NCBI GenBank assembly: GCA_000002445.1
Contig: CM000207.1
Location: 2,944,001-3,008,000 of the forward strand
DNA length: 64,000 bases
Direction: 5' to 3'
Source: Trypanosoma brucei
Lineage: Eukaryota
The notes under the pieces were generated by a model that had not been told where the DNA came from, ran no database searches, and saw nothing but the letters and a program-made list of their open reading frames with translations. The position numbers were made by a program, and so were the translations under genes. Positions 1-64,000 of this stretch are shown here, one piece after another. The number at the start of each line of letters is the position of its first letter. Positions within the stretch are counted from its first letter, which is position 1.

Positions 1-5
1 GATTT

Positions 6-1406
6 TTACGGATTTCTGACCCTCATTTTTCTTTTTTTACAGGCAGCCTTATCTTTGTGCCTTGTACACCTGTCTGATGGTATTTTGCCATCTTGATTTG
101 TTGTATCTTCCTTCTCTATTTCTATACCTACTACGCACTTCTTTTCACCGTTTTCTGAAACTTCTTTGCACCCATCTTTGCAGTTATCTTCTTTCCCTTT
201 CTTTTCGCATGTGGTGTTGGTTATTGTTACAGTAGCTGCTTGCTTTGTGGCTGGTGGCGCTGTCGTTTGTGTTGCTTGCGGGGGTTGTGGTATGGGCTGT
301 GAGTATGCTGCTCGAGCTGTGTCTATCAGCCGCCTCGCGATAGCTGCTTGCGTCGCCGCTTCATTTGCCTTTTCTATGCTTTGTTGCATTGTGTTGTAGG
401 CGCTGATTAGTTTTTCTCCCCATTTTATGCTTGCTAGCCCCTTTCCCGTTTTTTTGGTGTAAGCTGCACTGTAGTCGACGCATACTTCGCCGTCGCCGCC
501 GTTGCAGTTGCCGGCGCCTCGCTTACCTAAGATATGGTAGACGGTTGTTCCTTGCTTGTGCGTCCGAATTCCTGCTGTGATACGTGTGATAATGCTGCCT
601 AGTTCGGTCAGCGCTATTGGTGACGTCTCCTGTTTCTGGCATTCCCCGAGTACTAGGGTGTGTGGCGACCCTGTTAGGTCTGAGTTCCAGGCTATCGCCA
701 GGCCACTGTTTTCGCATGTCTGCGGGTTGGGTGAACCGCTTTCAGCACACAGACAGATCATGTCGCCGATCACGGATTTGCCGCCGTTGGCGCTGCATGC
801 CGCTCCCCAGTTAGTGAGTGCTGTTAGCGCTTTGGCAAGTACGAATTTGCTATCTTCTACGCCCTCGCCGTAGATTGCTGCTGATATTTGTTTAACTACT
901 TGAGCTGGAAGCGTTGTGGTTGCTTCCTCTTTGGCTCCTTTGTACAGGGTATTCGTTGTTATCAGCTTCTCAAGGGTTCCATTTATTGAGCGGCGAGCTA
1001 CGGCAGCTGCCCATCCGGTTGGGGGCGGGTTGTTGTCTAACCAAGATTTTCCACTATCTTTTTTGGTTGTTTCGTGTTTAATCTGCAACCATTTGTCGTA
1101 CGTTTTCTGCCAGTGGCTCTTAAAGGGTTCGGCTTGCGCATGTTTGTGTTTTTGGGCGTAGGAGGCGGACTCGGGGTCGCCTGAGAAAATATCTTGCCAC
1201 TCATTGGCTGCCACTGACATGTTCATCTTTTCTATGTCCGCTATGTCACTATCAAAGTCGTCTGGCAGCTTCGGCATGGCTACTTCGCGCCCTCGCAAGT
1301 TTGCCGCATCGCAAAGCAGTAATAGGTCATGTCTGTTTTCTAGCGTTAATGCCGCCCTTCCGTGACTCGTCAGTGCTAGAATGGTGATTGCTAACGTAAA
1401 AAGCAT
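6..1406 (-). CDS. VSG: VSG, b-type N-terminal domain (GDMICLC motif) with Cys-rich CTD (CKDGCKEVSENGEKKCV). The 3' end runs off the window start, so the GPI-signal region could not be assessed.
   Basis: A 466-aa ORF with an N-terminal signal-peptide-like segment (ITILALTSHGRA). The YGEG, GGKSxIGDMxCLC and CVDY motifs match the VSG at 23029-24564. A degenerate 70-bp repeat lies about 1.3 kb upstream at about 2685-2770. Confidence 0.8.
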   Translation of the reverse strand: MLFTLAITILALTSHGRAALTLENRHDLLLLCDAANLRGREVAMPKLPDDFDSDIADIEKMNMSVAANEWQDIFSGDPESASYAQKHKHAQAEPFKSHWQKTYDKWLQIKHETTKKDSGKSWLDNNPPPTGWAAAVARRSINGTLEKLITTNTLYKGAKEEATTTLPAQVVKQISAAIYGEGVEDSKFVLAKALTALTNWGAACSANGGKSVIGDMICLCAESGSPNPQTCENSGLAIAWNSDLTGSPHTLVLGECQKQETSPIALTELGSIITRITAGIRTHKQGTTVYHILGKRGAGNCNGGDGEVCVDYSAAYTKKTGKGLASIKWGEKLISAYNTMQQSIEKANEAATQAAIARRLIDTARAAYSQPIPQPPQATQTTAPPATKQAATVTITNTTCEKKGKEDNCKDGCKEVSENGEKKCVVGIEIEKEDTTNQDGKIPSDRCTRHKDKAACKKRKMRVRNP

Positions 1407-2684
1407 GTGTTGTGCGTCTTATGTTTTGCAAAACGATGCGGATAATAAATTTGTCTGCTAAAATCTAAAAATTAGTAAAGGCTTGCATTTTTTGGCCCGT
1501 CGCAAATGTCATTCTGGTGATAGCAGCGGAATTGATCTTATTGGAAAAACATAATAACCATTATATCATGGCCAAAACGGCGGCAGGTCTGGCCTAACCA
1601 GCTGTTCTGTCCAATCCTATTCCCGGTTTGTTAGTGGGTAGCTTGCTATTCAGCAAACTACCTAAAAAGTTCGGGCAGCTGCGCATTCGTCTTCAAGAAT
1701 GGAGCCTTAAAAAATTCGTAGTCGCACATAAAATCACCAAGAATGCGTTTAAATACCTGTAGTCCAGAAGGCTTATGTTTTTTAAAGTCACGATTTTGCT
1801 GCAGAAGGTCATGGAATAGAAGATTGCACCGTTAGCAAAAATTTTATTTTCAGCAGGCTTTCCCCCTTTACTTCTCAATCCACATTGCTCTACATATATT
1901 GGATCTATTTATTACTCAATCAAATCATGTACTTCTTTAAATTAATGCACAGATATATACTCCTGAAAATTCAAATATTAAGGCATCTACCGCAGGGAAT
2001 TGTCTAATAATTGCTTGCTAGTGCACCTTTTTTCTCTAATAATACAACTCCTTTTTTTTTGTACGTACGCAATATGCTCTCTTGAAATACTTCGAAACGT
2101 GAATGCTTTGGGCCCATTTCCTTTTTGGCACAGGAAATTTTGTTTCTTTTCCCTTTTTCAACTCCCTCTCCTTCTTTATGCGCTTCATAAACTGTGTATT
2201 TCTCTTAATTTTAATGTGAATTACCAGGCCCGCAAGCCACGGAAAATTTTCGCCAGGATGCATATACGGCATCTTAGATGTCTTGTAGCTGACTTTTTGT
2301 ACATTATAAATATCTAAAATTTATATAGACTTTCTTATTCTTTTAAGGTCTTTTTCCTCTCTAACGTTAGTAAGCACGTTCTCATAACGCATTATTTTTT
2401 TTTATGTAAAAGGAAATGTTATCCCATTGTCCTTGCACGATGGACACTGCAGTTTCATGATTTGAACCTCCTATTGTTTGTGTGTAATGATAGCTGTAAC
2501 TTGCATTGTGTTACAGCGTGTCAATGTTTCATTTCTCTCTCTCGTTCTGCTTCTCCCTTAATAATAATATTCTTTGGACTGTCTCTTATTCCTTCACACG
2601 ATTACACTCACACTTACTTGATTTCCTTGCTCCTTTTTATTTGCCTTAAGTGTTACTATTCTCTATAACCATATGGTATTCACC

Positions 2685-2770
2685 ACCATTGTTTTTTAAA
2701 ACTGGTATATACACACTCACAACACACTCCTATCACTTTGATTACAACATCAACTAGTATCAATAAAATT
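2685..2770 (-). repeat. 70-bp repeat, a single degenerate unit in reverse orientation, upstream of the VSG at 6-1406.
   Basis: TATATACACACTCACAACACACTCC is the reverse complement of the GAGTGTTGTGAGTGTGTATATA core seen upstream of the plus-strand VSGs. Confidence 0.6.
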
Positions 2771-3059
2771 AACAAAAAAAGAAAAGAAACTTGATAGAAA
2801 AGCACTTAATTTTCATATCATATTACGTTATTACTACATACACAAGTCACTATCATACACATTTTATTTTTTATGCTTTTTAATATTTTTCAACCTCTTA
2901 AAATTTTTAGAGATATGCACGTTTTCATCAAAAAAATGTAGTAATATATCAAATTTTAGCTATTTTAGAAAATTATTTTAAAACGGCAAGTTTCATAAAT
3001 TTTCATAAATTCGAACAGAAATCCTTAAAATTTTATATTTCTTAAAATTCTATGAAGTT

Positions 3060-4500
3060 CATAAAAACAACATATACATGTGGAAAAGAAACCGTCATAT
3101 AGTCAGAAAATTATTTTTCTCCCTTGTCTGTTTCAGGTTTTGAAAAGCATTTCGGGTCTTTTTTCTTATCAAAATCGCAACCAGTTTCCTTTTTGCATGA
3201 TTTCTCCTTTATGTGCCTTTTGCGTTCGCTTGTTGATTTGGGTGACTCTTCTGTTTTGTCTTCTTTGGGAAATGAGGGGCCTTCTTGGCCGTTCTTTTTT
3301 TTTTCTTGTTCTGCGATGTAAACAGTGACGGTGTAATAGATTTGTGCATCCGCGAGCTCTTTGGGGTCATTTATCGTTTCAAGTTTCTTGTCTCCGCTGC
3401 TTAAAACAATCTCTTTTGGTGGTGTTAGTTCCTTGAGGTATTTTTCTATTGTGTTCTTCACATTGTGTACCTTCTCACCGATCAATTCTTTTAGGAATGC
3501 GCCGACTTTACTCTTGGTTTATGTCTTGCTGTAGGATGCTTCTGCTCCGTCTAGTTCCTTGGCGAGAACATCTTTTAACTTTTGGCTTTGCGCCAGCACT
3601 GCTAAGTTGGCGGTTAGTGTTATCCTTCTCAGTTGCTTGTTGGAATTTTAAAGCTTTTTTATCAACTTAAGGTTTTCATTTATTGTATTACTTCTTGGTA
3701 CTGTCTGCTTACTGTCGGCGTCGTTGTATTCTGTCGTTGTTCCGGACGTTATCATGTTGATTGTTACCTGTTTTGTCGTGAAGAGCTTGACCACCTTTTA
3801 TGCCTATTTCAGTAGCTACGCTTTTTGTGCAGCTGGAAGAGGTTACTGTCGTGCCGCCTCATTTGCTTCCCCCGCATACCGTTAGTGGCGCGCCTGCTGC
3901 TGCAACTGGGGTTTCTGGATGCGTTGTTACGATATTCCATGTTAGATCCGTTCCCGGTGGCTCCTCCCCCTCGTTGAGCCCCGTCCGGGTGTTCGGTGGT
4001 GACAGGCAAGTTCAGTGCTGCGGGTCGCTTAGCGTTACATCTATTTTTAGGTGACTTCCTGTTATCGGTGTGTTTGCTGTTCTTACATTTTTATCTGCTA
4101 CCGTGAAGTGGTTGAGGCTTTCGAATGTTTCTTGCGTTACAGCCAGTCGCGACACCGCAGCTATCCCCTGTAAGATATCAGTGATTTGGTTCGCTATTTC
4201 TTGCGCCGCCGTCTGGACGTCAGTCAGCATCTTTTGCGCTACCAGCTGTGCTGCCATTGTGAGTAGCTGTCGGAGCGACCCAGATAGTAAAAATAGCTTG
4301 TTTGTCGGTGCTGTTGCCGCTTTTAATTCGCTCAGTTTGATCGAAATTGTGTTCTTTGCATTGTCAGCGATTTTATGCAAGTACGTTGCCGTATCGTATG
4401 AAGTGTTGAGCCCGGTCTCATGGTTGTGAAGGCCAGTCCCTTTAGTTATTGGCGTCGCTTTCAGCACAGCTGTTACAAATAATGCCGCATGCAGCGTTGT
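3060..4500 (-). pseudogene. VSG: VSG pseudogene, a-type, with frameshifts between the N-terminal domain and the CTD.
   Basis: ORF 4012-4698 encodes a VSG-like alpha-helical N-terminal domain with a signal-like MTTLHAALFVTAVL. ORF 3111-3485 encodes a Cys-rich CTD fragment (KSCKKETGCDFDKKKDPKCF). The two lie in different frames. A 3' 16-mer-like sequence sits near 2930-2950, and a reverse 70-bp repeat lies upstream at 5745-5830. Confidence 0.55.
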
Positions 4501-5744
4501 CATCTGCTGAGGAGAATAAGCCTGACGTTTCTTTGCTAGATTTTGCGCTTTGTTGATATGATACGAAAGAAATGCAATTTTTTTACACAGTTCAACTTGG
4601 TCACTATGAACCGCTGTTTTTTGTCGCTGAATATAATATGCTACAAATTTGTAATTTAACGTCACGATTTGAGGTAAAAAAGCAGTCAGTTGAACCACAA
4701 TTTTTTCATTTTCAATAACAATCTATCTTGGTGTATATCTATGTCTCAAAACTTTGAAATTTATGGCTATCACTTTTCTTTGCCATTTTCTAATGTTCAG
4801 CTTTCGCTTTGACTAGGAATAAAAATATAACTTTGCGTTTTGTCGCGTACATGATTTTCCATTGCTCCTTGTTTTTTCAAGGTATTGTTTGTTTGTAGCG
4901 CATTTAGTAACGCCAGGCAATTTAGGTCACGAAAGTGTCTTCTTTTATGTTTTGACTTAAGTACTAAGGGGCAATTGCTGCACCTCAATAACCACTTTTA
5001 CATTGATGATCCGTTTATTGGAAGGTCTTTACGTCATACTAATATACCAAACGGAATTAAAGAAATGTTTCTTCTAATTTTTTCTCCTTCACGTAAAGCT
5101 TTTTTTCTTGTTAGATTTAAAACTTTCCTGTGGTTTATTACTTTTTATGTTCACAGTCATGCACTAGCAGTCCTAGTATTAAAATTCTTCTTCCAATAAT
5201 ATTATATTGATTCCCACAAATTTTCGATTATTATTACATCCAATAAGAAAAAGACATCAATAATATCTGACACTTACCCACTCGCTTTCTCCTTATGTTC
5301 TTTATTTACTGTTAAATATGAGGATAGTCCATCACACTAAAAACTACAGTTGCCGACATCGTCTCATTAGTGACATAAATACATTTGTGTGAAATAAAGG
5401 ACATTATTTCCTCTTGAATCGTTTATTTCTGTGTTTTTACAACCCATTTTGTTATTTTGTTTTGTACTTTCTTTTCTTATTGTCCTCTCTCACTATTGCT
5501 GCGTGTAACGTAGTTACTCTTGGTATGTACACTAAAGTTATTTTCTCAATCATTATCACCTCATTAACCTCCTTGTGCATAATTATGCCCGTCATAGTGT
5601 TTGTGCTTTAAAACTGCGCATATTCCACCTCTTTTATCCTATATTTCACTCCGCCACTGTCACACTCACTCACTTACTCCCATTACATTATTACCATTTT
5701 AAATTACTTCTATTTGTGCTTTGACTTTAGTCTTCACTCCGACA

Positions 5745-5830
5745 CTCATTATAATATTAGTATATACATATTCACAACACTATTCCATCATTATTATTAT
5801 TATTATTTATAAAATATCAAACAAAATTGG
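5745..5830 (-). repeat. 70-bp repeat in reverse orientation, with a (TTA)5 run.
   Basis: TATATACATATTCACAACACTATTCC followed by ATTATTATTATTATTATT. Confidence 0.6.
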
Positions 5831-5944
5831 AATAGCACTCATTTTTGTACCTTTTAACCCTATTACTTTGCACCCATATTCTACTTTCATACCAAATTTT
5901 TATTTTTTTATTTTTTTAAAAATTCACCGATCTTCATCAATGAG

Positions 5945-5960
5945 TGTTAAAATATATCAA
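5945..5960 (-). promoter_or_regulatory. VSG 3'UTR conserved 16-mer (reverse complement GTGTTAAAATATATCA).
   Basis: An exact reverse complement of TGATATATTTTAACAC, about 100 bp 3' of the CTD at 6063-6347. Confidence 0.75.
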
Positions 5961-6062
5961 TTTTACCAAATTCTTTTAAAATAACAAAGTTTCATAAATT
6001 TCATTTAATTTAACAAAAATCCTTAGAATGTTTAAATGCTACCAAGCTCATAAAAGCAACGG

Positions 6063-7585
6063 TCATCGAAAAAATTTCTTATTTACAAGAAAACTGGAAT
6101 CTTTGAAAGCATCACATTCCCACTTGTGATTTCCAGTGCAATCTTCCTTCTTTTTTATTATCGGAGCATTTCTTTTCTTTCTTCCCATCTTCTTTGCTCC
6201 CTCTGCCTGTGGTGGCTTGTAATCCGGATCCTTTACGCATTTTTTATTGTCGCCTTCACCCTCCACTTTGCATCCTTCTTTGCAGTTATCTCCTGTCCAT
6301 TTCTTTGAGCATGTTTCGTCTGTTTCTTTTTGTTTTTCTTTTGGCATTTGTTTCCGTATTTTTGCTTCCTCAATTAGTTTGGTGGTCTCTTGGCGGCGTT
6401 TCTGTTGGTAGCGAGCTAGTGCTTCTTCTAGCTATGTTTTAGTGTTAAGCTCTTTTAGTGTTTTAGTTTTTATTTCATTGGCGTCGGCTTTCTGGACTGA
6501 GTACTCTTTTAGTTTGTTCCATATATTGGTGTTGAATTCTGCTTGGTTGTCTCCTACGAGTTTTTTCCTAAGTTCTTCTTTGGTAGTGCCGGCGGGTAGT
6601 GTGGTTATTTGTGCCTGTGCTAGGTGAGCTGCCTCTACTGCTTGCTGTAGTTCGCTGTCGGTTTTCCAGTCGTCAAAGCTGGTTTCCGATAATTGTTTTG
6701 CAGGTGTCTGCTCTTGCGCTGCAAGTTCGGCATTGTGTTTTGCTGCGATTACTACGATCGATGGTGTCGCTCCTGCGTCGGCTGCCTTCGCTTGGTGCAC
6801 GCTCGTCATTGTTGGGCTGCCCGTTGAGACCTTGAACAACCCCCCTGCCCATGAGATGCCGGATCCGGCTGTCGCCTCGCCAGCCGTGTAGCCTTTGTCC
6901 TGTCCGTGCTGGTTAGTTGGCAGCTTTGGGCGTTCGTGTTCTGTGCAGTGTGCACAGCGCCGCTTTCATCGCTGTTTGCGTAGTAAAATTCTGGCTCGAG
7001 TTGTGTTTGTGCTGTCTCAAAATTTACTTCTTCTGAGCACTCTGGCATTAAGGTGTTTATGTCGCCGCCGCCCGAATCCCCGCCGCTTAAGTGTAAGCAA
7101 AAACGGTTGGACGGGTTGCTGCCTTTTGCCGCCGCAAAAACGTCTATTGTTTGTTTGATGTGTCCCGCTGCATACATGGAAGCTGCTGCTGCTGGTATTG
7201 CTTTTTGTGTCATGGCGGTCAGTTTATTGACATAAGAGTTGATTTTGTTGCCGACAAACGTTACAAGGACATCGATTGCTGGCTGGTCTTCCATAGGTGC
7301 GGCGCAGGCGGCGGTTTGGAGCCGTGCGTGGAGCAGTTGGAGGTTGTTGATTTTTTGCTCCCACTGCTTGACTGCTCCTATTGCGCCCTTTGTGGTTTTT
7401 ATGTAGTTTTGACTTAGTTTGCACAACCGTATCGCTGCCGCTTTTGACATAGCGTTACCTGCTGTTCCCTCCGTTTTTGTTATGACCAGCAGGGCGGCAA
7501 TGACCGCTGAGATAAGTGTAGTGCAGCGAACAGAAATTGTTGGCGGCGTCGGCTTTGTTGTATCATTGATTCTTCGTTGTTGCAT
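6063..7585 (-). pseudogene. VSG: VSG pseudogene, a-type, split across at least three frames.
   Basis: ORF 6806-7585 has a signal peptide (LISAVIAALLVITKTEG) and an N-terminal domain. ORF 6432-6839 is a mid-domain piece. ORF 6063-6347 is a CTD (GDNCKEGCKVEGEGDNKKCV...DSSFLVNKKF). The three are in different frames, so the gene is frameshifted. Confidence 0.7.
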
Positions 7586-8954
7586 ATCTGCTATAGTCTA
7601 TTCCAATATTGCTTCGGTTCTTAAAGCGAAAACAGTGTGAATTTTGAAGTTACGTTGTGATTGTAGATTATTTGAAAGGGAAGCTCATTTCGTTGAAAGT
7701 CAGTCCGAGGCCGCTTCATGTAGTTTGTCTTACGTCTTTTTTTTTGTTTATAAGGTTGTGACGGTCTAACCTTATACTGTAACACATTTTAGACTTAATT
7801 CTTTTGTGGACTGGATTGAGTTTTTCATTTCTGCATTAAAGGTGTCTGTGTTGCACTCGTTGGATTTCTTTGCCTAGAATGTTGGGTTGTGTCGAGTAAT
7901 CATATGAACTAAAGGAATCGTTGTCTGAATATCTCCACTGGGAATGTTGGTTCAAGTTTCTAGTTGTGTATTTGCATTGTATGATAAACAGTGTTCGCCG
8001 CAAGCTCAGTTACAAGTCTTAATCATTGCTGCGCTAAGCATCGCTTTGTGGCTAATTTATTTTGGTTGTCAGTTGTTGGGTTTTATCCTTTTTTTGCATC
8101 TGCGTCGTTTTATAAGATCTTTCCTTACCCCGATCGGCATCCTCTATGTAAGTTTCACTCAATAAGCAGAGTTTGTTTTAACTTCTTTCTTATGTCGTTC
8201 TGTTTTATGTTGCAGCCTTGATTTGGATGCTTCTATTTTCGTATGTTTTTTAAACTTTAAGCTGCAATCTAAACCCAGTTTTTTCCTTCACCCTATAACG
8301 CCAATATCGGATATACCTAGACTTAACGGTATAGAAAGGCATAAGGAAGATGAAATTCTACTTATAAACTGTCGATGCTTATGCACCCTCCCTGTTGAGA
8401 TAAATTTAGCTACACCCTTGTACACCATGGTATTTCTAATATGCTATATCTTCCTTTCAGGAGTCTTTTTCAAGCCTGCTGTTGACATCATTATAGACAA
8501 CAGCGAAATTCTTGTTTATGTCAAATAACTTTGCCGATTTTCCTGAGTATATGTACTTCTAAGGCTTAATGTTTCTACACTTTTCTGTGATTCTGTAACA
8601 CTTTTTTGCTGCTGTTTGTTTTTCTATCCTTGAACGTATTTCAGTGCTTTACTCTTTTGACAAAGATAAAGCACATGGTCCTGTTAATTTACACCAAATA
8701 AACCAATAGACTCATTCTTTTCTATCCTTTCTCTAATCTGTTTATGATAAAAAGCTTTAGATTCATACACTTAGATGTCATATCAGAGCCGAATATCTTC
8801 CAAGTTAGCACTTCTGTGAGTACCAGTATTGCACCTAACGTTGCAGCTGGTTTGCCCCAAAGTCTTCGAAAGCGCAGACGACGTGAAGTTAGTTGCATTA
8901 CCCACTCATTATTGCTTTAACTACTTCTATTTTCGCCATAAATTTAATTTCCAC

Positions 8955-9065
8955 ATCTTATTTCACAGTATTATTAGTACATACCAAGTTACAACAATTT
9001 TCTATCATTATCAATAATGTTATTCTTACTATTATAGACTTATATTACCACTAATATCCATAAAT
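8955..9065 (-). repeat. Degenerate 70-bp repeat in reverse orientation, upstream of the VSG pseudogene at 6063-7585.
   Basis: GTACATACCAAGTTACAACAATTTTC followed by AT-rich triplet-like runs. The similarity to the consensus core is weak. Confidence 0.35.
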
Positions 9066-9339
9066 TTAACTAAATTAGCAGGATAATTAGAATAGCACTC
9101 ATCTTTCATACTCTATTACTATACTATTATACACTCATATGTCACTATCATGCGCACTTTACTAAAATTTCAGATTCGCACAATTAGCAATGTTTTTAAA
9201 ACAGTGCTCAAATATGTCAAATTTTAGGAAAATTTTTTGAAATATTAAATTTTCATAAATATCGTAAATTTCAACCAAGTCCTTGTTATGCTGAAATGCT
9301 ACTAAACTCAAAAAAGAAGCAGCCATCAGAGCTAATTTG

Positions 9340-10860
9340 CTGATTTACAAGAAAAATGGAGTCACGACATTCGACTTTGTCCTTTTCATCCTCGTTATAT
9401 TTCCCACTTCTTCATCCACAATGCTTTTTGCCATCCTTGTTGACGGCCTCGCACGCCTCCTTGGTTGTATGGCTAGAGCAATTTACTCCTGTTGTTTTCT
9501 CCACAGTTTTGTCGGCAGGTACATCTCCCGCGTTTGTTTTTGCTTGTGTATCTGTGGCTTGTTTGTTTTCGCCCTGGTCCTTGGCACTTTGCTGGTTGAT
9601 CTGCGCTGCTAGATAAGAGGTTATCTTTCCTATAGATTTTCCCTGAACAATATCCACTAGTGTGCCGGTAACAACGTTGTCCCCTACAGTGATCTTGCGT
9701 ATTTTTGTCTGGGCGTCCGCTACAAAGTTCTTCTGGAACCCTTCTTCACTATCTGAAAATGCCTCTTCTACTGCCTTTTTTTTTGGCTGCTGCTTCTGTT
9801 GGCATTTTTTGGGGGTCTTTCCCGAGTGCGATGTGCGCTAACCCGGCGGCTGTTTCATCCGTTGCAAGCGTTTTGATGGTTTCAGCAGCAACTGAGTTCG
9901 GCACAGTGACGGTGTGCTTTAGGGCATGGCAGGTTACGTGAAGGAGATATTCTTTGGTCGTCGTTGCCCAGGGTGTGTTGAGCTTTTGTTCCTTACATTT
10001 GGTTTGCGCCGTGGGATCGTCGAACATTTGCTGCTCCACGAGTCTTATGCTTGTTGCTTGCGGTGTTGCTTCCGCCCCCAGCACTTTGCTGCCTGTTTTT
10101 GGACCGCTTGTTTGAACACACCAGCCCGAGCTGCTGCTTGGCCAGTCGATGGTCCCCATTGTGCCCTTTGCTCGAGCGACTAATGAGATTTTTTGAGCTT
10201 CGAAAATGTCGTTTGGCGCCAGTTTGAGCTTTGCTATTTTATTCAGTTCGATGTTGTTTTCTTTAACTTGTGTGTTGGCGTCGCTTTCAATTGAACAATT
10301 GTCTGCTTCCGTCAGCGTTGGTATGTGGACTACCGTGCAGCTTGTGGAGCTTGCCGACGGGTTGCTGTCGGCCCCGTTGTGGGTCGCCTGCGCTGCGGTT
10401 TGTATTGTCTTCATGTGTTTTTTCCTGGCCGCTAGTGCCATGGCGGCTCTTGCCCTTAGTGCTTTCACTGCTGGCCCTATGACTTTTTCTGCTGCTGCAA
10501 TTGACGACCTGGCTTGGTTTGCCCTGGCCTCTGCGTTTGTTGCCAGGACAGTATGGCCAGCAGCAGCCGGCTTACTGACTTTCATCTGTGCTAACAAGCG
10601 GTGTGCTTGTGCTAACTTTCCCTCTGTTTCGGTGAAAGCGGCGGCGGCTTTCGTCTTAGTTTTCAGCCGATTTGACAGAGCCACAAGATATCGTATTTCG
10701 TCACAGAGTGTTGTCGCTGCAGTTGCTGCTGTGTCTAAACCAGTGGCCTCCGTTACCCTGGTTGTCACGTGCTACAGCATTGCTAGAAGCACCGTGGTCT
10801 TCCAAGCCGTGTATGTCGCGCGCATGTCTACTAGTAATGGTTTGCAGTTCTGATAAGGTT
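9340..10860 (-). pseudogene. VSG: VSG pseudogene, with the N-terminal domain and CTD in different frames.
   Basis: ORF 9749-10768 (339 aa) is a VSG-like N-terminal domain with no in-frame signal peptide. ORF 9412-9657 is a Cys-containing CTD (NCSSHTTKEACEAVNKDGKKHCG). A conserved 3' flank lies at 9250-9335. Confidence 0.6.
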
Positions 10861-11744
10861 GTTTTGTGCGTTTCGCAAGCTGCTTTGGCAGCGTTTTAGT
10901 GTTTTGCCTGCGTTTTTTTTTACCTTTTTACAAAGGTTTAAGCTCACGTTGGAGACTACACTTGCTTATTGGTGCCTCTAATTTAGTGTCAGCGGTTTAT
11001 CGGTCTGTGTTTGCTGTCGTTGAAATAAATAAATATGCAAAAAAGTTATAAAAACACCAACGTGTGCCGATAAAAACGTATTAAATGCGTGAAAGCTTGC
11101 GATTTCAGCTGTAGCTCTTGCTTGGTATTTTTCTCCGACGCCGACTCAACACATTTGGTTTGGATGTTAGCATTTACTCGTTCTGAAAAACGAAGGTATA
11201 TGGACCTCGGTCTGCATAGCACTTTCTGCCCTCCGCCTTCAATAGCCTGCCGTTTCGCTACTTCAAACAACCCACACATCTGCCCTATAAAATGGCGCCC
11301 CCTGTCCTCAAAGTTTCTCATTAGGCTGGGACACCATAATAAAAATCACAATCACAACATCATCTCCTACATTGCATATTTCCATTTTTTTTTTGAAATA
11401 CGGCCCCAAAATCTCCCCCTGCTGCATAATTTTTGACTTCTCTGTATTGTCGCATACTACCTTCTTTCATTTCGTGTTTTACTTACCTTCCCTATTTTTC
11501 ATACCGCCACTTCTTCGAATAAATTAGAGCCTCCATTTGTCCTGTGCAGGTGAGTCTCTGGTCGAATTTCCCCTTCATCAACTCCTCGCGTATAATGATT
11601 CCCAACCTTATGTCTCTGTTTTAAACTGCGCATACTACAACTCCATCTCTTTCTTCACAATTACTTTCATTGTACCCTTCCCATTGTTTTAACTACTAAA
11701 CGTTACACCGTCTATTCTTTTATAACCACCACTTTTATTATTAT

Positions 11745-12420
<676 letters not shown>

Positions 12421-12698
12421 TCAAAATTGCTTAAATAAACAAAAATACTTAGAATATCATTTACTTTTTATATCCTATCACCATACCACTGTGCACCCAG
12501 AGGCCACTATCATACATATATTTCAAAAATTTTAGACAGATAAATTTCATAAAATTGAGAGAAAATTCTTAAAATCCTTAAAATATAAAACCCACTAAAG
12601 CAGCAGCGATCAAAGTAAATTTCTTATTGACAGTAAAACTATAATCCTTTCAAGCATTATTTTCCCATTTGCAGTTTCTAGTGCAATCTTTCTGTTGC

Positions 12699-14150
12699 TT
12701 ATCTTTGCATTCTGAAGTTTTTTTTGGTTCCTCCTGTTCTTGCTTGGGTGTCTTGTTGTTCTGCTGCTGCCTCATTCAATTTGCAGTGTTTTCCGTCTTT
12801 TTCATCAGAACCTGTCCATTTGCAAATCGGACTCTTTTTTCTGCATTCAGCTGATTTCGTTATTTCCTCGCATTGGTCGGCACTTTGAGGCAATGCTCTT
12901 CTATCGGCCAGACTTGCTGCTTGTTTTGGGGCTGCCGCTGCCATCAATGCTATTGTGGTCATTGTTTTGTTTAATTGCTGGATGTTTTCCGCTAGCCGGA
13001 ATGCTTTCTTGGCTGCCCCCCGGGCTTTTTCTATGGCGTCGGCAGCGCCAAGCATTTTCTGTGCCCACCCGATTGCTAGATTGTCGCCGCTTTGTGGCCC
13101 GTAATAAACGCAGCACCCACCGTTGCTGGCGTCTATGTCGTCGCAGCCGTCATTGCCGTTGCCTATTGCTGCGCCCAGCATGTAAGTCTTTGCTTTGTTG
13201 GTTCCAGACCCAGTCGATGCTGCTTGTAGGACCGCACTGACGGTTGCTCTTAGCGCCGCTGCCGTCACTAGCTTAGCTTTGCTGTGCTTCTTGCATGCAT
13301 CGTACAACTCCTTCCATTGGGCTGGACCGTTTGCCATGTTTGCCCAGGTTGTGTCGCTGGCCGAAATTGAAACGGTACCGCACACTGCTGCCTGGTCCTG
13401 TTGTGTGTCTTTGCTACAGATGCATAGGAAATCCGCTGCGATCGATTCCCCTGCGATTTTTCCCTTTTTGCCTCCGCTTCCAGCATTGCCGCATGCGTCT
13501 ACTCGGCTTTCTACCGTTGTCGCCGTCACTTTCGTTTGTTTGTCAGCAACCGGGCCCACCGCTTGTTTGAGCAACGTCTGCGCTGTGTCAGCTTTGGCTT
13601 TTAGTAGTTCCGCCCTGAGCTCCGTCGCCAACTGCAGTACGGCTTGGGCTTGTTCTTCCAGCGCTTGCCTTGCCGTGTCAGAGAAGTCCGCACCTTTTAT
13701 TAGCTGATAGGCCTTGTCCGTCTTTGCTGTTTTGTGCCTATTAGCTGCCTTGACGCAGTTGGAGGCTGCCACCTCAACGCATTCCTTGCCTGCTGTTGAA
13801 CTTGGTTTGCTGATTGCTTCCTCAGCACTGTTCTTTGCCGCTAGTTCGGCTAGAGCTTCTGGGCTGAGTAGCGTTATGTTGATTAGCGCCGCTGCTTCCT
13901 CGGCGTCTGTTGGTTCGGCTGGTATCTCTGGCGCTGCTACCTGGGCTGAAGCGACATCGAGAGCGTTGCAAAGCAGTGCAAAGTCGCTAGCATGTGTTCC
14001 GGCTGCAGGGCCGGCCGCTCCTGCTGGTCCTGCTGCTACCGCAGCCATAAGCAACCCTGTGATAACGAATAAAGTTTGCTCTGAGCGAGTCGTGGATGCT
14101 TTTCTTCTTGCTGCTTGTTCCTGGGCAGTTGTGCTGGACTTCTGTCGCAT
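12699..14150 (-). CDS. VSG: VSG with an intact N-terminal domain ORF but a disrupted C-terminal end.
   Basis: A 483-aa ORF. The signal-like segment LFVITGLLMAAVAAG has an alternative start at M35 (about 14048). The GPI-signal coding (KDYSFTVNKKFTLIAAALVGF) is out of frame and separated by a stop after CKWENNA, so this is an atypical VSG. Confidence 0.75.
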   Translation of the reverse strand: MRQKSSTTAQEQAARRKASTTRSEQTLFVITGLLMAAVAAGPAGAAGPAAGTHASDFALLCNALDVASAQVAAPEIPAEPTDAEEAAALINITLLSPEALAELAAKNSAEEAISKPSSTAGKECVEVAASNCVKAANRHKTAKTDKAYQLIKGADFSDTARQALEEQAQAVLQLATELRAELLKAKADTAQTLLKQAVGPVADKQTKVTATTVESRVDACGNAGSGGKKGKIAGESIAADFLCICSKDTQQDQAAVCGTVSISASDTTWANMANGPAQWKELYDACKKHSKAKLVTAAALRATVSAVLQAASTGSGTNKAKTYMLGAAIGNGNDGCDDIDASNGGCCVYYGPQSGDNLAIGWAQKMLGAADAIEKARGAAKKAFRLAENIQQLNKTMTTIALMAAAAPKQAASLADRRALPQSADQCEEITKSAECRKKSPICKWTGSDEKDGKHCKLNEAAAEQQDTQARTGGTKKNFRMQR

Positions 14151-15384
14151 GTCTCGTCTTGGTGTCCTATATATAGCCGCTATTTGGAAGCAAAGAGTCG
14201 TCTACCGTTTCGGTTTCTAACAGTTTTTTAACTTTTCTATAAACTCCTTGCCGTACTTGTTATCATGTGAGAGCCCACATTTTTCCCCTTTGATGTTCAG
14301 GGATTAGTTTTTTTTTTTGCGTAGGTGTGCGGAGTTGTACACTGTACTGGTGCAAGTAGCAAAACTTTATTATCAGCTGTATCACTTGCGCTGCTCAAGG
14401 AACTGTCATTAACAATGCTGGAGGTAAATCATACAAATGAAAATTATGCTGATGTTTATGGGGACTAAACTATTAGTAACGTATAGGATGAAAGTAAAGG
14501 TAACAAAAAAACATCTAAGAAACGTTTGTTGGAAAACGTAGAACCTCCAACTCGTTTTGCACCACATGTGCAATGCTAATTACAGTCTATATGGCCATGT
14601 ATCTACACTGATTGCATCTATCCTTCACATCAGCAACTCCGTCCCTGTGAATCCTTAAAATCCGGCGTATGCTGCTACATCTAAAGCATCTATCACTCGT
14701 GCGGTTTAATATGCTCTATGTTCTGATAATCCACAGCCAGCGGTTTGACTCCGAATAACAAAACAATGCTGGTGTTTTGCCCAAACTTCACCGCTGTCCT
14801 TCTTCTTTCGTGTATTCTGACTGACTTTATTTTGACATCCATTAAGGTTGTGTAATTTGGGGTCACAAAGTGCCTTCCTTTACGCTTTCACTTTGTTAAC
14901 ACGCGACGCTAGCTCTCCATCCGTGACCACTTTTACATGGATAACTCGCTTTATAAAAGGTGTTAATGTATATCAAGTATAACAATACAAAATTTACGGA
15001 TTACAACCATTCTTTCTCTTCTCTTCATAGATGTTCTCTGTTAGTTCATATAGCCGATTTATTATTCTTTTTCTGTTTCCCTCTTGAACTTTAGTCAGTA
15101 CTGTCTCCTGTTTTTATCAGTGTAAAATGAATGGCATTTATATTTTATCCCGGCGCCCTTTTGTGTGTTTTGGTGATCAGAGCCTACATATTCATTGGTA
15201 TGATGGTTCTTCTATCTTTGCTAAGTTTTACAATGAGTATATTTAGCCACCTACTCCTTCTATCTTTTTCTGCCCCTTTCAATAACAATATAGTCCTGTT
15301 CAATGTCACAAATACTCACTCATTCGCATTGAACCCCTGCAATGGATTTAGATGCTTACATTTTGGCCGTGTATTTCCTCTTAA

Positions 15385-15515
15385 CCACCATTCTTATTAT
15401 TTTATTAGCACATACACACTCACAACACTCTTCTACCATCATCATCATTATTATTATTGTCATCATTATTATCATTAATGTTATTCTCATAACCCCAACT
15501 AATATGTATAAAATA
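15385..15515 (-). repeat. 70-bp repeat in reverse orientation, upstream of the VSG at 12699-14150.
   Basis: CATACACACTCACAACACTCTTC followed by CATCATCATCATTATTATTATTGTCATCATTATTATC triplet runs. Confidence 0.65.
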
Positions 15516-15717
15516 AACGGTACAAACTTATTTAGAATAGCACTTGTTTTTCATACCATATTAGCCTAAAACCTTACATTCAGGTCAATATTATGCACAC
15601 TTTACTAAAATTTTACATTTTCAAGTGTTTCAAAATTTTCAATGATTTCCATCGAAAAAAATTAAAATATATTAAATATCATATATTTCATAAAATTAAG
15701 CAAAAATCCTAAAAAGT

Positions 15718-16414
15718 TTATGCTAGAAGCAAAAATGCAAGCAACAGAGGCGCCTTGCTAATGACAAAAGAATTGCTTCCTGTGGTGTTTGTAGTTTTAC
15801 CATCATTTTCCGCTTTTACTCCCTCTTTAGCTTTGCACTCCCCATCTTTGAATTGACATCCATCCTTTTTGTTGCATTTATTTTCGTCTTTTTCTCCCTG
15901 GCAGTCCTTTGCCTTTTTGGCTACGCTCTCTGCTCCTGGTCGTGATATTTTTTTTGCTAGTGCGTCTTCCCGCGCGCTCCTCTCTGCTTCCAGTTTTGCG
16001 AGGACGTCTTGTTCTTCTTCCCCTTCTGACAAGGTTTCGATGTTGGACGTCGTCTTTTTTCCCCGACGAAATATCGTGATTGATTTTTCTGCGACCAGCG
16101 GTCTGAATTTCGATGTGAAAGCTTGACTGTTAGCACCGTATTCTTCTTTCAGAAAGCTTACTAGTTCGCTATTTTCTGTCGCTTTTGTTGGCTCTAATAG
16201 GTTGTTAAACATCCCTAGGCATGTCGCACCGCTCTTTGCACTGTTGTATTGAGCGACAACGCTGGGCCGTCTAGTGTCGGTAACTGGACTGTTTTTGGTT
16301 GCGTTTTTAGTGCAGAGCAGATGACTTTTGCAAAAAACTGCCGCGATTGTGTGGCCTCCTGCGCGTCGTTGTTGGCGTTTAGACAGCTTTCTGCTGGGTT
16401 GTTGTTCTCGTAGA
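15718..16414 (-). pseudogene. VSG: VSG 3' half (a-type CTD plus GPI signal), 5'-truncated at the ingi 5' end.
   Basis: ORF 15718-16437 ends ...KDCQGEKDENKCNKKDGCQFKDGECKAKEGVK...GSNSFVISKAPLLLAFLLLA. This is near-identical in CTD and GPI signal to the intact VSG at 31207-32676. Its first codons (MRWPAS) are encoded by the antisense of the ingi terminus. Confidence 0.75.
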
Positions 16415-17687
16415 CCCAGCGATGCCGGCCACCTCAACGTGGTGCCAGGGTCCAGTACACCGTATCATCGGGGGAAGCCAAGAGCCAGCAGCGTTCCTTT
16501 CATGGGGAACACTGCTTTGCTCCGGCTACGGCATTATACAGAACAGGGATCAGCAGCGTCTTGCTGGGACACCGTCTTTCATTTGTCCGTCCCTGGGCAC
16601 GTGCCAGCGTGCCATCAGCAGTATCATCCGCACTAAGATGCTGCTGTCCGGTGATGTGGAAAAAAATCCCAGTCCGTCGTTGCGCGGGATGCAGTGGAAC
16701 TGCGCCGGGCTATCTCAAGGAAAGAGATTAGCACTCCACAAAACCCTTGTTGATGAGCGGATCGCCTTTTGTCTGTTGAGCGAGACAAGGATGACGCCTG
16801 GAGAGGCGGCTTGCTTTAGCGTTGCTGGCTACCAAAATCACGGAATAGCTCGTAACTGCAAATGAGGTGGTGTATCAATACTAGTGAGGGAGGACCTGCC
16901 AGTCGAGACCGGTATGGCCGTTGTTGGTCGCATTGAACAAGTGCATGCAACAATTCACCTTGCACGTGGAACGGCGCTGACTGTCACGTCGGCATACATC
17001 CCACCAAAACACACCTTCACGGCAACTGACCTAGATACGCTTCTGACGACTGACGGTGCCCAGCTCATCGGTGCAGACGCTAACGCACACGCGTTGGCAT
17101 GGGATCGCGCGAACCCACCAAATACCAAGGGTGAAACCCTCACACAGTGGTGCATTAACAACCAGTTTCTGGTCTGCAACACTGGTGAGTCCACCAGGTA
17201 CGCGCGCCACCACGGGGAGTCCACCCCTGATGTGACACTGTCAAGGAATTGCACAGTGTACACGTGGGCATCGCTGTATTCTCCCGATAGCGATCACCAT
17301 CACATATTTTTCGACGTTATCGTTGGAGACGACACAGATGCACTGAGTTGCCCGCGGCTTCGAAAGCCCATGTACGCATGGTTAAAAGCTAACTGGAGGA
17401 ATTTCCGTCTCAAGGTTGACGAGCTCTGCAGGAAAATTGGTAGAGAGAAGAACGTCAACACCCTGGAACAGAAATTAAGCTCCACTATCCGCACTGCGAC
17501 GAAGTTCTCCGTCCCCCGTGGCTGCAGAGCAACGCCACCACATTGGACACCTGAGCTCGCGAAACTCGATGAAGAGATCCCTGGATGCGGACCCTCCCAC
17601 CGAAGGGAAAAGTTGGTAGCCACGCGTAAGCAGATCCTGGACCGTACCACAAAAAAGAGGTGAAGCACTCTATGCTCCAGACTTGCG

Positions 17688-18665
17688 GTGTCAGACCGCT
17701 GCAGTTGGCACATTGTCAAGAAGGTATACGCGCCACGACCACTAACCACACCGGCTGTACTTGTTGATAACACGGCCATCACGGACTACCGTCAAGCTGA
17801 GATGTTCAGTAAACTGTACTCGTCTCAAGCAAGAAGGCATCCCGACTCACACCCACCATCACCCATAAAGACGACAGAGAGTGAGTTCAGTCCCATCACG
17901 ATGGCTGAACTACGGAGATCGATCAAACTGCTACCGAGTGGATCCGCAGCCGGACCTGATTGCTTATACAACGAGGCACTGCAACATCTCGGTAGAACAG
18001 CGCTGAATGTTGTTCTGAGGCTATTCAATGAGAGCCTACGAACGGGAGTCGTGCCGCCTGCATGGAAGACTGGTGTTATCATCCCCATCCTGAAGGCCGG
18101 AAAAAAGGCGGAGGACCTTGATTCTTACAGGCCTGTGACGCTCACGAGCTGTCTCTGCAAAGTCATGGAACGCATAATTGCCGCGAGGCTTAGAGATACT
18201 GTTGAGTCCCAGCTGACGCCGCAGCAATCAGGCTTTCGCCCCGGATGCTCAACACTCGAACAACTCCTGCAGGTCCGTGCTGCCCTTTGCCGCCCCACGC
18301 ATCAATCTCGTACGGGTGCTGTATTCGTTGACTACGAGAAGGCATTTGATGCAGTAGACCACGACAAAATTGCGAGGGAAATGCACAGAATGAAGGTATC
18401 ACACCACATTGTGAAGTGGTGCGTATCATCTCTGAGTAACCGAACTGGCAGAGTGAGATTCAAGGAGAAGCTTTCCAGAAGCAGAACATTTGAGCGAGGA
18501 GTGCCACAAGGAACTGTCCTTGGCCCAATCATGTTCATTATTGTCATGAACTCGTTGAGCCAACGCCTTGCAGAAGTGCCGTTACTGCAGCACAGATTCT
18601 TTGCAGACGACCTGAAGCTACTTGCGAGGCACACAGAGAGGGATGTCATCAACCACACACTATAG
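17688..18665 (+). pseudogene. ingi reverse-transcriptase domain ORF fragment.
   Basis: Carries reverse-transcriptase motifs (GFRPGCST, VFVDYEKAFD, FADD). It is flanked by out-of-frame endonuclease and RNase H pieces. Confidence 0.75.
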
Positions 18666-19386
18666 TGCGGCCTAAACGTGGTGTTACAGTTGTCAAAAGA
18701 GTACTTCATGTCTGTAAACGTAGCGAAAACAAAATGCACACTCTTCGGGTGTATAGAGCGCCACCCCCTTACATTACAACTGGACGGCGAAAGAATAGGA
18801 GCTGACAGGACACCACAGCTTCTAGGAGTAACATTCCAGTGTCTGCAAGGGATGGCAACACATGCAGCCGAAACGAGACGCAAGATGGACTTCCGACTAC
18901 TGCAGATAGCAGCCATCTCAGCTTCTACATGGGGGCCAAGACGACAAGTACTGAGAGCTTTTTACGTAGCACTCGTACAGGCACACACCATGTATGGCAT
19001 TGAGGTATGGTACTGGGACGCTTCGGAACGAAGTCGTGACCTCCTTGCATCAGCACAACACAAAGCCAGTTGAATCATAGCCGGCATACCGCATGGGACG
19101 CGCAAAGAGAACTCTCTGCTGCAAGCAAACCTCCTGCCACTCAAGACGACCACTCTTGTGCGCAGCATGAAATTCATGCTGATGTGTGAGTCACGAGGCG
19201 GATGTTTACGGCGCAGTGCTGAAGAAGTATACCACAGCAAACACCCAGTCAGAGTCTTACATTCCCGCATCATGCGGTCCTACCCCCACCTCCGCATTGA
19301 GCCACGCGAGCACCCACTAGAGACATCGACGCTCCGCCACAGCTGCCGACCGATATTTCACACGCAGATAAAGCCTGTGTCCGCTG

Positions 19387-19917
19387 ATGACCATGAAGAT
19401 GTCAAAAGGGAGGCTTCCGAAAAGTGGATTGAACGGCATTTTACACGGAGGGGGAAAGGAGCCACCGCGGCGAGAGCACTACGAATTGTGTACTGATGGA
19501 TCCGTGTCCCTCGGTGAGAAGTCCGGAGCAGCTACCCTGCTCTATAGAAACAACACGCTGATTTGTGCACCCAAAACGGGAGCAGGGGAACTCTCATGTA
19601 GTTACAGAGCGGAATGCGTAGCATTAGAGATAGGACTGCAACGGCTGCTGAAATGGCTTCCGGCATACAGAAGCACACTGAGCAGGTTGTCCATCTTCTC
19701 TGACTCGCTGTCAATGTTAACAGCACTGCAGACAGGCCCCCTAGCCGTGACGGACCCAATTCTGAGACGACTATGGAGGCTTCTGCTTCAACTTCAGAGA
19801 AGGAAGGTGCGCATCCGACTGCAATTTGTGTTTGGCCATTGTGGTGTGAAACGGAATGAGGTTTGTGACGAAATGGCCAAAAAGGCCGCAGATTTACCAC
19901 AGTTGCGAGACACATAG
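19387..19917 (+). pseudogene. ingi RNase H domain ORF fragment.
   Basis: CTDGSVSLGEKSGAATLL...SYRAECVALEIGL is an RNase H-like catalytic signature. Confidence 0.65.
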
Positions 19918-20285
19918 ATCCCCGACATCATTGCTTATGCGAAGCGAGTGCTTAGGTCGGAAGAAGTCCATGAGAACACTCATAGGTTTGGTATCACGGC
20001 AACCACTTTCCAACAAAACATAAAGAAGAACTGACGAGGGAAGAAGAAACAACAGTGGCACGCTTTCGGGTTGGGTTTTCAAGGCACTATGGATGGATGT
20101 TGCGAAAGATCAACCCGAGTGTGCCTCCACAGTGCCGATAGTGTAACCCGCAACATGCAGCGATAGGACCAACAATACAAACGGTCCCAACTGTTGCGAC
20201 ACGCACTCTTCAGAGAACCTCCGAACCGACCAAATGTACGGAATGCAATGCCACATACCAATGCCGGTCGAGTGCTGTAACGCAC

Positions 20286-21026
20286 ATGGTAAACAAACAC
20301 GGCTTTGTGCGAGCTGATGCCCTCCGGAGGATCAAATACGGCGATGCAAGACCTGCAGTGGATATCCCCCCGGAGCCCCCTCCAGTGGTGGCAATCGTTC
20401 CTTTACCATCGAGCACACGAGTCCCGATGAGACTGCAGGTGCTTCATTGTACCCTCTGTGCCTCCAAATTCGCAGTGCCAGGCCGACTATTACACCACCT
20501 TCAAACGATACATGGCATAGGCAGCGGTAGTTGCCGCGTGAAAAGGGGGCGAGAGAACGAGGACTCATTGCAAGGAGATGGTAGCGTCCCAGCAGCGCCA
20601 GCCCCTCAGGATACACGGAAGCTGCCATTTCAATGTGACCTGTGCGAGGCGAGCTTCGGTACACGTTCTTCCCTGTCACTACACAAGAAATTCAAACATA
20701 AGAGCATAGTGACGGAGGATGGTACCGTGGTGGTGGTGCAATTCCCCCGTAAGCGTGCCCGTGAGGGAAACGTTGACGTCCCGGGGAAAGGCGAGGTGCA
20801 GTGTGGTGTGTGCCAAAAAGTGCTCAGTTGCAGGGACACCCTCATCCGACACTGTAAAGCTTTCCACAAAGGTGAGGGAGTCGAGCTTAAATGCAGCAAA
20901 AGCACAAAACTGTGTGCCACTGATTCCCCGCATACAAACGCATCCATGTTGATGTGCCCACATGCGGAAGGCAGTGTGCTAGCAAAATTGGCCTCACCTT
21001 ACATCAAAAGAAGATGCACGGTATGA
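20286..21026 (+). pseudogene. ingi C-terminal C2H2 zinc-finger region ORF fragment.
   Basis: CTLCASKFAVPGRLLHHLQTIHG, FQCDLCEASFGTRSSLSLHKKFKHK and CGVCQKVLSCRDTLIRHCKAFHKG. Confidence 0.65.
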
Positions 21027-23028
21027 AGGTAGAGCGCGCTGTTACCAGCCAACGCGGCAACTGCGAAGAAACGTCGCTGCACTTGATGAGCTGCCCCGGT
21101 TTGAAGGAGTTACGTGTCAGGTTTGCGGTAGAAGGTGAGTGTGTGTGCAGGATGTATGTTTCACTAAAATGCTGGCGCAGTGTCTCATTGCGGTTGAACG
21201 GAGCCGGCCGCAGGTGAAGTCCTCACCTAATGTAACAGTTATACAACCCACTCTCCCTTCTGCAACTTTCCCCCTTATTTCCGAGTGTGGAGCTAGCAGG
21301 AAAAGCACCGGACGCAGGAATAGTCCAGACACCCTCAGAGACAGAGAGGGGGTATGCAGTCAACAAGCAACAGAAACAGAAAAAGGGGAAGAGAATAATA
21401 AACGAATAACAAAAATCAAAACAAAAGGATTGCTAATTGACATCTTTGGGAGAGTCTGGGGTGGGGGACTTCTTGCCCCATCTGCTGTATTCCGTTCAAC
21501 TGCGGAGCTACAACAAAAATTATAGAGAGTGTGTTAGGCCGAAAAAAAAATGGAGACTCTGCCACAGTCGCCAGATCGATAGCATCTCAGGGATCTACAG
21601 TGATGGCTGATGGCCGCGCCAGTGGGGGGAAACTCCCACGAAGGCACGAAGAAAATTAAATATATATATATATATACGTTAATAGGATTAGTAGACGAAA
21701 GGAAAGAAAATAAAGTAAAAAGTGAAACAACAGAATAGGTGGAAACACAGTGCATAACTGAATAAAATGATACAAGAGAATATTATGCTTGAAATGTCAC
21801 ATAAAATTGGTTAGATTCTACCGCAGAAATAATGGCGACTGTGTTTGAAATGCATGAACGGCACCAAATATTGATCACTAGGTTTGCGGGCCTACCTACA
21901 ACTGGTTGTATGGGGGAGTGCTGTAAGTTGAAGATAAACAGAATCCGATTGCAAAGGAAAAGGATGTAAAATGATTTTGGTGGTAATTTTTTTGAATAGG
22001 TCTGCCGACAGTAGCGAATAATAATAATAATAATGCAGCGGATATAAAGTGGCGCTACTTGTACATGAATGAATGAAACTCCTCAGTGTCAGAAGAAAAA
22101 GTTATCATCGAGCGTCAAGCAGTGTGTTGGAGGGTTTGATGGCCAAGAACAATCATGAATAAGCAAAATTTAGTTTAAAAAAGCAAAGTATAAGAAACAC
22201 AGCACTTTTCTCATGTTTTTTTGGGATAACAAACCAACAAACGGCCCACACATCTAACGGAGACCTAATAATGAAAGAAACTGTCAACAACCTGGCAGTA
22301 ACACGCACACTAAGTTTCATCCAACACAAGGTGCGGCTCAGAGCAAAAAACGACCTACAGCCACCATGTCTCATTTTAATTCTAACAAACTACATCTCTA
22401 TGCGCCCACGAACAAGTGCAATGGCCACAGAATGTGCATTACGCCAAAAAGGCCTAAATAGGGGGCCAAAAATGAAACAATAAATCACAAAGTGGAACCT
22501 AACCGACAAAAAGTAGCAAGCGCAGGGTAAGGTTGCAGTAGTTACTCCACCGCCAGTTAAAACTACTAAACTAAGAACGGGAGCCCAAAACACATATTCG
22601 GCGAAGCACATGCTGAACAGCAAGCAGAAACCTTAAGAGAGTAGGCAGAAGTTTAATGTCAGTTCCGGAGCTGGCGCTGCGACGCGGCAAACAACGAGAA
22701 ACCAATAAAAGAGAGGCGATGCGCACAAAATTTGGACGGGCTACCAAAACAGCCAACGCTAGAAATGTCACGGCCGAGTTAACTCTAGCACGTCTACACG
22801 GCACGGAGGAAACACCATCAGCAATAATAGACGTGGGCCGACAGCCAAGTCCAACAAAGCAGGATGTCAACGGCAGTAACGTGTGTCAAAACAAAAGCGC
22901 CAATGCGAAACAACATGCGATCTTGCCGTTAAAGGCAGTAAAAACCACAAATAAAGCGTCTCCAGCGATCAAAAATCAGGCAATACATCCCCTTAGAATC
23001 TTCACAAAAACGAAAAGCAAGCAAAGTA

Positions 23029-24564
23029 TCACAAAGCAAATGCGGCTAGTGGCACAAGTGGCAGCAGCACTAATGGCAACACTATTGAAAAGCGACAGTG
23101 CGTTCAGAAGCCAACGCGGCGGACTTGCACTTGCTTTGTGCAGCCTTCAGGCTAGGCGGAGTGGACATGCAGTTGCCAGAAATAAAGGAGCTGAAACAAG
23201 CAGACATAGATGAGCTCAGAACAATGAACATGTCAACAGCAGAAGCCAACTGGTAGGAGTTATTTAAAGGGGACCCTAACAAAGACACGTGGCAGGCACG
23301 AAAAACCACAATAAAAAAATAACCTTTCTTAATGCACTGGGAACAATCATTCCCACAATGGCAGCAAGACTATCAACGAGCAATTAAGACAGGCAACGGC
23401 AAGACATGGCTAGCAGAACACAAAGCACCATCCAACGAGTGGCACAGGCAGCTAGCCGCACATACCATAAATGAAACACTTGAACAGATATTAAGTCTGC
23501 GAAAAAGCTACGACAAGATTAAAAGCGATATAACCGAAACGAAGGCCAAACAAGTGAAGGAACTCATATGCGAAGCTCTGTACGGTGAGGGGAAAACGGA
23601 CTGCACACCAAAAGCAACAGTAACAACAACAGCCGACACAACATGGTCGACCAGCTGCGGCGACAACGGCGGCAAAAGCATCGTAGGAGACATGCTCTGC
23701 CTGTGCTGCGCAAACAGCGGCACCAATACTGCGGACAGTGACAACAGCAATATAGCGTGCGACTGGACCAGCAGCATTATCGGCAAATTCGAAGCCGTCA
23801 CAGCCAAATGCCCCAGCCAAAAACCCGCAAAAATAACGCCACAACTACTTGCAACGACAATAGCGCAATTAAAAAGCGGGATAAGGCACAAGGACCAAGG
23901 AAGCGCAATCAAATTCCACCTCGGAAAAGACCCTAACAGTTGCACCGGAAACAGCGGACAACTTTGCTTGGAATACCCTGCCGCTGCCAAAGGAGGCAGC
24001 GGAGGCGCGGGTCTAGACGCAATACCATGGCTCAAAAAGATGAACGACGCACAGGCAAAGGCAGACGAAATAGTGGCCTCGGCAGCTGAGGCACAAAGCA
24101 CGGCCATGCTCATAGAGCTTCTAATAGCATCAGCGAAAGCCACATACAGCGACCCGGCTGTCAACATACAAACCAGCCAAGAATACATTACAGGCGTGGT
24201 GCCACCTATCCCTAACCCACGTCAAGCAAGTACAACAAATAAAACTTGCATGTTAAAAGGCACCGGAGATGCCTGCAAAGATGGCTGCAAAGAAATTACA
24301 GAAAATAACCAAAAAAAGTGTGTAGTAGATGCAGAAGCGGCGAAGCAACCAGCGCGATCAGGAAATGGAGGAAATGGAGAAACAGCAACAGATAAGTGTA
24401 GCGCGGCGAAAACTCGTGGGGAATGCGCTGCAGTGAAATGTTAAATTCCAAAAGATAAAAAAGCTGTTTTTTGGTGGAAAGAAGGCAAGTGCAAGGATTC
24501 CAGCTTTCTTGTCCTTAAGAAATTGGCTCTGCTGGGTGCTGTTTTTACCGCCTTGATTTTCTAA
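23029..24564 (+). pseudogene. VSG: VSG pseudogene, b-type, with a frameshift and two in-frame stops in the N-terminal region and one nonsense codon in the CTD.
   Basis: The signal peptide MRLVAQVAAALMATLL (23029) is followed by a frame change near 23130 and by stops at ANW* and IKK*. The main ORF 23332-24444 has YGEG, GGKSIVGDMLCLC and CKDGCKEITENNQKKCV. A TAA at 24442-24444 interrupts the otherwise in-frame ...KCKDSSFLVLKKLALLGAVFTALIF*. Confidence 0.75.
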
Positions 24565-24601
24565 AAGAATTTCCCCCCTCAACTTTTTCTTGCTGAAAAT
24601 T

Positions 24602-24617
24602 TGATATATTTTAACGG
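24602..24617 (+). promoter_or_regulatory. VSG 3'UTR 16-mer variant (TGATATATTTTAACGG).
   Basis: Matches the conserved 16-mer TGATATATTTTAACAC at 14 of 16 positions, about 40 bp after the GPI-signal stop. Confidence 0.6.
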
Positions 24618-24769
24618 TTTTTGATGAAATATGCAATTTTTGAAAATTTATCAAAATATGAAAATCTGTAATTTTCATATGAAAGTTGACTATGGGTGTA
24701 AAGTAGTAGGGTGATGTGGTATGTAAAATAAAATAGATACTTTTTTTTAAGTTTGGTTTTATTACCTTG

Positions 24770-24865
24770 TTATGGATATTATTTATCGTCATAATAATAT
24801 GTATAATGATGATTATAGGAATGTGTTTTGAGTATGTAAATATACTAATATTATAATAAAAGTAT
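24770..24865 (+). repeat. 70-bp repeat, degenerate, plus orientation.
   Basis: ATAATAATATGTATAATGATGATTATAGGAATGTGTTTTGAGTATGTAAATATACTAATATTATAATAAAAG. Confidence 0.55.
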
Positions 24866-25764
24866 TTGTCAAGACTGAATTGACATGCCAAATTCACCCT
24901 TTTCAAACAATAACAACTGTGTAATGTAAGTAAGTGAGTGGTAAGGGGAGAACAAAGTTTAAAGAGGAAGTGAGAAGTATTGTTATTAAGGAAACTAAGA
25001 AGGAAGAAAATAGAAGAATAGGGAATGCTTCCGGCTTCAAACACTAGTATGACAATGGGCATCATCATGCACAAGATAATGGAGACAAAGAACCAAGTGT
25101 ACAAGGCAACTGCTGTATATAAGCTATTGATAACGGTAGAAGCAGTGTAAGAAAAAGCAGAACTCAGAGGGAATATAGTGCTTTAGGATGAGCTAATTAT
25201 GCCCGTATACCTATCAAACATGGATAGATGAGTGTGCATATATGGTGGTGAAGGCTATGGTTTTTAATTTTCTGGCGAGTAGAAAAATGAGGCAAAAAAG
25301 TGGGATAAGAACTTAATTAGTAGAGTCTTTATCATGTTTTTACATCGATGGCAGAGTAGAGACTGAGAAAGCTCGTAAATGACGCTCACATGTTGTTTTT
25401 GTTTGCTATTCATGTTAAATTACAAAATGAAAGTGGAACAACAGCACCATAGTGGCTAGCTAACGCACACCAAACAGACAATAACGTAGACTAATCTTTT
25501 ACACCGTGTTGCCTCGATCAACCATGAGTAAATAAGTCTGTAGAGGCACTCTGCAGGTATGCAAAGCTTGAAGGCAGTTTCATGGCAACAAAACAGAAGA
25601 TTTTGCAGATGCTCTGCATAAAAATGTGCAAATTAGTAAAATATATGTGTGAAAATGGCTTTTCAGTGCAAAGTTTACAGTGATACAGTATCAAAAATGA
25701 GTACTAATGTGAAAGTTTCTAATTTGGTTCATTTTCATCATCTTGTGGATATTTGTTAAGGCTA

Positions 25765-25835
25765 TAAAAGCGATAATAACAATGATAATGACAAGAGTGT
25801 GTGTGTATATACTAATATCATAATATAAGTACTGG
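25765..25835 (+). repeat. 70-bp repeat, plus orientation, about 2.1 kb upstream of the VSG at 27985.
   Basis: AATAACAATGATAATGACAAGAGTGTGTGTGTATATACTAATATCATAATATAAG. Confidence 0.6.
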
Positions 25836-26829
25836 AGAAAAGCGCATTGTCGACCAGTATAGAAGCACATAAACCAGTGGAAAGGGTGAAACGAGGGTAA
25901 GTGATTGAGTGGAGCAGGGACGTACTGAAAGGGAATGAGGCATATTGTCAAATGACACTAAGAAAGACAGAAAGAGAAGATAGAATATACATGGCTTCAA
26001 ACATAAAAATGACTATAGGCATTATCATACACGGGAGGATTATTGAGGAATAAAATGTGGAAAAGACAAAATCCGCTGTACATGAAAATTTGCGTTTCTA
26101 CGTTATTAGCAGTGGTAGAAGCGGAGATAGAAAACTGTAAAACACAGCATATAACAGAAGTAAATGATAGAGGAAAACAGATTATACACTCAAATTAACT
26201 CAACAATGGACAGATACCACTTCAATGATGGACATATAAACCACGGGGGAAGTAGTTGTGGAGCCTGCGCTATTGGAAATGCGTATTGAAAACGGACGGT
26301 TGTGCTATTTATCACAGGAAGATGGTAAGACCTTTAGTATATATAAAACAAACAGTAAAACTAGCTATCCCTATTCCCACATCAATATGTGGAGGTGAAA
26401 TATGAAGAATACAAGGAACATCAGAATACACGAGTAAATAGTAGTGGGTGTGTTTAAACATAACTTCTATAAAAAAAAGTATATTACTACTCAAATAAAG
26501 GCTTTAGATACTACGCACACGCACTATTCAGCAACTACATTATTACAATATAAAGAAAATAGTCATATATGCAAGCACTATGGTACAACAAATGATTTAT
26601 TTTGTAATTTTTCTTACATTTCCTTATAGCAATTTCAAACTTTATTAGTATGTTAGGAGAATAAAATTTGTATTTTGAGAACTTCAATATTACCATTGAT
26701 ATTGCATTTAACCTGATTAAGCTCAATATCTTTGCAAGGTAATAAAATAAATAGCATGACAAATATAAGACAGAACGTTCCTAAGAAGACTAGAGTCTTC
26801 GTGGTTTTAGTTCAAACTCATGCAACTGA

Positions 26830-27580
26830 AGGATAGTGTAAGCTCATATTAAGTGCCAAACTAAAGCATGTTGAAATTATTACAATTACTATGGGAGGTT
26901 TGTATACTCATGTCAGGCGGCCTAGATGGGTTATGGAATTTTTAGAGAAACAGAATGCAAGTGATGAGGATATTGTAATTCACTTGTATGGATCTGATGT
27001 TATTGTTTTTGATCGTGATAAATATGAAAATGCTGTAGAATATTTCATTCATTAAAACATCTGAGTGTTATGGTCCACACTTAGAGTTAAATATGAATTT
27101 GTAGCATAGGGAACATGTGGAGAGATGCTATTGGTTTTTTAATGTTGGACAAATAAAAGATAAAAAGTTAACTCATTTACTGAAGTCTTATCCTAGTGGC
27201 AGACATTATATTAGTTGCGGTGGTTTGATAGCGAGAGTATGGGCATTTAACAAATTTGAATACGCATTTGGAGAGTTACTAAAAGGTAATGATGAATGAT
27301 TGTCAGATCAACGTATTTACAAACCGTTGCTAATATGGAGTGCAATTCAAGAAGAAGCTGTTGGACAGAGATTCGTTTTGAAGAGAAAATTAATTGGATT
27401 GTATTATGATAAGAGATTATTCTCCATTCCCAATAGTGGTGAAATTGGAGAAGCATCATTCATTCATTTTTCAGGTCAGCCAATTGCATGGGAGGAAAAA
27501 GCTAAGTTAATTGTTAAAAATCTTACTTGGTATAACGAATTGGAATTAAGGTGGTTTGGTACAAGACATTTGTAGAAATA
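26830..27580 (+). pseudogene. Conserved non-VSG gene fragment, copy A, frame-disrupted. It is paralogous to 42091-42849 and may be ESAG3-related (unverified).
   Basis: Reading across frames gives ...VQTHATEG.CKLILSAKLKHVEIITITMGGLYTHVRRPRWVMEFLEKQNASDEDIVIHLYGSDVIVFDRDKYENAVEYFIH, then ARVWAFNKFEYAFGELLKGNDE, then PLLIWSAIQEEAVGQRFVLKRKLIGLYYDKRLFSIPNSGEIGEASFIHFSGQPIAWEEKAKLIVKNLTWY. This is roughly 75% identical to copy B at the protein level. The homology extends about 130 bp upstream (AAGCTCAATATCT...AGTTCAAACTCATGCAACT). Confidence 0.5.
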
Positions 27581-27876
27581 AAAGCTTGTTTGATACATGA
27601 GATGAAATGGGAATTTCAACTTTCGAGTATTTGTTGCAAATTCAGCATACAAGAAGATCTAAATAGTACGACCAAAAGATAGGCGGTATCAAGGCAAAAA
27701 AGTAGAAAATATGTCTGTGGAGCACCCTTCTAGTTTGATAGCTCTGTGCTATTTGCAGTACGGAGGGAAGTTCTTCGGACATATAGAGATGACCACAACC
27801 GGAGCAGAGTGAGAACACAACCAACTTTACAACAAACAATTACGACGGCACCTCAACAACGCAGCAGCAATATACT

Positions 27877-29436
27877 ATGATTCGCCCTTTATCCGAAGTC
27901 GAACTTGTAATTCCTTTAATGCAAAAGTTATTTTTAAATACTTTGGCGGCAACTTCACACAAAAGAAAGGTATACAAACAGACTATGCTTGGCCATGTCT
28001 TATCAATAGTGCTAATAGCCGCTTTACGGTTGGCAGACGGAGCCGCTGATGATAACGCAGCGGTACATCAATTCATGTGTAGGCTAACAGCGCTAGCGGC
28101 GACACCCGTAGAACCACCGGCGATAGAAACAAACACTGATTGGGTGATGACGACACTCGAGCAGTTAAACGCTTCGACCACCGACACCAAGTGGCAGGCA
28201 ATGTTTGACACATCAGAAGCTAACACAAAAGGCGAACAATTCCCAGAAATTAGACCAGCAGTGCAGCACAAGAAAGAATGGAAGGAAGCTTGGCCTCTCT
28301 GGTGGAGATCGTTCCAAGCCGCGAGGGCGGCAAAAATAAACTCCGATGAAAACAAAGACTACAAACGTATCTCCGACAAACAACAGCTTGCAGCACTACA
28401 CTCATTAGTCGAAACGCTAGCAGCGGAGGCGGCAACAGTAAACACAAAGTATCTAGCAGCCAAAACCAAAGCGACGGTAACAGAAAAGGAAACAGCCCAA
28501 AACGCACTAACTGCGGCACTCTATGGCGGCGATGGCACACAGTCAACAGTCGCGCGGCCAGCCACCATTGCCGCGGGCAGTACTTACACAGCAGTCTGCG
28601 GCAAAGCGGCAAAGGGCAAGAGTCTCATAAGAGATTTCTTCTGCCTTTGCAATGCGGCGGTAGCATCCCAGAAAGTATGTACAGATGCCTACTCAGGAGC
28701 CGACTGGGGCGGATCAGTAACAGCAACGAACCTAGAGTGGACGGCCCTAAAACGGACATGCCCGGCAACAGAAGCTGAGCAAGCGACTCCGGAACTCATT
28801 CAGGAGTTCCTAGCCGCTTTTACAGCGACCCTGACGCAGAAATCAAGCGGCAGCGAACTGTATGTCAGGCTGGGAAAATCAGAGGACCACACGTGCGACG
28901 GCACCAGCAACAAAGTTTGCGTAGACTACAGCGAGCACTTTAAGAAAAACTCTGGAAAAGGGATTCAAGCGATAGCATGGTTCAAAAAATTGCAGGAAGC
29001 AGCCACAGCCCTGCGTCGCATGTATTCAGCGGCCCAATTAGCAGAAGCCTATGCTACACAATTGATTGCATACAAAACGAACGCTGATGCAGCATATGAA
29101 GCGGCAATAGCAGGAAAACTTGTCAGAGCAGCAGAAGCAGCCAACCAAGCAAGTAAGGACAAAACCACGGTAAGCCCGGCAGCAGACTCAAACTGTGCAC
29201 AATACAGGGCAAACAAGACTTGCACAGAAAATGACTGCAAATGGGATAGCACTAAAGAGACAACAGGAAAATACTGCAAACCTAAAGATGGAGAAGGACA
29301 GACAAACACAGCAGTAGGAACAGGAGAGGCACCAAATGCAGAAGGCAAAAAGTGCTCCGAAAAAAAACTGGGTCCGACTGCAAAGATGGTTGCAAATGAG
29401 ATGGAAAAGAGTTCAAAGATTACAGTTTTGGAATAA
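27877..29436 (+). CDS. VSG: VSG, b-type, with an intact N-terminal domain, a C-terminal frameshift and no stop after the GPI signal.
   Basis: A 519-aa ORF whose probable start is M37 at 27985 (MLGHVLSIVLIAALRLADGAADD). The CTD has CAQYRANKTCTENDCKWDSTKE and KKCSEKK. The canonical end ...CKDGCK.DGKEFKDYSFGITKKLALAAVSPVALAAFSLF is in another frame from about 29370. Confidence 0.8.
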   Translation: MIRPLSEVELVIPLMQKLFLNTLAATSHKRKVYKQTMLGHVLSIVLIAALRLADGAADDNAAVHQFMCRLTALAATPVEPPAIETNTDWVMTTLEQLNASTTDTKWQAMFDTSEANTKGEQFPEIRPAVQHKKEWKEAWPLWWRSFQAARAAKINSDENKDYKRISDKQQLAALHSLVETLAAEAATVNTKYLAAKTKATVTEKETAQNALTAALYGGDGTQSTVARPATIAAGSTYTAVCGKAAKGKSLIRDFFCLCNAAVASQKVCTDAYSGADWGGSVTATNLEWTALKRTCPATEAEQATPELIQEFLAAFTATLTQKSSGSELYVRLGKSEDHTCDGTSNKVCVDYSEHFKKNSGKGIQAIAWFKKLQEAATALRRMYSAAQLAEAYATQLIAYKTNADAAYEAAIAGKLVRAAEAANQASKDKTTVSPAADSNCAQYRANKTCTENDCKWDSTKETTGKYCKPKDGEGQTNTAVGTGEAPNAEGKKCSEKKLGPTAKMVANEMEKSSKITVLE

Positions 29437-29624
29437 CTAAGAAACTTGCTCTGGCTGCTGTTTCTCCTGTAGCATTGGCAGCATTTTCACTATTCCAAGT
29501 GTTTTTTCCAAATTTTATGCTGTTTATAAAAAGTATGAAATTTGGTATGAAAGTGGCCTGGGGGAGAAAACTAGTAAGATTATGAAGTATGAAAATGAGT
29601 GCCGCTCTATTTTGTTTTATTTTA

Positions 29625-29795
29625 TTTTTTAACGAATATTAGTTAGGGTTATAATAGGAGTGGTAATTATAAGAATTTGTTTTGTATATAGTAATATTAT
29701 GATAAGAAGAGTAATGATAATAATAATAATGATAATGATAGTAATGATGGGAGAGTGTTGTGAGTGTGTATATATGAATATTATAATATGAAAAG
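29625..29795 (+). repeat. 70-bp repeats, about two units, plus orientation.
   Basis: TTAGTTAGGGTTATAATAGGAG...AATGATAATAATAATAATGATAATGATAGTAATGATGGGAGAGTGTTGTGAGTGTGTATATATGAATATTATAATATGAAAAG. Confidence 0.75.
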
Positions 29796-31206
29796 TAGTG
29801 AAGACTAAGTGGGATGCGAAAATTTAAGCACTTAAATAACTGCAAGTGTGAAATAAGAGTAAATGAGCGAGTGAAAGTGGTAAAGAGCACGAGTAAAATT
29901 ATTATATGAGATGGAATATGCGCAGTTTGAAACACAAACTTAACAATGTACATCATTATGCTCTTGAAATTGATTCAGTAGATAACGAGGGAAAGACAAA
30001 GTGTGGTGTACTGGACAATTTTAGTTGCTAAGTTATCTGTAGAAACAATGAAAGAATACGAAAAGAAAGGAAATGAAAAAATACGAAAAGAAAGGAAATG
30101 AAAAAATACAAAGTGAAACAGCAGAGCACGCGGCAGGAAAGCTGAAAAGAGAATAAGAAATATGAAGATTTTTATACAAAGTTCACACCGAAGTTGTTAG
30201 ATAGCGCTGCAGAAATTGTGTAACATGTATTTTTTATCTTATAGCAGTTGCGAATATGCAGTTATTAAGTATGAAAGGTGTTATATGGAGAAGCAGGAAG
30301 AAGGGATTATATAAGTGTATGGTAATGTCTATTTCTTTCTGTCATAACTTATCGTATTGATGGCTAACACTTGTGGTAAATGACAAAAGATTACTGGAAG
30401 GGTTTTTAAAGAGGGGACCATCAATATACTACTGTGAACTGAAATGGAATTGTAAAAACGCAGAATCCACATAAAATAGCGCATGCATCGAGAGGCAGAG
30501 GATATTTGTATGACCTTGAGAAAGTTTTAGATGGTACACGTCCCTTAATGACACGATGGACAGACGTTGAGCCCATTCAAGGGACGAGTAATTTGCATAA
30601 GAATACACGGTGAGGTGACATTGGTTGAGCAAATCGTAGAAATTCATTCGAGAGAGTGCATTCATGTCTCAAATTTACGAGTATGAGCACGAAGCAGCAG
30701 CGATTGATGACAAACAGAGCAAAAAAGGAGGGTATGTGACCAACAGAAGCCAAAACTCTATTTCTCCGTGCTGTCGTAAGCAGGTCCCCTGGGCAAACAA
30801 AGAAAATGGATTAGAAAAAACAAACACTGGCGTTTTAGATAGACGTTGCGTATGTTTTATGGAAACGAAAGGTTTGAATAAGAACGACACTACTCCCAGA
30901 TGAAATAAGCGTCCACCGTAGTGACACAGAATTCAGCAAGCGAATGGAGAATTTAGAATTATATACCGTCTGTCGAGAAAAACAGCTTAAAAATGTATTA
31001 ATGTTAGCACCGTGGAGGTCTCGTATGTTTTTCCCGGCAGAAACTGGACGCCAAATGATTTATAATTAAAACAACAAACACCACACTCGGCGTAAGTAAC
31101 TATAAACTAACCAAACTGACAGAAAACAGACCTTGCAAGCACCCAGATACAACAAACCTATAGTGTCCAAGAAAGCAAATTCTCATCTTTGTAGCAACTT
31201 ACGTCG

Positions 31207-32676
31207 ATGGACTACAAAGACTGCTATGGCTACTTAGCAGCACTGACCTTTGTAGTATCTTTGTGCTCAGGCGCTCCACTAACAGACAACGACCCTGTAG
31301 CCGAGCAGATATCAGACCTGTGCAAAGAGAAGTTTTACGTGGAAACACTCATCCAAAATCTCAAGCAAAGAGTGCAAAGCACCGCGGCCTCAATCAAAGA
31401 CATGGAGAAGCTGAAAGCAACATGGGAAAAAGCAGCAGCCGCCACATCTGATGCCGCAAAAAAATGCCTATTCAGCGCACTGGAACACAAAGCCGATGCG
31501 GAACTATTGAGGGAACTGCCAAAGATAGAAGAAGCAACAGAAGCGGTGACAACAGCTCAAATAGCATTGTCCGAGCATGTGGGGATGCTAGGAGCCACCA
31601 TAACTTTGGCAAAAACTAAGCTCGACAGCGGCAGCAGTAACCACGGCAACGCCGGCACAGGTTCAATCAGAATAGCACTCTCTAGAACAACCGCAACAAC
31701 AGACCTCTGCAACGAACCCGCGACTATATCGGATATCAAACCTGGAGTGTCGGAAATTCAACCAGACAAACTGTTCAAACTTAAACTAACCAAACCAACA
31801 GATCTGCACAAGCACATGTTCGTCGACTGGCTAACGATCGGAGGACTAACGAGCTGCACGGCGCACACATCTTACGACCAAAACTTCGACGCCGCCCTCA
31901 GTGGCTGCAACTACAAAACGGCAGCCACAGCGGAGGCTAAACAAGCCACAACCAAGCCGACCTACGGCACCACAGAGGTCACGCTATTCAAAAATAACGA
32001 CCCAGAACAGCAATGCGAAGTAACAGATCTACCAGCTGGAGGAGCCGCAGACAAACACAAAAAACTACAACATTCACTGTGCCGAGCGTTGCAATTAGGC
32101 AATGTCAACGGACGGTCGCTGCGACAACTAAACGGCGCGGCACTACAAAGTGACCATGTTGTTGCCAACACAATCAGAAACTGCGACCCAGTCTTCCAAA
32201 AACTAACGACAGCCACAGATGGCGAAGGGACAACTGAGTTAAAAAAATACATCAAAGAAGCATATGGAAGCTCTGCAAGCGAGTTCGCTGAGAAGTTCAT
32301 TACAAACGCGGAAAAACTACAAATGACGTTGCGCTTAAATGATAAAATAGAAACAAAGGATTTGAGTGCTGTTTCACCAGGTGAACAAACCGCAGCAGCT
32401 CTGAGTCATATACAGGGACTACATAACAAAAGGGAACTTGAAGCAGGAAAAAAGAGTACAAGCGCTGCGGCGGTTGATCCACAAAAATCAGAGGACTGCA
32501 AGGGAGAAAAGGACGAAACTAAATGCAACAAAAAAGATGGGTGTGAATTCAAAGACGGGGAGTGCTTAGCTAAAGTGACAACAGCAGCAGGGACAGATGG
32601 TAAAACAAACACCACAGGAAGCAATTCTTTTGTCATTCATAAGACCCCTCTTTTGCATGTATGTTTGCTGCTATAA
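31207..32676 (+). CDS. VSG: VSG, a-type, apparently fully intact, with signal peptide, N-terminal domain, CTD, GPI signal and stop.
   Basis: A 489-aa ORF that begins MDYKDCYGYLAALTFVVSLCSGAP and ends ...EDCKGEKDETKCNKKDGCEFKDGECLAKV...GSNSFVIHKTPLLHVCLLL*. There are no internal stops or frameshifts. Confidence 0.85.
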   Translation: MDYKDCYGYLAALTFVVSLCSGAPLTDNDPVAEQISDLCKEKFYVETLIQNLKQRVQSTAASIKDMEKLKATWEKAAAATSDAAKKCLFSALEHKADAELLRELPKIEEATEAVTTAQIALSEHVGMLGATITLAKTKLDSGSSNHGNAGTGSIRIALSRTTATTDLCNEPATISDIKPGVSEIQPDKLFKLKLTKPTDLHKHMFVDWLTIGGLTSCTAHTSYDQNFDAALSGCNYKTAATAEAKQATTKPTYGTTEVTLFKNNDPEQQCEVTDLPAGGAADKHKKLQHSLCRALQLGNVNGRSLRQLNGAALQSDHVVANTIRNCDPVFQKLTTATDGEGTTELKKYIKEAYGSSASEFAEKFITNAEKLQMTLRLNDKIETKDLSAVSPGEQTAAALSHIQGLHNKRELEAGKKSTSAAAVDPQKSEDCKGEKDETKCNKKDGCEFKDGECLAKVTTAAGTDGKTNTTGSNSFVIHKTPLLHVCLLL

Positions 32677-32857
32677 TAACACTTTAAATAATTATTTGTA
32701 AAATATTTTTCTCAATTATATGAAAATTATAGAAACTATGACAGTTTTCGTTTTTGAAAGAACTTTATAAAATTAATCATACTTCAAATGTAACAATACT
32801 TTTTAATAAAAAAGTAGAAAATAGAAAATTTTTCCGATTATGATTTATTTTGCTTAT

Positions 32858-32940
32858 GGATATTGGTTAGGGTTATAATAATGTAGTAAAAGTAATAATA
32901 AAAGGAGCGTGTTTTCATTACATATTATGTAATTATAAAA
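32858..32940 (+). repeat. 70-bp repeat, degenerate, plus orientation.
   Basis: GATATTGGTTAGGGTTATAATAATGTAGTAAAAGTAATAATAAAAGGAGCGTGTTTTCATTACATATTATGTAATTATAAAAC. Confidence 0.5.
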
Positions 32941-33251
32941 CAAGCAGGAGGAACCGAGTGACGGGACAAAATTAAGCACTTAAACAACAGTGAACTCGTA
33001 ATAATTTTAATTTAGTGACAAAGATTAAAATGGATAAAAACAGAAATGTATATGGATTATATTCACTTTTAAACGCTCAAATGGAAAAGTGATCACAACA
33101 ACAATAACAATAAATGCTGTATTATTACTAAACAGATAAAAACGACACTCTAGCGTATGTAGATACAAAACCTAGCTGTAAAACGCTCACTGGATCACTG
33201 ATGAAAAAAACACAAGAGAAAATAAAAGGAAAAGAAGAAGACACAAAAGAC

Positions 33252-33749
33252 TTTTTTTAAATTTTCTTCGTGCCTTCGTGGGAGTTTCCCCCCACTGGCG
33301 CGGCTATCAGCCATCACCGTAGAGCCCTGAGATGCTATCGATCTGGCGACTGTGGCAGAGTCTCCCTCTTTTATTAAGCCTAACACACCCTCTATAATTT
33401 TTGTTGTAGCTCCGCAGATGAACGGAATACAGCATATGGGGTAAGAAGCCCCCCACCCCAGACTCTCCAAAAGATGTCAATTAGCAATCCTTTTTTTGGA
33501 GTTCCACATCACCGAACAGCAGCATCTTAGTGCGGATGATACTGCTGATGGCACGCTGGCACGTGCCCAGGGACCGACAAATGAAGAACGGTGTCCCAGC
33601 AAGACGCTGCTGATCCCTGTGCTGTATGATGCCGTAGCCGGAGCAAAGCAGTGTTCCCCATGAAAGGAACTCTGCTGGCTCTTGGCTTCCCCCGATGATA
33701 CGGGGTACTGGACCCTGGCACCACGTTGAGGTGGCCGGCATCGCCAGGG
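33252..33749 (-). mobile_element. RIME (ribosomal mobile element), about 500 bp, formed by the ingi 5' and 3' terminal halves joined directly.
   Basis: 33481-33749 is the reverse complement of the ingi 5' segment at 16415-16660. 33262-33480 is the reverse complement of the ingi 3' segment at 21425-21655. The junction reads GTGGAACTCCAAAAAAAGGATTGCTAATTGACATC. Confidence 0.85.
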
Positions 33750-34450
33750 GACACAGACAACAGCGGCAGATGCCAAACGACATCTACCACGGAGACTCTC
33801 AGCAGCATTTCGATGGTAGCCGAATCGGCTGGCACAACATATGGAGGCGAGCTATTACAAACAAAAAAAGCTGACCGCCCAAAGCAAAACTGCGAGGCCG
33901 AAGAAGAGAATCCACCAATTAAACTGGCCAGGGCGGCAAAGCTAGCATCCCTGCTGTGCAAGGCAAAAGACGCGATAACACCTCCAAAGATAGCGCTAGA
34001 AGAGACAACAACAGAAACGTTAGTCGGTGACACCGACTTTTTGTACATTGCAGCCCAACTTCTAGCAACTGAAATCCCAGCAGGTACACAGCCAGAAGGC
34101 ACGGAAGCCGACAAAATCAAGCAACTGATCAAAAGTACTTACGGCGACGCTACAACCTTCATATCGCGATACACCACTGGCCTCTATGACAAGCAGACGA
34201 AATACAAAAAAGGAACCCAAGATCGGGAAGGAACTCTAGACAGCGTAGCCACAGGCACTGACCTAGCCCTGGCAAGCATCTATTTTAAGGGCAGAGCACT
34301 CCCGCTTGATGCAGTTCAAGCAGGACAAGAAAAGAAAAAATCCAAAACAAGACAAACAGATGAAACTTTCAAAAGGAAAGGAAAAGGAGATACTTGCAAA
34401 GATGGGTGAAAATTGAAGGGGGGATTACTGAGAAAAAGTACGCAAAAGAT
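33750..34450 (+). pseudogene. VSG: VSG 3' half (a-type), 5'-truncated at the RIME 5' end, with a frameshifted CTD.
   Basis: ORF 33726-34409 reads ...KIKQLIKSTYGDATTFISRYTTGLYDK...GKGDTCKDG after the RIME-derived MRWPAS. It is homologous to the second halves of the VSGs at 31207 and 15718. A GPI-like tail and the 16-mer variant TGATATATTTTGATAC (34655-34670) follow. Confidence 0.65.
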
Positions 34451-34797
34451 CCGGAATACGAGTTAAATCAGGAAGAAGGAGAAAAAAGAAAACACTGGAA
34501 AACGAAACACAACATGAAACAATTGCACTGTAATTAAGGCATCTGTTTTGCTTCCATTTTTTGTTCTATAATTAATTTTGAAGATTTGTGCTCAGTTTTA
34601 TGGAATTTATGAAATTTTTCTTTTTAAAGATAATTTTCTAAAATTGCTATCACTTGATATATTTTGATACGTTTTAATGAAACGGTTAAAATTAATAAAA
34701 GTTTGGTATGATAGTGTAATATAGGTGTAACGTAATATTCCGATAGGGTATTGAATGCTATTATAATTAGGTTTATTTACTATTCCATTTATTTTAT

Positions 34798-34915
34798 AGA
34801 TATTAGTTAGGTTATGATAGTAATAATAAGATAATAACAGTAGTAATAATAATAATAAGAGGAGAGTGTTGTGAGTGTGCATATACGAATATTATAATGA
34901 GAGCAGTAATGATAA
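34798..34915 (+). repeat. 70-bp repeat, plus orientation.
   Basis: GATATTAGTTAGGTTATGATAGTAATAATAAGATAATAACAGTAGTAATAATAATAATAAGAGGAGAGTGTTGTGAGTGTGCATATACGAATATTATAATGAGAG. Confidence 0.75.
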
Positions 34916-36039
34916 TGGATGGACGGTCCAAAAAATTATTACGAAATACAATGGAAAGAGTGCAATTATAATAAGTTTGTAAGGGAAAATGGAAAGAGAT
35001 GAAAACACGCAGTTAAAAACAAAAATATTACGATATGCATCATTATATATAGACATATGAGGGAGCAGACAATGATGAAAAGTAAAATCCCATTTACGGC
35101 AAAAATTGAGTCGCTATGTTATCAGTAGGACGAATTACAGATAATAAAAGAGTATAAATCAAGAAACAAAAAGAAACAACAGCAGTTTGGAGAACAAAGC
35201 ATAGAGGGAGACGATAAAGTTGGAGCTAATGATGTTCTACTTTTCATTCAATAAATGAATAGATACTGCTGCAGAAATAACGGTTCTGACTTTACTTATT
35301 CTTATAGTGTACCCTAGTTTCCAGTTGTTAAAAAGACAGAAATAATCAAAAGACAAATAAGAAACCATCAATAGAAAATATAGACCACTCGTAGTAACGG
35401 ACTTAAAAGAATATTTATGCCCCAAAACGGGAAAATTAATCGTTTGAAAAATCACTAAAATCCCAAACTGAGTATGTGACGCTGCAACACAAAAAGCAAA
35501 AAAAGGCAAATAGATAAAAAAGAAGGTAATCTAAATCAGCTTCAAAATAGATTAATTTATTATTTTTTGAATTTCACAATCACTTATTTTTTAATTTAAA
35601 AATGTATTTTCCACGGCGCAAACAGGCGCCTGGGAGTAAGCATGAAAAATGTAGACAAAATGAAAAATGGTGAAGTTTCTAATTTTAAAAACCAAGAACG
35701 GACTGCATAATTGACCAAAAAAAATGTGGTTTACGATACCAACTCTGTAACAAATCATGTGAAATTTCTTGAAATCAGATAGGATAAATCCAGAAAAAGC
35801 AGTCAATATGCTGGTTGTCCACAAAAGAAACTGTTTCCAAGAACTGTTACAGCTCAGCATGCTACTTACAGTGGCTCTACTTGTAGCTATTCACCCAGAA
35901 AACAGCATCGGAGCGGACGCAAAGGCGAATGAAGCATGAAAAACACCGTGCAGCTGCAACACGAGGATAAAGAAATTAATAAAATATCATACGGGAGAAA
36001 TCGACTCAGCCAGCCAAGCTCTAGCAGACAACCAACTGG

Positions 36040-37390
36040 ACTTGATGAAATTAACTCTCGCGGCAGTGACGAGCGATGGAGAGACCAAAGCAAAGCTCTT
36101 ACCAGTCTTAGCAGCGGCCGGCGAAACCGTACATAACTGTCAACAGGCGTTAGACGCAGCAGACAAAACGGCAGCCCAAAACATACAGGCCCTCACAGCA
36201 CTAGCGAAGACATTCACAATCTATAACGTGTCAACAAAACGTAATGCGTAACTGACACTAACATTCACCACAGGACCTGTGCTGCCAGATAGCGGCATTT
36301 CAGGGACGACGACGCGGACAAATATATCGGGCATGTGCACTGAGGAAGCCGACGACGAACAGCAAATAAAAGTGGACGAGTCAACCATAGCAGATGAACC
36401 AGATATACCAGACCTAGAGGTGAGCGGCAAACAACACTAACCTGCAAGCACGAAACTGCGAACCAAGCAACCTGCCACAGCGGAAAAAACATAGGAAACA
36501 CAGGGATAATTAAAACAGTAACAACATACACGGCCGAAAACGTTGCCGAATCAAAATCAAGCTGGGCAGCAAGCAGCCATACCACAGGCGCAACGTTAAC
36601 CAGTAAACTGAAATTAACAGGTGACAACGTTACGACAGCAAAAGCAGCGCTAGCCGCTATAAAAAGCACCAAACTTAGATATATATTGTTCAAAACGGCT
36701 ACGGGAGTGGCAAACGATAGCCAGCAACGACAAGTTCCAACGAACAGCAATTCAGACCCTGCTGAAGAAATTTGACAACGAAAAGACAAGCATCGAGCCG
36801 CAAACTCAGCTGGAACAAGCGTTAAACCTGGCTTACGGCGCAAGCGGCAATAAATATGCCGAAAATGTATGGAACAAAGTCGACGGAGTTGAAGCACAAG
36901 TTAATCAAGGCGGCAAGAGAAACGGCGAAAAACTCTCAACCATAACACACCTCGCAAAACTAAGTGAAGGACTGGCATACAAGCTTACAAAAGACCTCGA
37001 AGAAGATGCCAAACCAAAGGAAAACCCCAAAGAAACCACTATCACAGACAAAGATTGCTGTGACAAAAATGGAGTTGATTGAAAAGTGGATTTCGAACTG
37101 ATTGGGGAAATTTGCAAACCCATAAAGAAAGGGGAGGGAGAAAACAAAGAGAAAGATGGCGAAAAGCCCTCAGATAGGTGTACAAGACACGGCACTGACA
37201 AAACCAAATGTGAAGCTGAAAAAACAGCAGGACAACCCCCCGTTTGTAGTTTCAGTAGGGCAAAGATAAAGAGGATGACAAGGATGCAGAAATGTGCCGT
37301 GATTCCAGTTTTTTCTCAATACAAAATTGGCTCTGAGTATGGCTGCTACTTTTGTGAGTTTGCTATTTTAAGACTTTTGCTCAATTTTAT
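36040..37390 (+). pseudogene. VSG: VSG pseudogene, a-type, heavily frameshifted.
   Basis: The start is signal-like (MKLTLAAVTSDGETKAKLLPVLAAAG), followed by multiple frame changes. The CTD has DRCTRHGTDKTKCEAEKTAGQPP and an out-of-frame ...KDSSFL..LALSMAATFVSLLF. The exact 16-mer TGATATATTTTAACAC lies at 37435-37450. Confidence 0.55.
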
Positions 37391-37434
37391 AACATATTTC
37401 ATTTTGAGAAAATCTACTAAATTTTGATACGATC

Positions 37435-37450
37435 TGATATATTTTAACAC
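37435..37450 (+). promoter_or_regulatory. VSG 3'UTR conserved 16-mer (TGATATATTTTAACAC).
   Basis: An exact match. Confidence 0.75.
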
Positions 37451-37611
37451 TTTTTGATAAAAAATAAAAATAAGTGTAAATTAATACTAATTTTTAAGAA
37501 TTTTGTAAAATATGATTTTTAGTAAAATGTGTATGACAATGGTCTATAGGTTTAAATAGTAGAACGATAGGGTATAAAAAATGGTGCTTTTCTAATTTTG
37601 TTTATTTTTTT

Positions 37612-37712
37612 ATTGATATTAGTTAGGTTCATAATGTTGAAGTAATAATAATAATGATAGGAGAGTATTATAAGTGTGTATATACTAATATAATAATAAG
37701 AGTGGTGACACA
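37612..37712 (+). repeat. 70-bp repeat, plus orientation.
   Basis: GATATTAGTTAGGTTCATAATGTTGAAGTAATAATAATAATGATAGGAGAGTATTATAAGTGTGTATATACTAATATAATAATAAGAG. Confidence 0.7.
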
Positions 37713-39406
37713 CACTATATGGAGGGGGAAAATAGAATGATTTTATACAATGGAAGTGGTGAAATGGAAGTAAGTAATTAAGCAAGTGAGTAAAATGATA
37801 GGACTAATATTATCAACGTAAACGCAAATTGGTAAGGAGAGAAGAATATGAAATGTTCTCGCGTTGAAACACAAAAATGACGATGAACATCATCATATAC
37901 AAGGAGATAGTTGGGGAGAAATTTCTGGAGACACAGTTTAGAGTACACGCTTAACAGAGTCACTACGCATTCGCAGAAACAAAAGAAAGTGGCTGAAAAG
38001 GAAACAAAATACGTAATGAAACAACGGAATTAACGAGTGTACAGTGCAGAAAATTCAGCAGGTGAAGGACGCACAATGTGTAAGTAAGTTCATGCTGCAT
38101 GTGATCGGACTGCAGCAACAAAGTTGAGCCCAAGCGATTAGCTTACGATTGCTGGTGGCACCGCGAAGCATTGTAGTACCAGTACGAAATGCAGTCCAAA
38201 TATGGCTGAGTGGAAGAATGGATCAAAAGTAAAAATGAAAGCAGCAAAAAAGTGTTATTGTATCACAAGACTGTGTCGAAACAAGGAGAGATAGTGATTT
38301 CTACACGAAGCGAAATTGGGAAATTTATTACACAAAACAGATATTTTCTTCTTTTTATAGAGTCAAGCACGTAAAATTATGAAAATACAACCTTAAAGAA
38401 AAATTTAGTAGACAAGCAGCGTCTGAGCTTTAAAGAGTGCAATCGAATTTACCTTAGCATACAGATCGTGTGATAGTTAACCTCTTTCCATAATCATTTC
38501 ATTCTCCTTTACAGCTTTCCGTATTGATAGACTTGAATTGAAGCAATGATACCCTGGTCAGGGGGAGTTGAAAAAGGCGGTGAGGTTGCATTTGCAAACC
38601 ACTAAACGTATATAAGGTAACACAAGTATTATATTACCAGGCTTTCTGGTACAGATAAGTCATTCGTAGGAAGAAAAAAAGAACAGCAAAGCACACAAAA
38701 ATGTTGGAGGCTAATCTGTTAGTAAGCTTGGCCCCCTCAATAGCACGGGGATGTGCGAAAAATAAAAAAAGGGAAATCGTTGAATTGTGTGCATGCGGAA
38801 CAACTAGACTTTACTCAAAGTTTGGTAAGTGTAAAAGGCCAGCCTAGGAAAGAACTTGTATATAAAGACATGTTACTAGCAATCTGTTGAACAAAAACGC
38901 TACTAAAGTAAGCTCAACCAGCTTATGTCTGTCATATGATAATTAGAAACAAGTTTCATGAGCATAAGACCAGAAAGTGACACTTAGCCAACACAAAGAG
39001 AAAACGCAACCACCTTTATGTGTGTGCACAGTCTTTTAATGCTTCCAGAAGTCTCCACTAAGATCTTTATGTGCGATGCAGGTCAACGCGCACGCCGTCT
39101 TACGCCATACTATCATACTGTTTTTGGCAGGACCACTAAGGGAAAGCATCTTGCTGGGCGTCTAGCCAGGAAGTGATTAAAGGAACAGACAAAGCAACAA
39201 ATATGAACACGAAAGCCGCTGCATAATTCGGCCGGTGCTAAGCACAAAGGCCGACGACAAGCGCTGACCAACTAACGAGGAAGTAGCTAACACGATAGAC
39301 TCAGGAACGCCAAGGTAGACCTCTATTTTCGCGTTCCAATGAAACGGCTCTACTTTCGGTTTCTCACCTCCAAAAAACAGGTAGTAACAACGGACCAAAG
39401 CTCAGA

Positions 39407-40800
39407 GTGAGTGATACCAAGGTGATTGGAGCAGGCGGCTTTAAAAAAGCATGCGAAGTAGCAAAGCGCCTAAAAGCTGTAGCGCCATATTTTTCCAACA
39501 AAATAACAGCAAGCACAGCACACATTAACACGATGCGGACGGCGCTGCAAACCCTTGCAATTATGATGATGACCCAACCAGACAAAAGAAGCGACGAGTG
39601 CAAGTTCCTCTATGCGCATATCAACCAGGAACTGAGCCAAGCGGAACAAACGATCAGCTCAAACCTGGCAAAGTCAATCAAAGTTGTAGCACGTGCAACC
39701 TTTGAGGCCGGACGAATAGACGAAACGACATCTGTGTTCTTGCAAGTTAATGTCAACGCAGGCAGCAGCAGGAAGTATTGCATAGCCCAAAGCAACGACC
39801 ATGGCGGCGCAGCGACCGCGACGCATTTACTTCACTGTATCGTCAGTGGAGACGGACTAAAACAGACAATTCCAGACACCGCCAAATGCGGCACCAACGC
39901 CAATAGCAACACTGAAACAGATCACAAGCCGGTACGCGGGAGCCGGTCCAGGAAGCGCTACAACATTATGCGGGCTCACTCAAGCAGATTCAGCCAACGG
40001 TGGCAACGCAGACCAAATAAAGTGGGCGGGCAGCCTCATAATCATCAACAATGCACCACTAGCCGCCTCACCATTTCTCAACCACAGCGTAAATGCTGAA
40101 GCCGGAACTCCGCTAGCAGCAGTATACGCCGATCTTGACAACAACGTCACAGCCTACGATGAAGTCACGGTAAATCTTGAAAAACTGGCCAAAATAGGTG
40201 GAGCTACGAAACCAAGGATACCTGATATCAAAACAAACGCACAAAAATTACAAATAGGCGATACAACGACCAACATAACGCTTAGTACGGCGACAAAAGA
40301 CCGCAATAACCGAAGAGATCAGGCTCTACAACACAGAAACCCCAGCAACACTAGCGAATGAACGGAAGAAACTCTTTATAAACCAACTTTTGAAGATAGA
40401 TTCAGCCAAAAAACAGGCATTTTCTTTAAGTGAACAAACCAAAATCAGTGACATATCACAGCAAGAAACGGTTTGCAATAAAATAAAGGATGCAGAAAAA
40501 TGCAACACAACAAAGCACTGTAGTTTTCATGAAAGTGGTGAACACAACAAGAAATGCAATTTTAATGCCACAGAAGAAACAAAAAACGGGATCTCTGGCA
40601 CCCCAACAGGAGATGATAGAAGTTCATCAGGGGAAAGAGAAGAAGCAAAACAAGCAGGGGAAGATAGGAAAACTGACTGCAGCAAACTCACAGGCAAGCT
40701 TGCAAAAAGGACAATGACTGCAAATGGGATGGTAATACTTGCAAAGGTTCCAGTTTTCTGATCAATAAGAAACTTGCTCTTATTTCTGTTACAGCTTTTA
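39407..40800 (+). pseudogene. VSG: VSG pseudogene, a-type, with several frameshifts and an uncertain 5' boundary.
   Basis: ORF 39407-40099 is a VSG-like helical N-terminal domain. ORF 40390-40761 is a CTD (ETVCNKIKDAEKCNTTKHCSFHESGEHNKKCNF). The out-of-frame end reads DNDCKWDGNTCKGSSFLINKKLALISVTAFMSLV. Confidence 0.6.
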
Positions 40801-41042
40801 TGAGTTTGGTATCATTTTGAGGAATTTTGCTGAATTTTATAAATTTTTCTAAATCCATAAACTTCACATCTTAACATTTTTTATGAAATGCGCAAGTTGG
40901 TGAAAATTAGTAAAAAAATTGAAATTTTAAAATATGAAAATTTGGTAACATGTACATAATAGTGGCCTATGGGAGTTAAATAGTAGTGCGATAGGGTACG
41001 AAAAATGAGTGATGTTCTAACTTTATAAATTTGTTTATTTTA

Positions 41043-41135
41043 ATGATATTAGTTAGTGTTATGATGATAATGATAATAATTATGATGATTATAGGAGTAT
41101 CTTGTGAGCATGTGTTCGCTGATAATCATATTAAG
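41043..41135 (+). repeat. 70-bp repeat, degenerate, plus orientation.
   Basis: GATATTAGTTAGTGTTATGATGATAATGATAATAATTATGATGATTATAGGAGTATCTTGTGAGCATGTGTTCGCTGATAATCATATTAAG. Confidence 0.6.
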
Positions 41136-42090
41136 ATCGATGGTGAAAAGAAATGTATGGGAAAATACAAAAAATTCAAACAATGGGAATGGTACATTGT
41201 GAGACAGTGACTAATTAAGTAAAAAAGCTGGATGGTGAGTAAGAGGAGGGGTGAGAGAAAGGAAGAGGAACACTATCGAACGAAACGCAGTAAGATAGAG
41301 AAATAGAGATAGAATATGCGCTGTTTCAAACACAAACATGACGATGGGCATCATGAAACACAAGGAGATAATGAAGTGAACAACCATGAAGAGAAAAAGT
41401 CCGGCGTCGATTCTAACTGAAGTCGCTGCATCATCTTCAGCAGCGTAATATAGCAGAAAATGGCACATCAGAAGGAACAAATGAGCTCTTGCCTTTTGCT
41501 AAAAAATATATAGGTATTGCAGTGATAACCCCAAAAACGACAGTAGCAGTAGTTCGTAAAGCCACGCTGATTTCCGTCTCATGACATGGAAGGCAGTTGA
41601 GTTATTCAGAAGAGGAATATAGTAAAACTCGTAGTATATATAATCCATGAACAGCGGGCAGCTACTTTAATTACCGTAAATATACACAAAGAGAAATGGG
41701 AATATTGCAAGTAACAGTGGGATAAACGGAGTTTACGCCACTAGGTATGACTAAAGAAAAATTCTAAAATGAAAATCACCGATCCATGCCAAAGGGCAAG
41801 CTTCAAACGCTACAGTTACACCAATGAACTGTTATAACATAAGAATATTAAAGCATTATATGTATGAAAACACTTTTCTCAATAAACGACTTCATGTCGT
41901 AACCAACTTATTTTCGTACAGTTTCTAAGTTTTTCTGTATAATCTTCTCAAACTTTAAAGGTAGAATACCTAACGACATTTGCTATTTTAGTAGTTTTTT
42001 GCATCTGTTGCAATTATTGTATTTAAGCTCAATATCTCTTGAAGAGAAACAACTGCAAATATAACACAAAATTCTCCTAAGAATCCCAGA

Positions 42091-42849
42091 GTGTTTGTTG
42101 TTGCAGTTCAAACTCATGCAACTCAAGGATGGTGTGGGCACATAATGAGTGCCAAACTAAGCTATGTTAATATTAATACAATTGAAATGGGAGATTTGTA
42201 TAGTCATGTTAAAAGGCCTAGATGGGTTATGGAATTTTTAGAAAGGCAGAATACAAGTGATGAGGATATTGTCACTAATTTGGATGGGTCTAATGTTATT
42301 GTTGCTGAGAAAGAGAAGTATGAAAATGCAGTAGAATATTTTATACAAAAAAGTGCAGAAAACGAAGATAAGTTCAGTGAAGAGCATATTTACAAAGAGC
42401 ACATGGAGAGATGCTACTAGTTTTTTAATATTGGTAACAGAAAAAAAGAGGATAAGAAACTACCGCATTTACTGAAATCGCCTCCTAGTGGAAAACCCTA
42501 TCCTAGTGGTGGTGGTTTGATAGCGAGAGTATGGGCATTTAGAAATTTTGAATATGCATTTGGAGAGTTACTGAAATGGAGCGATGAGTGGTGGTCGGAA
42601 CAGAGTATCTACAAACCGTTGTTAATATGGAGTGCAGTTTGGGAAGAGGCTGTGGGGCAGAGATTTGTCTTGAGAAGAGAAATGATTGGATTGGATTATG
42701 AAAAGAAATTTTTTACTATTCCACATGGTGGTGAAATTGGAGAAGACCCATTCATTCATTTTCCTGGTCAGCCAATTGCATGGCAGGAAAAAACGATATT
42801 AATTGTTAAAAATCTTACTTGGCATAAAAAGTTTAAAGGAAAGGAGTAG
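42091..42849 (+). pseudogene. Conserved non-VSG gene fragment, copy B, in two ORF pieces. It is paralogous to 26830-27580 and may be ESAG3-related (unverified).
   Basis: ORFs 42091-42420 and 42517-42849 read ...VQTHATQGWCGHIMSAKLSYVNINTIEMGDLYSHVKRPRWVMEFLERQNTSDEDIVTNLDGSNVIVAEKEKYENAVEYFIQ and ARVWAFRNFEYAFGELLKWSDE...PLLIWSAVWEEAVGQRFVLRREMIGLDYEKKFFTIPHGGEIGEDPFIHFPGQPIAWQEKTILIVKNLTW. An in-frame stop lies upstream of the first piece. Confidence 0.5.
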
Positions 42850-43325
42850 TACGAAATACTTGTGTAAGATTGAGAGTTACGCTGTTGGTGGAGAAAAACA
42901 GGATTTTGAATGCTGGAATATTTGTGACAATTAATTTAAAGAAAGGGAGTTATTTGAGGCGGTAAAGCTGTGAAAAATGCAAGCATGCCATACGAGATTC
43001 AAATAATTCCACGCATTCTTGTGTTAACTTCTTTTCCTAATATTTCCCAAGAGATAACAGAAAAATTCCAATTGACATCCCTCAGTAGTGGAGACTTGTG
43101 AACAGCACCGCCAGGTTTCTTAGAAAATGTAAATGACGAGCGATATTTATACTTTGTTAACTCGCTTTCACGACGCCAGGGGCTCTTCAATACGGTGATG
43201 GTCACAAAACATCAAACATAGATTTATCAGGCTCACAGCATGGTATTTAACGTGGTGATAGCTTCTCCGTTAAATCAACCTCCATTTTCGAAAACTAGTG
43301 AAGACAAATCAAACCAGCGATACAA

Positions 43326-44927
43326 ATGCAGCGTCTAGCATTAGCGCTACTTGTTATTATCGGACCAAAACTGGCAGCCGGCGAAAACATGGTGTATGGA
43401 GAAAACAGAGCTGAACACGCAGCGCTTTGTGCTTTCATACGAATGGCAGACCGCGCCGTCGCAGTCCCAACCGTTGAGCCGCTCGACAAGGACGACTATA
43501 ATTACATACAGGAGCTTAATTTCACTCTTTCACCAGCCGAATGGCAGGCAAAATTCTACAAAGAGGCAGAGCGCAAAACAGTGCACGACAACGCTGACTC
43601 TGCCGGTATAAAAGACGCAGATGAAGCTGAGTTTTGGGATGACTGGAAAGCAGCAGCCGAAGCACTGAAACAAGGCGAAGACAACCAGAAGGTCAAACAG
43701 GCTGTGACTCCAGAACTGACAAAAACGGCAAAGCAGCTGGCGGCCGTCCAGCTAGCAGCAATAGCGCTAGAAGTGAAGCAGTTACTAAAGAGGTACCCAA
43801 ATGTAAACCCAGAAGCAGCTAAATATCAATCGGCTTCGCCTACAGCAGCCATAATGGCAGCAGCGCTAGGGCAAGGAGATGCGAAAGCAACCAACATAGA
43901 CGCAAGCAAGCCGTTTTCAGCCACGGTGTCAGGAAACCGGCAAACCGTGTGCGAAGTCAAAACAAGCGGCGTGCGACCAGCGACGGCACTGGCGACACTA
44001 ACATGCATCTGCCACAAGGACAACGGCAACCCGGTAACAGACGGCGCTTGCACCGAAAAAGCCGAAGCAAGCACGGCTTGGACATCATCGGCAACACCAC
44101 CGGATAGCAGCGACTACCAGAAACTAGCAAAATCGTGCGGCGCGCCACCGCAAGAACCAATAACGACAACCGAACTTGAACACGCGATAGCCACCGTCAG
44201 GGCGCTGATCCATACGGACGGGACAAACGGCTACCTAGGGGCATTCAGAGGCACTGACTGCAGTGGGGCGTCCAACAGCGGCATGTGCATCAAATTCACA
44301 GGGCTAGTAGCAAGCCCGGAAAAAGAAAACGAACTTCAGTGGCTAACAACAATAAAAACAATAGCAACCAATCTAAAACACCTCGAGCAAGCCAAAGCTG
44401 CAGCCGCCACAGCGGCAATTAGCCATTCCAGAGCTTTGGCAGCAGCAATGGATAAGCTGTCGACAAAATTCAGTGATTCGGTGGAAACAGCCATCAACGT
44501 TCGATGCGAGACACACAACAAGTCCAAGACGGAATGCCTAGGAGCTAAATGTAAATGGGGTGGCAAAAAGGAGGATGACGGTCCATGCACTCCAACCGAA
44601 GACCAAGTTGCAGAACAACCAGCCCGATCAACCGAAACAGAAGGTGCACCAAAAGAGGGGGCAGCTGCAACTGGATGTGCAAGACACGGAGATGACAAGA
44701 CGGCCTGTGAAAATGACAAAACAGGCGATAAGCAAAATTGTGCATGGAGAATAGGCAAAGATAATGAAGATGACAAGGAGAAAGAAAAATTCCGCTCTTC
44801 CAGCTTCCTCCTAAACAAACAATTGGCTCTGAGTATGGTTGCTGAATTTGTGAGTTTAATAGCATCTCAAAATCTTAAAATTATAAGAGTTTTGCTCATT
44901 TTTATGAAAATTATGAATATTAGTTAG
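43326..44927 (+). CDS. VSG: VSG with an intact ORF but no stop after the GPI signal (read-through) and no 3'UTR 16-mer.
   Basis: A 533-aa ORF with signal peptide MQRLALALLVIIGPKLAAGE and a CTD containing CETHNKSKTECLGAKCKWGGKKEDDGPC and CENDKTGDKQNCAW. The tail ...FRSSSFLLNKQLALSMVAEFVSLIA continues as SQNLKIIRVLLIFMKIMNIS and runs directly into the 70-bp repeat. Confidence 0.8.
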   Translation: MQRLALALLVIIGPKLAAGENMVYGENRAEHAALCAFIRMADRAVAVPTVEPLDKDDYNYIQELNFTLSPAEWQAKFYKEAERKTVHDNADSAGIKDADEAEFWDDWKAAAEALKQGEDNQKVKQAVTPELTKTAKQLAAVQLAAIALEVKQLLKRYPNVNPEAAKYQSASPTAAIMAAALGQGDAKATNIDASKPFSATVSGNRQTVCEVKTSGVRPATALATLTCICHKDNGNPVTDGACTEKAEASTAWTSSATPPDSSDYQKLAKSCGAPPQEPITTTELEHAIATVRALIHTDGTNGYLGAFRGTDCSGASNSGMCIKFTGLVASPEKENELQWLTTIKTIATNLKHLEQAKAAAATAAISHSRALAAAMDKLSTKFSDSVETAINVRCETHNKSKTECLGAKCKWGGKKEDDGPCTPTEDQVAEQPARSTETEGAPKEGAAATGCARHGDDKTACENDKTGDKQNCAWRIGKDNEDDKEKEKFRSSSFLLNKQLALSMVAEFVSLIASQNLKIIRVLLIFMKIMNIS

Positions 44928-45010
44928 AATTCTAATGGTAATAACAATAATAATAATAGGAGTGTGTTGTGAGTGTGTATATGCGAATATCATAATAATA
45001 GTTATGGTGA
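44916..45010 (+). repeat. 70-bp repeat, plus orientation, overlapping the end of the ORF at 43326-44927.
   Basis: AATATTAGTTAGAATTCTAATGGTAATAACAATAATAATAATAGGAGTGTGTTGTGAGTGTGTATATGCGAATATCATAATAATAG. Confidence 0.75.
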
Positions 45011-46681
45011 AGAGTGAATGATTAAAAAAATCCCTTGAAACAATGGAAAGAGTGCAATTATAAAAGGTATGGCAATTAGTATTGAAGTAGACGGAGATAA
45101 AATAACGTAGTTTCAAACACAAACTTAATGATGGGTATCACCATGCAGAAGAAGATGGTGGTGGAAATAAGGGAAAGCTATAGTCCAATGTATGGGCCAA
45201 GTGGATGTCTGTGATGACAAAAATACTCAAGATAGAAAACAACAGACGACGAAATACAATATACTGTGGAAGATTGAAGTACGGAAGAGCACAGCAGAGA
45301 AGAAAATGATACAGGAGAAAATGATCCTCTGAATTTCGTACGGTAATAGGTTGATGCCATTGCAACGGACGGTGGTGGCGACTTTTGTTTTTAATTATAT
45401 TTCAGATTATAATGCTCAGCGGTAAAGAAACAGAAGGAGCTGGAAGAAGGAATTGGTAAGTGTGAAGTAATATTGAACTCTTCTTCTCTTAATATATAGT
45501 AATATTTGCTAAAATATGTGGAAAACAGTATGACATTATAGAAGTGCAAAACTTGGATTCCCAATATACATTGGTGGAAAGAACAATCATAAATTCACTG
45601 TAACCGCTTAACCTAGTGTATGAATAAGTATTTAGAGAAGGTTTATAATGTGGAAAAATAGATGATGATATTCATCCAATTCTGCATTTTTTTACTGGAC
45701 AGACATTAAGATCTCCCAAGATACAAATGCTCAGTACCAGCACGAAGAACAATCCTCACCAATGAAGGCAATGAAGATGTGGAAGGAAACAAAATTGTTG
45801 AAGAGAGGGATAAAACTACAAAATAGTTAATGGAAACATCATAAAAAGAGCCAGTGGTAGAAGGAGTCTCAGAAAATTCCATGGACAAGGCATAAACACG
45901 AATATTTTATTGTTAGTGACATAACATGCTCCATGGAGGAATTAACCTGCACTAACACAGACTACAAGACATAAAGTTTTAATTTCAAGCAATAGAAAAT
46001 ATGTGTGATATTTGAAAAAAAACTACGTGACAGAAATGAGTAACAAATAGATACAATAGATGTAGACTGATATATAATTTTAAATTATATCGGAGACTTG
46101 TTGAAGTACAAGATTTAGGTCATTGTAGAGCTTCTGTAATATGGCTTTCTATATTTATCTTGACTTATGTGGTTAACCCTTGTTGGCAGCAAAGAGGACT
46201 AAACATATAGTTTTTGGTTTCGAAGAGCTGTAGCAGATGCAGGCCGCCTTTATTTAACATAGACGTTGATCTTTTAAAAGATCTTAATATTTCTATTTTT
46301 GCCGTTGCAAACAGCAGTAACGCTTCATACAACCCTAAATGTTGAAATGTTAAATTTGTTATATTTAAGTATTTGATGGAACCTTAGCTTTGCGAACACT
46401 GTAAATATCTGTTTGTACGGTTTGGTAAATGGAAAACATGGCCATTTGTTTCCTATGTCTTCCCTGGCAATTTTCCAAGGTTAAACCTTTGTTTTTCCAC
46501 GATATTTAGTTACATGTGACTCATTTGATAAGAGTAACGGAGCAGATGTTGACTTTCTTGTTTATAAAGAACGGTGTTGATATCCTTTCAAAGGGAGCCT
46601 CCTAGATTCCCTATATAATATTTTTACACTTTTTGCAAGTGCACTTTAAACTTTATTATTTTGTTATAGCAAAAAAAAACT

Positions 46682-48580
46682 ATGATGAAGAAACCGCGGT
46701 TTTGCCTTGCAGTACTCGTTATAATTGTATCGCTAATGGAGCGCGCAGCACCTGCACAAGAAAATTCAAAAGAATTTAGAGATTTGCGTGAGCTTTTCAA
46801 GCTTTTAAGCAAACCGATGCCGACGGTGTCAGTCAACGATCAACCACCAGGCAAGCCAGAAAATAACGTACCGATTGGACAAGCTATGAACGGCATTATC
46901 GCCAGAATCAAGAAGCTTAACCTAACCGTTTTGGAACGTGACAAGGAAGAAGTATTGAAAGACAAAACCAAATACAGCGAATTTTCAAAAATTAAAGACG
47001 ATAAAAAAGGCGGTTATTTCGAAAGCGGCGACTTCAAAGAAGTTGAGGAGATGCGCAGCGTTTATGACGATCTAACGAAGGGGGATGACAACGCAAAAGG
47101 ATTTAACTCAAAATTCGGATTGCCGCTATTGGAATACAGGAGAGCGCAGCTGAGGCCGGTGTTTGCGCAATGCGTGGAACGAGCCCTGCAACTTAAGCAG
47201 GCGGCGGCAAACTTAATAAGCCAAGCAACGACGGCAGCAGAACATGGCCAAAAAGCGGCGATCAAAGCACTCTACGGTGAAAGTTATGCGGAGAAGTTCA
47301 CAACACCAGAACAGCTTAAGCCGACAATGCCCTGGACAGAGCAGCCAGAAGCCAGCAACTTTCCCTGGCCAGCGACCGGACAACATTCAACTACCTGTGC
47401 GGGCTCACCAGCGGAAGGCAGCCCAAGAAAAGGTGGCAGCTACCTGACGACGGATATTGTATGCCGATGCGAAGGCAGCAACAGCAACACGGCCAACTTT
47501 TGTTTCTCAACTGTGTTAACCGGCTTGTCGAAGGTAGGCACTCAAGCAGTTGTACCCGGGGGCTGGAAACAAAAAATACGCGGCGAGTGCCTCAAAAGCA
47601 ACACCGAAAAGGACCCGGCGCTCGCCTCAAAAACGGTCGAAACGCAGATCACCACAATCTTTGGAAACCTTGGCAAAGGCGCAATAATCTCCGCAACGGC
47701 CCTTACTCGCAAACAACATCCGGCAGCGTGTCAAACACGATTCTGGGGGCACACGGGCTAAACAGGGGGGAACCCGAATGCGGCTGTACTCAAAATAATG
47801 GGGATGTAATAGCAGCGGCAAGCAAAGGCGTTTGCGTCAACTACAAAAAGTTGCTTGGAAGCCAGAGCGGCATACCTTGGGTGGCGGCGGCACGGTCAGT
47901 AGTCGCGAAACTTGATGAAATACAGTATATAGCACAGAAAGCAACGGCGTTTGGTAAGCGCAGCAAACGATATGGAGCAACAAAAGATAACTACGATCGC
48001 AAAAAGACCGCCCGTAGACAATGACGCATATTTGTATGGTGAACTCGTGGGAGGTTCTTCCTTTGACAACTGCCTAACACTTGAAGCCATGATACGCAAC
48101 CCCTCAAAAACGGTAGACCACCTATCTGACGAAGACAAGCAAATAAAAACAACATATTTTGGCACCGATAACAATTTACTAACAGACCTAGCAGACAGCA
48201 TAGCCAAAACAAACGCCCGGGGCACGCAAACCAAAGCAGCGACTACAAAAAAGTTAAGCGAACTAGACAACCTAGGAGGGCTACACAAAGCGTTGGCATA
48301 CGAAAGCGCCGAACTAGCCGCAACTCTGATCGCTAAACGGAAGGAGATAGAGATCTTCAGGAAAAGCGAACAAACAAAACAAAAACCACAGGGGCAAATT
48401 TGCAACAATATAACTAACCCAAAAGATTGTGGCGATAATGAAAACTGCAAATACGAAAAATATAAGACAGAAGAGCCGAAATGTGTATTGAGTAAAAGGG
48501 GCAAACAAGCAGCTAAAGAAGATAAAGTAAAGAATAAGATGGCAAGACTACGAACACCACAGGAAGAAATTCTATTGTAA
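46682..48580 (+). pseudogene. VSG: VSG pseudogene, b-type, unusually long (about 1.9 kb) and split across three frames.
   Basis: ORF 46682-47761 has signal peptide MMKKPRFCLAVLVIIVSLM, then ALYGESYAEKF and TDIVCRCEG. ORF 47461-48024 continues with GEPECGCTQNNGDVIAAASKGVCVNYKKLLGSQSGIPWV. ORF 47951-48580 ends with a CTD-like KDCGDNENCKYEKYKTEEPKC. Confidence 0.65.
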
Positions 48581-48669
48581 TTGAAGCCCCTCTATTGCTC
48601 GCATTTTTTCTTCTATAATTAATTATCTAAATGATATTCGCTAAATGTCATAAAAATTATGAAACCTTC

Positions 48670-51600
48670 CGTGTGGGTGACACCGGCTGATCCATCGTGG
48701 TACCAGTGTCTAATACTCCATCCAGGAGGAAGCCAAGTGCCAGCATCAAAGCATGTCCAACAGGATTGTGGCGGGAAACAGGCCGAAGGCTACCAGAGAG
48801 GAAGTATGCTGCACCACCGGCACTCTACGGTGAAGAGATATGTTAGACTTCTTAGCAGAGACGTGGTGTGGCAACGAATTCCTAACCCATCATTCGTGGA
48901 GCCCAGTGTAATGCTAGTGTTCTCTCCCAGGCGAAGCTGATTGGCTTAGAGAAGAAGCTCCACGAGGATATGGTAGTCTTTTGTCTATTGCAGGAGACTC
49001 ACTTGGCAGCAGAAGAATGCTGCGCATTGAAAATAAGTATATATGAATACATGGGGATAGAAAGTTCCTCACATGGTGGTGGGTTATCGATTTTACTAGG
49101 AACGAGTGGGAGTCATCCAATGTCCGAAGGAAGAGGGTCTACCGGAAAGAGTCTCGGAAACATTGATGTTTTCAGCTGATCTAATGCTAACTATAAAATC
49201 AGCTTACTTCCCACAATTGCAAAATGTCACTACCTTCACTCTTGAGAGCCTTGAGAGATCAAATGGATCAATGGTAATAAGTTTCGACTCTAACGCACAT
49301 CATGAGTTATGGGACTCACTTCGCCAAAATGATACAGCGGGAGAATGCATTGTATACTGGTGTCCACAAAATGATATCTAAATTGCAAATGGTGTCAACC
49401 CAACGAGAAGAATGCTTCACACGGCAACCAGGTCGTCTCCAGACATTAGGATGTACAGAGACTGCGGAGTCACAAGATGGGAGGCAAGCATCAGTCCGGA
49501 TAGTGACAAATACTGGATAACCGTTCGAGGTGTGTATTGGCATAGGTGTAGAAATTATCGCCATTACAAAGCCACCAAAGGTTTTGCATGCTTGGAATAA
49601 AGGAAATTTGCCGGATTTTAGAAATGTCTGTATTTCAAATATGGGGAAAAAATTAAGGAAGTCAAGAAATAACGTGGATGTCACGAATGAAGCAGTGACT
49701 AAAGGCATTGGCACAGCAGCAAATAAAAAAGACAACACAGAAATGTAAGGGAGTATAGCCACCGTTTTGCACACGAGAACTGACCGAACTTGACGAAAAA
49801 ATAAGGGATTGTACAAATAAAAAGCACAGAGAGATGAACTTATATAGAAGAGAAGGAAGGTTCTTGCTGAAACATCCCTACAACAAAAGAAGAAAAATGT
49901 CTCGAAAATGTCAGTGACCGATACAGAAAGTTGGAATTTAGTTAAGTCCATTAACGCACCGAGACTAATAACATCTCCTGTTCTGGTAGATAATGAAGAA
50001 CCTCTCACACGTAGACAGCAAGCTAATAAGTCAGCACAGATGCATAAAGAGATGCCAAAGAAAGCACCAGATGCTCTTCCCACGAGCATATCTTATCGAG
50101 AGCGGGGATTACAAACAATAACGATGGCAGAACGTGATGCAGAACTAAAGGAACTGTCTTCACGCACTTCCTCCCGTAAGGACGATATAAAATGTGAGCA
50201 GTTAGTTGAAGAAATTAGGACACTGCAGCAAGGAATGTGTCTTCAAGCTCTTCAACTGTAACTTACATAGACACCGAGTGCCGGAGTGGAAGCATGGCGT
50301 CATCGTCTCGCTAATCAAACTCAACAAACCGACCAAGTGTATGTCATCGTTCCGGCTCATCACGCTCACTAGAACATTCTTTAGGCTCATGGAGAGGATC
50401 GTAGTGGGATGCATCCGAGACACAGTAGAATGTAAGCTACAACCACAGCAAGCTGGTTTCCGTCCGGAGAGGTATACATTAGACGCTCTGATGACACTCA
50501 CAGACTCCCTGACACATAGAGTAGTAGGAGAGAAAACTGCGGCGGTATTCATAGATTATGCCAGGGCATTTGACTCTGCGGATCACAGGTGGATAATAGA
50601 TGCACGAGAAAGATATGAAGTAGGCATCCACCTCATTGATTGTGTTGCTAATTTTCTGGATGGACGAACTGCAGTAGTACGAATAAAAAACACCCTCTCA
50701 AATAAAAATACAACTCACGTATGGTGTTTTACAAGGTTCCGTGTTGGGGTCATTGCTATTCATTATCGAAATGGACTCCCTCAGTCCGAAACTAAATGCC
50801 ATTGTAGCCATTAAACACTGCTTCTTCACAGACGACATCACGATAGTATGATCTAACACTTACCGGGAAGCTATTAGGCACAAACTGCAAACAGGATTAG
50901 ATTGAATAGCGAGCTGGTAAGAAGAGCACTATATGGAATTTTCCGCAGAAAAAACGGAATATAAGTTCTTCAAGGTTAGAGAGACAGAGACTCATTACAC
51001 CTAATACTGGAAGAGCACAGATAAAAGAAGAGGAATCCCAGACTCCTTTGGGTGACAATGCAGCCACACAAGGGTGTAAGCAAACATGCTCACACCCTAC
51101 AAACCGCAGCAAATAAGAGATTAATGAAACTACAGGCTGTTGCATGACCTGAATGAGGGAAGAGCACAGAAAGCGTCCGAGATTTTTACTTATCCTTAAT
51201 CCAGGTAAAATTATGCTATGGGATCGCGACATGGTGATTCAATGCTTCTCTACCAGACAAGGCGCAGCTTGAACAAGTACATGCGCAGCCGGCACATGTT
51301 ATCGCTGGTATTCCAAAGTACGCGAATCGGCATGATGCCATGAAGGAGGTCAACCTTCACAAAATAAATGATAGTGCTCACAGACGAGAAACATAATACT
51401 ATTGAACAAGGAAGGCGAACGGTAAGGCATCTGCTGATACGGTGGAAAAAAATATTTCCACTAAGTCATCCGATACACACGCACCTGCAGAGTGTGTTGC
51501 ACCTGTATGAAGAAGTAGACAGACCGGAGAAATCACACACGGCAAACGTATCGCGACTGGCAAGGAGAATTTACTTCAACACAACAACAGCTGGTCTTCA

Positions 51601-54300
51601 TTCCGAGGTTTCCAACAGCGAGAAGAAAAGACACACAATGCAAAGGGTACGTAGATTCAAAGAATACGATTACCGAGTGTGGGCGGATGGGTCGGTGATA
51701 CTGAACGAATCCTCTGGTTCCGGCACGAAAATATACCCTACACAAGGTAATGCGGTAAAAGTGAAGAAAGGAGCAGGCAGGTCAGCATGCAGCTATAGAG
51801 CCGAGTGCACAGCCATGGAGGCAGAACTTATGAAACTCAAAACAGTAACAAAGATCAACGAGAGTGGAAAAGGAAAAGTGGCAATATTCACAGACTTGTT
51901 ATATTCATTAATAGAGCTTAAAACAGGTCCTGCAGTGGTGACGGATTCCATACTACGACGCATATGGGATCTGATCATACACTTCATGAAACTGAGAGTA
52001 GCCATGCCGTTTCAGTTTGTGTTTTCGTATTGTAGTATCCAGAGAAATTACAAAGTGGAAGACCTCGCAAACAAAGGAAACCACATGCCACAAACCTATC
52101 CTGCATGGATCACCGACATTGTCACAGGTATAATGCGCCAATTACGTAATCAGGTACAACGCGCATTTGCTAAAGGCCAGGGTCCAAACACACACCGCAG
52201 TGCTTTACTAAACCATATAGAAACGACAACAAAAAACAAGGAACTATAAATGGAAAGTGAGTCACTGTTATCTCAATTTAGAACAGGGACTTCAAAGCAT
52301 TTAGAATGGTTACATAGTGTGATCACACAAGAGGTTAAAGAATTGGAGTGTACATGGTGTACAAAAAAAAAGGGGAACATTTTAAAAAATACCCCTAACC
52401 CCACTTAAAACACTGTAAAGAATGAATAAAATGAGAAAGGAAAGGTGGTAATAGCAACTAGACACAATGACAATGTCATATGCCCAGTTTGAAACATTTT
52501 GTATGCGAGACGATCAATGGGGAGTTTTCACACAATGAAAATACATCATGGGTTTGTGAAAATGAACTCACTGCCTTAATGATGGCGCCAAGACCAGCAC
52601 AGGCGTATAATGTGGTCTATTGGTGTCACGTATGTGGTAAGGTATTCGACCGAAAGGGTCCACTGCAACAACACATGCCACAAAATGCTCCGACAACTCC
52701 AGTAGTATGGACAGAGCTACAAAAGATGAAGCGAGAAGGAGAACAGTCGTTGCCAGCCGTCCACAAGTGTCAATGGCACCCGAAGCAGTGTTCCACGTAT
52801 GGATTGGTGGTTAGGCATATACATCTGAAATATCCTGAAAAACAAACTGAAGTGACACAACAAACGGAAATGTAGGATGTGAACGACGAAGATGAACAAG
52901 AGAAAGCACCACAAGCGTCCGAATGTCTCAGCTGCAAACAGGTGTATAAAAGGAAAACATGGCTCACTATAAATAAGTGCAATCATAAACAGAGGAAAGG
53001 GGAACCAAGCACAACACTACAGGAACCATTGCTGCAGAGAGAAGCGTGTAAGTTATACGGTAAAGAATATCACCACAGTTGGATGTTACGCCATATGAAT
53101 GCAAAACACACCGGGTATGACATTTCATTCAGATCCAAAGCCGATAAATATAAGAAAAGTAACGAAGGAGATAACAAGGTTGCAAGCAAAGAAAAATACT
53201 GGTGGAGAGAACAAAAATAAATATGACAATGAGCCACAACTTTGTGTTTTCGACAAATGAAAGAGGGGTTTCTGAAGCAAGACATGGCTAACACGCCACA
53301 AGTGCGTGAGCGTTGATGAAGCTGACTCAGAAAGTGAGGTTAACAATCCCCATGGATCAATTACACAACTATAAACCACTACCAAATATGGATTGATTCC
53401 CTGCACCATAAATAGAGTAATCACCAACTCAGACTCGTCACACACAAAACTTGAGCTCCACGACAAGAAAGAGAGAAAGAGGAACCGAGCACGATATTCC
53501 AGCAGATGAGAAGACAATGAGCGATCAGAGAGAGGAGCCGAAACACAAACGGCATAAGGCTCAATGGCACGCAGAGAACCCTCGTAGGAATTTTTCATGT
53601 GGAAGGTGTGAGAACTCCTACATGTCATGGCGCACACTAGTTTGGCGTACCAGGACACACCACAAAAATGCAATCACTCTCAAGAGGAAGTGTGAATAAA
53701 GACCCCTTCAAATCACGCCACTGGTCCATTTTGTACAGCAATGCCAACACTGCCCGAAGGTGTGTGGACACAAGCAATATCTAACAATGCACATCCAATC
53801 AGAAAATGGGCATACACGTAGCTCTGATAAGCGAAATGAGCTAAAAAGAAAATGCAAAGAAACATCGGCTCACCTGTCAAAGTGTCCCGTTTTGAGTAAA
53901 CTCAGGTCTAAGCATGGAGTATACAATCTGAAAGGGGAGACATATACTTTGTTGAGTTGACGACATTCTTAAGGGCACTCTTATTTCTGACGGAAAATTA
54001 GGCTCCTCCCTCAATAGACACGAAGGAGTTAATAACCCGACTGTGAGTAAAGAGAGAAGTGTTGCTGTCATGCTAATCATCTACTGACTACATACGACAC
54101 ACTATGATGACAGCCAGTGAAATTTTCCTCAGATGATGGAAGACAGTATCCAAAGGGGGCTTCCTCAACAAGAGACTGTTAGCCAGGACCACAAGAGAAA
54201 GCGAGTGATGGATCGTGAGGATAGAAAACATATCAGTGAAAGAAGTAGCGGCTTGAGAAGTCTCTTTTAATTGATTGAGGTCCTGGCAGGTAAAGCTAAA
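48670..54300 (+). mobile_element. Degenerate ingi-related non-LTR retroelement, probably a DIRE, heavily frameshifted.
   Basis: It has the ingi domain order with about 35-50% amino-acid identity to the ingi at 16415-21656. The pieces are endonuclease-like (49106-49381, SFDSNAHHELWDSL), reverse transcriptase (50206-50814, LQPQQAGFRPERYTLD...AVFIDYARAFDSADH), RNase H (51368-52249, VWADGSVILNE...SYRAECTAMEAEL) and C2H2 fingers (52480-53960). The 5' terminus GACACCGGCTGATCCATCGTGGTACCAGTGTC resembles the ingi/RIME terminus. The 3' end is uncertain and could be at about 54030 or about 54300. Confidence 0.7.
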
Positions 54301-54367
54301 AATAGACTAAAAACAGTCCTATTTATTTTCTTAAAATAATCAATGATTTGTATAATTTCATTAAAAA

Positions 54368-54383
54368 GTGTTAAAATATATCA
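54368..54383 (-). promoter_or_regulatory. VSG 3'UTR conserved 16-mer (reverse complement).
   Basis: GTGTTAAAATATATCA is the exact reverse complement of TGATATATTTTAACAC. Confidence 0.75.
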
Positions 54384-54654
54384 AATTATAAAAAGTTTTA
54401 AAAATTCTCCGAATAACAATTATTATAAAATTTTTATAAATTTCTTAACATTGAGCAAGCATTCTTAAAATTTTATAATGCAAAAATGATTCTAAATCCA
54501 CAAAAGCAGCAACCATCAGAGCCAATTTTTTATTTACGAGAAAACTTCTATTTCTGCACATTTCTTTTTCCTTGTAATCTTCATTATATTTACCTTTTCT
54601 CCATCCAGAATGCTTTTTACCATCCTTGTTTACTGCCTCACAAAATTTCTGATC

Positions 54655-56223
54655 CTAGTGACTAAAGCAGTCACTTTTTCCATCTTTCCCTTCTTGGTTT
54701 TCTGCCTCTTTTGCTGCTGTTTGTTTGCCTGTCTCACTCAATGTGCACTTTTTCTTGGGTCGTTTAGCTTCGCCATCCCATGTGCATTTTGGGTTTTTGT
54801 GCTGGTTGCAGTCTGGCTCTTTGTCTATGTTATTGCATTTTTCTTCGGCTTCCTCTTGTTGTTTTTTTGAGTCACCTGATGGTTTTTGAGCCGCTTGCGT
54901 TGGGCTCTGTGTTTGTTGTTTAAGCGCTTCCATAGCGTTTAGGTTTAGGAGCGTCGTTAGTGTTTCGTTCAAAGCGTGTACTTGAGCTTCCGCTATTATA
55001 GCGTTTTTCGTCTGTGCCTTTTGCTGCTCCACTTCTGCCATCGCGTCTGTTAGTCCCGTCAGCCAGGTGGGTAGCGTCACTTTGTTGGCCCCCGTTCTGA
55101 AACTCGCACATGCGCCCTTGTTGCTACCGTGTTCGCCGTCGCATGCGCCACTGCCAGTGCCTTGGATCGCGCCGAGTATTCCTATTTTGTTTTCATCGCG
55201 CTCTTTCGCGGCATAAAGTTCGGCTCTGAGCGCGGTTAGGATGCTTTGCAGCTGGGTGTAACCCAGCTTCTGGTAGTTAGGGTGGACAGCCTTGCATTCA
55301 GTTAGTATTTTGTGCCAGTCTTGTATTTCGTTTGCGGTGCCATCGAATGCCTGTGCCCCCGTGCTGGTTTCGTAGCAGCCAGTGTTTGTGGCTCCGCTGC
55401 TGCTGTCGGAGGCACATAAGCAAGCTATGGTCGCGACCACGGTCTTTGATGCAGCTGTTGCTGGTGCTGTGTTTGCCTGGCCGCAGCTTGTTTGGCGGTT
55501 CGTTTGCGCGGCGATTGTTGGCTTTTTAGGGATTGGCCCGTCTGCGCCGTATACAGCTTTGCGCAGTTTTGACGCAACATCGACGGCGGCCCCTGATGAT
55601 GCCAGGCCGGCATCTGGCAAGCCTAGTTTTTTTATTGCGTTGACTGTGTCGTTTATTTTCTGCTTGAATCCACGGTTGTCTGAGTTCGCATGGATTACCT
55701 TTTGTCGCTCGTCTTCCGGGAGACTAACGAGCCAGCTTGCTGCCTGTTTGCAAGGTGCCGCCTTTGCGGCTTTGCAACTGTCGGGAAGCTGATCGTCGCC
55801 GCTTGCGCCGCTTGGAGCTTTGCTTATTACAGCTTGCAGTTTGGCTATATCGTCTGGCTGTGCTAGAATCGCCGAAATGTGGTCTGCGGTTGTTATCGCT
55901 GCCATTTCTGCGTTAGATGGCTCTATCTTTTGGTTATCTAGTTCTGCAGCAAGTACGAGGCCGCACAGAAAACCAAAGGTTTGCCGGTTTTGTCCGGCGC
56001 TTGGGCCTGCGCTACTGACTGGTCTTGCTATCAGAAGCGCTGCTGTCGCTGCCATAGTTATTAATAACATCGGCTGAGCTCTGAGCAACCCGCTTTGCTG
56101 CGTCGCTATTACCGCGTTTGCGCTGCTGAAAATTTCACTAGACGTGCTCTTGGCTTGACTTACTTTGGCGCTGGTTTCTTGCTTCGGATGACCTTTGTTG
56201 CAAAGAAATGAAAGGCAAATCAA
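54655..56223 (-). CDS. VSG: VSG with an intact N-terminal domain, a probable start at M52 (about 56070) and a frameshifted GPI-signal end.
   Basis: A 522-aa ORF with signal peptide MLLITMAATAALLIARPVSSAG. The CTD has CNNIDKEPDCNQHKNPKCTWDGE. The ORF stops at ...DCFSH*, while ...RNRSFLVNKKLALMVAAFVDLES continues in another frame from 54540 to 54655. Confidence 0.75.
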   Translation of the reverse strand: MICLSFLCNKGHPKQETSAKVSQAKSTSSEIFSSANAVIATQQSGLLRAQPMLLITMAATAALLIARPVSSAGPSAGQNRQTFGFLCGLVLAAELDNQKIEPSNAEMAAITTADHISAILAQPDDIAKLQAVISKAPSGASGDDQLPDSCKAAKAAPCKQAASWLVSLPEDERQKVIHANSDNRGFKQKINDTVNAIKKLGLPDAGLASSGAAVDVASKLRKAVYGADGPIPKKPTIAAQTNRQTSCGQANTAPATAASKTVVATIACLCASDSSSGATNTGCYETSTGAQAFDGTANEIQDWHKILTECKAVHPNYQKLGYTQLQSILTALRAELYAAKERDENKIGILGAIQGTGSGACDGEHGSNKGACASFRTGANKVTLPTWLTGLTDAMAEVEQQKAQTKNAIIAEAQVHALNETLTTLLNLNAMEALKQQTQSPTQAAQKPSGDSKKQQEEAEEKCNNIDKEPDCNQHKNPKCTWDGEAKRPKKKCTLSETGKQTAAKEAENQEGKDGKSDCFSH

Positions 56224-57354
56224 TTAAAAATTTACAAACTTTTGTCCGGCCTTTAGAGCAATAAAACCCGTTACGCTCATTTCTGGATCGTTTAACATCC
56301 CCTACATAAAACAATTCAGTTTATTCCAATAATCTGCAACTTTAAATATAACTCATACCTTCTATAAATACATCACAAACTCTTAAGACCTATGAGCTTT
56401 GCGCTCTTTCAACGCACATCAACTACTCTTTGGCAGATGCATCTTCAGAAGCGGTACAACACTGATTCTTCTACCGGAAGCTAAACCTTGACTATTTCCC
56501 ATTGTTATCCTGGTTTATTGCCTGTCCCTTTCGTCTAATGTTCGCCAAATGCAGCTCTTTTTTCACTCTTTTGTTTTTAAGTTTCTTTATAATATTCACC
56601 AATTCCAGGACAGTGTGTATTCAAATATAAATGGATCGCTTTGTAACAGGTGCTAACACATGGAAAGTATACCAATATAGTACTTTTAATGATCTTTCGT
56701 CATAAATATTCTACAAAAGCTTCATATACGTGCTATTTTATGCAGTTTATACATTTTATTTCTTTCCACAATGATAGATTAGTAATCCTGATTTAGAACA
56801 CAGAATCTCCATAACATTACATTATTTCACACAAATATCGGTATTGTTACTCTATTGGTTGATAAAAACCTTTAAATTACTTTGCATTTTCCAAAATTAA
56901 ATTTCTTGTGGTAATCGTTCTGCTTTCTTTACTACTGGATATTAGGGTCTACCATCAAATTAAAAACTTATGTTGCAGTCATTTAAGCTTTGAATATTTT
57001 AATTTCTGATTGAAATATAGAGCATAATTTCCTCCTGTATTACTTCTTTTCTCCATCCAATGTGTTGTCCTGTACTCTTCCATTTATTTATATATTTGTC
57101 AAACGTTTTTCCAATTCCTTTATTAATGCGTAAAGCGTAAAGACACCACATGATCAGCACAGTGGTTAGTCTGTCTTAATAATTTTTCCCTCTAATATTA
57201 TCCTTGTGTTTGAAGACGGTCATCGTTTTCTGTGTTTGAAGCTGCGCATATGCCTTTTTCCTCCTCCTCTATCTTTCCCAATTACCTTTTATAATATTTC
57301 TTATGATTTCCCACTCCCTCTCATACCCTCTCACTTATAAAGCACTCTCCTATT

Positions 57355-57460
57355 ATCAGTCCTATTATTATTACTATTTCTGCTTTTATTATAATATTCG
57401 TATACAGATACTCTCACAACACTCTCCTATATAATTATTATAGTTATTTTTAGCCCTAAC
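57355..57460 (-). repeat. 70-bp repeat in reverse orientation, upstream of the VSG at 54655-56223.
   Basis: ATTCGTATACAGATACTCTCACAACACTCTCC followed by TATTATTATTACTATT runs and ...AGCCCTAACCAATATC. Confidence 0.65.
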
Positions 57461-57654
57461 CAATATCTATAAAATAAACAAGATTAGGATGGCACCTATT
57501 TTAATTACTTACCACTATATTTCTTTACACACATAAGTAACAATCTTGCAAATTTTACAAAATTTTTACATTCTCAAAGTTTTCGCTAATTTGCACATTC
57601 TCATCGAAAAGTGTTAAAATATTGCAAATTTTAGCAAATCTCTTCAAACAGAAT

Positions 57655-59330
57655 ATTAAAAAAATAAGAATACCACGAAACTCATCAAAGCAGCCTTACT
57701 CACAGCAAACTTCTTATTAACAAGGAAACTGGAAGAGCGGAACTTGTAACCGGATTTGTCAGTTCCGTCACTATTTTCTCCCTTACATCCGCAAACTTTA
57801 GTGGTTTGACCTTTGTTGGCGTTATCACATTTCTCTAGTGTGTCACGTTTACTGCAATCTACCCTGGCACTTGTCCCTCCTGTTCCTGCTTGATTTCATG
57901 CTTCATGTTTCGTTACTTCCTCCTTATCCCATGTGCACTTCTTTTTGCCACCTTCACCTTCAACCAATTTTCATGGGGGTTTGCAGTTATCTATCCCTTT
58001 CTTTTCGCAAGTTGTATCTGTTTCCAAATTTGTCAGGTTTGGCAGCGGATTGTTTGCTGAACATTGTTTTGCTTCTGGAACCTGAGAAATGTGTCGCTGA
58101 AGTAAAAATGTTGCGACTTCATGGAGCCTGTCAGTTGGTATCTGGTTTATCTTTTTTACTTCTAGTTGAAGTTCCGGTGGAAAGTCTAAGTCCTCCGCTA
58201 ATAGGTTGTCGACGAACTCGGTTTTGAATTTGGTCGCATCGATGGTGATTATTGCTGTTATTTGCTTTTTTAGGTTCTGTTGTTATGTTCCTGCTTCTGG
58301 TGCTTTGAATCTGCCGTTTATTGCGAAGTTTACCTGGGAAAGTTTCCCCTCGGCTGTTAGCATGGCATATAGGTTCTTGAAGGGGCCAATTGTTTCTGTC
58401 AATGCTGTTTCTTCGTAGTTGTGGGCTGCTTTGATTGCTGCTAGCACTGCAGGCATCGTTGGTGAGTCTGCCGTATCGTGGTTTAAACTTCCTGGGTTGT
58501 AAAACGTCGCACCTCCGGAGCTCGTTGAAAGCAGCCCGGCCATTATGCTCAGTTGGTTTGCCATTTCTCGGTCGTCGAACAACTTTGTGTCTGATGCTAG
58601 GTGTGCTAGAAAATTGCATTTGTTGAAGTCGCAGCCACCGTTTCCTGTCGCGCTGCCGGCTGCTAGTGCCCCTTGTAGACCTATGCTATCGAATCTGTTT
58701 GTCGGGTCTAGGTCGCTTGAGGTCGGTATGTCTGTGCTGCTGCGGCCTGCTAGCTCACGGCTAAGTTGAGCGTCCGCCTTTGCACTCGCTGTTTGAGTTA
58801 AGCACGCTCCATTGGTTGTCGCTGTGCTTGCCCTCAGCTGTTCTAGCAAATTCATTGCCTCTATAATCTGCCCGCCGAGTATGCCGGTCGTCGCCGCCTT
58901 TACCATACCTGCACTTGCCTGCCGCTGCATCGTCGTGTAAAACGAATGAATGATGGTTTGAGTGGCTTGTGCAGCTATCATCGAGGTTTCCTTTGATTTT
59001 TTCGATTGCCCGAGCAAGCCATATATAGGCATTTGCTCTCTGAGCTTTTCTGTTTAAATTCGTTTCGCATCTCCTGCTTCTAGGTCGGACTTGACTTCCG
59101 CCGCAGTTTTCCTCATCCCTAAAGTTTTTTGCAAAGTTGTGCCAGCTTTGTTGCGTCTACTGCGTCTTTGTTCGCTGCTTCAATCTGAAAAGCTATCAAA
59201 TCTAAAGCTAACAGAAGTCTTTGTGCCTGTATTGCCGTGCTCGTCGTACTTTGTTTGTATAGCTGTGATAAAGTTTAGAGAAGAAGTTAAACGACTTTCT
59301 GTTTTTAGTGTCTGAGCTGTATCCCTCCAA
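57655..59330 (-). pseudogene. VSG: VSG pseudogene, a-type, with frameshifts between the N-terminal pieces and the CTD.
   Basis: ORF 58283-59032 is a VSG-like N-terminal domain with no in-frame signal. The CTD at about 57655-57800 reads GQTTKVCGCKGENSDGTDKSGYKFRSSSFLVNKKFAVSKAALMSFVVF on the minus strand. A 16-mer variant GTGTTAAAATATTGCA lies at 57611-57626. Confidence 0.6.
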
Positions 59331-61139
59331 TCGATACAGCATTCTTCCTCTCATTTTAAGAGTGTGTTTAATGATGATTTTTGTTGCGTTTCCTGTCCCT
59401 TCTAGAGTCTTTTTTAGGCGAGAGTTGTTGCCTTGGAGCCGTATTGTCTGCAGTAGTGTTTGAAGTTAAATTATTTTCTGGTAAGTTTAGGTTAAATATT
59501 CGTTATCACCGTTCACCACTTTTCGAGAAACTTTTTGTAGCTCTCTAAACTTACCCACGTTCCAATATTCAACCATTTGGCCCTCTATTTCTCTATTCCT
59601 TCTATCCTCACTATTTCCTTTATGACAATTCCACTTAATTTCACACAGTTCCAGCTCACATCACAACTGGAATTTTTTTATGGTTAACACTGTATCAGTA
59701 CTGGTTTGGCAACTACTTCAGCTGCGTACTTCACCCATCGCTGACGAAAGTGCTCTCTCTTGCCCGTTAGCTGCATTGGTGTTCTTATTTTCTTTTGTTT
59801 GTGGAGTACAAGCCCTATGGTTTGAGCTAATCTCGAAGCTAGTTGCTGTTCATAGATTTTTTTGTTTCTTATCATTACTGGGTATATATGCTCTTGCTTT
59901 TGTTGGTGAGAACGTTGCTCGACTCCTTTTAACGTGTCACACCTTTTTAGTGTAGGATCAATTTTTTTCAAGTTGTGTCATGACTTGTAATCCAAACTCC
60001 ATGTAACCATCATTAAAAAGAATCTAAACTTTTCTCATCCCTCATATATCAAATTGTCATCTATTCTCCGGAATACAAGTCGTTTGTCGGTTAAAATAAT
60101 TTAATACTTTTTGTCTTTAATATCGTCCTCTACGGCTTTTAACGGATTCTGCTTTCTACAGTTTCATTTGCTTTTACAGCTGCTGGAATAAAAAAGTAAC
60201 GGCATTTTTTGACGAACACGGTTTGGTTTCTGTTTCTATTTTAGGTCTCGTTGTTTAATATAGTCAGAAACCACATAAGACCCTTTATTTTGAGTTCATA
60301 AAGTGTTTTTTGACAACTTTAGTCTTATCAATCCACTTTTTTACCTGAATATCAGAGAACTTTTGGAGGTGTGCCCTAGTTTCTTTCAAACTCTTAATAT
60401 CTCTCCAGTATGCAAATACATAACTTGAAAAATAGTGGCATTGCTTTTCTCTACTTCATAAAGGCTCCATAACAGTTTATACATGCGCTATTTTTAGCAG
60501 TTCAAGTGTTTTCATTATTCTATTCATGGTAATGCATTGGTAGTCATAGTTTTAATTTTTCCCCCGTAATATTATATTACTAAACACAAATGTTTGCTAT
60601 TAGTATTACATTTGACGAGAAAACTAAGATATTTTCCTTACACCTATTCAATACCCCCTTCCTTATCTTCTCTGTCAGAGCCATAAATTAGCATTTGCTA
60701 TTAAATAAAAAACTACAGGGCCACCATCTCTGAAGTAGAATCTATCGATTTGTGAGTACAATGTAGAGATCTATAGTCCTTTTATAGCTCTTCGCTCTGC
60801 CGTATTTTTTTCGCACTCCTCCATTCTTTTTTGTATTTTTGGGACTTATGTTTCATCTTCAATTACTATTTCTTCATATGTTATAGCGGATTGATTTGCC
60901 TGTACATTAGACTCTGCTTTCTCACTGATTGATCTATCCATCTTCTTCTTATTAGCAATTACCACCGTCATAGCTGCTTCAGAAACTAGGCATAATACCT
61001 CTCTTTTTCTTTTTTGTCCTTTTCCATCTAACTTTATGCATTTAACTTGATAATATTTCTCTTCCTCTTTCACTTACTTATTTCCATCGTACCTTGCCAT
61101 TGTTTTAATTGCTTTTACTTAGGTGATCCATTTTATTTT

Positions 61140-61240
61140 CACAACCACACCTACTTTATTATTATAGATACACTCACTTACACTTATATAATTATTATTA
61201 TTATCTTCCTAATACTATTATAACCCTAACTATTACTCAA
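61140..61240 (-). repeat. 70-bp repeat in reverse orientation.
   Basis: TATTATAGATACACTCACTTACACTTATATAATTATTATTATTATC followed by TATAACCCTAACTA. Confidence 0.6.
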
Positions 61241-61397
61241 AAATAGGCAAAATAAACAAAGTCAGCATAACAATTAGTTTTGTCGCCCTATCGCCTTACA
61301 ACTTTATACCCATGGGCTGATATTACACCAAAATTTTATTTTTATCATATCTTTTAAATTGCAAAAAGTTAATAATTTTCAATTTTTAAATCAAAAA

Positions 61398-61413
61398 GTG
61401 TTAAAATATATCA
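61398..61413 (-). promoter_or_regulatory. VSG 3'UTR conserved 16-mer (reverse complement).
   Basis: GTGTTAAAATATATCA, an exact match. Confidence 0.75.
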
Positions 61414-61549
61414 AATGTTTCAAATTTTAAAAACCCTCTCAAAATAGAAAATTTCATGATGTTTAAAAAATGGAGGAAAGTTTTTTAGTACACTAAAATT
61501 CTACAAAACTCACAAAAGCAGTAATTATCATAGCCATTTAATTATTTAA

Positions 61550-62957
61550 GAGGAAACTAAAATGTTTACAAGCGTTATCATCCCAGTTGCAAACATATTT
61601 TCACTCTCCTTCGGGTTTCCCCTGCACCTCTTTTTTTTTCCCTCTCCTGCTTCTTCTTGGTTTGCTGCTACTTTTTCTGCTGCCTTTTTAGGGTCTAATG
61701 AGCATTTTTTATTTGCATCAGTAGCATCGCCGTCCCATTTGCATGGCTCCTTGCATTTGTCTTTTGATTGATGTTTGTTGCAGTCGCTTGTGCTCGGTGT
61801 CGTGCTGCTTAATACTGGTATCGCCGTTGCCGTTGTTAGCTTTTGGCATCGCCTTTTAAAGCTTGTAGATAGGCTGCCAGAGCGGTCCCTTTTAACGCCG
61901 CTGCTTGCGCTGCGATTCTGTTGTTGACTGCCGCCTCCGCATCTGCCGTTTCAAATTTCGCTATGGCATCGTCTATGTGTGTGAGCCACTGTATGTCGAG
62001 GGTGGCGTCGGCCCTGGTGTCTTTGTAGTAAACGCAATTGCCGTTTGCTCCACCATTACATTGTTTGCTTGCTGCTGCCCCCAGAATATTCGCGTCACCT
62101 GCTGCTGCTACTTTATCCGCTTTGAGTGCTGTCGTGAAAATGTTTTTGGCATGCCGTAGGTCCCCGGCTGTTACTCGAATGTGGCCTGCTTTTGGGCATT
62201 TTCTCGCGATCGCCGTCGCTGCGGCTTGAGTCGTTTGGGTGCCGTCGCCGTACGTGATCGATGACAGTGCGGCCCCTGTGCAGCTTTCCGAATGTCCGGC
62301 TGTGACCGAGCAAAGACACAACAAGTCTGAATAAAGCGACATTCCTGTGGACTTTCCGACCGGGTTGTTGTCCCCGCACCCGGCGGCGCCCGAGTTCGCG
62401 TAGGTCTCGCCCGCCTTGTTGCTGTGCTTTCCGGTCTTACCGAACAAAGCTTTGTCCAGGTCGCTCCGTATGTCCTCCGGTGTGACTGTCGTTTTAAGTT
62501 TGTCTTTTAGGGCGGCGATTGTCTTTAGCGTCCGATTTAGGATATTGCTTGCGACTTTGCGTGCGTGCGAGGCGCCTGGCCGTGTTAGCTTCACTCCGTC
62601 AATTTCCGTTTCTCCCTTTGCGATTAAGTTTTTTGCTGTTTTCCATGCTTCCCGGTTTGCTTTATACTCTTCAGGTTTTTTGTCGTCGTCTGTGTTTGGT
62701 TCAAAGTTGGAGTCATAGAGGGTGTCTTCTGATGCTGATAGATTTAGTTGTCTTACGTCCGTCATTAGAGCATCTAAGTCGCTAGTAGTCGCTGCTGGGG
62801 GTAACATGGGTGTCCCACCTATTATCTGGATAATGGTGCAGAGAGCGTTGAATGCTTTGGCGTTGTCATTGGCGGCGGCGTCCACTCCGCCCGTTGTCGC
62901 TGCGAAGGCGAGTGCCAGCGCTAGTTTAGCCAGAAAATGCCGCCGCGCTTTCCTCAT
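61550..62957 (-). CDS. VSG: VSG, b-type, with an intact N-terminal domain ORF and the CTD in a different frame.
   Basis: ORF 61836-62957 (373 aa) has signal peptide MRKARRHFLAKLALALAFAATTGG and the motifs LYSDLLCLC and CVYY. The CTD (CKEPCKWDGDATDANKKCS) and the tail are encoded at 61550-61835 in another frame. A reverse 16-mer lies at 61398-61413. Confidence 0.75.
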
Positions 62958-64000
62958 GTGTAGTTATTGCACTTTCTTTAGCGTGTTATAAGAGATAGTT
63001 CGTTTTTCTGGAGGGTGGTATCGCTTTGTTACCTTGTGAAACAGGAGGCAGTGTAGCATTAGCAGATGAAGCCCTGTCTTTTACACTGTATTGCGCCTGA
63101 TTGGTCAGCTTTTTCGTGTACATCCGCTGTTAGCCAGGCTTTTAGGTGCTCAGCACCGAGTTAAGGAACGGTTTCTGTGCACTTTCGGTTGTTATCTGCA
63201 TCTAGCTGCTGGCAGTTGTATTTGCTTGCCTGTGGTGTAAAATCATAACTAGCTTTATTATGTATTACAGAGGTGTCTTTCCAGGTGACATTTTGGTATT
63301 GAACTTTTCTTCTTCATTGCATTTATTATGTTTTTAAGCTACATGCTACACCTTTGCTTCAGCAGATATCGTAACTGCTATACTACCGAAGTTTCACCAT
63401 GTCGGTTAATTTTCTTTGCAAGATGGTGGTATTTTTCTGTCTTCTGTGACGATTTTTTTTCTCTCTTATAACTCACATCACTTTTATACTACTACTACTA
63501 CACCTGTTTTTTCAGCTCATTGGTAACACATTTAGATACTTGAATCTATAAGACAACAAAAAGCTCGGTTCTATCTAATACCCTTTCAAATTAGCCTGAA
63601 TATAGAGCTCACTAAATGTCAGAACTTTCACACTATCTTGTGATACAATAATATATTTATTACTTCAATTCCTTTCCTTTTTGCTTAATTATTCTACTTT
63701 GCGTTAGGTTTTCTATATTTGGTGGTGTTTTTCGCTCTTTGCATATTATTTTCATGAGTTTACCAGCTGTTTTCTCGGGTATTATTTGGTAAGCGTGGTT
63801 AGTTCTCATTAAAGAAAAAATTATAGACTAATTATATGCACTTTATAAGCTTCTTTTCCTTTGTTATGTTGCTGTTTATCTATGAAAGTTTCTTTAGGAA
63901 AACCACATCTATCAAAGAGTTCTTAGAAGTATATTAGAAATGATTCATTTGGTCATTCTCAACTATTACAGCTTCGTTATGTTAGTTCAAGCCATTCAAT

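Follow-up and report, generated by a model that had tools for sequence, protein, structure and literature searches.

The window, by which we mean the whole stretch of 64,000 nucleotides of Trypanosoma brucei DNA that was analysed, is filled with open reading frames (ORFs) bearing VSG_B or Trypan_glycop domains, indicating that it belongs to the subtelomeric VSG archive of the T. brucei group. It holds one ingi and one RIME, and the characteristic 70-bp repeats are present. Minus-oriented 70-bp repeats lie at 2705, 5748, 11734, and 15394, left of the ingi; plus-oriented repeats run from 22017 to 44998, right of it. Specifically, VSGs and 70-bp repeats are minus up to 15477 and plus from 22017. 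The ingi occupies the exact divergent strand switch that joins these two oppositely oriented silent VSG arrays. The features of the locus, and the RIME used as a control, are as follows.

15394–15477, minus strand: 70-bp repeat, downstream of the VSG remnant and upstream of the next VSG (12699–14150); the last minus repeat before the switch
15718–16415, minus strand: class-A-like VSG pseudogene remnant, 5'-truncated and frameshifted, ~231 codons, stop codon at 15718–15720
15721–15903, minus strand: four-cysteine CTD and GPI-anchor signal, open (CQGEKDENKCNKKDGCQFKDGEC...GS/NSFVISKAPLLLAFLLLA), aligning to the C-termini of VSGsur and MITat1.2
16227–16236, minus strand: frameshift in the VSG remnant, approximate (near 16230), placed by the change of tblastn frame
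16415–21660, plus strand: ingi non-LTR retrotransposon, full-length and coding-dead, ~95% nucleotide identity over 5.24 kb to the ingi copies L002, L003, and L004
16415–16492, plus strand: conserved 5' ~79-bp ingi/RIME signature, with first bases CCCAGCG where the canonical start is CCCTGGCG
21652–21676, plus strand: unusual 3' tail, AAAATTAAA, ending in just three A, followed by (TA)8
21677–23040, plus strand: non-coding 3' flank, unrelated to the VSG remnant; upstream region of the plus-strand B-type VSG pseudogene
23040–24617, plus strand: frameshifted pseudogene of a B-type VSG, with which the plus array begins (VSG_B, E=3e-39 on 23332–24444)
33252–33749, minus strand: RIME, positive control, antisense in another class-A VSG remnant

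The near-16-mer of the B-type pseudogene is at 24602–24617. An Rfam scan of 15000–24000 gave no match. Three neighbouring VSGs were queried against a public gene collection, in which none had an exact record; the best relatives were 80% identical VSG-seq entries without contigs. A second strand switch of the window, a convergent one, also bears an ingi-clade element, namely a degenerate ingi-related element (DIRE) at 48.9–52.1 kb. The presence of such an element at both switches of the window is a mildly suggestive pattern.

The ingi is a full-length, dead copy

The ingi is 5,246 bp long and is ~95% identical end to end to copies from T. b. equiperdum and T. b. gambiense. Its 5' end is at 16415, where it opens with CCCAGCGATGCCGG... 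The 35-nt ingi/RIME signature matches exactly at 16424–16458, and 16419–16661 is 96.7% identical (243 nt) to the 5' half of the RIME in the window. The canonical start is present in that RIME and in four copies from other genomes. At the other end, the alignments with RIME and with other ingi copies reach 21657–21660, the terminal motif GAAGAAAATT running to 21657 and AAA to 21660. The earlier note had placed the element at 16415–21656; the 5' coordinate is exact, and the 3' coordinate is 1–4 nt short. The A-tail is 3 nt long, compared with 7–12 A in five other copies. The sequence that follows it, (TA)8CGTTAATAGG, has no match in the 70-bp repeat at E ≤10.

An annotated reverse transcriptase of T. 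b. equiperdum, which bears PF00078, shares 96% identity with the reverse transcriptase (RT) ORF of the ingi. The coding region is broken into at least seven ORF pieces (at least six disruptions), indicating that this is an old, dead copy, and the element has no function at the locus. Private changes, scored against the near-unanimous majority of five other copies, affect ~2.7% of positions. No mosaic switch of nearest neighbour is visible along the ingi in comparison with these five copies, a small sample whose members are all ~95% alike.

The adjoining VSG is cut at the ingi terminus

In tblastn searches, homology to T. brucei and T. equiperdum VSGs extends to base 16415, that is, the VSG is truncated at the ingi terminus within one base, exactly where the earlier note had it end, and the two lie head-to-head. 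All homologues of the remnant are VSGs from these two species. The VSG is read in frame −3 over 16415–16182/16227 (VYENNNPAESCLNANNDAQEATQSRQFFAKVICSALKTQP...) and −2 over 16236–15748 (tblastn). Specifically, residues 126–200 of P0004 align on 16415–16182 (frame −3) and residues 205–343 on 16176–15748 (frame −2), and P0001 aligns in the same way.

After correction of the frame, the remnant aligns with residues 288–490 of the 491 residues of VSGsur (6z7c; E=3e-17) and with residues 304–475 of MITat1.2 (E=9e-7). Comparison with known VSGs places the breakpoint at about residue 266 of VSGsur, so that the C-terminal ~46% (~230 of ~490 codons) is kept, consistent with the earlier claim that only the C-terminal half of an a-type VSG survives. 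The signal peptide and a complete N-terminal domain are absent, as homology begins only at the breakpoint. The broad-coverage matches of the remnant, P0011 and P0016, carry PF00913, and the sole VSG_B-bearing match covers the CTD alone, which supports a class-A-like assignment by homology. Neither the ORF nor the frame-corrected remnant matches Pfam PF00913 (Trypan_glycop) itself. No match was to be expected, given that the remnant has lost the greater part of its N-terminal domain and that the model also misses full-length relatives.

The earlier note had described a perfect CTD and GPI signal. Both are open, with continuous reading through CQGEKDENKCNKKDGCQFKDGEC...GSNSFVISKAPLLLAFLLLA, a GPI signal of 18 aa rather than 17, and 77.6% nucleotide identity to the 3' end of the VSG at 32483–32729. 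In the 3'-UTR the 16-mer has degenerated: with ≤3 mismatches allowed, 15560–15717 gives no match.

A 239-aa ORF (15718–16437) does start at a TTG within the ingi antisense, and the earlier note had read it as a VSG ORF that borrows MRWPAS from the element. The ORF exists; the ~70 residues with which it opens (MRWPASLGLREQQ...SAKSG) lie outside the VSG frame and do not represent VSG. Because of the frameshift near 16230, "MRWPAS" is a mechanical read-through artefact without biological meaning. Annotators should not list the 239-aa ORF as a gene; the VSG remnant belongs in the record as a pseudogene, truncated at its 5' end and frameshifted.

The two flanks of the ingi come from different sites

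A conserved 12-bp target-site duplication (TSD) together with an upstream conserved motif is the rule for Tbingi and TbRIME (PMC3820030). No common 12-mer at ≤3 mismatches was found between 16355–16418 and 21648–21760. The best exact common word of the two flanks is the 6-mer GTAGAC, which is non-abutting, lies 30 nt from the tail, and is equalled in 218 of 300 shuffles. The same holds farther away: over 5.3 kb downstream of the ingi there is no 12-mer in register at ≤3 mismatches that could be a distal TSD.

The control elements behave differently. The RIME of the window is flanked by GACACAAAAGAC (33240–33251) and GACACAGACAAC (33750–33761), which directly adjoin the element and agree at 9/12 positions (probability by chance, ~2e-3). 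When the RIME and one TSD copy are excised in silico, 40 open left codons join the right VSG frame and one ORF is restored. Perfect 12-bp TSDs (12/12) flank both L003, an ingi, and L001, a RIME, on core chromosomes of T. b. equiperdum. These positive results in the same tests support the missing-TSD result for the ingi of the window.

One further ingi, L002, has no TSD (2/12). It lies in a T. b. equiperdum VSG array, between minus A-type and plus B-type VSGs. We considered whether L002 is an orthologue or paralogue of the window locus and rejected this, because similarity of the 3' flanks is not above that of shuffles (102/500), even though the BLAST alignment reached 22 nt and 50 nt into the flanks. 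Moreover, the 5' flank of L002 is the upstream region of a complete VSG and not the inside of one, so the two loci are distinct.

The far side of the ingi is not the missing part of the VSG. The minus-strand frames of 21661–23330 contain 21–25 stops each, and the minus strand of this interval has no Pfam match and no VSG tblastn match. At the nucleotide level, nothing in the rest of the window resembles the stretch beyond the ingi. No minus-oriented 70-bp repeat is present there; the sole 70-bp-like match beyond the ingi and before the B-type pseudogene is a degenerate, plus-oriented (TAA)n/70-bp-like tract at 22017–22035. The target is continuous across the control RIME after excision and is not continuous across the ingi. 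The ingi is flanked by sequences of different origin, not by the halves of a single target site. The earlier note had reported the lack of a 12-bp direct repeat at the flanks, of the VSG 5' half beyond the ingi, and of the 70-bp repeat of the remnant, and all three observations are borne out.

Origin of the junction

The absence of both a 10–14 bp flanking repeat and a VSG 5' half beyond the ingi agrees with the earlier proposal that the junction arose by recombination or deletion rather than by simple retrotransposition. A simple insertion into an intact VSG is not preserved here, and the evidence supports a locus that was reshaped by recombination or deletion.

We moderately favour a history in which the ingi inserted antisense into the VSG and a later DNA rearrangement replaced the 3' flank. 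In the first step, the ingi would have entered the VSG by ordinary target-primed reverse transcription, antisense to the VSG. A T-rich motif has been described upstream of ingi and RIME (PMC2323293). VSG sense strands are 34–38% A, and their antisense therefore offers T-rich targets; the A-rich sense strand of this VSG would have supplied the T-rich sequence upstream of the element that ingi-clade endonucleases prefer. T makes up 40% of the 35 nt upstream of the ingi, as in three of four other elements. The ingi is antisense to the VSG, just as the control RIME is. Judged only from the T-richness and the full-length 5' end, the present 5' junction looks like the original insertion junction. 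The 5' end of the ingi is slightly non-canonical (CCCAGCG), and this was counted against the model.

In a second, later step, the ingi itself or its end would have anchored a DNA rearrangement that exchanged everything past the 3' end of the element. The lost DNA would have included the TSD copy on the 3' side along with the 5' half of the VSG and the 70-bp repeat of that VSG, and the element would have been joined to the upstream region of a plus-strand VSG cassette. Of the two sides, the 3' flank is the likelier to have been altered: the element ends in an A-tail of just 3 nt that gives way to (TA)8, whereas at the VSG junction its 5' end is full-length and lies, like the control RIME, in T-rich antisense VSG. 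The leading candidate for this step is ectopic homologous recombination with another ingi, by inversion or translocation, which would yield a chimeric element with flanks from two loci. Nearly as likely is a deletion from the A-tail or a deletion made during insertion. Recombination between ingi copies would explain the strand switch in one step. A partner locus, namely an ingi 3' end followed by TGTTCTCGTAGA and the antisense VSG 5' half, is absent from the window and from six other loci.

We also considered an inversion between the ingi (plus) and the RIME of the window (minus) and rejected it: the RIME still has a 9/12 TSD of its own, and when the flanks are paired crosswise, TGTTCTCGTAGA with GTCTTTTGTGTC, they do not match.

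A bolder reading, which we hold only tentatively and regard as less probable than the two-step history, is that the ingi is the footprint of retroelement-mediated remodelling that itself made the divergent switch, by an ingi–ingi inversion or translocation or, less likely, by capture of cDNA at a break in the VSG. Such a pattern would be in keeping with L002, which also lacks a TSD and separates divergent arrays, and with the DIRE found at the window's convergent switch. If this were true, TSD-less ingi copies would systematically mark array boundaries and would make 3' VSG fragments that serve as mosaic donors.

Alternative explanations

The strongest alternative, which we consider rather unlikely as the full account, is a deletion: either a target-site deletion coupled to the insertion, or a later deletion that began at the A-tail and took away the TSD and the 5' half of the VSG. 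In the insertion-coupled variant, the minus VSG and the plus cassette already stood head-to-head, and entry of the ingi removed the intervening DNA. Gilbert and Symer, in separate work of 2002, are reported to have found that a minority of L1 insertions remove target DNA. Consistent with a deletion, the three-nucleotide A-tail with its (TA)8 is unlike the tails of five other copies, no mosaicism is seen within the ingi, and the window contains no second ingi as an inversion partner, its RIME retaining its own TSD. However, a deletion coupled to insertion normally removes the upstream recognition motif, and the 5' flank here is T-rich like bona fide sites. The deletion model also presupposes that the divergent VSG pair existed beforehand. 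A single sequence does not distinguish this model from antisense insertion with later replacement of the 3' flank.

An assembly chimera, in which the 5' flank of one ingi locus was joined to the 3' flank of another through a collapsed repeat copy, appears improbable. The ingi is a 5.2-kb multi-copy repeat whose copies are 93–97% identical along the whole length, and a missing TSD with unrelated flanks is exactly what a chimera would show. Against it, the independent T. b. equiperdum assembly contains the same class of arrangement (L002, a TSD-less ingi between divergent VSG arrays), the ingi has no abrupt change in its divergence pattern, and the switch in 70-bp repeat orientation is coherent over tens of kb on either side.

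Less probable still is endonuclease-independent capture of an ingi cDNA at a double-strand break in the VSG, bridging unrelated ends. Such events are expected to leave no TSD, and here none was found and the flanks are unrelated; VSG arrays are also prone to recombination and breaks (PMC13233330). Yet the ingi is full-length at its 5' end within ~4 nt and keeps its 3' terminal motif, and the 5' flank resembles a normal T-rich target. Endonuclease-independent insertions are usually 5'- and/or 3'-truncated, as Morrish reportedly showed in 2002.

Finally, the insertion could have been an ordinary one, with a TSD that point mutations have since erased or that 3' transduction has placed farther away. 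This would suit an old element with at least six ORF disruptions and a RIME TSD that has already lost 3/12 positions. However, decay is effectively refuted as the cause of the missing TSD, since at 2.7% private divergence less than one change is expected in the TSD pair (P for at least 7 mismatches in 12, ~8e-7), and transduction is opposed by the lack of an in-register 12-mer at ≤3 mismatches within 5.3 kb downstream. Nor does minus-strand VSG coding sequence follow beyond the ingi.

Comparison with known systems

The locus is a well-resolved example of phenomena that are already known, not a new kind of feature. It shows three described features of T. brucei subtelomeres, namely retroelements at VSG-array boundaries, ingi with exchanged or deleted flanks, and VSG 3' fragments. 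In practice, this ingi flags a possible rearrangement breakpoint or misassembly.

VSG fragments and pseudogenes in the silent subtelomeric archive were reportedly described by Marcello and Barry in 2007. The remnant has much in common with them: an open CTD and GPI signal, a frameshift, no 5' half, and no 70-bp repeat of its own. Here, in contrast, the truncation point is the terminus of a retroelement to the base, and this coincidence identifies the cause of the remnant's 5' boundary. A role of the remnant as a 3' donor for mosaic VSG formation is at most possible. Most of the silent VSG archive consists of damaged genes and fragments (PMC2408642).

Compared with mammalian L1 insertions that carry a target-site deletion or are endonuclease-independent, the locus likewise has no TSD and has lost target DNA. 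The elements belong to different clades, however, and the ingi of the window is full-length, which is unusual for endonuclease-independent events.

Tbingi (ingi4 subclade) has a body of ~5.2 kb that codes for endonuclease, RT, and RNase H, and RIME is its non-autonomous partner. The element itself resembles them in its 5' ~79-bp signature, 5.25-kb length, RT domain, and GAAGAAAATT 3' motif. It differs from Tbingi in lacking the 12-bp TSD, the hallmark footprint of Tbingi, in its very short A-tail followed by (TA)8, and in its first bases, CCCAGCG instead of CCCTGGCG.

Recombination between ingi/RIME elements causes rearrangements between the T. b. brucei and T. b. gambiense genomes (PMC2854126). 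At our locus, no partner or reciprocal product was found in the window and six other loci, and recombination is what the flanks suggest. What the locus shares with such ingi/RIME-mediated rearrangements, and with chimeric retroelements made by ectopic recombination, is a pair of flanks from two contexts and a location at a change of gene orientation.

5' junction of the ingi

The first bases of the window's ingi (16415–16421) read CCCAGCG; six other elements begin CCCTGGCG. Base 16415 can be assigned to the VSG, as the final base of the codon GTC, or to the ingi, as its initial base, which leaves a 1-nt ambiguity or microhomology at the VSG/ingi junction.

Other features of the arrays

Features in the window
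11851–12328: (TTA)159 microsatellite, perfect, 478 bp
14960–14975, minus strand: near-perfect VSG 3'-UTR 16-mer, 2 mismatches
31207–32676: class-A-like VSG, full-length or long
33135–34700: second class-A VSG remnant, with RIME insertion
33252–33749, antisense to the VSG: RIME in the second class-A VSG remnant
48868–52093, plus strand: degenerate ingi-related retroelement (DIRE-like)

The 16-mer is located between the 70-bp repeat at 15394–15477 and the VSG start at 14150. No VSG 3' end is expected at this position; therefore, the 16-mer may be another small VSG 3' remnant. Elsewhere, the microsatellite is joined to 2.3 copies of a 74-bp unit of the 70-bp repeat (11734–11899); as a pure triplet run it is of unusual length for an array-internal 70-bp repeat.

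The RIME, the non-autonomous partner of ingi, is flanked by target-site duplication (TSD) copies, GACACAAAAGAC and GACACAGACAAC, that are identical at 9 of 12 positions, and in silico excision of the RIME regains a single ORF. The VSG that carries it also has a 5' truncation at ~33135, some 117 bp left of the insertion, and this truncation is independent of the RIME.

The VSG at 31207–32676 and the database VSG proteins P0002, P0004 and P0005 are class-A-like and full-length or long, and they are related to VSGsur, a solved class-A VSG (E=7e-18 over 26–488). Pfam PF00913 fails on all of them, even at E ≤1, and A/B typing by Pfam therefore overlooks this VSG subgroup.

The DIRE-like element shares 34–45% amino-acid identity with ingi ORFs, with an RVT_1 match in ORF 50206–50811, but at the nucleotide level it shows no similarity to the window's ingi. 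It is found where the plus-oriented VSG array ends, adjoining the convergent strand switch at about 52–54 kb.

Comparison with a T. b. equiperdum locus

Feature in the T. b. equiperdum locus L002 (QSBY01000014.1)
8247–13508: full-length ingi

No TSD is found around this ingi, as its flanks agree at 2 of 12 positions. On one side lies a complete minus-strand A-type VSG, with roughly 330 bp between its start codon and the 5' end of the ingi; on the other lie plus-strand B-type VSGs. The window's ingi locus has the same architecture, but the two loci are unrelated.

Follow-up and report, generated by a model that had tools for sequence, protein, structure and literature searches.

ESAG3 has just been identified as a VSG O-glucosyltransferase: it is reported to be a Mn2+-dependent, UDP-glucose-specific, retaining GT-A enzyme that is needed for the O-glucosylation of VSG3, and class-B VSGs are the substrates that it glucosylates (preprint 10.64898/2026.01.27.701950). 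The catalytic residues named in that work are D110/D113 (the DXXD motif), G215-G216, W242, E244/Q245 and H297; the D110N and W242A variants are inactive, and a cryo-EM structure was reported. The same preprint describes many ESAG3-related genes outside expression sites as intact. In the bloodstream expression sites (BES), the canonical ESAG3 gene lies upstream of the 70-bp repeat, and pairwise identity among the BES ESAG3 proteins exceeds 90%. ESAG3 pseudogenes in subtelomeric VSG arrays are already known (PMC6152948, PMC3871602), as is a pseudogene on the other side of the repeat (PMC2567434). For example, Hertz-Fowler et al. (2008) recorded an "ESAG3 psi 3' of 70-bp repeat" in BES7 of Lister 427 and an ESAG3 pseudogene in BES15 (PMC2567434). 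Only a few sites, BES7 and BES15 among them, have additional sequence separating the 70-bp array from the VSG (PMC2567434).

In this study, two ESAG3 relics, copies A and B, were characterized in a window of 64,000 nucleotides of Trypanosoma brucei (the whole stretch of DNA analysed). Nothing essential separates them from the known subtelomeric ESAG3 pseudogenes of TREU927, which belong to the same family, occupy the same VSG-array compartment and are in the same decayed state. Copies A and B are homologous to BES ESAG3 (CAQ57304, AAA63784; 368 aa) over nearly its whole length and carry the same set of motifs. However, BES ESAG3 is functional and resides in a telomeric site, whereas A and B are pseudogenes in a silent array; they lie downstream of the 70-bp repeat rather than upstream, and they are far more divergent than the BES proteins are among themselves. 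The ESAG3 pseudogenes of BES7 (VSG 427-3) and BES15 occupy the same place as A and B, between the 70-bp repeats and the VSG; they belong to telomeric expression sites of another strain and are likened to A and B by description. More distant are the intact chromosome-internal ESAG3-like (GRESAG3) genes, for example EAN78344 and EAN78345, which belong to the same GT-A superfamily with D110, D113, W59 and C162 invariant. These genes encode about 390-410 aa, are found in chromosome cores, are conserved in other trypanosomatids, and are 25-28% identical to A and B. Among solved structures, a domain of human LH3/PLOD3 (PDB 6FXR, 6TEU) comes nearest in fold to the model of the ESAG3 family; it is a GT-A domain with a DxxD Mn2+ site, its sequence identity is about 16%, its substrate is collagen hydroxylysine, and the comparison applies to the parent family and not to the dead copies.

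The window is a VSG array: the neighbouring ORFs encode VSG_B, Trypan_glycop or A-type VSG domains, the 16-mer of the VSG 3'UTR recurs along it, and 70-bp units precede most cassettes. An ingi-type retroelement occupies a divergent strand switch at about 17-21 kb. The 70-bp units were located with an nhmmer profile built from seven copies in the window. Cassette A begins with a single degenerate unit at 25755..25834 on the + strand (E 9.9e-10, 34 bits), which also gave blastn matches to other 70-bp units; cassette B begins with a single degenerate unit at 41042..41138 (+; E 3.8e-06, 22.7 bits), the weakest among the confident units. By profile match, both conform to the 70-bp consensus of a TAA/TGA-rich tract with the GTTGTGAGTGTGTATATACGAATATTATAATAAG core; a strict search for the core, allowing up to 3 mismatches, missed the units upstream of A and B alike. 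Spacer A (25835..26659, +, 825 nt) then leads to copy A and holds a generic post-70-bp element at 25956-26032, and spacer B (41139..41972, +, 834 nt) leads to copy B and holds the generic element at 41288-41379. Both relics are on the VSG strand, between the 70-bp unit and the VSG; the VSG start follows about 300-350 nt after each. In these two cassettes, about 2.15-2.19 kb separate the 70-bp unit from the VSG, compared with about 1.1-1.7 kb for five others in the window. Thus, the relic lengthens by about 1 kb a spacer that is otherwise ordinary.

The VSG 3' of copy A (27877..29436, +) is class B (Pfam VSG_B, E 7e-62), with its likely true start at M37 (27985), and it is 82% identical to Lister 427 VSG-473. 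Its C-terminal GPI signal is out of frame, and the gene is probably defective. The VSG 3' of copy B (43326..44927, +), annotated as "VSG, atypical" in TREU927, is also class B (VSG_B, E 3e-76; C-terminal domain, E 2e-25) and is identical over 533 aa (100%) to EAN77439/XP_827769 of T. b. brucei TREU927, which places the window in that annotated reference genome. Its ORF overruns the usual end of the GPI signal, the normal stop is lost and the 16-mer is missing; the next 70-bp unit starts at 44907. In Lister 427, the two VSGs have their closest relatives in the archive genes VSG-313 and VSG-473, and no close relation of either VSG to those of BES7 or BES15 was found. The two VSGs are only 23% identical to each other.

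In a search of 5.8 billion proteins, just one match was significant: a cluster, built at 90% identity, of ESAG3 proteins from bloodstream expression sites (E 1.7e-129). The 15 members of this cluster are T. brucei expression-site ESAG3 (CAQ57xxx and others) and T. b. gambiense ESAG3; its representative is named "variable surface glycoprotein", which is a legacy GenBank label. The copies show 63-68% amino-acid identity to BES ESAG3, fairly even along the length, and 25-28% to the chromosome-internal ESAG3-like proteins of chromosome 10. An exhaustive HMMER search also put both copies within ESAG3 proper, with relatives in T. vivax and T. conorhini likewise at 25-28%. Since the homology is near full length and closer to BES ESAG3 than to the GRESAG3/ESAG3-like genes, A and B are assigned, on sequence comparison, to ESAG3 proper (Fam53, the T. 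brucei expansion). A Pfam search of both conceptual translations found no family and no VSG domain, only a chance match at 0.13; this silence is no argument against ESAG3, because Pfam has no ESAG3 model. A sequence search of the PDB gave no match, and a fold search was used instead. An AlphaFold2 model of the parent ESAG3 family, built from a 22-sequence family alignment (pLDDT 82, pTM 0.82), is predicted to adopt a Rossmann-like GT-A fold, in agreement with the published cryo-EM structure. Its best Foldseek match in the PDB is the glucosyltransferase domain of LH3/PLOD3 (E 4e-9, probability 1.0), followed by mimivirus R699, UGGT and glycogenin. The original prediction had offered ESAG3 as a guess, which the expression-site cluster match (E 1.7e-129) bears out, and its further suggestion of a nucleotide-diphospho-sugar transferase proves right at the family level, given the enzyme described in the preprint (10.64898/2026.01.27.701950) and the fold match to LH3/PLOD3. 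It had also placed both copies between a 70-bp repeat and a VSG, and this placement holds, with profile-detected 70-bp units upstream and VSG_B ORFs downstream.

Copy A (26660..27626, +) is near full length and covers ESAG3 residues 1 to about 348. When the whole window was searched by tblastn with ESAG3 as the query, frame +2 matched residues 2-131 (26663-27052, E 2e-50) and frame +3 matched residues 145/154-332(348) (within 27015-27626, E 6e-80); six-frame translation likewise requires a frame switch to read the copy and meets several stops. The start codon is changed from ATG to AAT (26660-26662). Stops are present at 26714 (TGA), 26834 (TAG, at W59), 27102 (TAG) and 27297 (TGA, at W241), with more beyond 27572, and about 22 codons are deleted, with a frameshift, near 27040-27055 (residues ~132-153). 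The catalytic residues D110, W242 and E244 are replaced by Y, L and D, respectively. Colinearity with copy B suggests that decayed sequence of copy A may go on to about 27680.

Copy B (41973..42973, +) is full length, spans residues 1-368 and keeps its terminal TGA at 42971-42973. In tblastn, frame +1 covers residues 33-326 (42052-42846, E 2.5e-133) and frame +2 covers residues 328-368 (42848-42970, E 2e-05), with the frameshift at about 42847, near residue 327; in six-frame translation, the copy is readable almost wholly in one frame, with one internal stop. DNA alignment with copy A shows ACG at the equivalent of the start codon (41973-41975) and a loss of 7 nt from the signal-peptide region. 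An in-frame deletion of 29 codons (residues 146-174) at about 42391 has removed the invariant C162 and Y163. Stops are found at 42418 (TAG, at W184) and 42932, and the catalytic D113 is replaced by N.

Both copies retain H297, G215-G216 and Q245 as well as the signal-peptide region. However, neither holds an intact ORF of ~368 codons with a start codon and signal peptide, and neither has the full metal-binding and catalytic set (DXXD D110/D113, W242, E244/Q245, H297). Each has lost its start codon and one DXXD aspartate and bears five or more stops, frameshifts or deletions; all 22 sequences of the family alignment have D110 and D113. The longest uninterrupted reading stretch in either copy is far shorter than the GT-A domain. 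The loss of the start codons and of a DXXD aspartate, together with the stops, frameshifts and deletions, leaves A and B unable to make an enzyme: they are non-functional, near-full-length pseudogenes of ESAG3 proper. They are members of ESAG3 as pseudogenes, not as functional genes, and they join homology to ESAG3 and disabling lesions with a position among silent VSG cassettes, as expected of subtelomeric-array ESAG3 pseudogenes.

The only long similarity between the two cassettes runs over 26717-27535 and 42023-42827, with 77.3% nucleotide identity across 828 columns (blastn E about 6e-179). This confirms the homology in the original prediction, which is far beyond chance, and both copies are frame-disrupted as it had stated. 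The proposed amino-acid identity of about 75% was too high: 26830-27580 and 42091-42849 share 70% over 220 aligned residues, and frame-corrected translations of the whole copies share 65-66%. All motifs that had been quoted occur in both copies, save that copy A reads ARVWAFNKFEY in place of ARVWAFxNFEY. The similarity noticed over ~130 bp further upstream is real and corresponds to the N-terminal coding part (signal peptide, residues 1-45). What had been taken for fragments of 250 aa are instead relics of a nearly complete gene, at about 26660-27626 for A and about 41973-42973 for B. No other ESAG3-like sequence was found by tblastn in the whole 64-kb window.

The homology of the two cassettes reaches beyond the gene. 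Twelve spacers of the window were compared by global alignment against a shuffled baseline, and spacers A and B were each other's best match, with a score of 90 against 18 or less for the ten other spacers and 3.4 +/- 2 after shuffling. Starting at the 70-bp unit and ending about 150 nt beyond ESAG3, the two cassettes are colinear, with few gaps, at 45-58% identity in the flanks and 77-85% in the gene. Aligned without gaps, the spacers are 46% identical over 180 nt, where 28% is expected by chance. Within the gene, the differences between A and B by codon position are 55/41/89, mostly in third positions, and the pairwise dN/dS is 0.29 (bootstrap 0.20-0.44). Wrong-frame controls on the same nucleotides gave dN/dS of 0.88 and 0.99, compared with 0.36 in the true frame. 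The lesions of the two copies have nothing in common: none of the six stops is shared, the deletions differ, and the start codons were lost by different mutations.

Taken together, these data point to dead relics of ESAG3 proper within one old duplicated block, kept under constraint for long, decayed independently and now carried as passive passengers. We put the probability of this joint reading at about 0.85. A block of 70-bp unit, ~830-nt spacer and ESAG3 would have been duplicated long ago, and the VSGs behind it would later have been exchanged or have diverged past recognition. For most of the time since the duplication, the ESAG3 frame would have been under purifying selection, after which copies A and B would have been inactivated separately. 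The low dN/dS and the purifying selection that it suggests imply that the lineages of A and B were once functional ESAG3 genes, either subtelomeric or telomeric. Long-lived functional lineages in the subtelomeres are plausible given that intact ESAG3-related genes are reported outside expression sites and that some subtelomeric ESAG3 genes are transcribed according to array data (PMC2771046).

Two departures from this history deserve weight, though we regard each as unlikely. ESAG3 with a few hundred upstream bases may have been inserted or converted separately into two unrelated cassettes, a preferred junction accounting for the similar offset. A and B lie about as far from each other as from the BES clade (about 65% in amino acids) and hence cannot be shown to be sisters; this equidistance and the 23% identity of the downstream VSGs are what two arrivals would leave. 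In addition, ESAG3 is the sole ESAG whose expression-site copies and other copies are not separately monophyletic (PMC3605285), and it reportedly moves by transposition from subtelomeric to telomeric sites and back (PMC3605285; PMC6152948). The spacer homology is itself weak (about 46-58%) and partly alignment-selected, and the part of it nearest ESAG3 may be upstream sequence that belongs to ESAG3 itself and was brought in by two separate insertions. However, the offsets are nearly equal (825 and 834 nt), the gaps between ESAG3 and VSG are similar in length, and the homology is colinear across the whole spacer, including the part adjacent to the 70-bp unit, all of which fit the old duplicated block better.

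The other departure, to which we give the same low credence, concerns the constraint rather than the block. Repeated conversion by functional ESAG3 might have preserved the coding region and held dN/dS below 1 in copies that were never selected in place. The higher identity of the gene body (77-85%) than of the flanks (45-58%) would suit such a process, and ESAG3 copies are known to recombine often, the breakpoints of expression sites coinciding with ESAG3 loci (PMC2567434). Patches donated by functional ESAG3 could thus have produced the low dN/dS without selection in situ. However, BES ESAG3 proteins are so alike (>90% identity) that a recent conversion would stand out, and neither copy contains long tracts that are nearly identical to BES ESAG3; the 63-68% identity is even. 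Past selection on the frame remains the preferred reading.

A bolder version, which we consider very unlikely, is that the 70-bp unit, spacer, ESAG3 and VSG form a mobile module that is old and was once under selection, a class-B VSG travelling with its own O-glucosyltransferase gene. If this were true, transposition would bring an antigen and its modifying enzyme together into an expression site, the dN/dS of about 0.3 would be the footprint of that past function, and intact examples might persist in the archive. A present function is extremely unlikely, be it that of an expressed truncated protein, of a regulatory RNA, or of a stretch of homology under selection to steer recombination with the ESAG3 of expression sites. 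Transcripts have been reported for some subtelomeric ESAG3 (PMC2771046), and Hertz-Fowler et al. speculated that ESAG3 loci orient expression sites for exchange (PMC2567434). However, A and B lack a start codon, their reading stretches are too short, DXXD and family-invariant residues are lost, and at about 65-70% amino-acid identity to BES ESAG3, their nucleotide identity is probably low for efficient recombination. A spurious similarity due to low complexity, or one internal to a VSG, both of which the original prediction had named as grounds for rejecting it, is practically negligible given the blastn E of about 1e-178 between A and B, the ESAG3 match at E 1.7e-129, the absence of a VSG Pfam domain from both translations, and third-position-biased divergence that is specific to the ESAG3 frame.

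Three further candidates were rejected. A recent segmental duplication of whole cassettes does not agree with the data, as only ESAG3 and weak spacer homology are common to the two and the VSGs are 23% identical. Nor is either locus a decayed expression site, since the 70-bp unit is on the wrong side and the interval from the relic to the VSG has no room for, or trace of, ESAG2, ESAG11 or ESAG1. A special tie of ESAG3 pseudogenes to O-glycosylatable VSGs gave no signal: both flanked VSGs carry a cysteine-flanked Ser/Thr loop, but this loop is a general class-B feature, and class B makes up most of the VSGs in the window.

Both relics occupy the position of a passenger, between the 70-bp unit of their cassette and its VSG and on the same strand. 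A duplicative transposition from the 70-bp unit to the VSG 3' end would copy the ESAG3 relic along passively, because it lies between the upstream recombination boundary (the 70-bp unit) and the downstream one (the VSG 3' end). It is therefore plausible that ESAG3 relics are carried into expression sites by conversion initiated at the 70-bp repeat. The arrangement in BES7 and BES15 is the outcome expected if a cassette like A or B were copied into an expression site. With one weak 70-bp unit each and defective VSG 3' ends, cassettes A and B themselves seem to be poor donors, and they may transpose whole rarely or never.

The idea of hitchhiking is not new, and neither is the positional point, because the BES7/BES15 precedent has been published. 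What is added here is the exact placement in the cassettes, the shared ~830-nt offset, the spacer homology, the frame-specific past constraint, the independent inactivation and the loss of DXXD. The value is modest, consisting in the correct annotation of two passengers in the VSG array of a reference genome, and the current understanding of antigenic variation is unchanged. The history and distribution of the subtelomeric copies have become more relevant with the identification of ESAG3 as a VSG O-glucosyltransferase. Frame-specific constraint followed by independent decay suggests that ESAG3 lineages outside expression sites were functional for long, and the fixed place of the two copies in the co-transposed region would be a simple source for ESAG3 pseudogenes downstream of the 70-bp repeats of expression sites. 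In Lister 427, 6 of the 15 expression sites are without an intact ESAG3.

The VSG ORF downstream of copy A, an ESAG3 pseudogene, lies at 27877-29436 and encodes 519 aa, including a 36-codon N-terminal extension ahead of the likely signal peptide, which likely starts at M37 (27985). The hydrophobic C-terminal GPI signal of this VSG is out of frame, directly past the stop codon; thus this "intact" ORF probably represents a defective VSG. Copy B, a second ESAG3 pseudogene, is followed by a VSG that is listed in TREU927 as "VSG, atypical" (43326-44927) and runs about 20 codons beyond the usual GPI-signal end. The 70-bp unit of the next cassette (44907-45008) starts within the end of this ORF, and this VSG lacks the 3'UTR 16-mer.

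An intact ORF of 489 aa occupies a normal VSG slot on the + strand at 31207-32676, with a 70-bp unit 1.4 kb upstream. No Pfam VSG match was found for this ORF, even at E<=1. Its signal peptide and its GPI-signal tail, which is of the typical kind (SNSFVIHKTPLLHVCLLL), identify it as a divergent VSG missed by the Pfam models.

Most 70-bp units in the window are followed, 86-150 nt in the 3' direction, by a short conserved element (about 50-80 nt, 75-84% identity), and this element is present irrespective of which VSG comes after the unit. Copies were located at 25956-26032, 41288-41379, 29908-29956, 37840-37903, and 45094-45156, and on the - strand at 5556-5635 and 57201-57251. The same short element follows both units of an "empty" cassette (24777-25834), at 25012-25084 and 25956-26032; the first unit of this cassette (24777-24864) is followed about 890 nt on by the second (25755-25834), and no VSG lies between them. 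One cassette on the - strand carries a perfect 478-bp (TTA)159 tract (11851-12328) that adjoins 70-bp units at 11725-11895 and 12318-12409. This tract is an expanded TAA-rich part of the 70-bp repeat, and is unusually long and uninterrupted.

Where the two array arms diverge, the strand-switch region is occupied by an ingi-type non-LTR retrotransposon (about 16884-21026, +) with a GC content of about 0.5, wherein ORF fragments for endonuclease, reverse transcriptase, RNase H, and zinc-finger domains were recognized. A separate reverse-transcriptase fragment is located at 50206-50814 (+).

What the first reader, a model, noticed from the sequence alone, without database searches (positions are those of the whole stretch)
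33252..34450. The RIME 5' terminus abuts a homologous VSG 3' half at nearly the same relative breakpoint as the ingi junction
The same geometry occurs a second time. The 5' end of the RIME (33749) is fused to the 3' half of a plus-strand a-type VSG (33750-34450), which reads away from the element and again starts MRWPAS from the element terminus. This fragment, the ingi-adjacent fragment at 15718-16414 and the intact VSG at 31207-32676 align over their second halves (KIKQLIKSTYGDATTF, ELVSFLKEEYGANSQAF and ELKKYIKEAYGSSASEF). The two breakpoints fall within about 20-40 residues of each other, near residue 230-250 of the VSG. Either one ancestral ingi/RIME-VSG junction was duplicated and has since diverged, or this VSG subfamily has a preferred site for ingi/RIME insertion or recombination. 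The RIME also shows no obvious TSD, and it has replaced the VSG 5' half and the usual upstream spacer. The 70-bp repeat lies only about 300 bp away, at 32858-32940.
Basis: partly seen in the sequence, partly recalled or inferred. Interest (0 to 1): 0.6.

Follow-up and report, generated by a model that had tools for sequence, protein, structure and literature searches.

The report
RIME-truncated VSG pseudogene, not a hotspot
A short trypanosome retroposon (RIME) sits exactly where the front half of a surface-antigen (VSG) gene has been lost; this is ordinary decay of the silent antigen archive, and its likeness to a second retroposon-VSG junction 17 kb away is not a shared or preferred site.

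Summary
The geometry is real. A complete 498-bp RIME (minus strand, 33252-33749) abuts at its 5' end the last ~55% of a plus-strand A-type VSG pseudogene (33750 to about 34570). A T. equiperdum paralogue (locus L004, 90% nt identity) carries the whole gene without a RIME, and its homology to the window starts exactly at 33750. So about 670 nt of VSG 5' coding sequence and more than 1 kb of upstream spacer are missing.

The RIME-side and ingi-side VSG fragments share no detectable similarity near the junctions. The breakpoints map about 35 codons apart (codon ~225 vs ~260), which I calculate happens by chance about 14% of the time. Their flanks are no more alike than random antisense VSG pairs (P=0.17). 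Six other ingi copies showed no VSG-internal 5' junction. 'MRWPAS' is only the antisense reading of the conserved element terminus.

Contrary to 'no TSD', the RIME is flanked in exact 12-bp register by GACACAAAAGAC and GACACAGACAAC (9/12, chance 0.001-0.003). Each 12-mer is native to its own side. I therefore favour a microhomology-mediated deletion at one target-site duplication (TSD) copy, with recombination between two RIMEs as the main rival. Ordinary; low interest.

The parts
32850..32950 (+). 70-bp repeat copy downstream of the intact VSG; marks the start of the truncated cassette
   Evidence: blastn to the 70-bp copies that follow other VSG 3'UTRs in the window
32951..33239 (+). AT-rich spacer, non-coding, ending in a purine-rich low-complexity stretch
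   Evidence: No VSG or RIME similarity; local repeat 33203-19 / 33234-50
33240..33251 (.). Left 12-mer GACACAAAAGAC abutting the RIME poly(A) end; native spacer sequence
   Evidence: 9/12 match to the right 12-mer in exact register; part of a local spacer repeat
33252..33749 (-). Complete RIME retroposon (498 bp): 5' signature CCCTGGCG... at 33749, A7 tail at 33252-33258
33750..33761 (.). Right 12-mer GACACAGACAAC (codons D-T-D-N); native VSG sequence, identical in the T. equiperdum paralogue
33750..34409 (+). VSG fragment A: last part of an A-type N-terminal domain plus the start of the CTD, from about codon 225 of the precursor
   Evidence: 99% to A0A1V0FYM8, 91% to TEOVI_000828700, 71% to VSG 1125.2123, 68% to A0A1V0FZ55; MSA
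34405..34570 (+). Rest of the CTD in another frame (frameshift near 34405), with a degenerate GPI signal
   Evidence: tblastn of P0007 reaches 34568; sequence reading
34655..34670 (+). VSG 3'UTR 16-mer TGATATATTTTGATAC
15718..16414 (-). VSG fragment B (comparison junction): from about codon 260 to the stop, CTD 77.6% nt identical to that of the intact VSG
16415..21660 (+). Degenerate ingi (5.2 kb), no TSD, at a divergent strand switch of the VSG array
31207..32676 (+). Intact A-type VSG used as the ruler for the breakpoints
   Evidence: Full-length match to VSGsur structures, E=7e-18

Best explanation
A full-length RIME and a later microhomology-mediated deletion together produced this truncated VSG pseudogene. 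It arose independently of the ingi junction at 16.4 kb.

Shown:
- The RIME is complete.
- The sequence at its 5' end is native VSG sequence that, in a paralogue, continues upstream into a full gene.
- The sequence at its poly(A) end is native spacer, 300 bp past a 70-bp repeat.
- About 670 nt of VSG plus more than 1 kb of spacer are absent.
- The two 12-mers touching the element match 9/12 in the 12-bp register typical of ingi/RIME target-site duplications.

Inferred: the RIME inserted by target-primed reverse transcription with a normal 12-bp TSD, either in the spacer or in the VSG. A double-strand break at one TSD copy was then repaired by annealing that 12-mer to a similar 12-mer 1.6 kb or more away. 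This deleted the DNA between them and left the partner's version of the 12-mer.

My preferred sub-version puts the insertion in the spacer. The ingi endonuclease then re-cut its target, which survives at the 5' TSD. The 12-nt overhang on the element side annealed to GACACAGACAAC inside the VSG.

The ingi junction is a separate primary insertion into a different, distant A-type VSG. Its 3' flank was exchanged later.
For: - Element identity and completeness.
- Homology to the RIME-free full-length paralogue starts exactly at 33750.
- There is no trace of the VSG 5' half anywhere in the window.
- 9/12 in exact register: chance 0.0008-0.003 against real spacer and VSG 12-mers. The match starts immediately after the A-run, exactly as in the perfect TSD of the L003 ingi. 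The TSD-less controls gave best matches of 5-8/12, none starting at the A-run.
- Each 12-mer is native to its own side, so this is not a decayed TSD.
- 12-mers matching the left 12-mer at 9/12 or better occur at 0.28% of VSG coding positions. By my arithmetic that is about 4 per gene, so a microhomology partner is readily available.
- The RIME's upstream flank fits the ingi upstream motif only 2/4, whereas seven other junctions fit 3-4/4. This is what a secondary junction would show.
- Independence from the ingi junction.
Against: - A 9/12 match could still be chance.
- The upstream motif rests on only six elements, so the RIME's 2/4 score discriminates weakly.
- No allele showing the pre-deletion state was found. 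The window's own genome is not in the searchable collection.
- L004 is a 90% paralogue, not the ortholog.
- Nothing here shows that the ingi endonuclease re-cuts occupied sites. This is inferred from the published tandem arrangements separated by a single TSD (PMC3820030).
Confidence: 0.45

Rival explanations
1. Recombination between two RIME/ingi copies in the same orientation. One element inserted antisense into the intact VSG at codon ~225 and contributes the 5' junction. Another inserted in the spacer 300 bp after the 70-bp repeat and contributes the 3' junction. Homologous recombination between them deleted the interval and left one chimeric element without a TSD. The 9/12 match is then coincidence.
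For: - TSD-less elements are common. Four of the five complete ingi copies checked here lack a TSD.
- About half of T. cruzi L1Tc/NARTc elements lack a TSD yet keep the upstream pattern (PMC5814959).
- ingi/RIME recombination is a recognised cause of rearrangements between T. brucei subspecies (PMC2854126).
- This model explains both junctions as primary insertion junctions.
Against: - It needs a 0.1-0.3% coincidence in exact register.
- The TSD-less controls show no match that starts at the A-run.
- The RIME's upstream flank fits the motif only 2/4.
Confidence: 0.33
2. True but decayed TSD. The VSG was already truncated at this nucleotide, the RIME later inserted exactly at the old boundary, and the left TSD copy has since picked up three substitutions.
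For: The 12-bp register and the 9/12 identity.
Against: - The left 12-mer belongs to a local spacer repeat, and the right one is identical to the paralogue's VSG codons. The two are therefore natively different sequences.
- It requires an insertion to land exactly on a pre-existing breakpoint.
- Three changes in 12 nt is far more than the element's own divergence: 2-6% from ingi 5' ends and 6.5-10% from ingi 3' ends.
Confidence: 0.07
3. One reading: the two junctions descend from one duplicated ingi/RIME-VSG junction, or they mark a preferred insertion or recombination site in a VSG subfamily.
For: - Both elements are antisense to the VSG fragment at their 5' end.
- The breakpoints lie within ~35 codons of each other.
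- Both flanks contain TGTTGT, and a third ingi flank (L006) begins TTGTTGTT.
- The upstream motif is about 4 times commoner on the antisense strand of VSGs.
Against: - There is no nucleotide or significant protein similarity near the junctions.
- The CTD types differ.
- Flank similarity gives P=0.17.
- 0 of 6 other ingi copies had detectable VSG coding sequence within 1.5 kb of the 5' end.
- Breakpoints this close are expected by chance about 14% of the time (own calculation).
Confidence: 0.08

Closest known systems
TSD-less ingi/RIME and L1Tc/NARTc copies attributed to post-insertion recombination (Bringaud et al. 2004 and 2006, as summarised in PMC5814959; rearrangements in PMC2854126)
   Same: A full-length element whose two flanks come from different contexts. 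The ingi at 16415-21660 is a textbook case, and the RIME may be one too.
   Different: The RIME's flanks are not unrelated. They match 9/12 in the TSD register, which simple inter-element recombination does not predict.
C-terminal VSG gene fragments of the silent archive (Berriman et al. 2005; Marcello and Barry 2007; cited from my own knowledge, not read here)
   Same: A 3' VSG fragment with CTD, 3'UTR 16-mer and downstream 70-bp repeat, sitting in a subtelomeric array. The same fragment is already deposited as a VSG (A0A1V0FYM8).
   Different: Here the exact 5' boundary and the agent sitting at it (a RIME) can be named to the nucleotide, using a full-length paralogue.
RHS (retrotransposon hot spot) genes, where RIME/ingi sit at one fixed position (Bringaud et al. 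2002; from my own knowledge)
   Same: An ingi-clade element inside a member of a multigene family in subtelomeres.
   Different: In RHS genes the position is the same nucleotide in many copies. Here the two positions differ by ~105 nt, lie in unrelated VSGs, and other ingi copies are not VSG-internal.
Microhomology-mediated end joining and deletion in T. brucei (Glover et al. 2011) and L1-associated target-site deletions in human cells (Gilbert 2002; Symer 2002); all from my own knowledge
   Same: A kilobase-scale deletion whose junction carries an imperfect short homology, next to a retroposon end.
   Different: Here the homology partner would be a TSD copy, and the break may be made by the retroposon endonuclease re-cutting an occupied site. 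As far as I know this has not been described for ingi/RIME.

Membership tests
RIME (non-autonomous ingi-clade retroposon) | Conserved ~79-bp 5' signature starting CCCTGGCG | tested here: met
   42-nt probe matches with 0 mismatches at 33708-33749 (minus strand); 0 expected by chance
RIME (non-autonomous ingi-clade retroposon) | About 500 bp, made of the first ~250 and last ~250 bp of ingi, with a poly(A) end | tested here: met
   498 bp; nt 1-248 are 94-98% identical to five ingi 5' ends and nt 253-498 are 90-93.5% identical to ingi 3' ends; A7 tail
RIME (non-autonomous ingi-clade retroposon) | 12-bp target-site duplication | tested here: inconclusive
   9/12 in exact register, but each copy is native to its own flank
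RIME (non-autonomous ingi-clade retroposon) | Conserved pattern upstream of the 5' TSD (endonuclease site) | tested here: inconclusive
   The motif G(-22) T(-21) G(-18) T(-16) was derived here from only six ingi copies. The RIME fits 2/4, and the window ingi fits 3/4 if it starts at 16415. The published consensus could not be read.
A-type VSG (gene fragment) | Sequence homology to named VSGs, reaching the junction | tested here: met
   99%, 91%, 71% and 68% identity to four VSG entries; the alignment starts at residue 1-2 of the fragment
A-type VSG (gene fragment) | Class A rather than class B N-terminal domain | tested here: inconclusive
   There is no Pfam VSG_B hit, although the B-type VSGs of the window are hit strongly. 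PF00913 also gives no hit. The relative P0002 matches VSG MITat1.2 only over its C-terminal part. The intact neighbour matches VSGsur over its full length. That VSG MITat1.2 and VSGsur belong to class A is my own knowledge.
A-type VSG (gene fragment) | Intact CTD, GPI signal and 3'UTR 16-mer | tested here: not met
   There is a stop/frameshift at 34407 and the hydrophobic tail is degenerate. The 16-mer is present with 2 mismatches. It is a pseudogene fragment.
Duplicated ancestral element-VSG junction | Nucleotide homology running through both junction-proximal flanks at the same codon | tested here: not met
   blastn aligns only the CTD/3'UTR (68%), more than 700 nt from the junctions. BLASTP of A against B is not significant. 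The breakpoints are ~35 codons apart.
Insertion hot spot (RHS-like) | Same position and a shared target sequence in independent copies | tested here: not met
   The positions differ. Flank similarity gives P=0.17. 0 of 6 other ingi copies had detectable VSG coding sequence within 1.5 kb of the 5' end. The sample is small.

The most novel reading that the evidence does not exclude
The ingi endonuclease re-cuts the target site that survives at the 5' TSD of a resident RIME. The 12-nt overhang left on the element then anneals to a similar 12-mer further upstream. This deletes the DNA in between and leaves the element fused, in TSD register, to the inside of the next VSG. Retroposons would then actively carve 3' VSG fragments out of full cassettes, feeding the pool of C-terminal donors used in mosaic VSG formation.
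Probability: 0.2. Interest if true: 0.5.

Novelty: new member of a known kind. Interest (0 to 1): 0.22.

Why it matters
Mostly as a clean-up. It shows that the apparent recurrence of an 'ingi/RIME 5' end fused to a VSG 3' half' in this window consists of two independent, ordinary events. It is neither a hot spot nor an inherited junction.

Two minor points have some value:
- A nucleotide-exact example of how a VSG cassette becomes a C-terminal fragment, with the lost part defined by a full-length paralogue.
- A near-TSD (9/12) around an element whose flanks are not contiguous. If that pattern recurred genome-wide, it would point to microhomology-mediated deletions seeded at retroposon TSDs as a shaper of the VSG archive.

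Tried and rejected
- The search for homologous proteins on the full fragment A timed out twice. A 190-aa sub-query worked.
- Exact look-ups of three intact VSGs of the window found nothing, so no orthologous or empty-site allele could be fetched.
- The published ingi target consensus (Bringaud 2004, 2009) is not in the held library, and reviews give only the L1Tc pattern. The supplement of PMC4660242 lists motifs that are ingi-internal and was of no use.
- A metagenome scan for the ingi signature found nothing. Rfam found nothing in 15-36 kb.
- I tested an inversion between the inverted ingi and RIME as the origin of both TSD-less states and rejected it. By my own reading of the 12-mers listed, swapping the 3' flanks gives at most 4/12.
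- I tested whether the spacer to the left of the RIME is VSG-derived or shared with other cassettes or with L004. It is not.
- Pfam cannot classify these A-type VSGs.

Full report
**What is there**

The window is a Trypanosoma brucei-type subtelomeric VSG array. It holds B-type and A-type VSG genes, each followed by a 3'UTR 16-mer and, about 170 bp later, a 70-bp repeat.

The conserved ingi/RIME 5' signature occurs twice, against 0 expected by chance:
- At 33749 on the minus strand. This is a complete 498-bp RIME, 33252-33749. Its first 248 nt are 94-98% identical to five ingi 5' ends. Its last ~245 nt are 90-93.5% identical to ingi 3' ends. It has an A7 tail.
- At 16414/16415 on the plus strand. 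This is a 5.2-kb degenerate ingi ending at 21660.

Directly right of the RIME, 33750-34409 is an open frame. It is 99% identical to a deposited T. brucei VSG fragment (A0A1V0FYM8). It is 91% identical to T. equiperdum TEOVI_000828700, 71% to VSG 1125.2123 and 68% to A0A1V0FZ55. The CTD continues in another frame to about 34570, so the fragment is itself a pseudogene. A 16-mer follows at 34655 and the next 70-bp repeat at 34831.

The 'MRWPAS' start of both ORFs is the antisense translation of element nt 5-24. It carries no information.

**The lost half**

TEOVI_000828700 lies on a 7.5-kb T. equiperdum contig, L004. L004 1946-3069 aligns to window 33750-34902 at 90.4% identity. The alignment begins exactly at 33750.

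Upstream of that point L004 carries the N-terminal half of the same VSG (tblastn of A0A1V0FZ55 residues 1-194; ATG near 1273). It also carries at least 1.27 kb of spacer, and it has no RIME. Across the site the native gene reads ...CAACGGCCCTC|GACACAGACAAC|AGCGGCAGATGCC.

So in the window about 670 nt of coding sequence (up to about codon 225) and more than 1 kb of spacer are missing. The RIME sits precisely at the break. No trace of the missing half exists anywhere in the 64 kb. To the left of the RIME there are only 300 bp of non-coding spacer after the 70-bp repeat.

**Comparison with the ingi junction**

Fragment B (16414-15718, minus strand) is VSG-like right up to the ingi. tblastn of a T. 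equiperdum VSG reaches 16415, and B is 43% identical to the intact VSG over residues 326-489.

Fragments A and B are only distant relatives:
- BLASTP of A against B is not significant.
- A against the intact VSG is 23% identical, E=0.003.
- blastn aligns A and B only in the CTD/3'UTR at 68%, more than 700 nt from the junctions.
- The CTDs are of different types.

In the multiple alignment A starts 8 residues before the conserved Cys234 of the intact VSG, which is about codon 226. B starts about 30 residues before Cys292, which is about codon 260. The breakpoints are therefore about 35 codons (~105 nt) apart. Two random breakpoints in ~480 codons would fall this close about 14% of the time (my calculation).

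The 36-nt flanks are no more alike than random pairs of antisense VSG sequence (P=0.17). A duplicated ancestral junction is excluded, and a hot spot has no support.

**Wider sample**

Six further ingi copies were fetched, five from T. b. equiperdum and one from T. b. gambiense. None has detectable VSG coding sequence within 1.5 kb of its 5' end. The positions I could place are:
- one lies in a 70-bp repeat just downstream of a sense-strand VSG;
- one lies ~330 nt upstream of the start of a complete minus-strand VSG;
- one lies beyond a TAA-rich tract upstream of another minus-strand VSG;
- one lies next to an inverted retroelement remnant.

These six copies share an upstream pattern: T(-27), G(-22), T(-21), G(-18), T(-16), ahead of the 12-bp TSD position. 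This agrees with published statements that a conserved, T-rich pattern precedes ingi/RIME and is taken to be the endonuclease site (PMC3820030; PMC2323293).

The window ingi fits 3/4 of these positions if its first base is 16415. The RIME fits 2/4. The pattern at 3/4 or better occurs at 8% of antisense VSG positions against 2.2% of sense positions. This would bias insertions to the antisense orientation, which is the orientation that places the VSG 3' half at the element's 5' end. This is the only part of the 'same geometry' that may have a common cause.

**The near-TSD**

In fact the 12 nt abutting the poly(A) end (33240-33251, GACACAAAAGAC) and the 12 nt abutting the 5' end (33750-33761, GACACAGACAAC) match 9/12.
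- This is the best of 49 registers tested.
- The match begins immediately after the A-run, exactly as in the perfect TSD of the L003 ingi.
- Against real spacer and VSG 12-mers the chance rate is 0.0008-0.003.
- The TSD-less controls gave best matches of 5-8/12, none starting at the A-run.

It is still not a decayed TSD. The right copy is native VSG sequence, and the left copy is part of a local purine-rich spacer repeat. Two natively different but similar 12-mers, each touching one end of the element, is what a microhomology-mediated deletion would leave if one partner was a TSD copy. Near-matches to the left 12-mer occur at 0.28% of VSG coding positions, which I work out as about four per gene, so a partner is easy to find.

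**Most likely history (inferred)**

The RIME inserted with a normal TSD. A break at one TSD copy was repaired by annealing to the similar 12-mer 1.6 kb or more away, which deleted the spacer and the VSG 5' half.

I slightly prefer the version in which the RIME first sat in the spacer and the ingi endonuclease re-cut the target that survives at the 5' TSD. Tandem ingi-clade elements separated by a single TSD show that occupied sites can be re-used (PMC3820030), and the RIME's present upstream flank fits the motif poorly.

The main rival is homologous recombination between two RIMEs, one in the spacer and one in the VSG. That is the accepted origin of TSD-less copies (PMC5814959, PMC2854126), but it leaves the 9/12 match as a coincidence.

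The ingi has unrelated flanks and sits at a divergent strand switch of the array, as do the ingi copies in L006 and L007. It is best read as a primary antisense insertion into another VSG whose 3' side was later exchanged. An inversion between this ingi and the RIME does not restore either TSD (at most 4/12, my reading of the 12-mers).

**Verdict**

The proposed explanations are not supported. This is a retroposon-associated VSG pseudogene fragment of a kind long known in the silent archive, already deposited as a VSG fragment. Interest is low. The one thread worth pulling is whether near-TSDs around 'TSD-less' ingi/RIME are common genome-wide.

Noticed in passing
window 16415-21660; L006 ~9993-15254; L007 5' end at 9913: The ingi sits at a divergent strand switch of the VSG array, with minus-strand VSGs on its 5' side and plus-strand VSGs on its 3' side. 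In the T. b. equiperdum locus L006 the layout is the same. In the T. b. gambiense locus L007 minus-strand VSGs also lie on the 5' side of the ingi, but what lies on its 3' side was not examined.
   Followed up: partly
L001 9501, L002 2486, L003 9045, L005 9777, L006 9993, L007 9913 (5' flanks): Six ingi copies share T(-27), G(-22), T(-21), G(-18) and T(-16) upstream of the 12-bp TSD position (6/6, 6/6, 5/6, 6/6 and 6/6). This is probably the published endonuclease pattern. It is about 4 times commoner on the antisense than on the sense strand of VSG coding sequence.
   Followed up: partly
window ~11850-12330: A long, perfect (TAA)n tract of nearly 500 bp next to 70-bp-repeat-like sequence. It swamps blastn output.
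   Followed up: no
window 34405-34570: The CTD of fragment A is frameshifted and has a degenerate GPI-signal region. The retained 3' half is therefore itself non-functional as it stands.
   Followed up: partly
window 31207-32676 and relatives P0001, P0002, P0007, P0011: The Pfam A-type VSG model PF00913 gives no hit on these clearly VSG proteins, while VSG_B detects all B-type neighbours. The intact VSG matches the VSGsur structures over its full length (E=7e-18).
   Followed up: partly
L001 8813-9059 (minus strand): An inverted partial RIME/ingi 3' half lies ~440 nt upstream of the 5' end of a full ingi. This is another sign of element-element rearrangement.
   Followed up: no
L004 1273-2700: The T. 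equiperdum paralogue is full-length but is read in three frames and is interrupted by N-runs (assembly gaps). It is likely a pseudogene too.
   Followed up: no
window 21658-21676: The ingi has almost no poly(A) (AAA) and runs straight into (TA)8. Its 3' junction may lie in a TA microsatellite.
   Followed up: no
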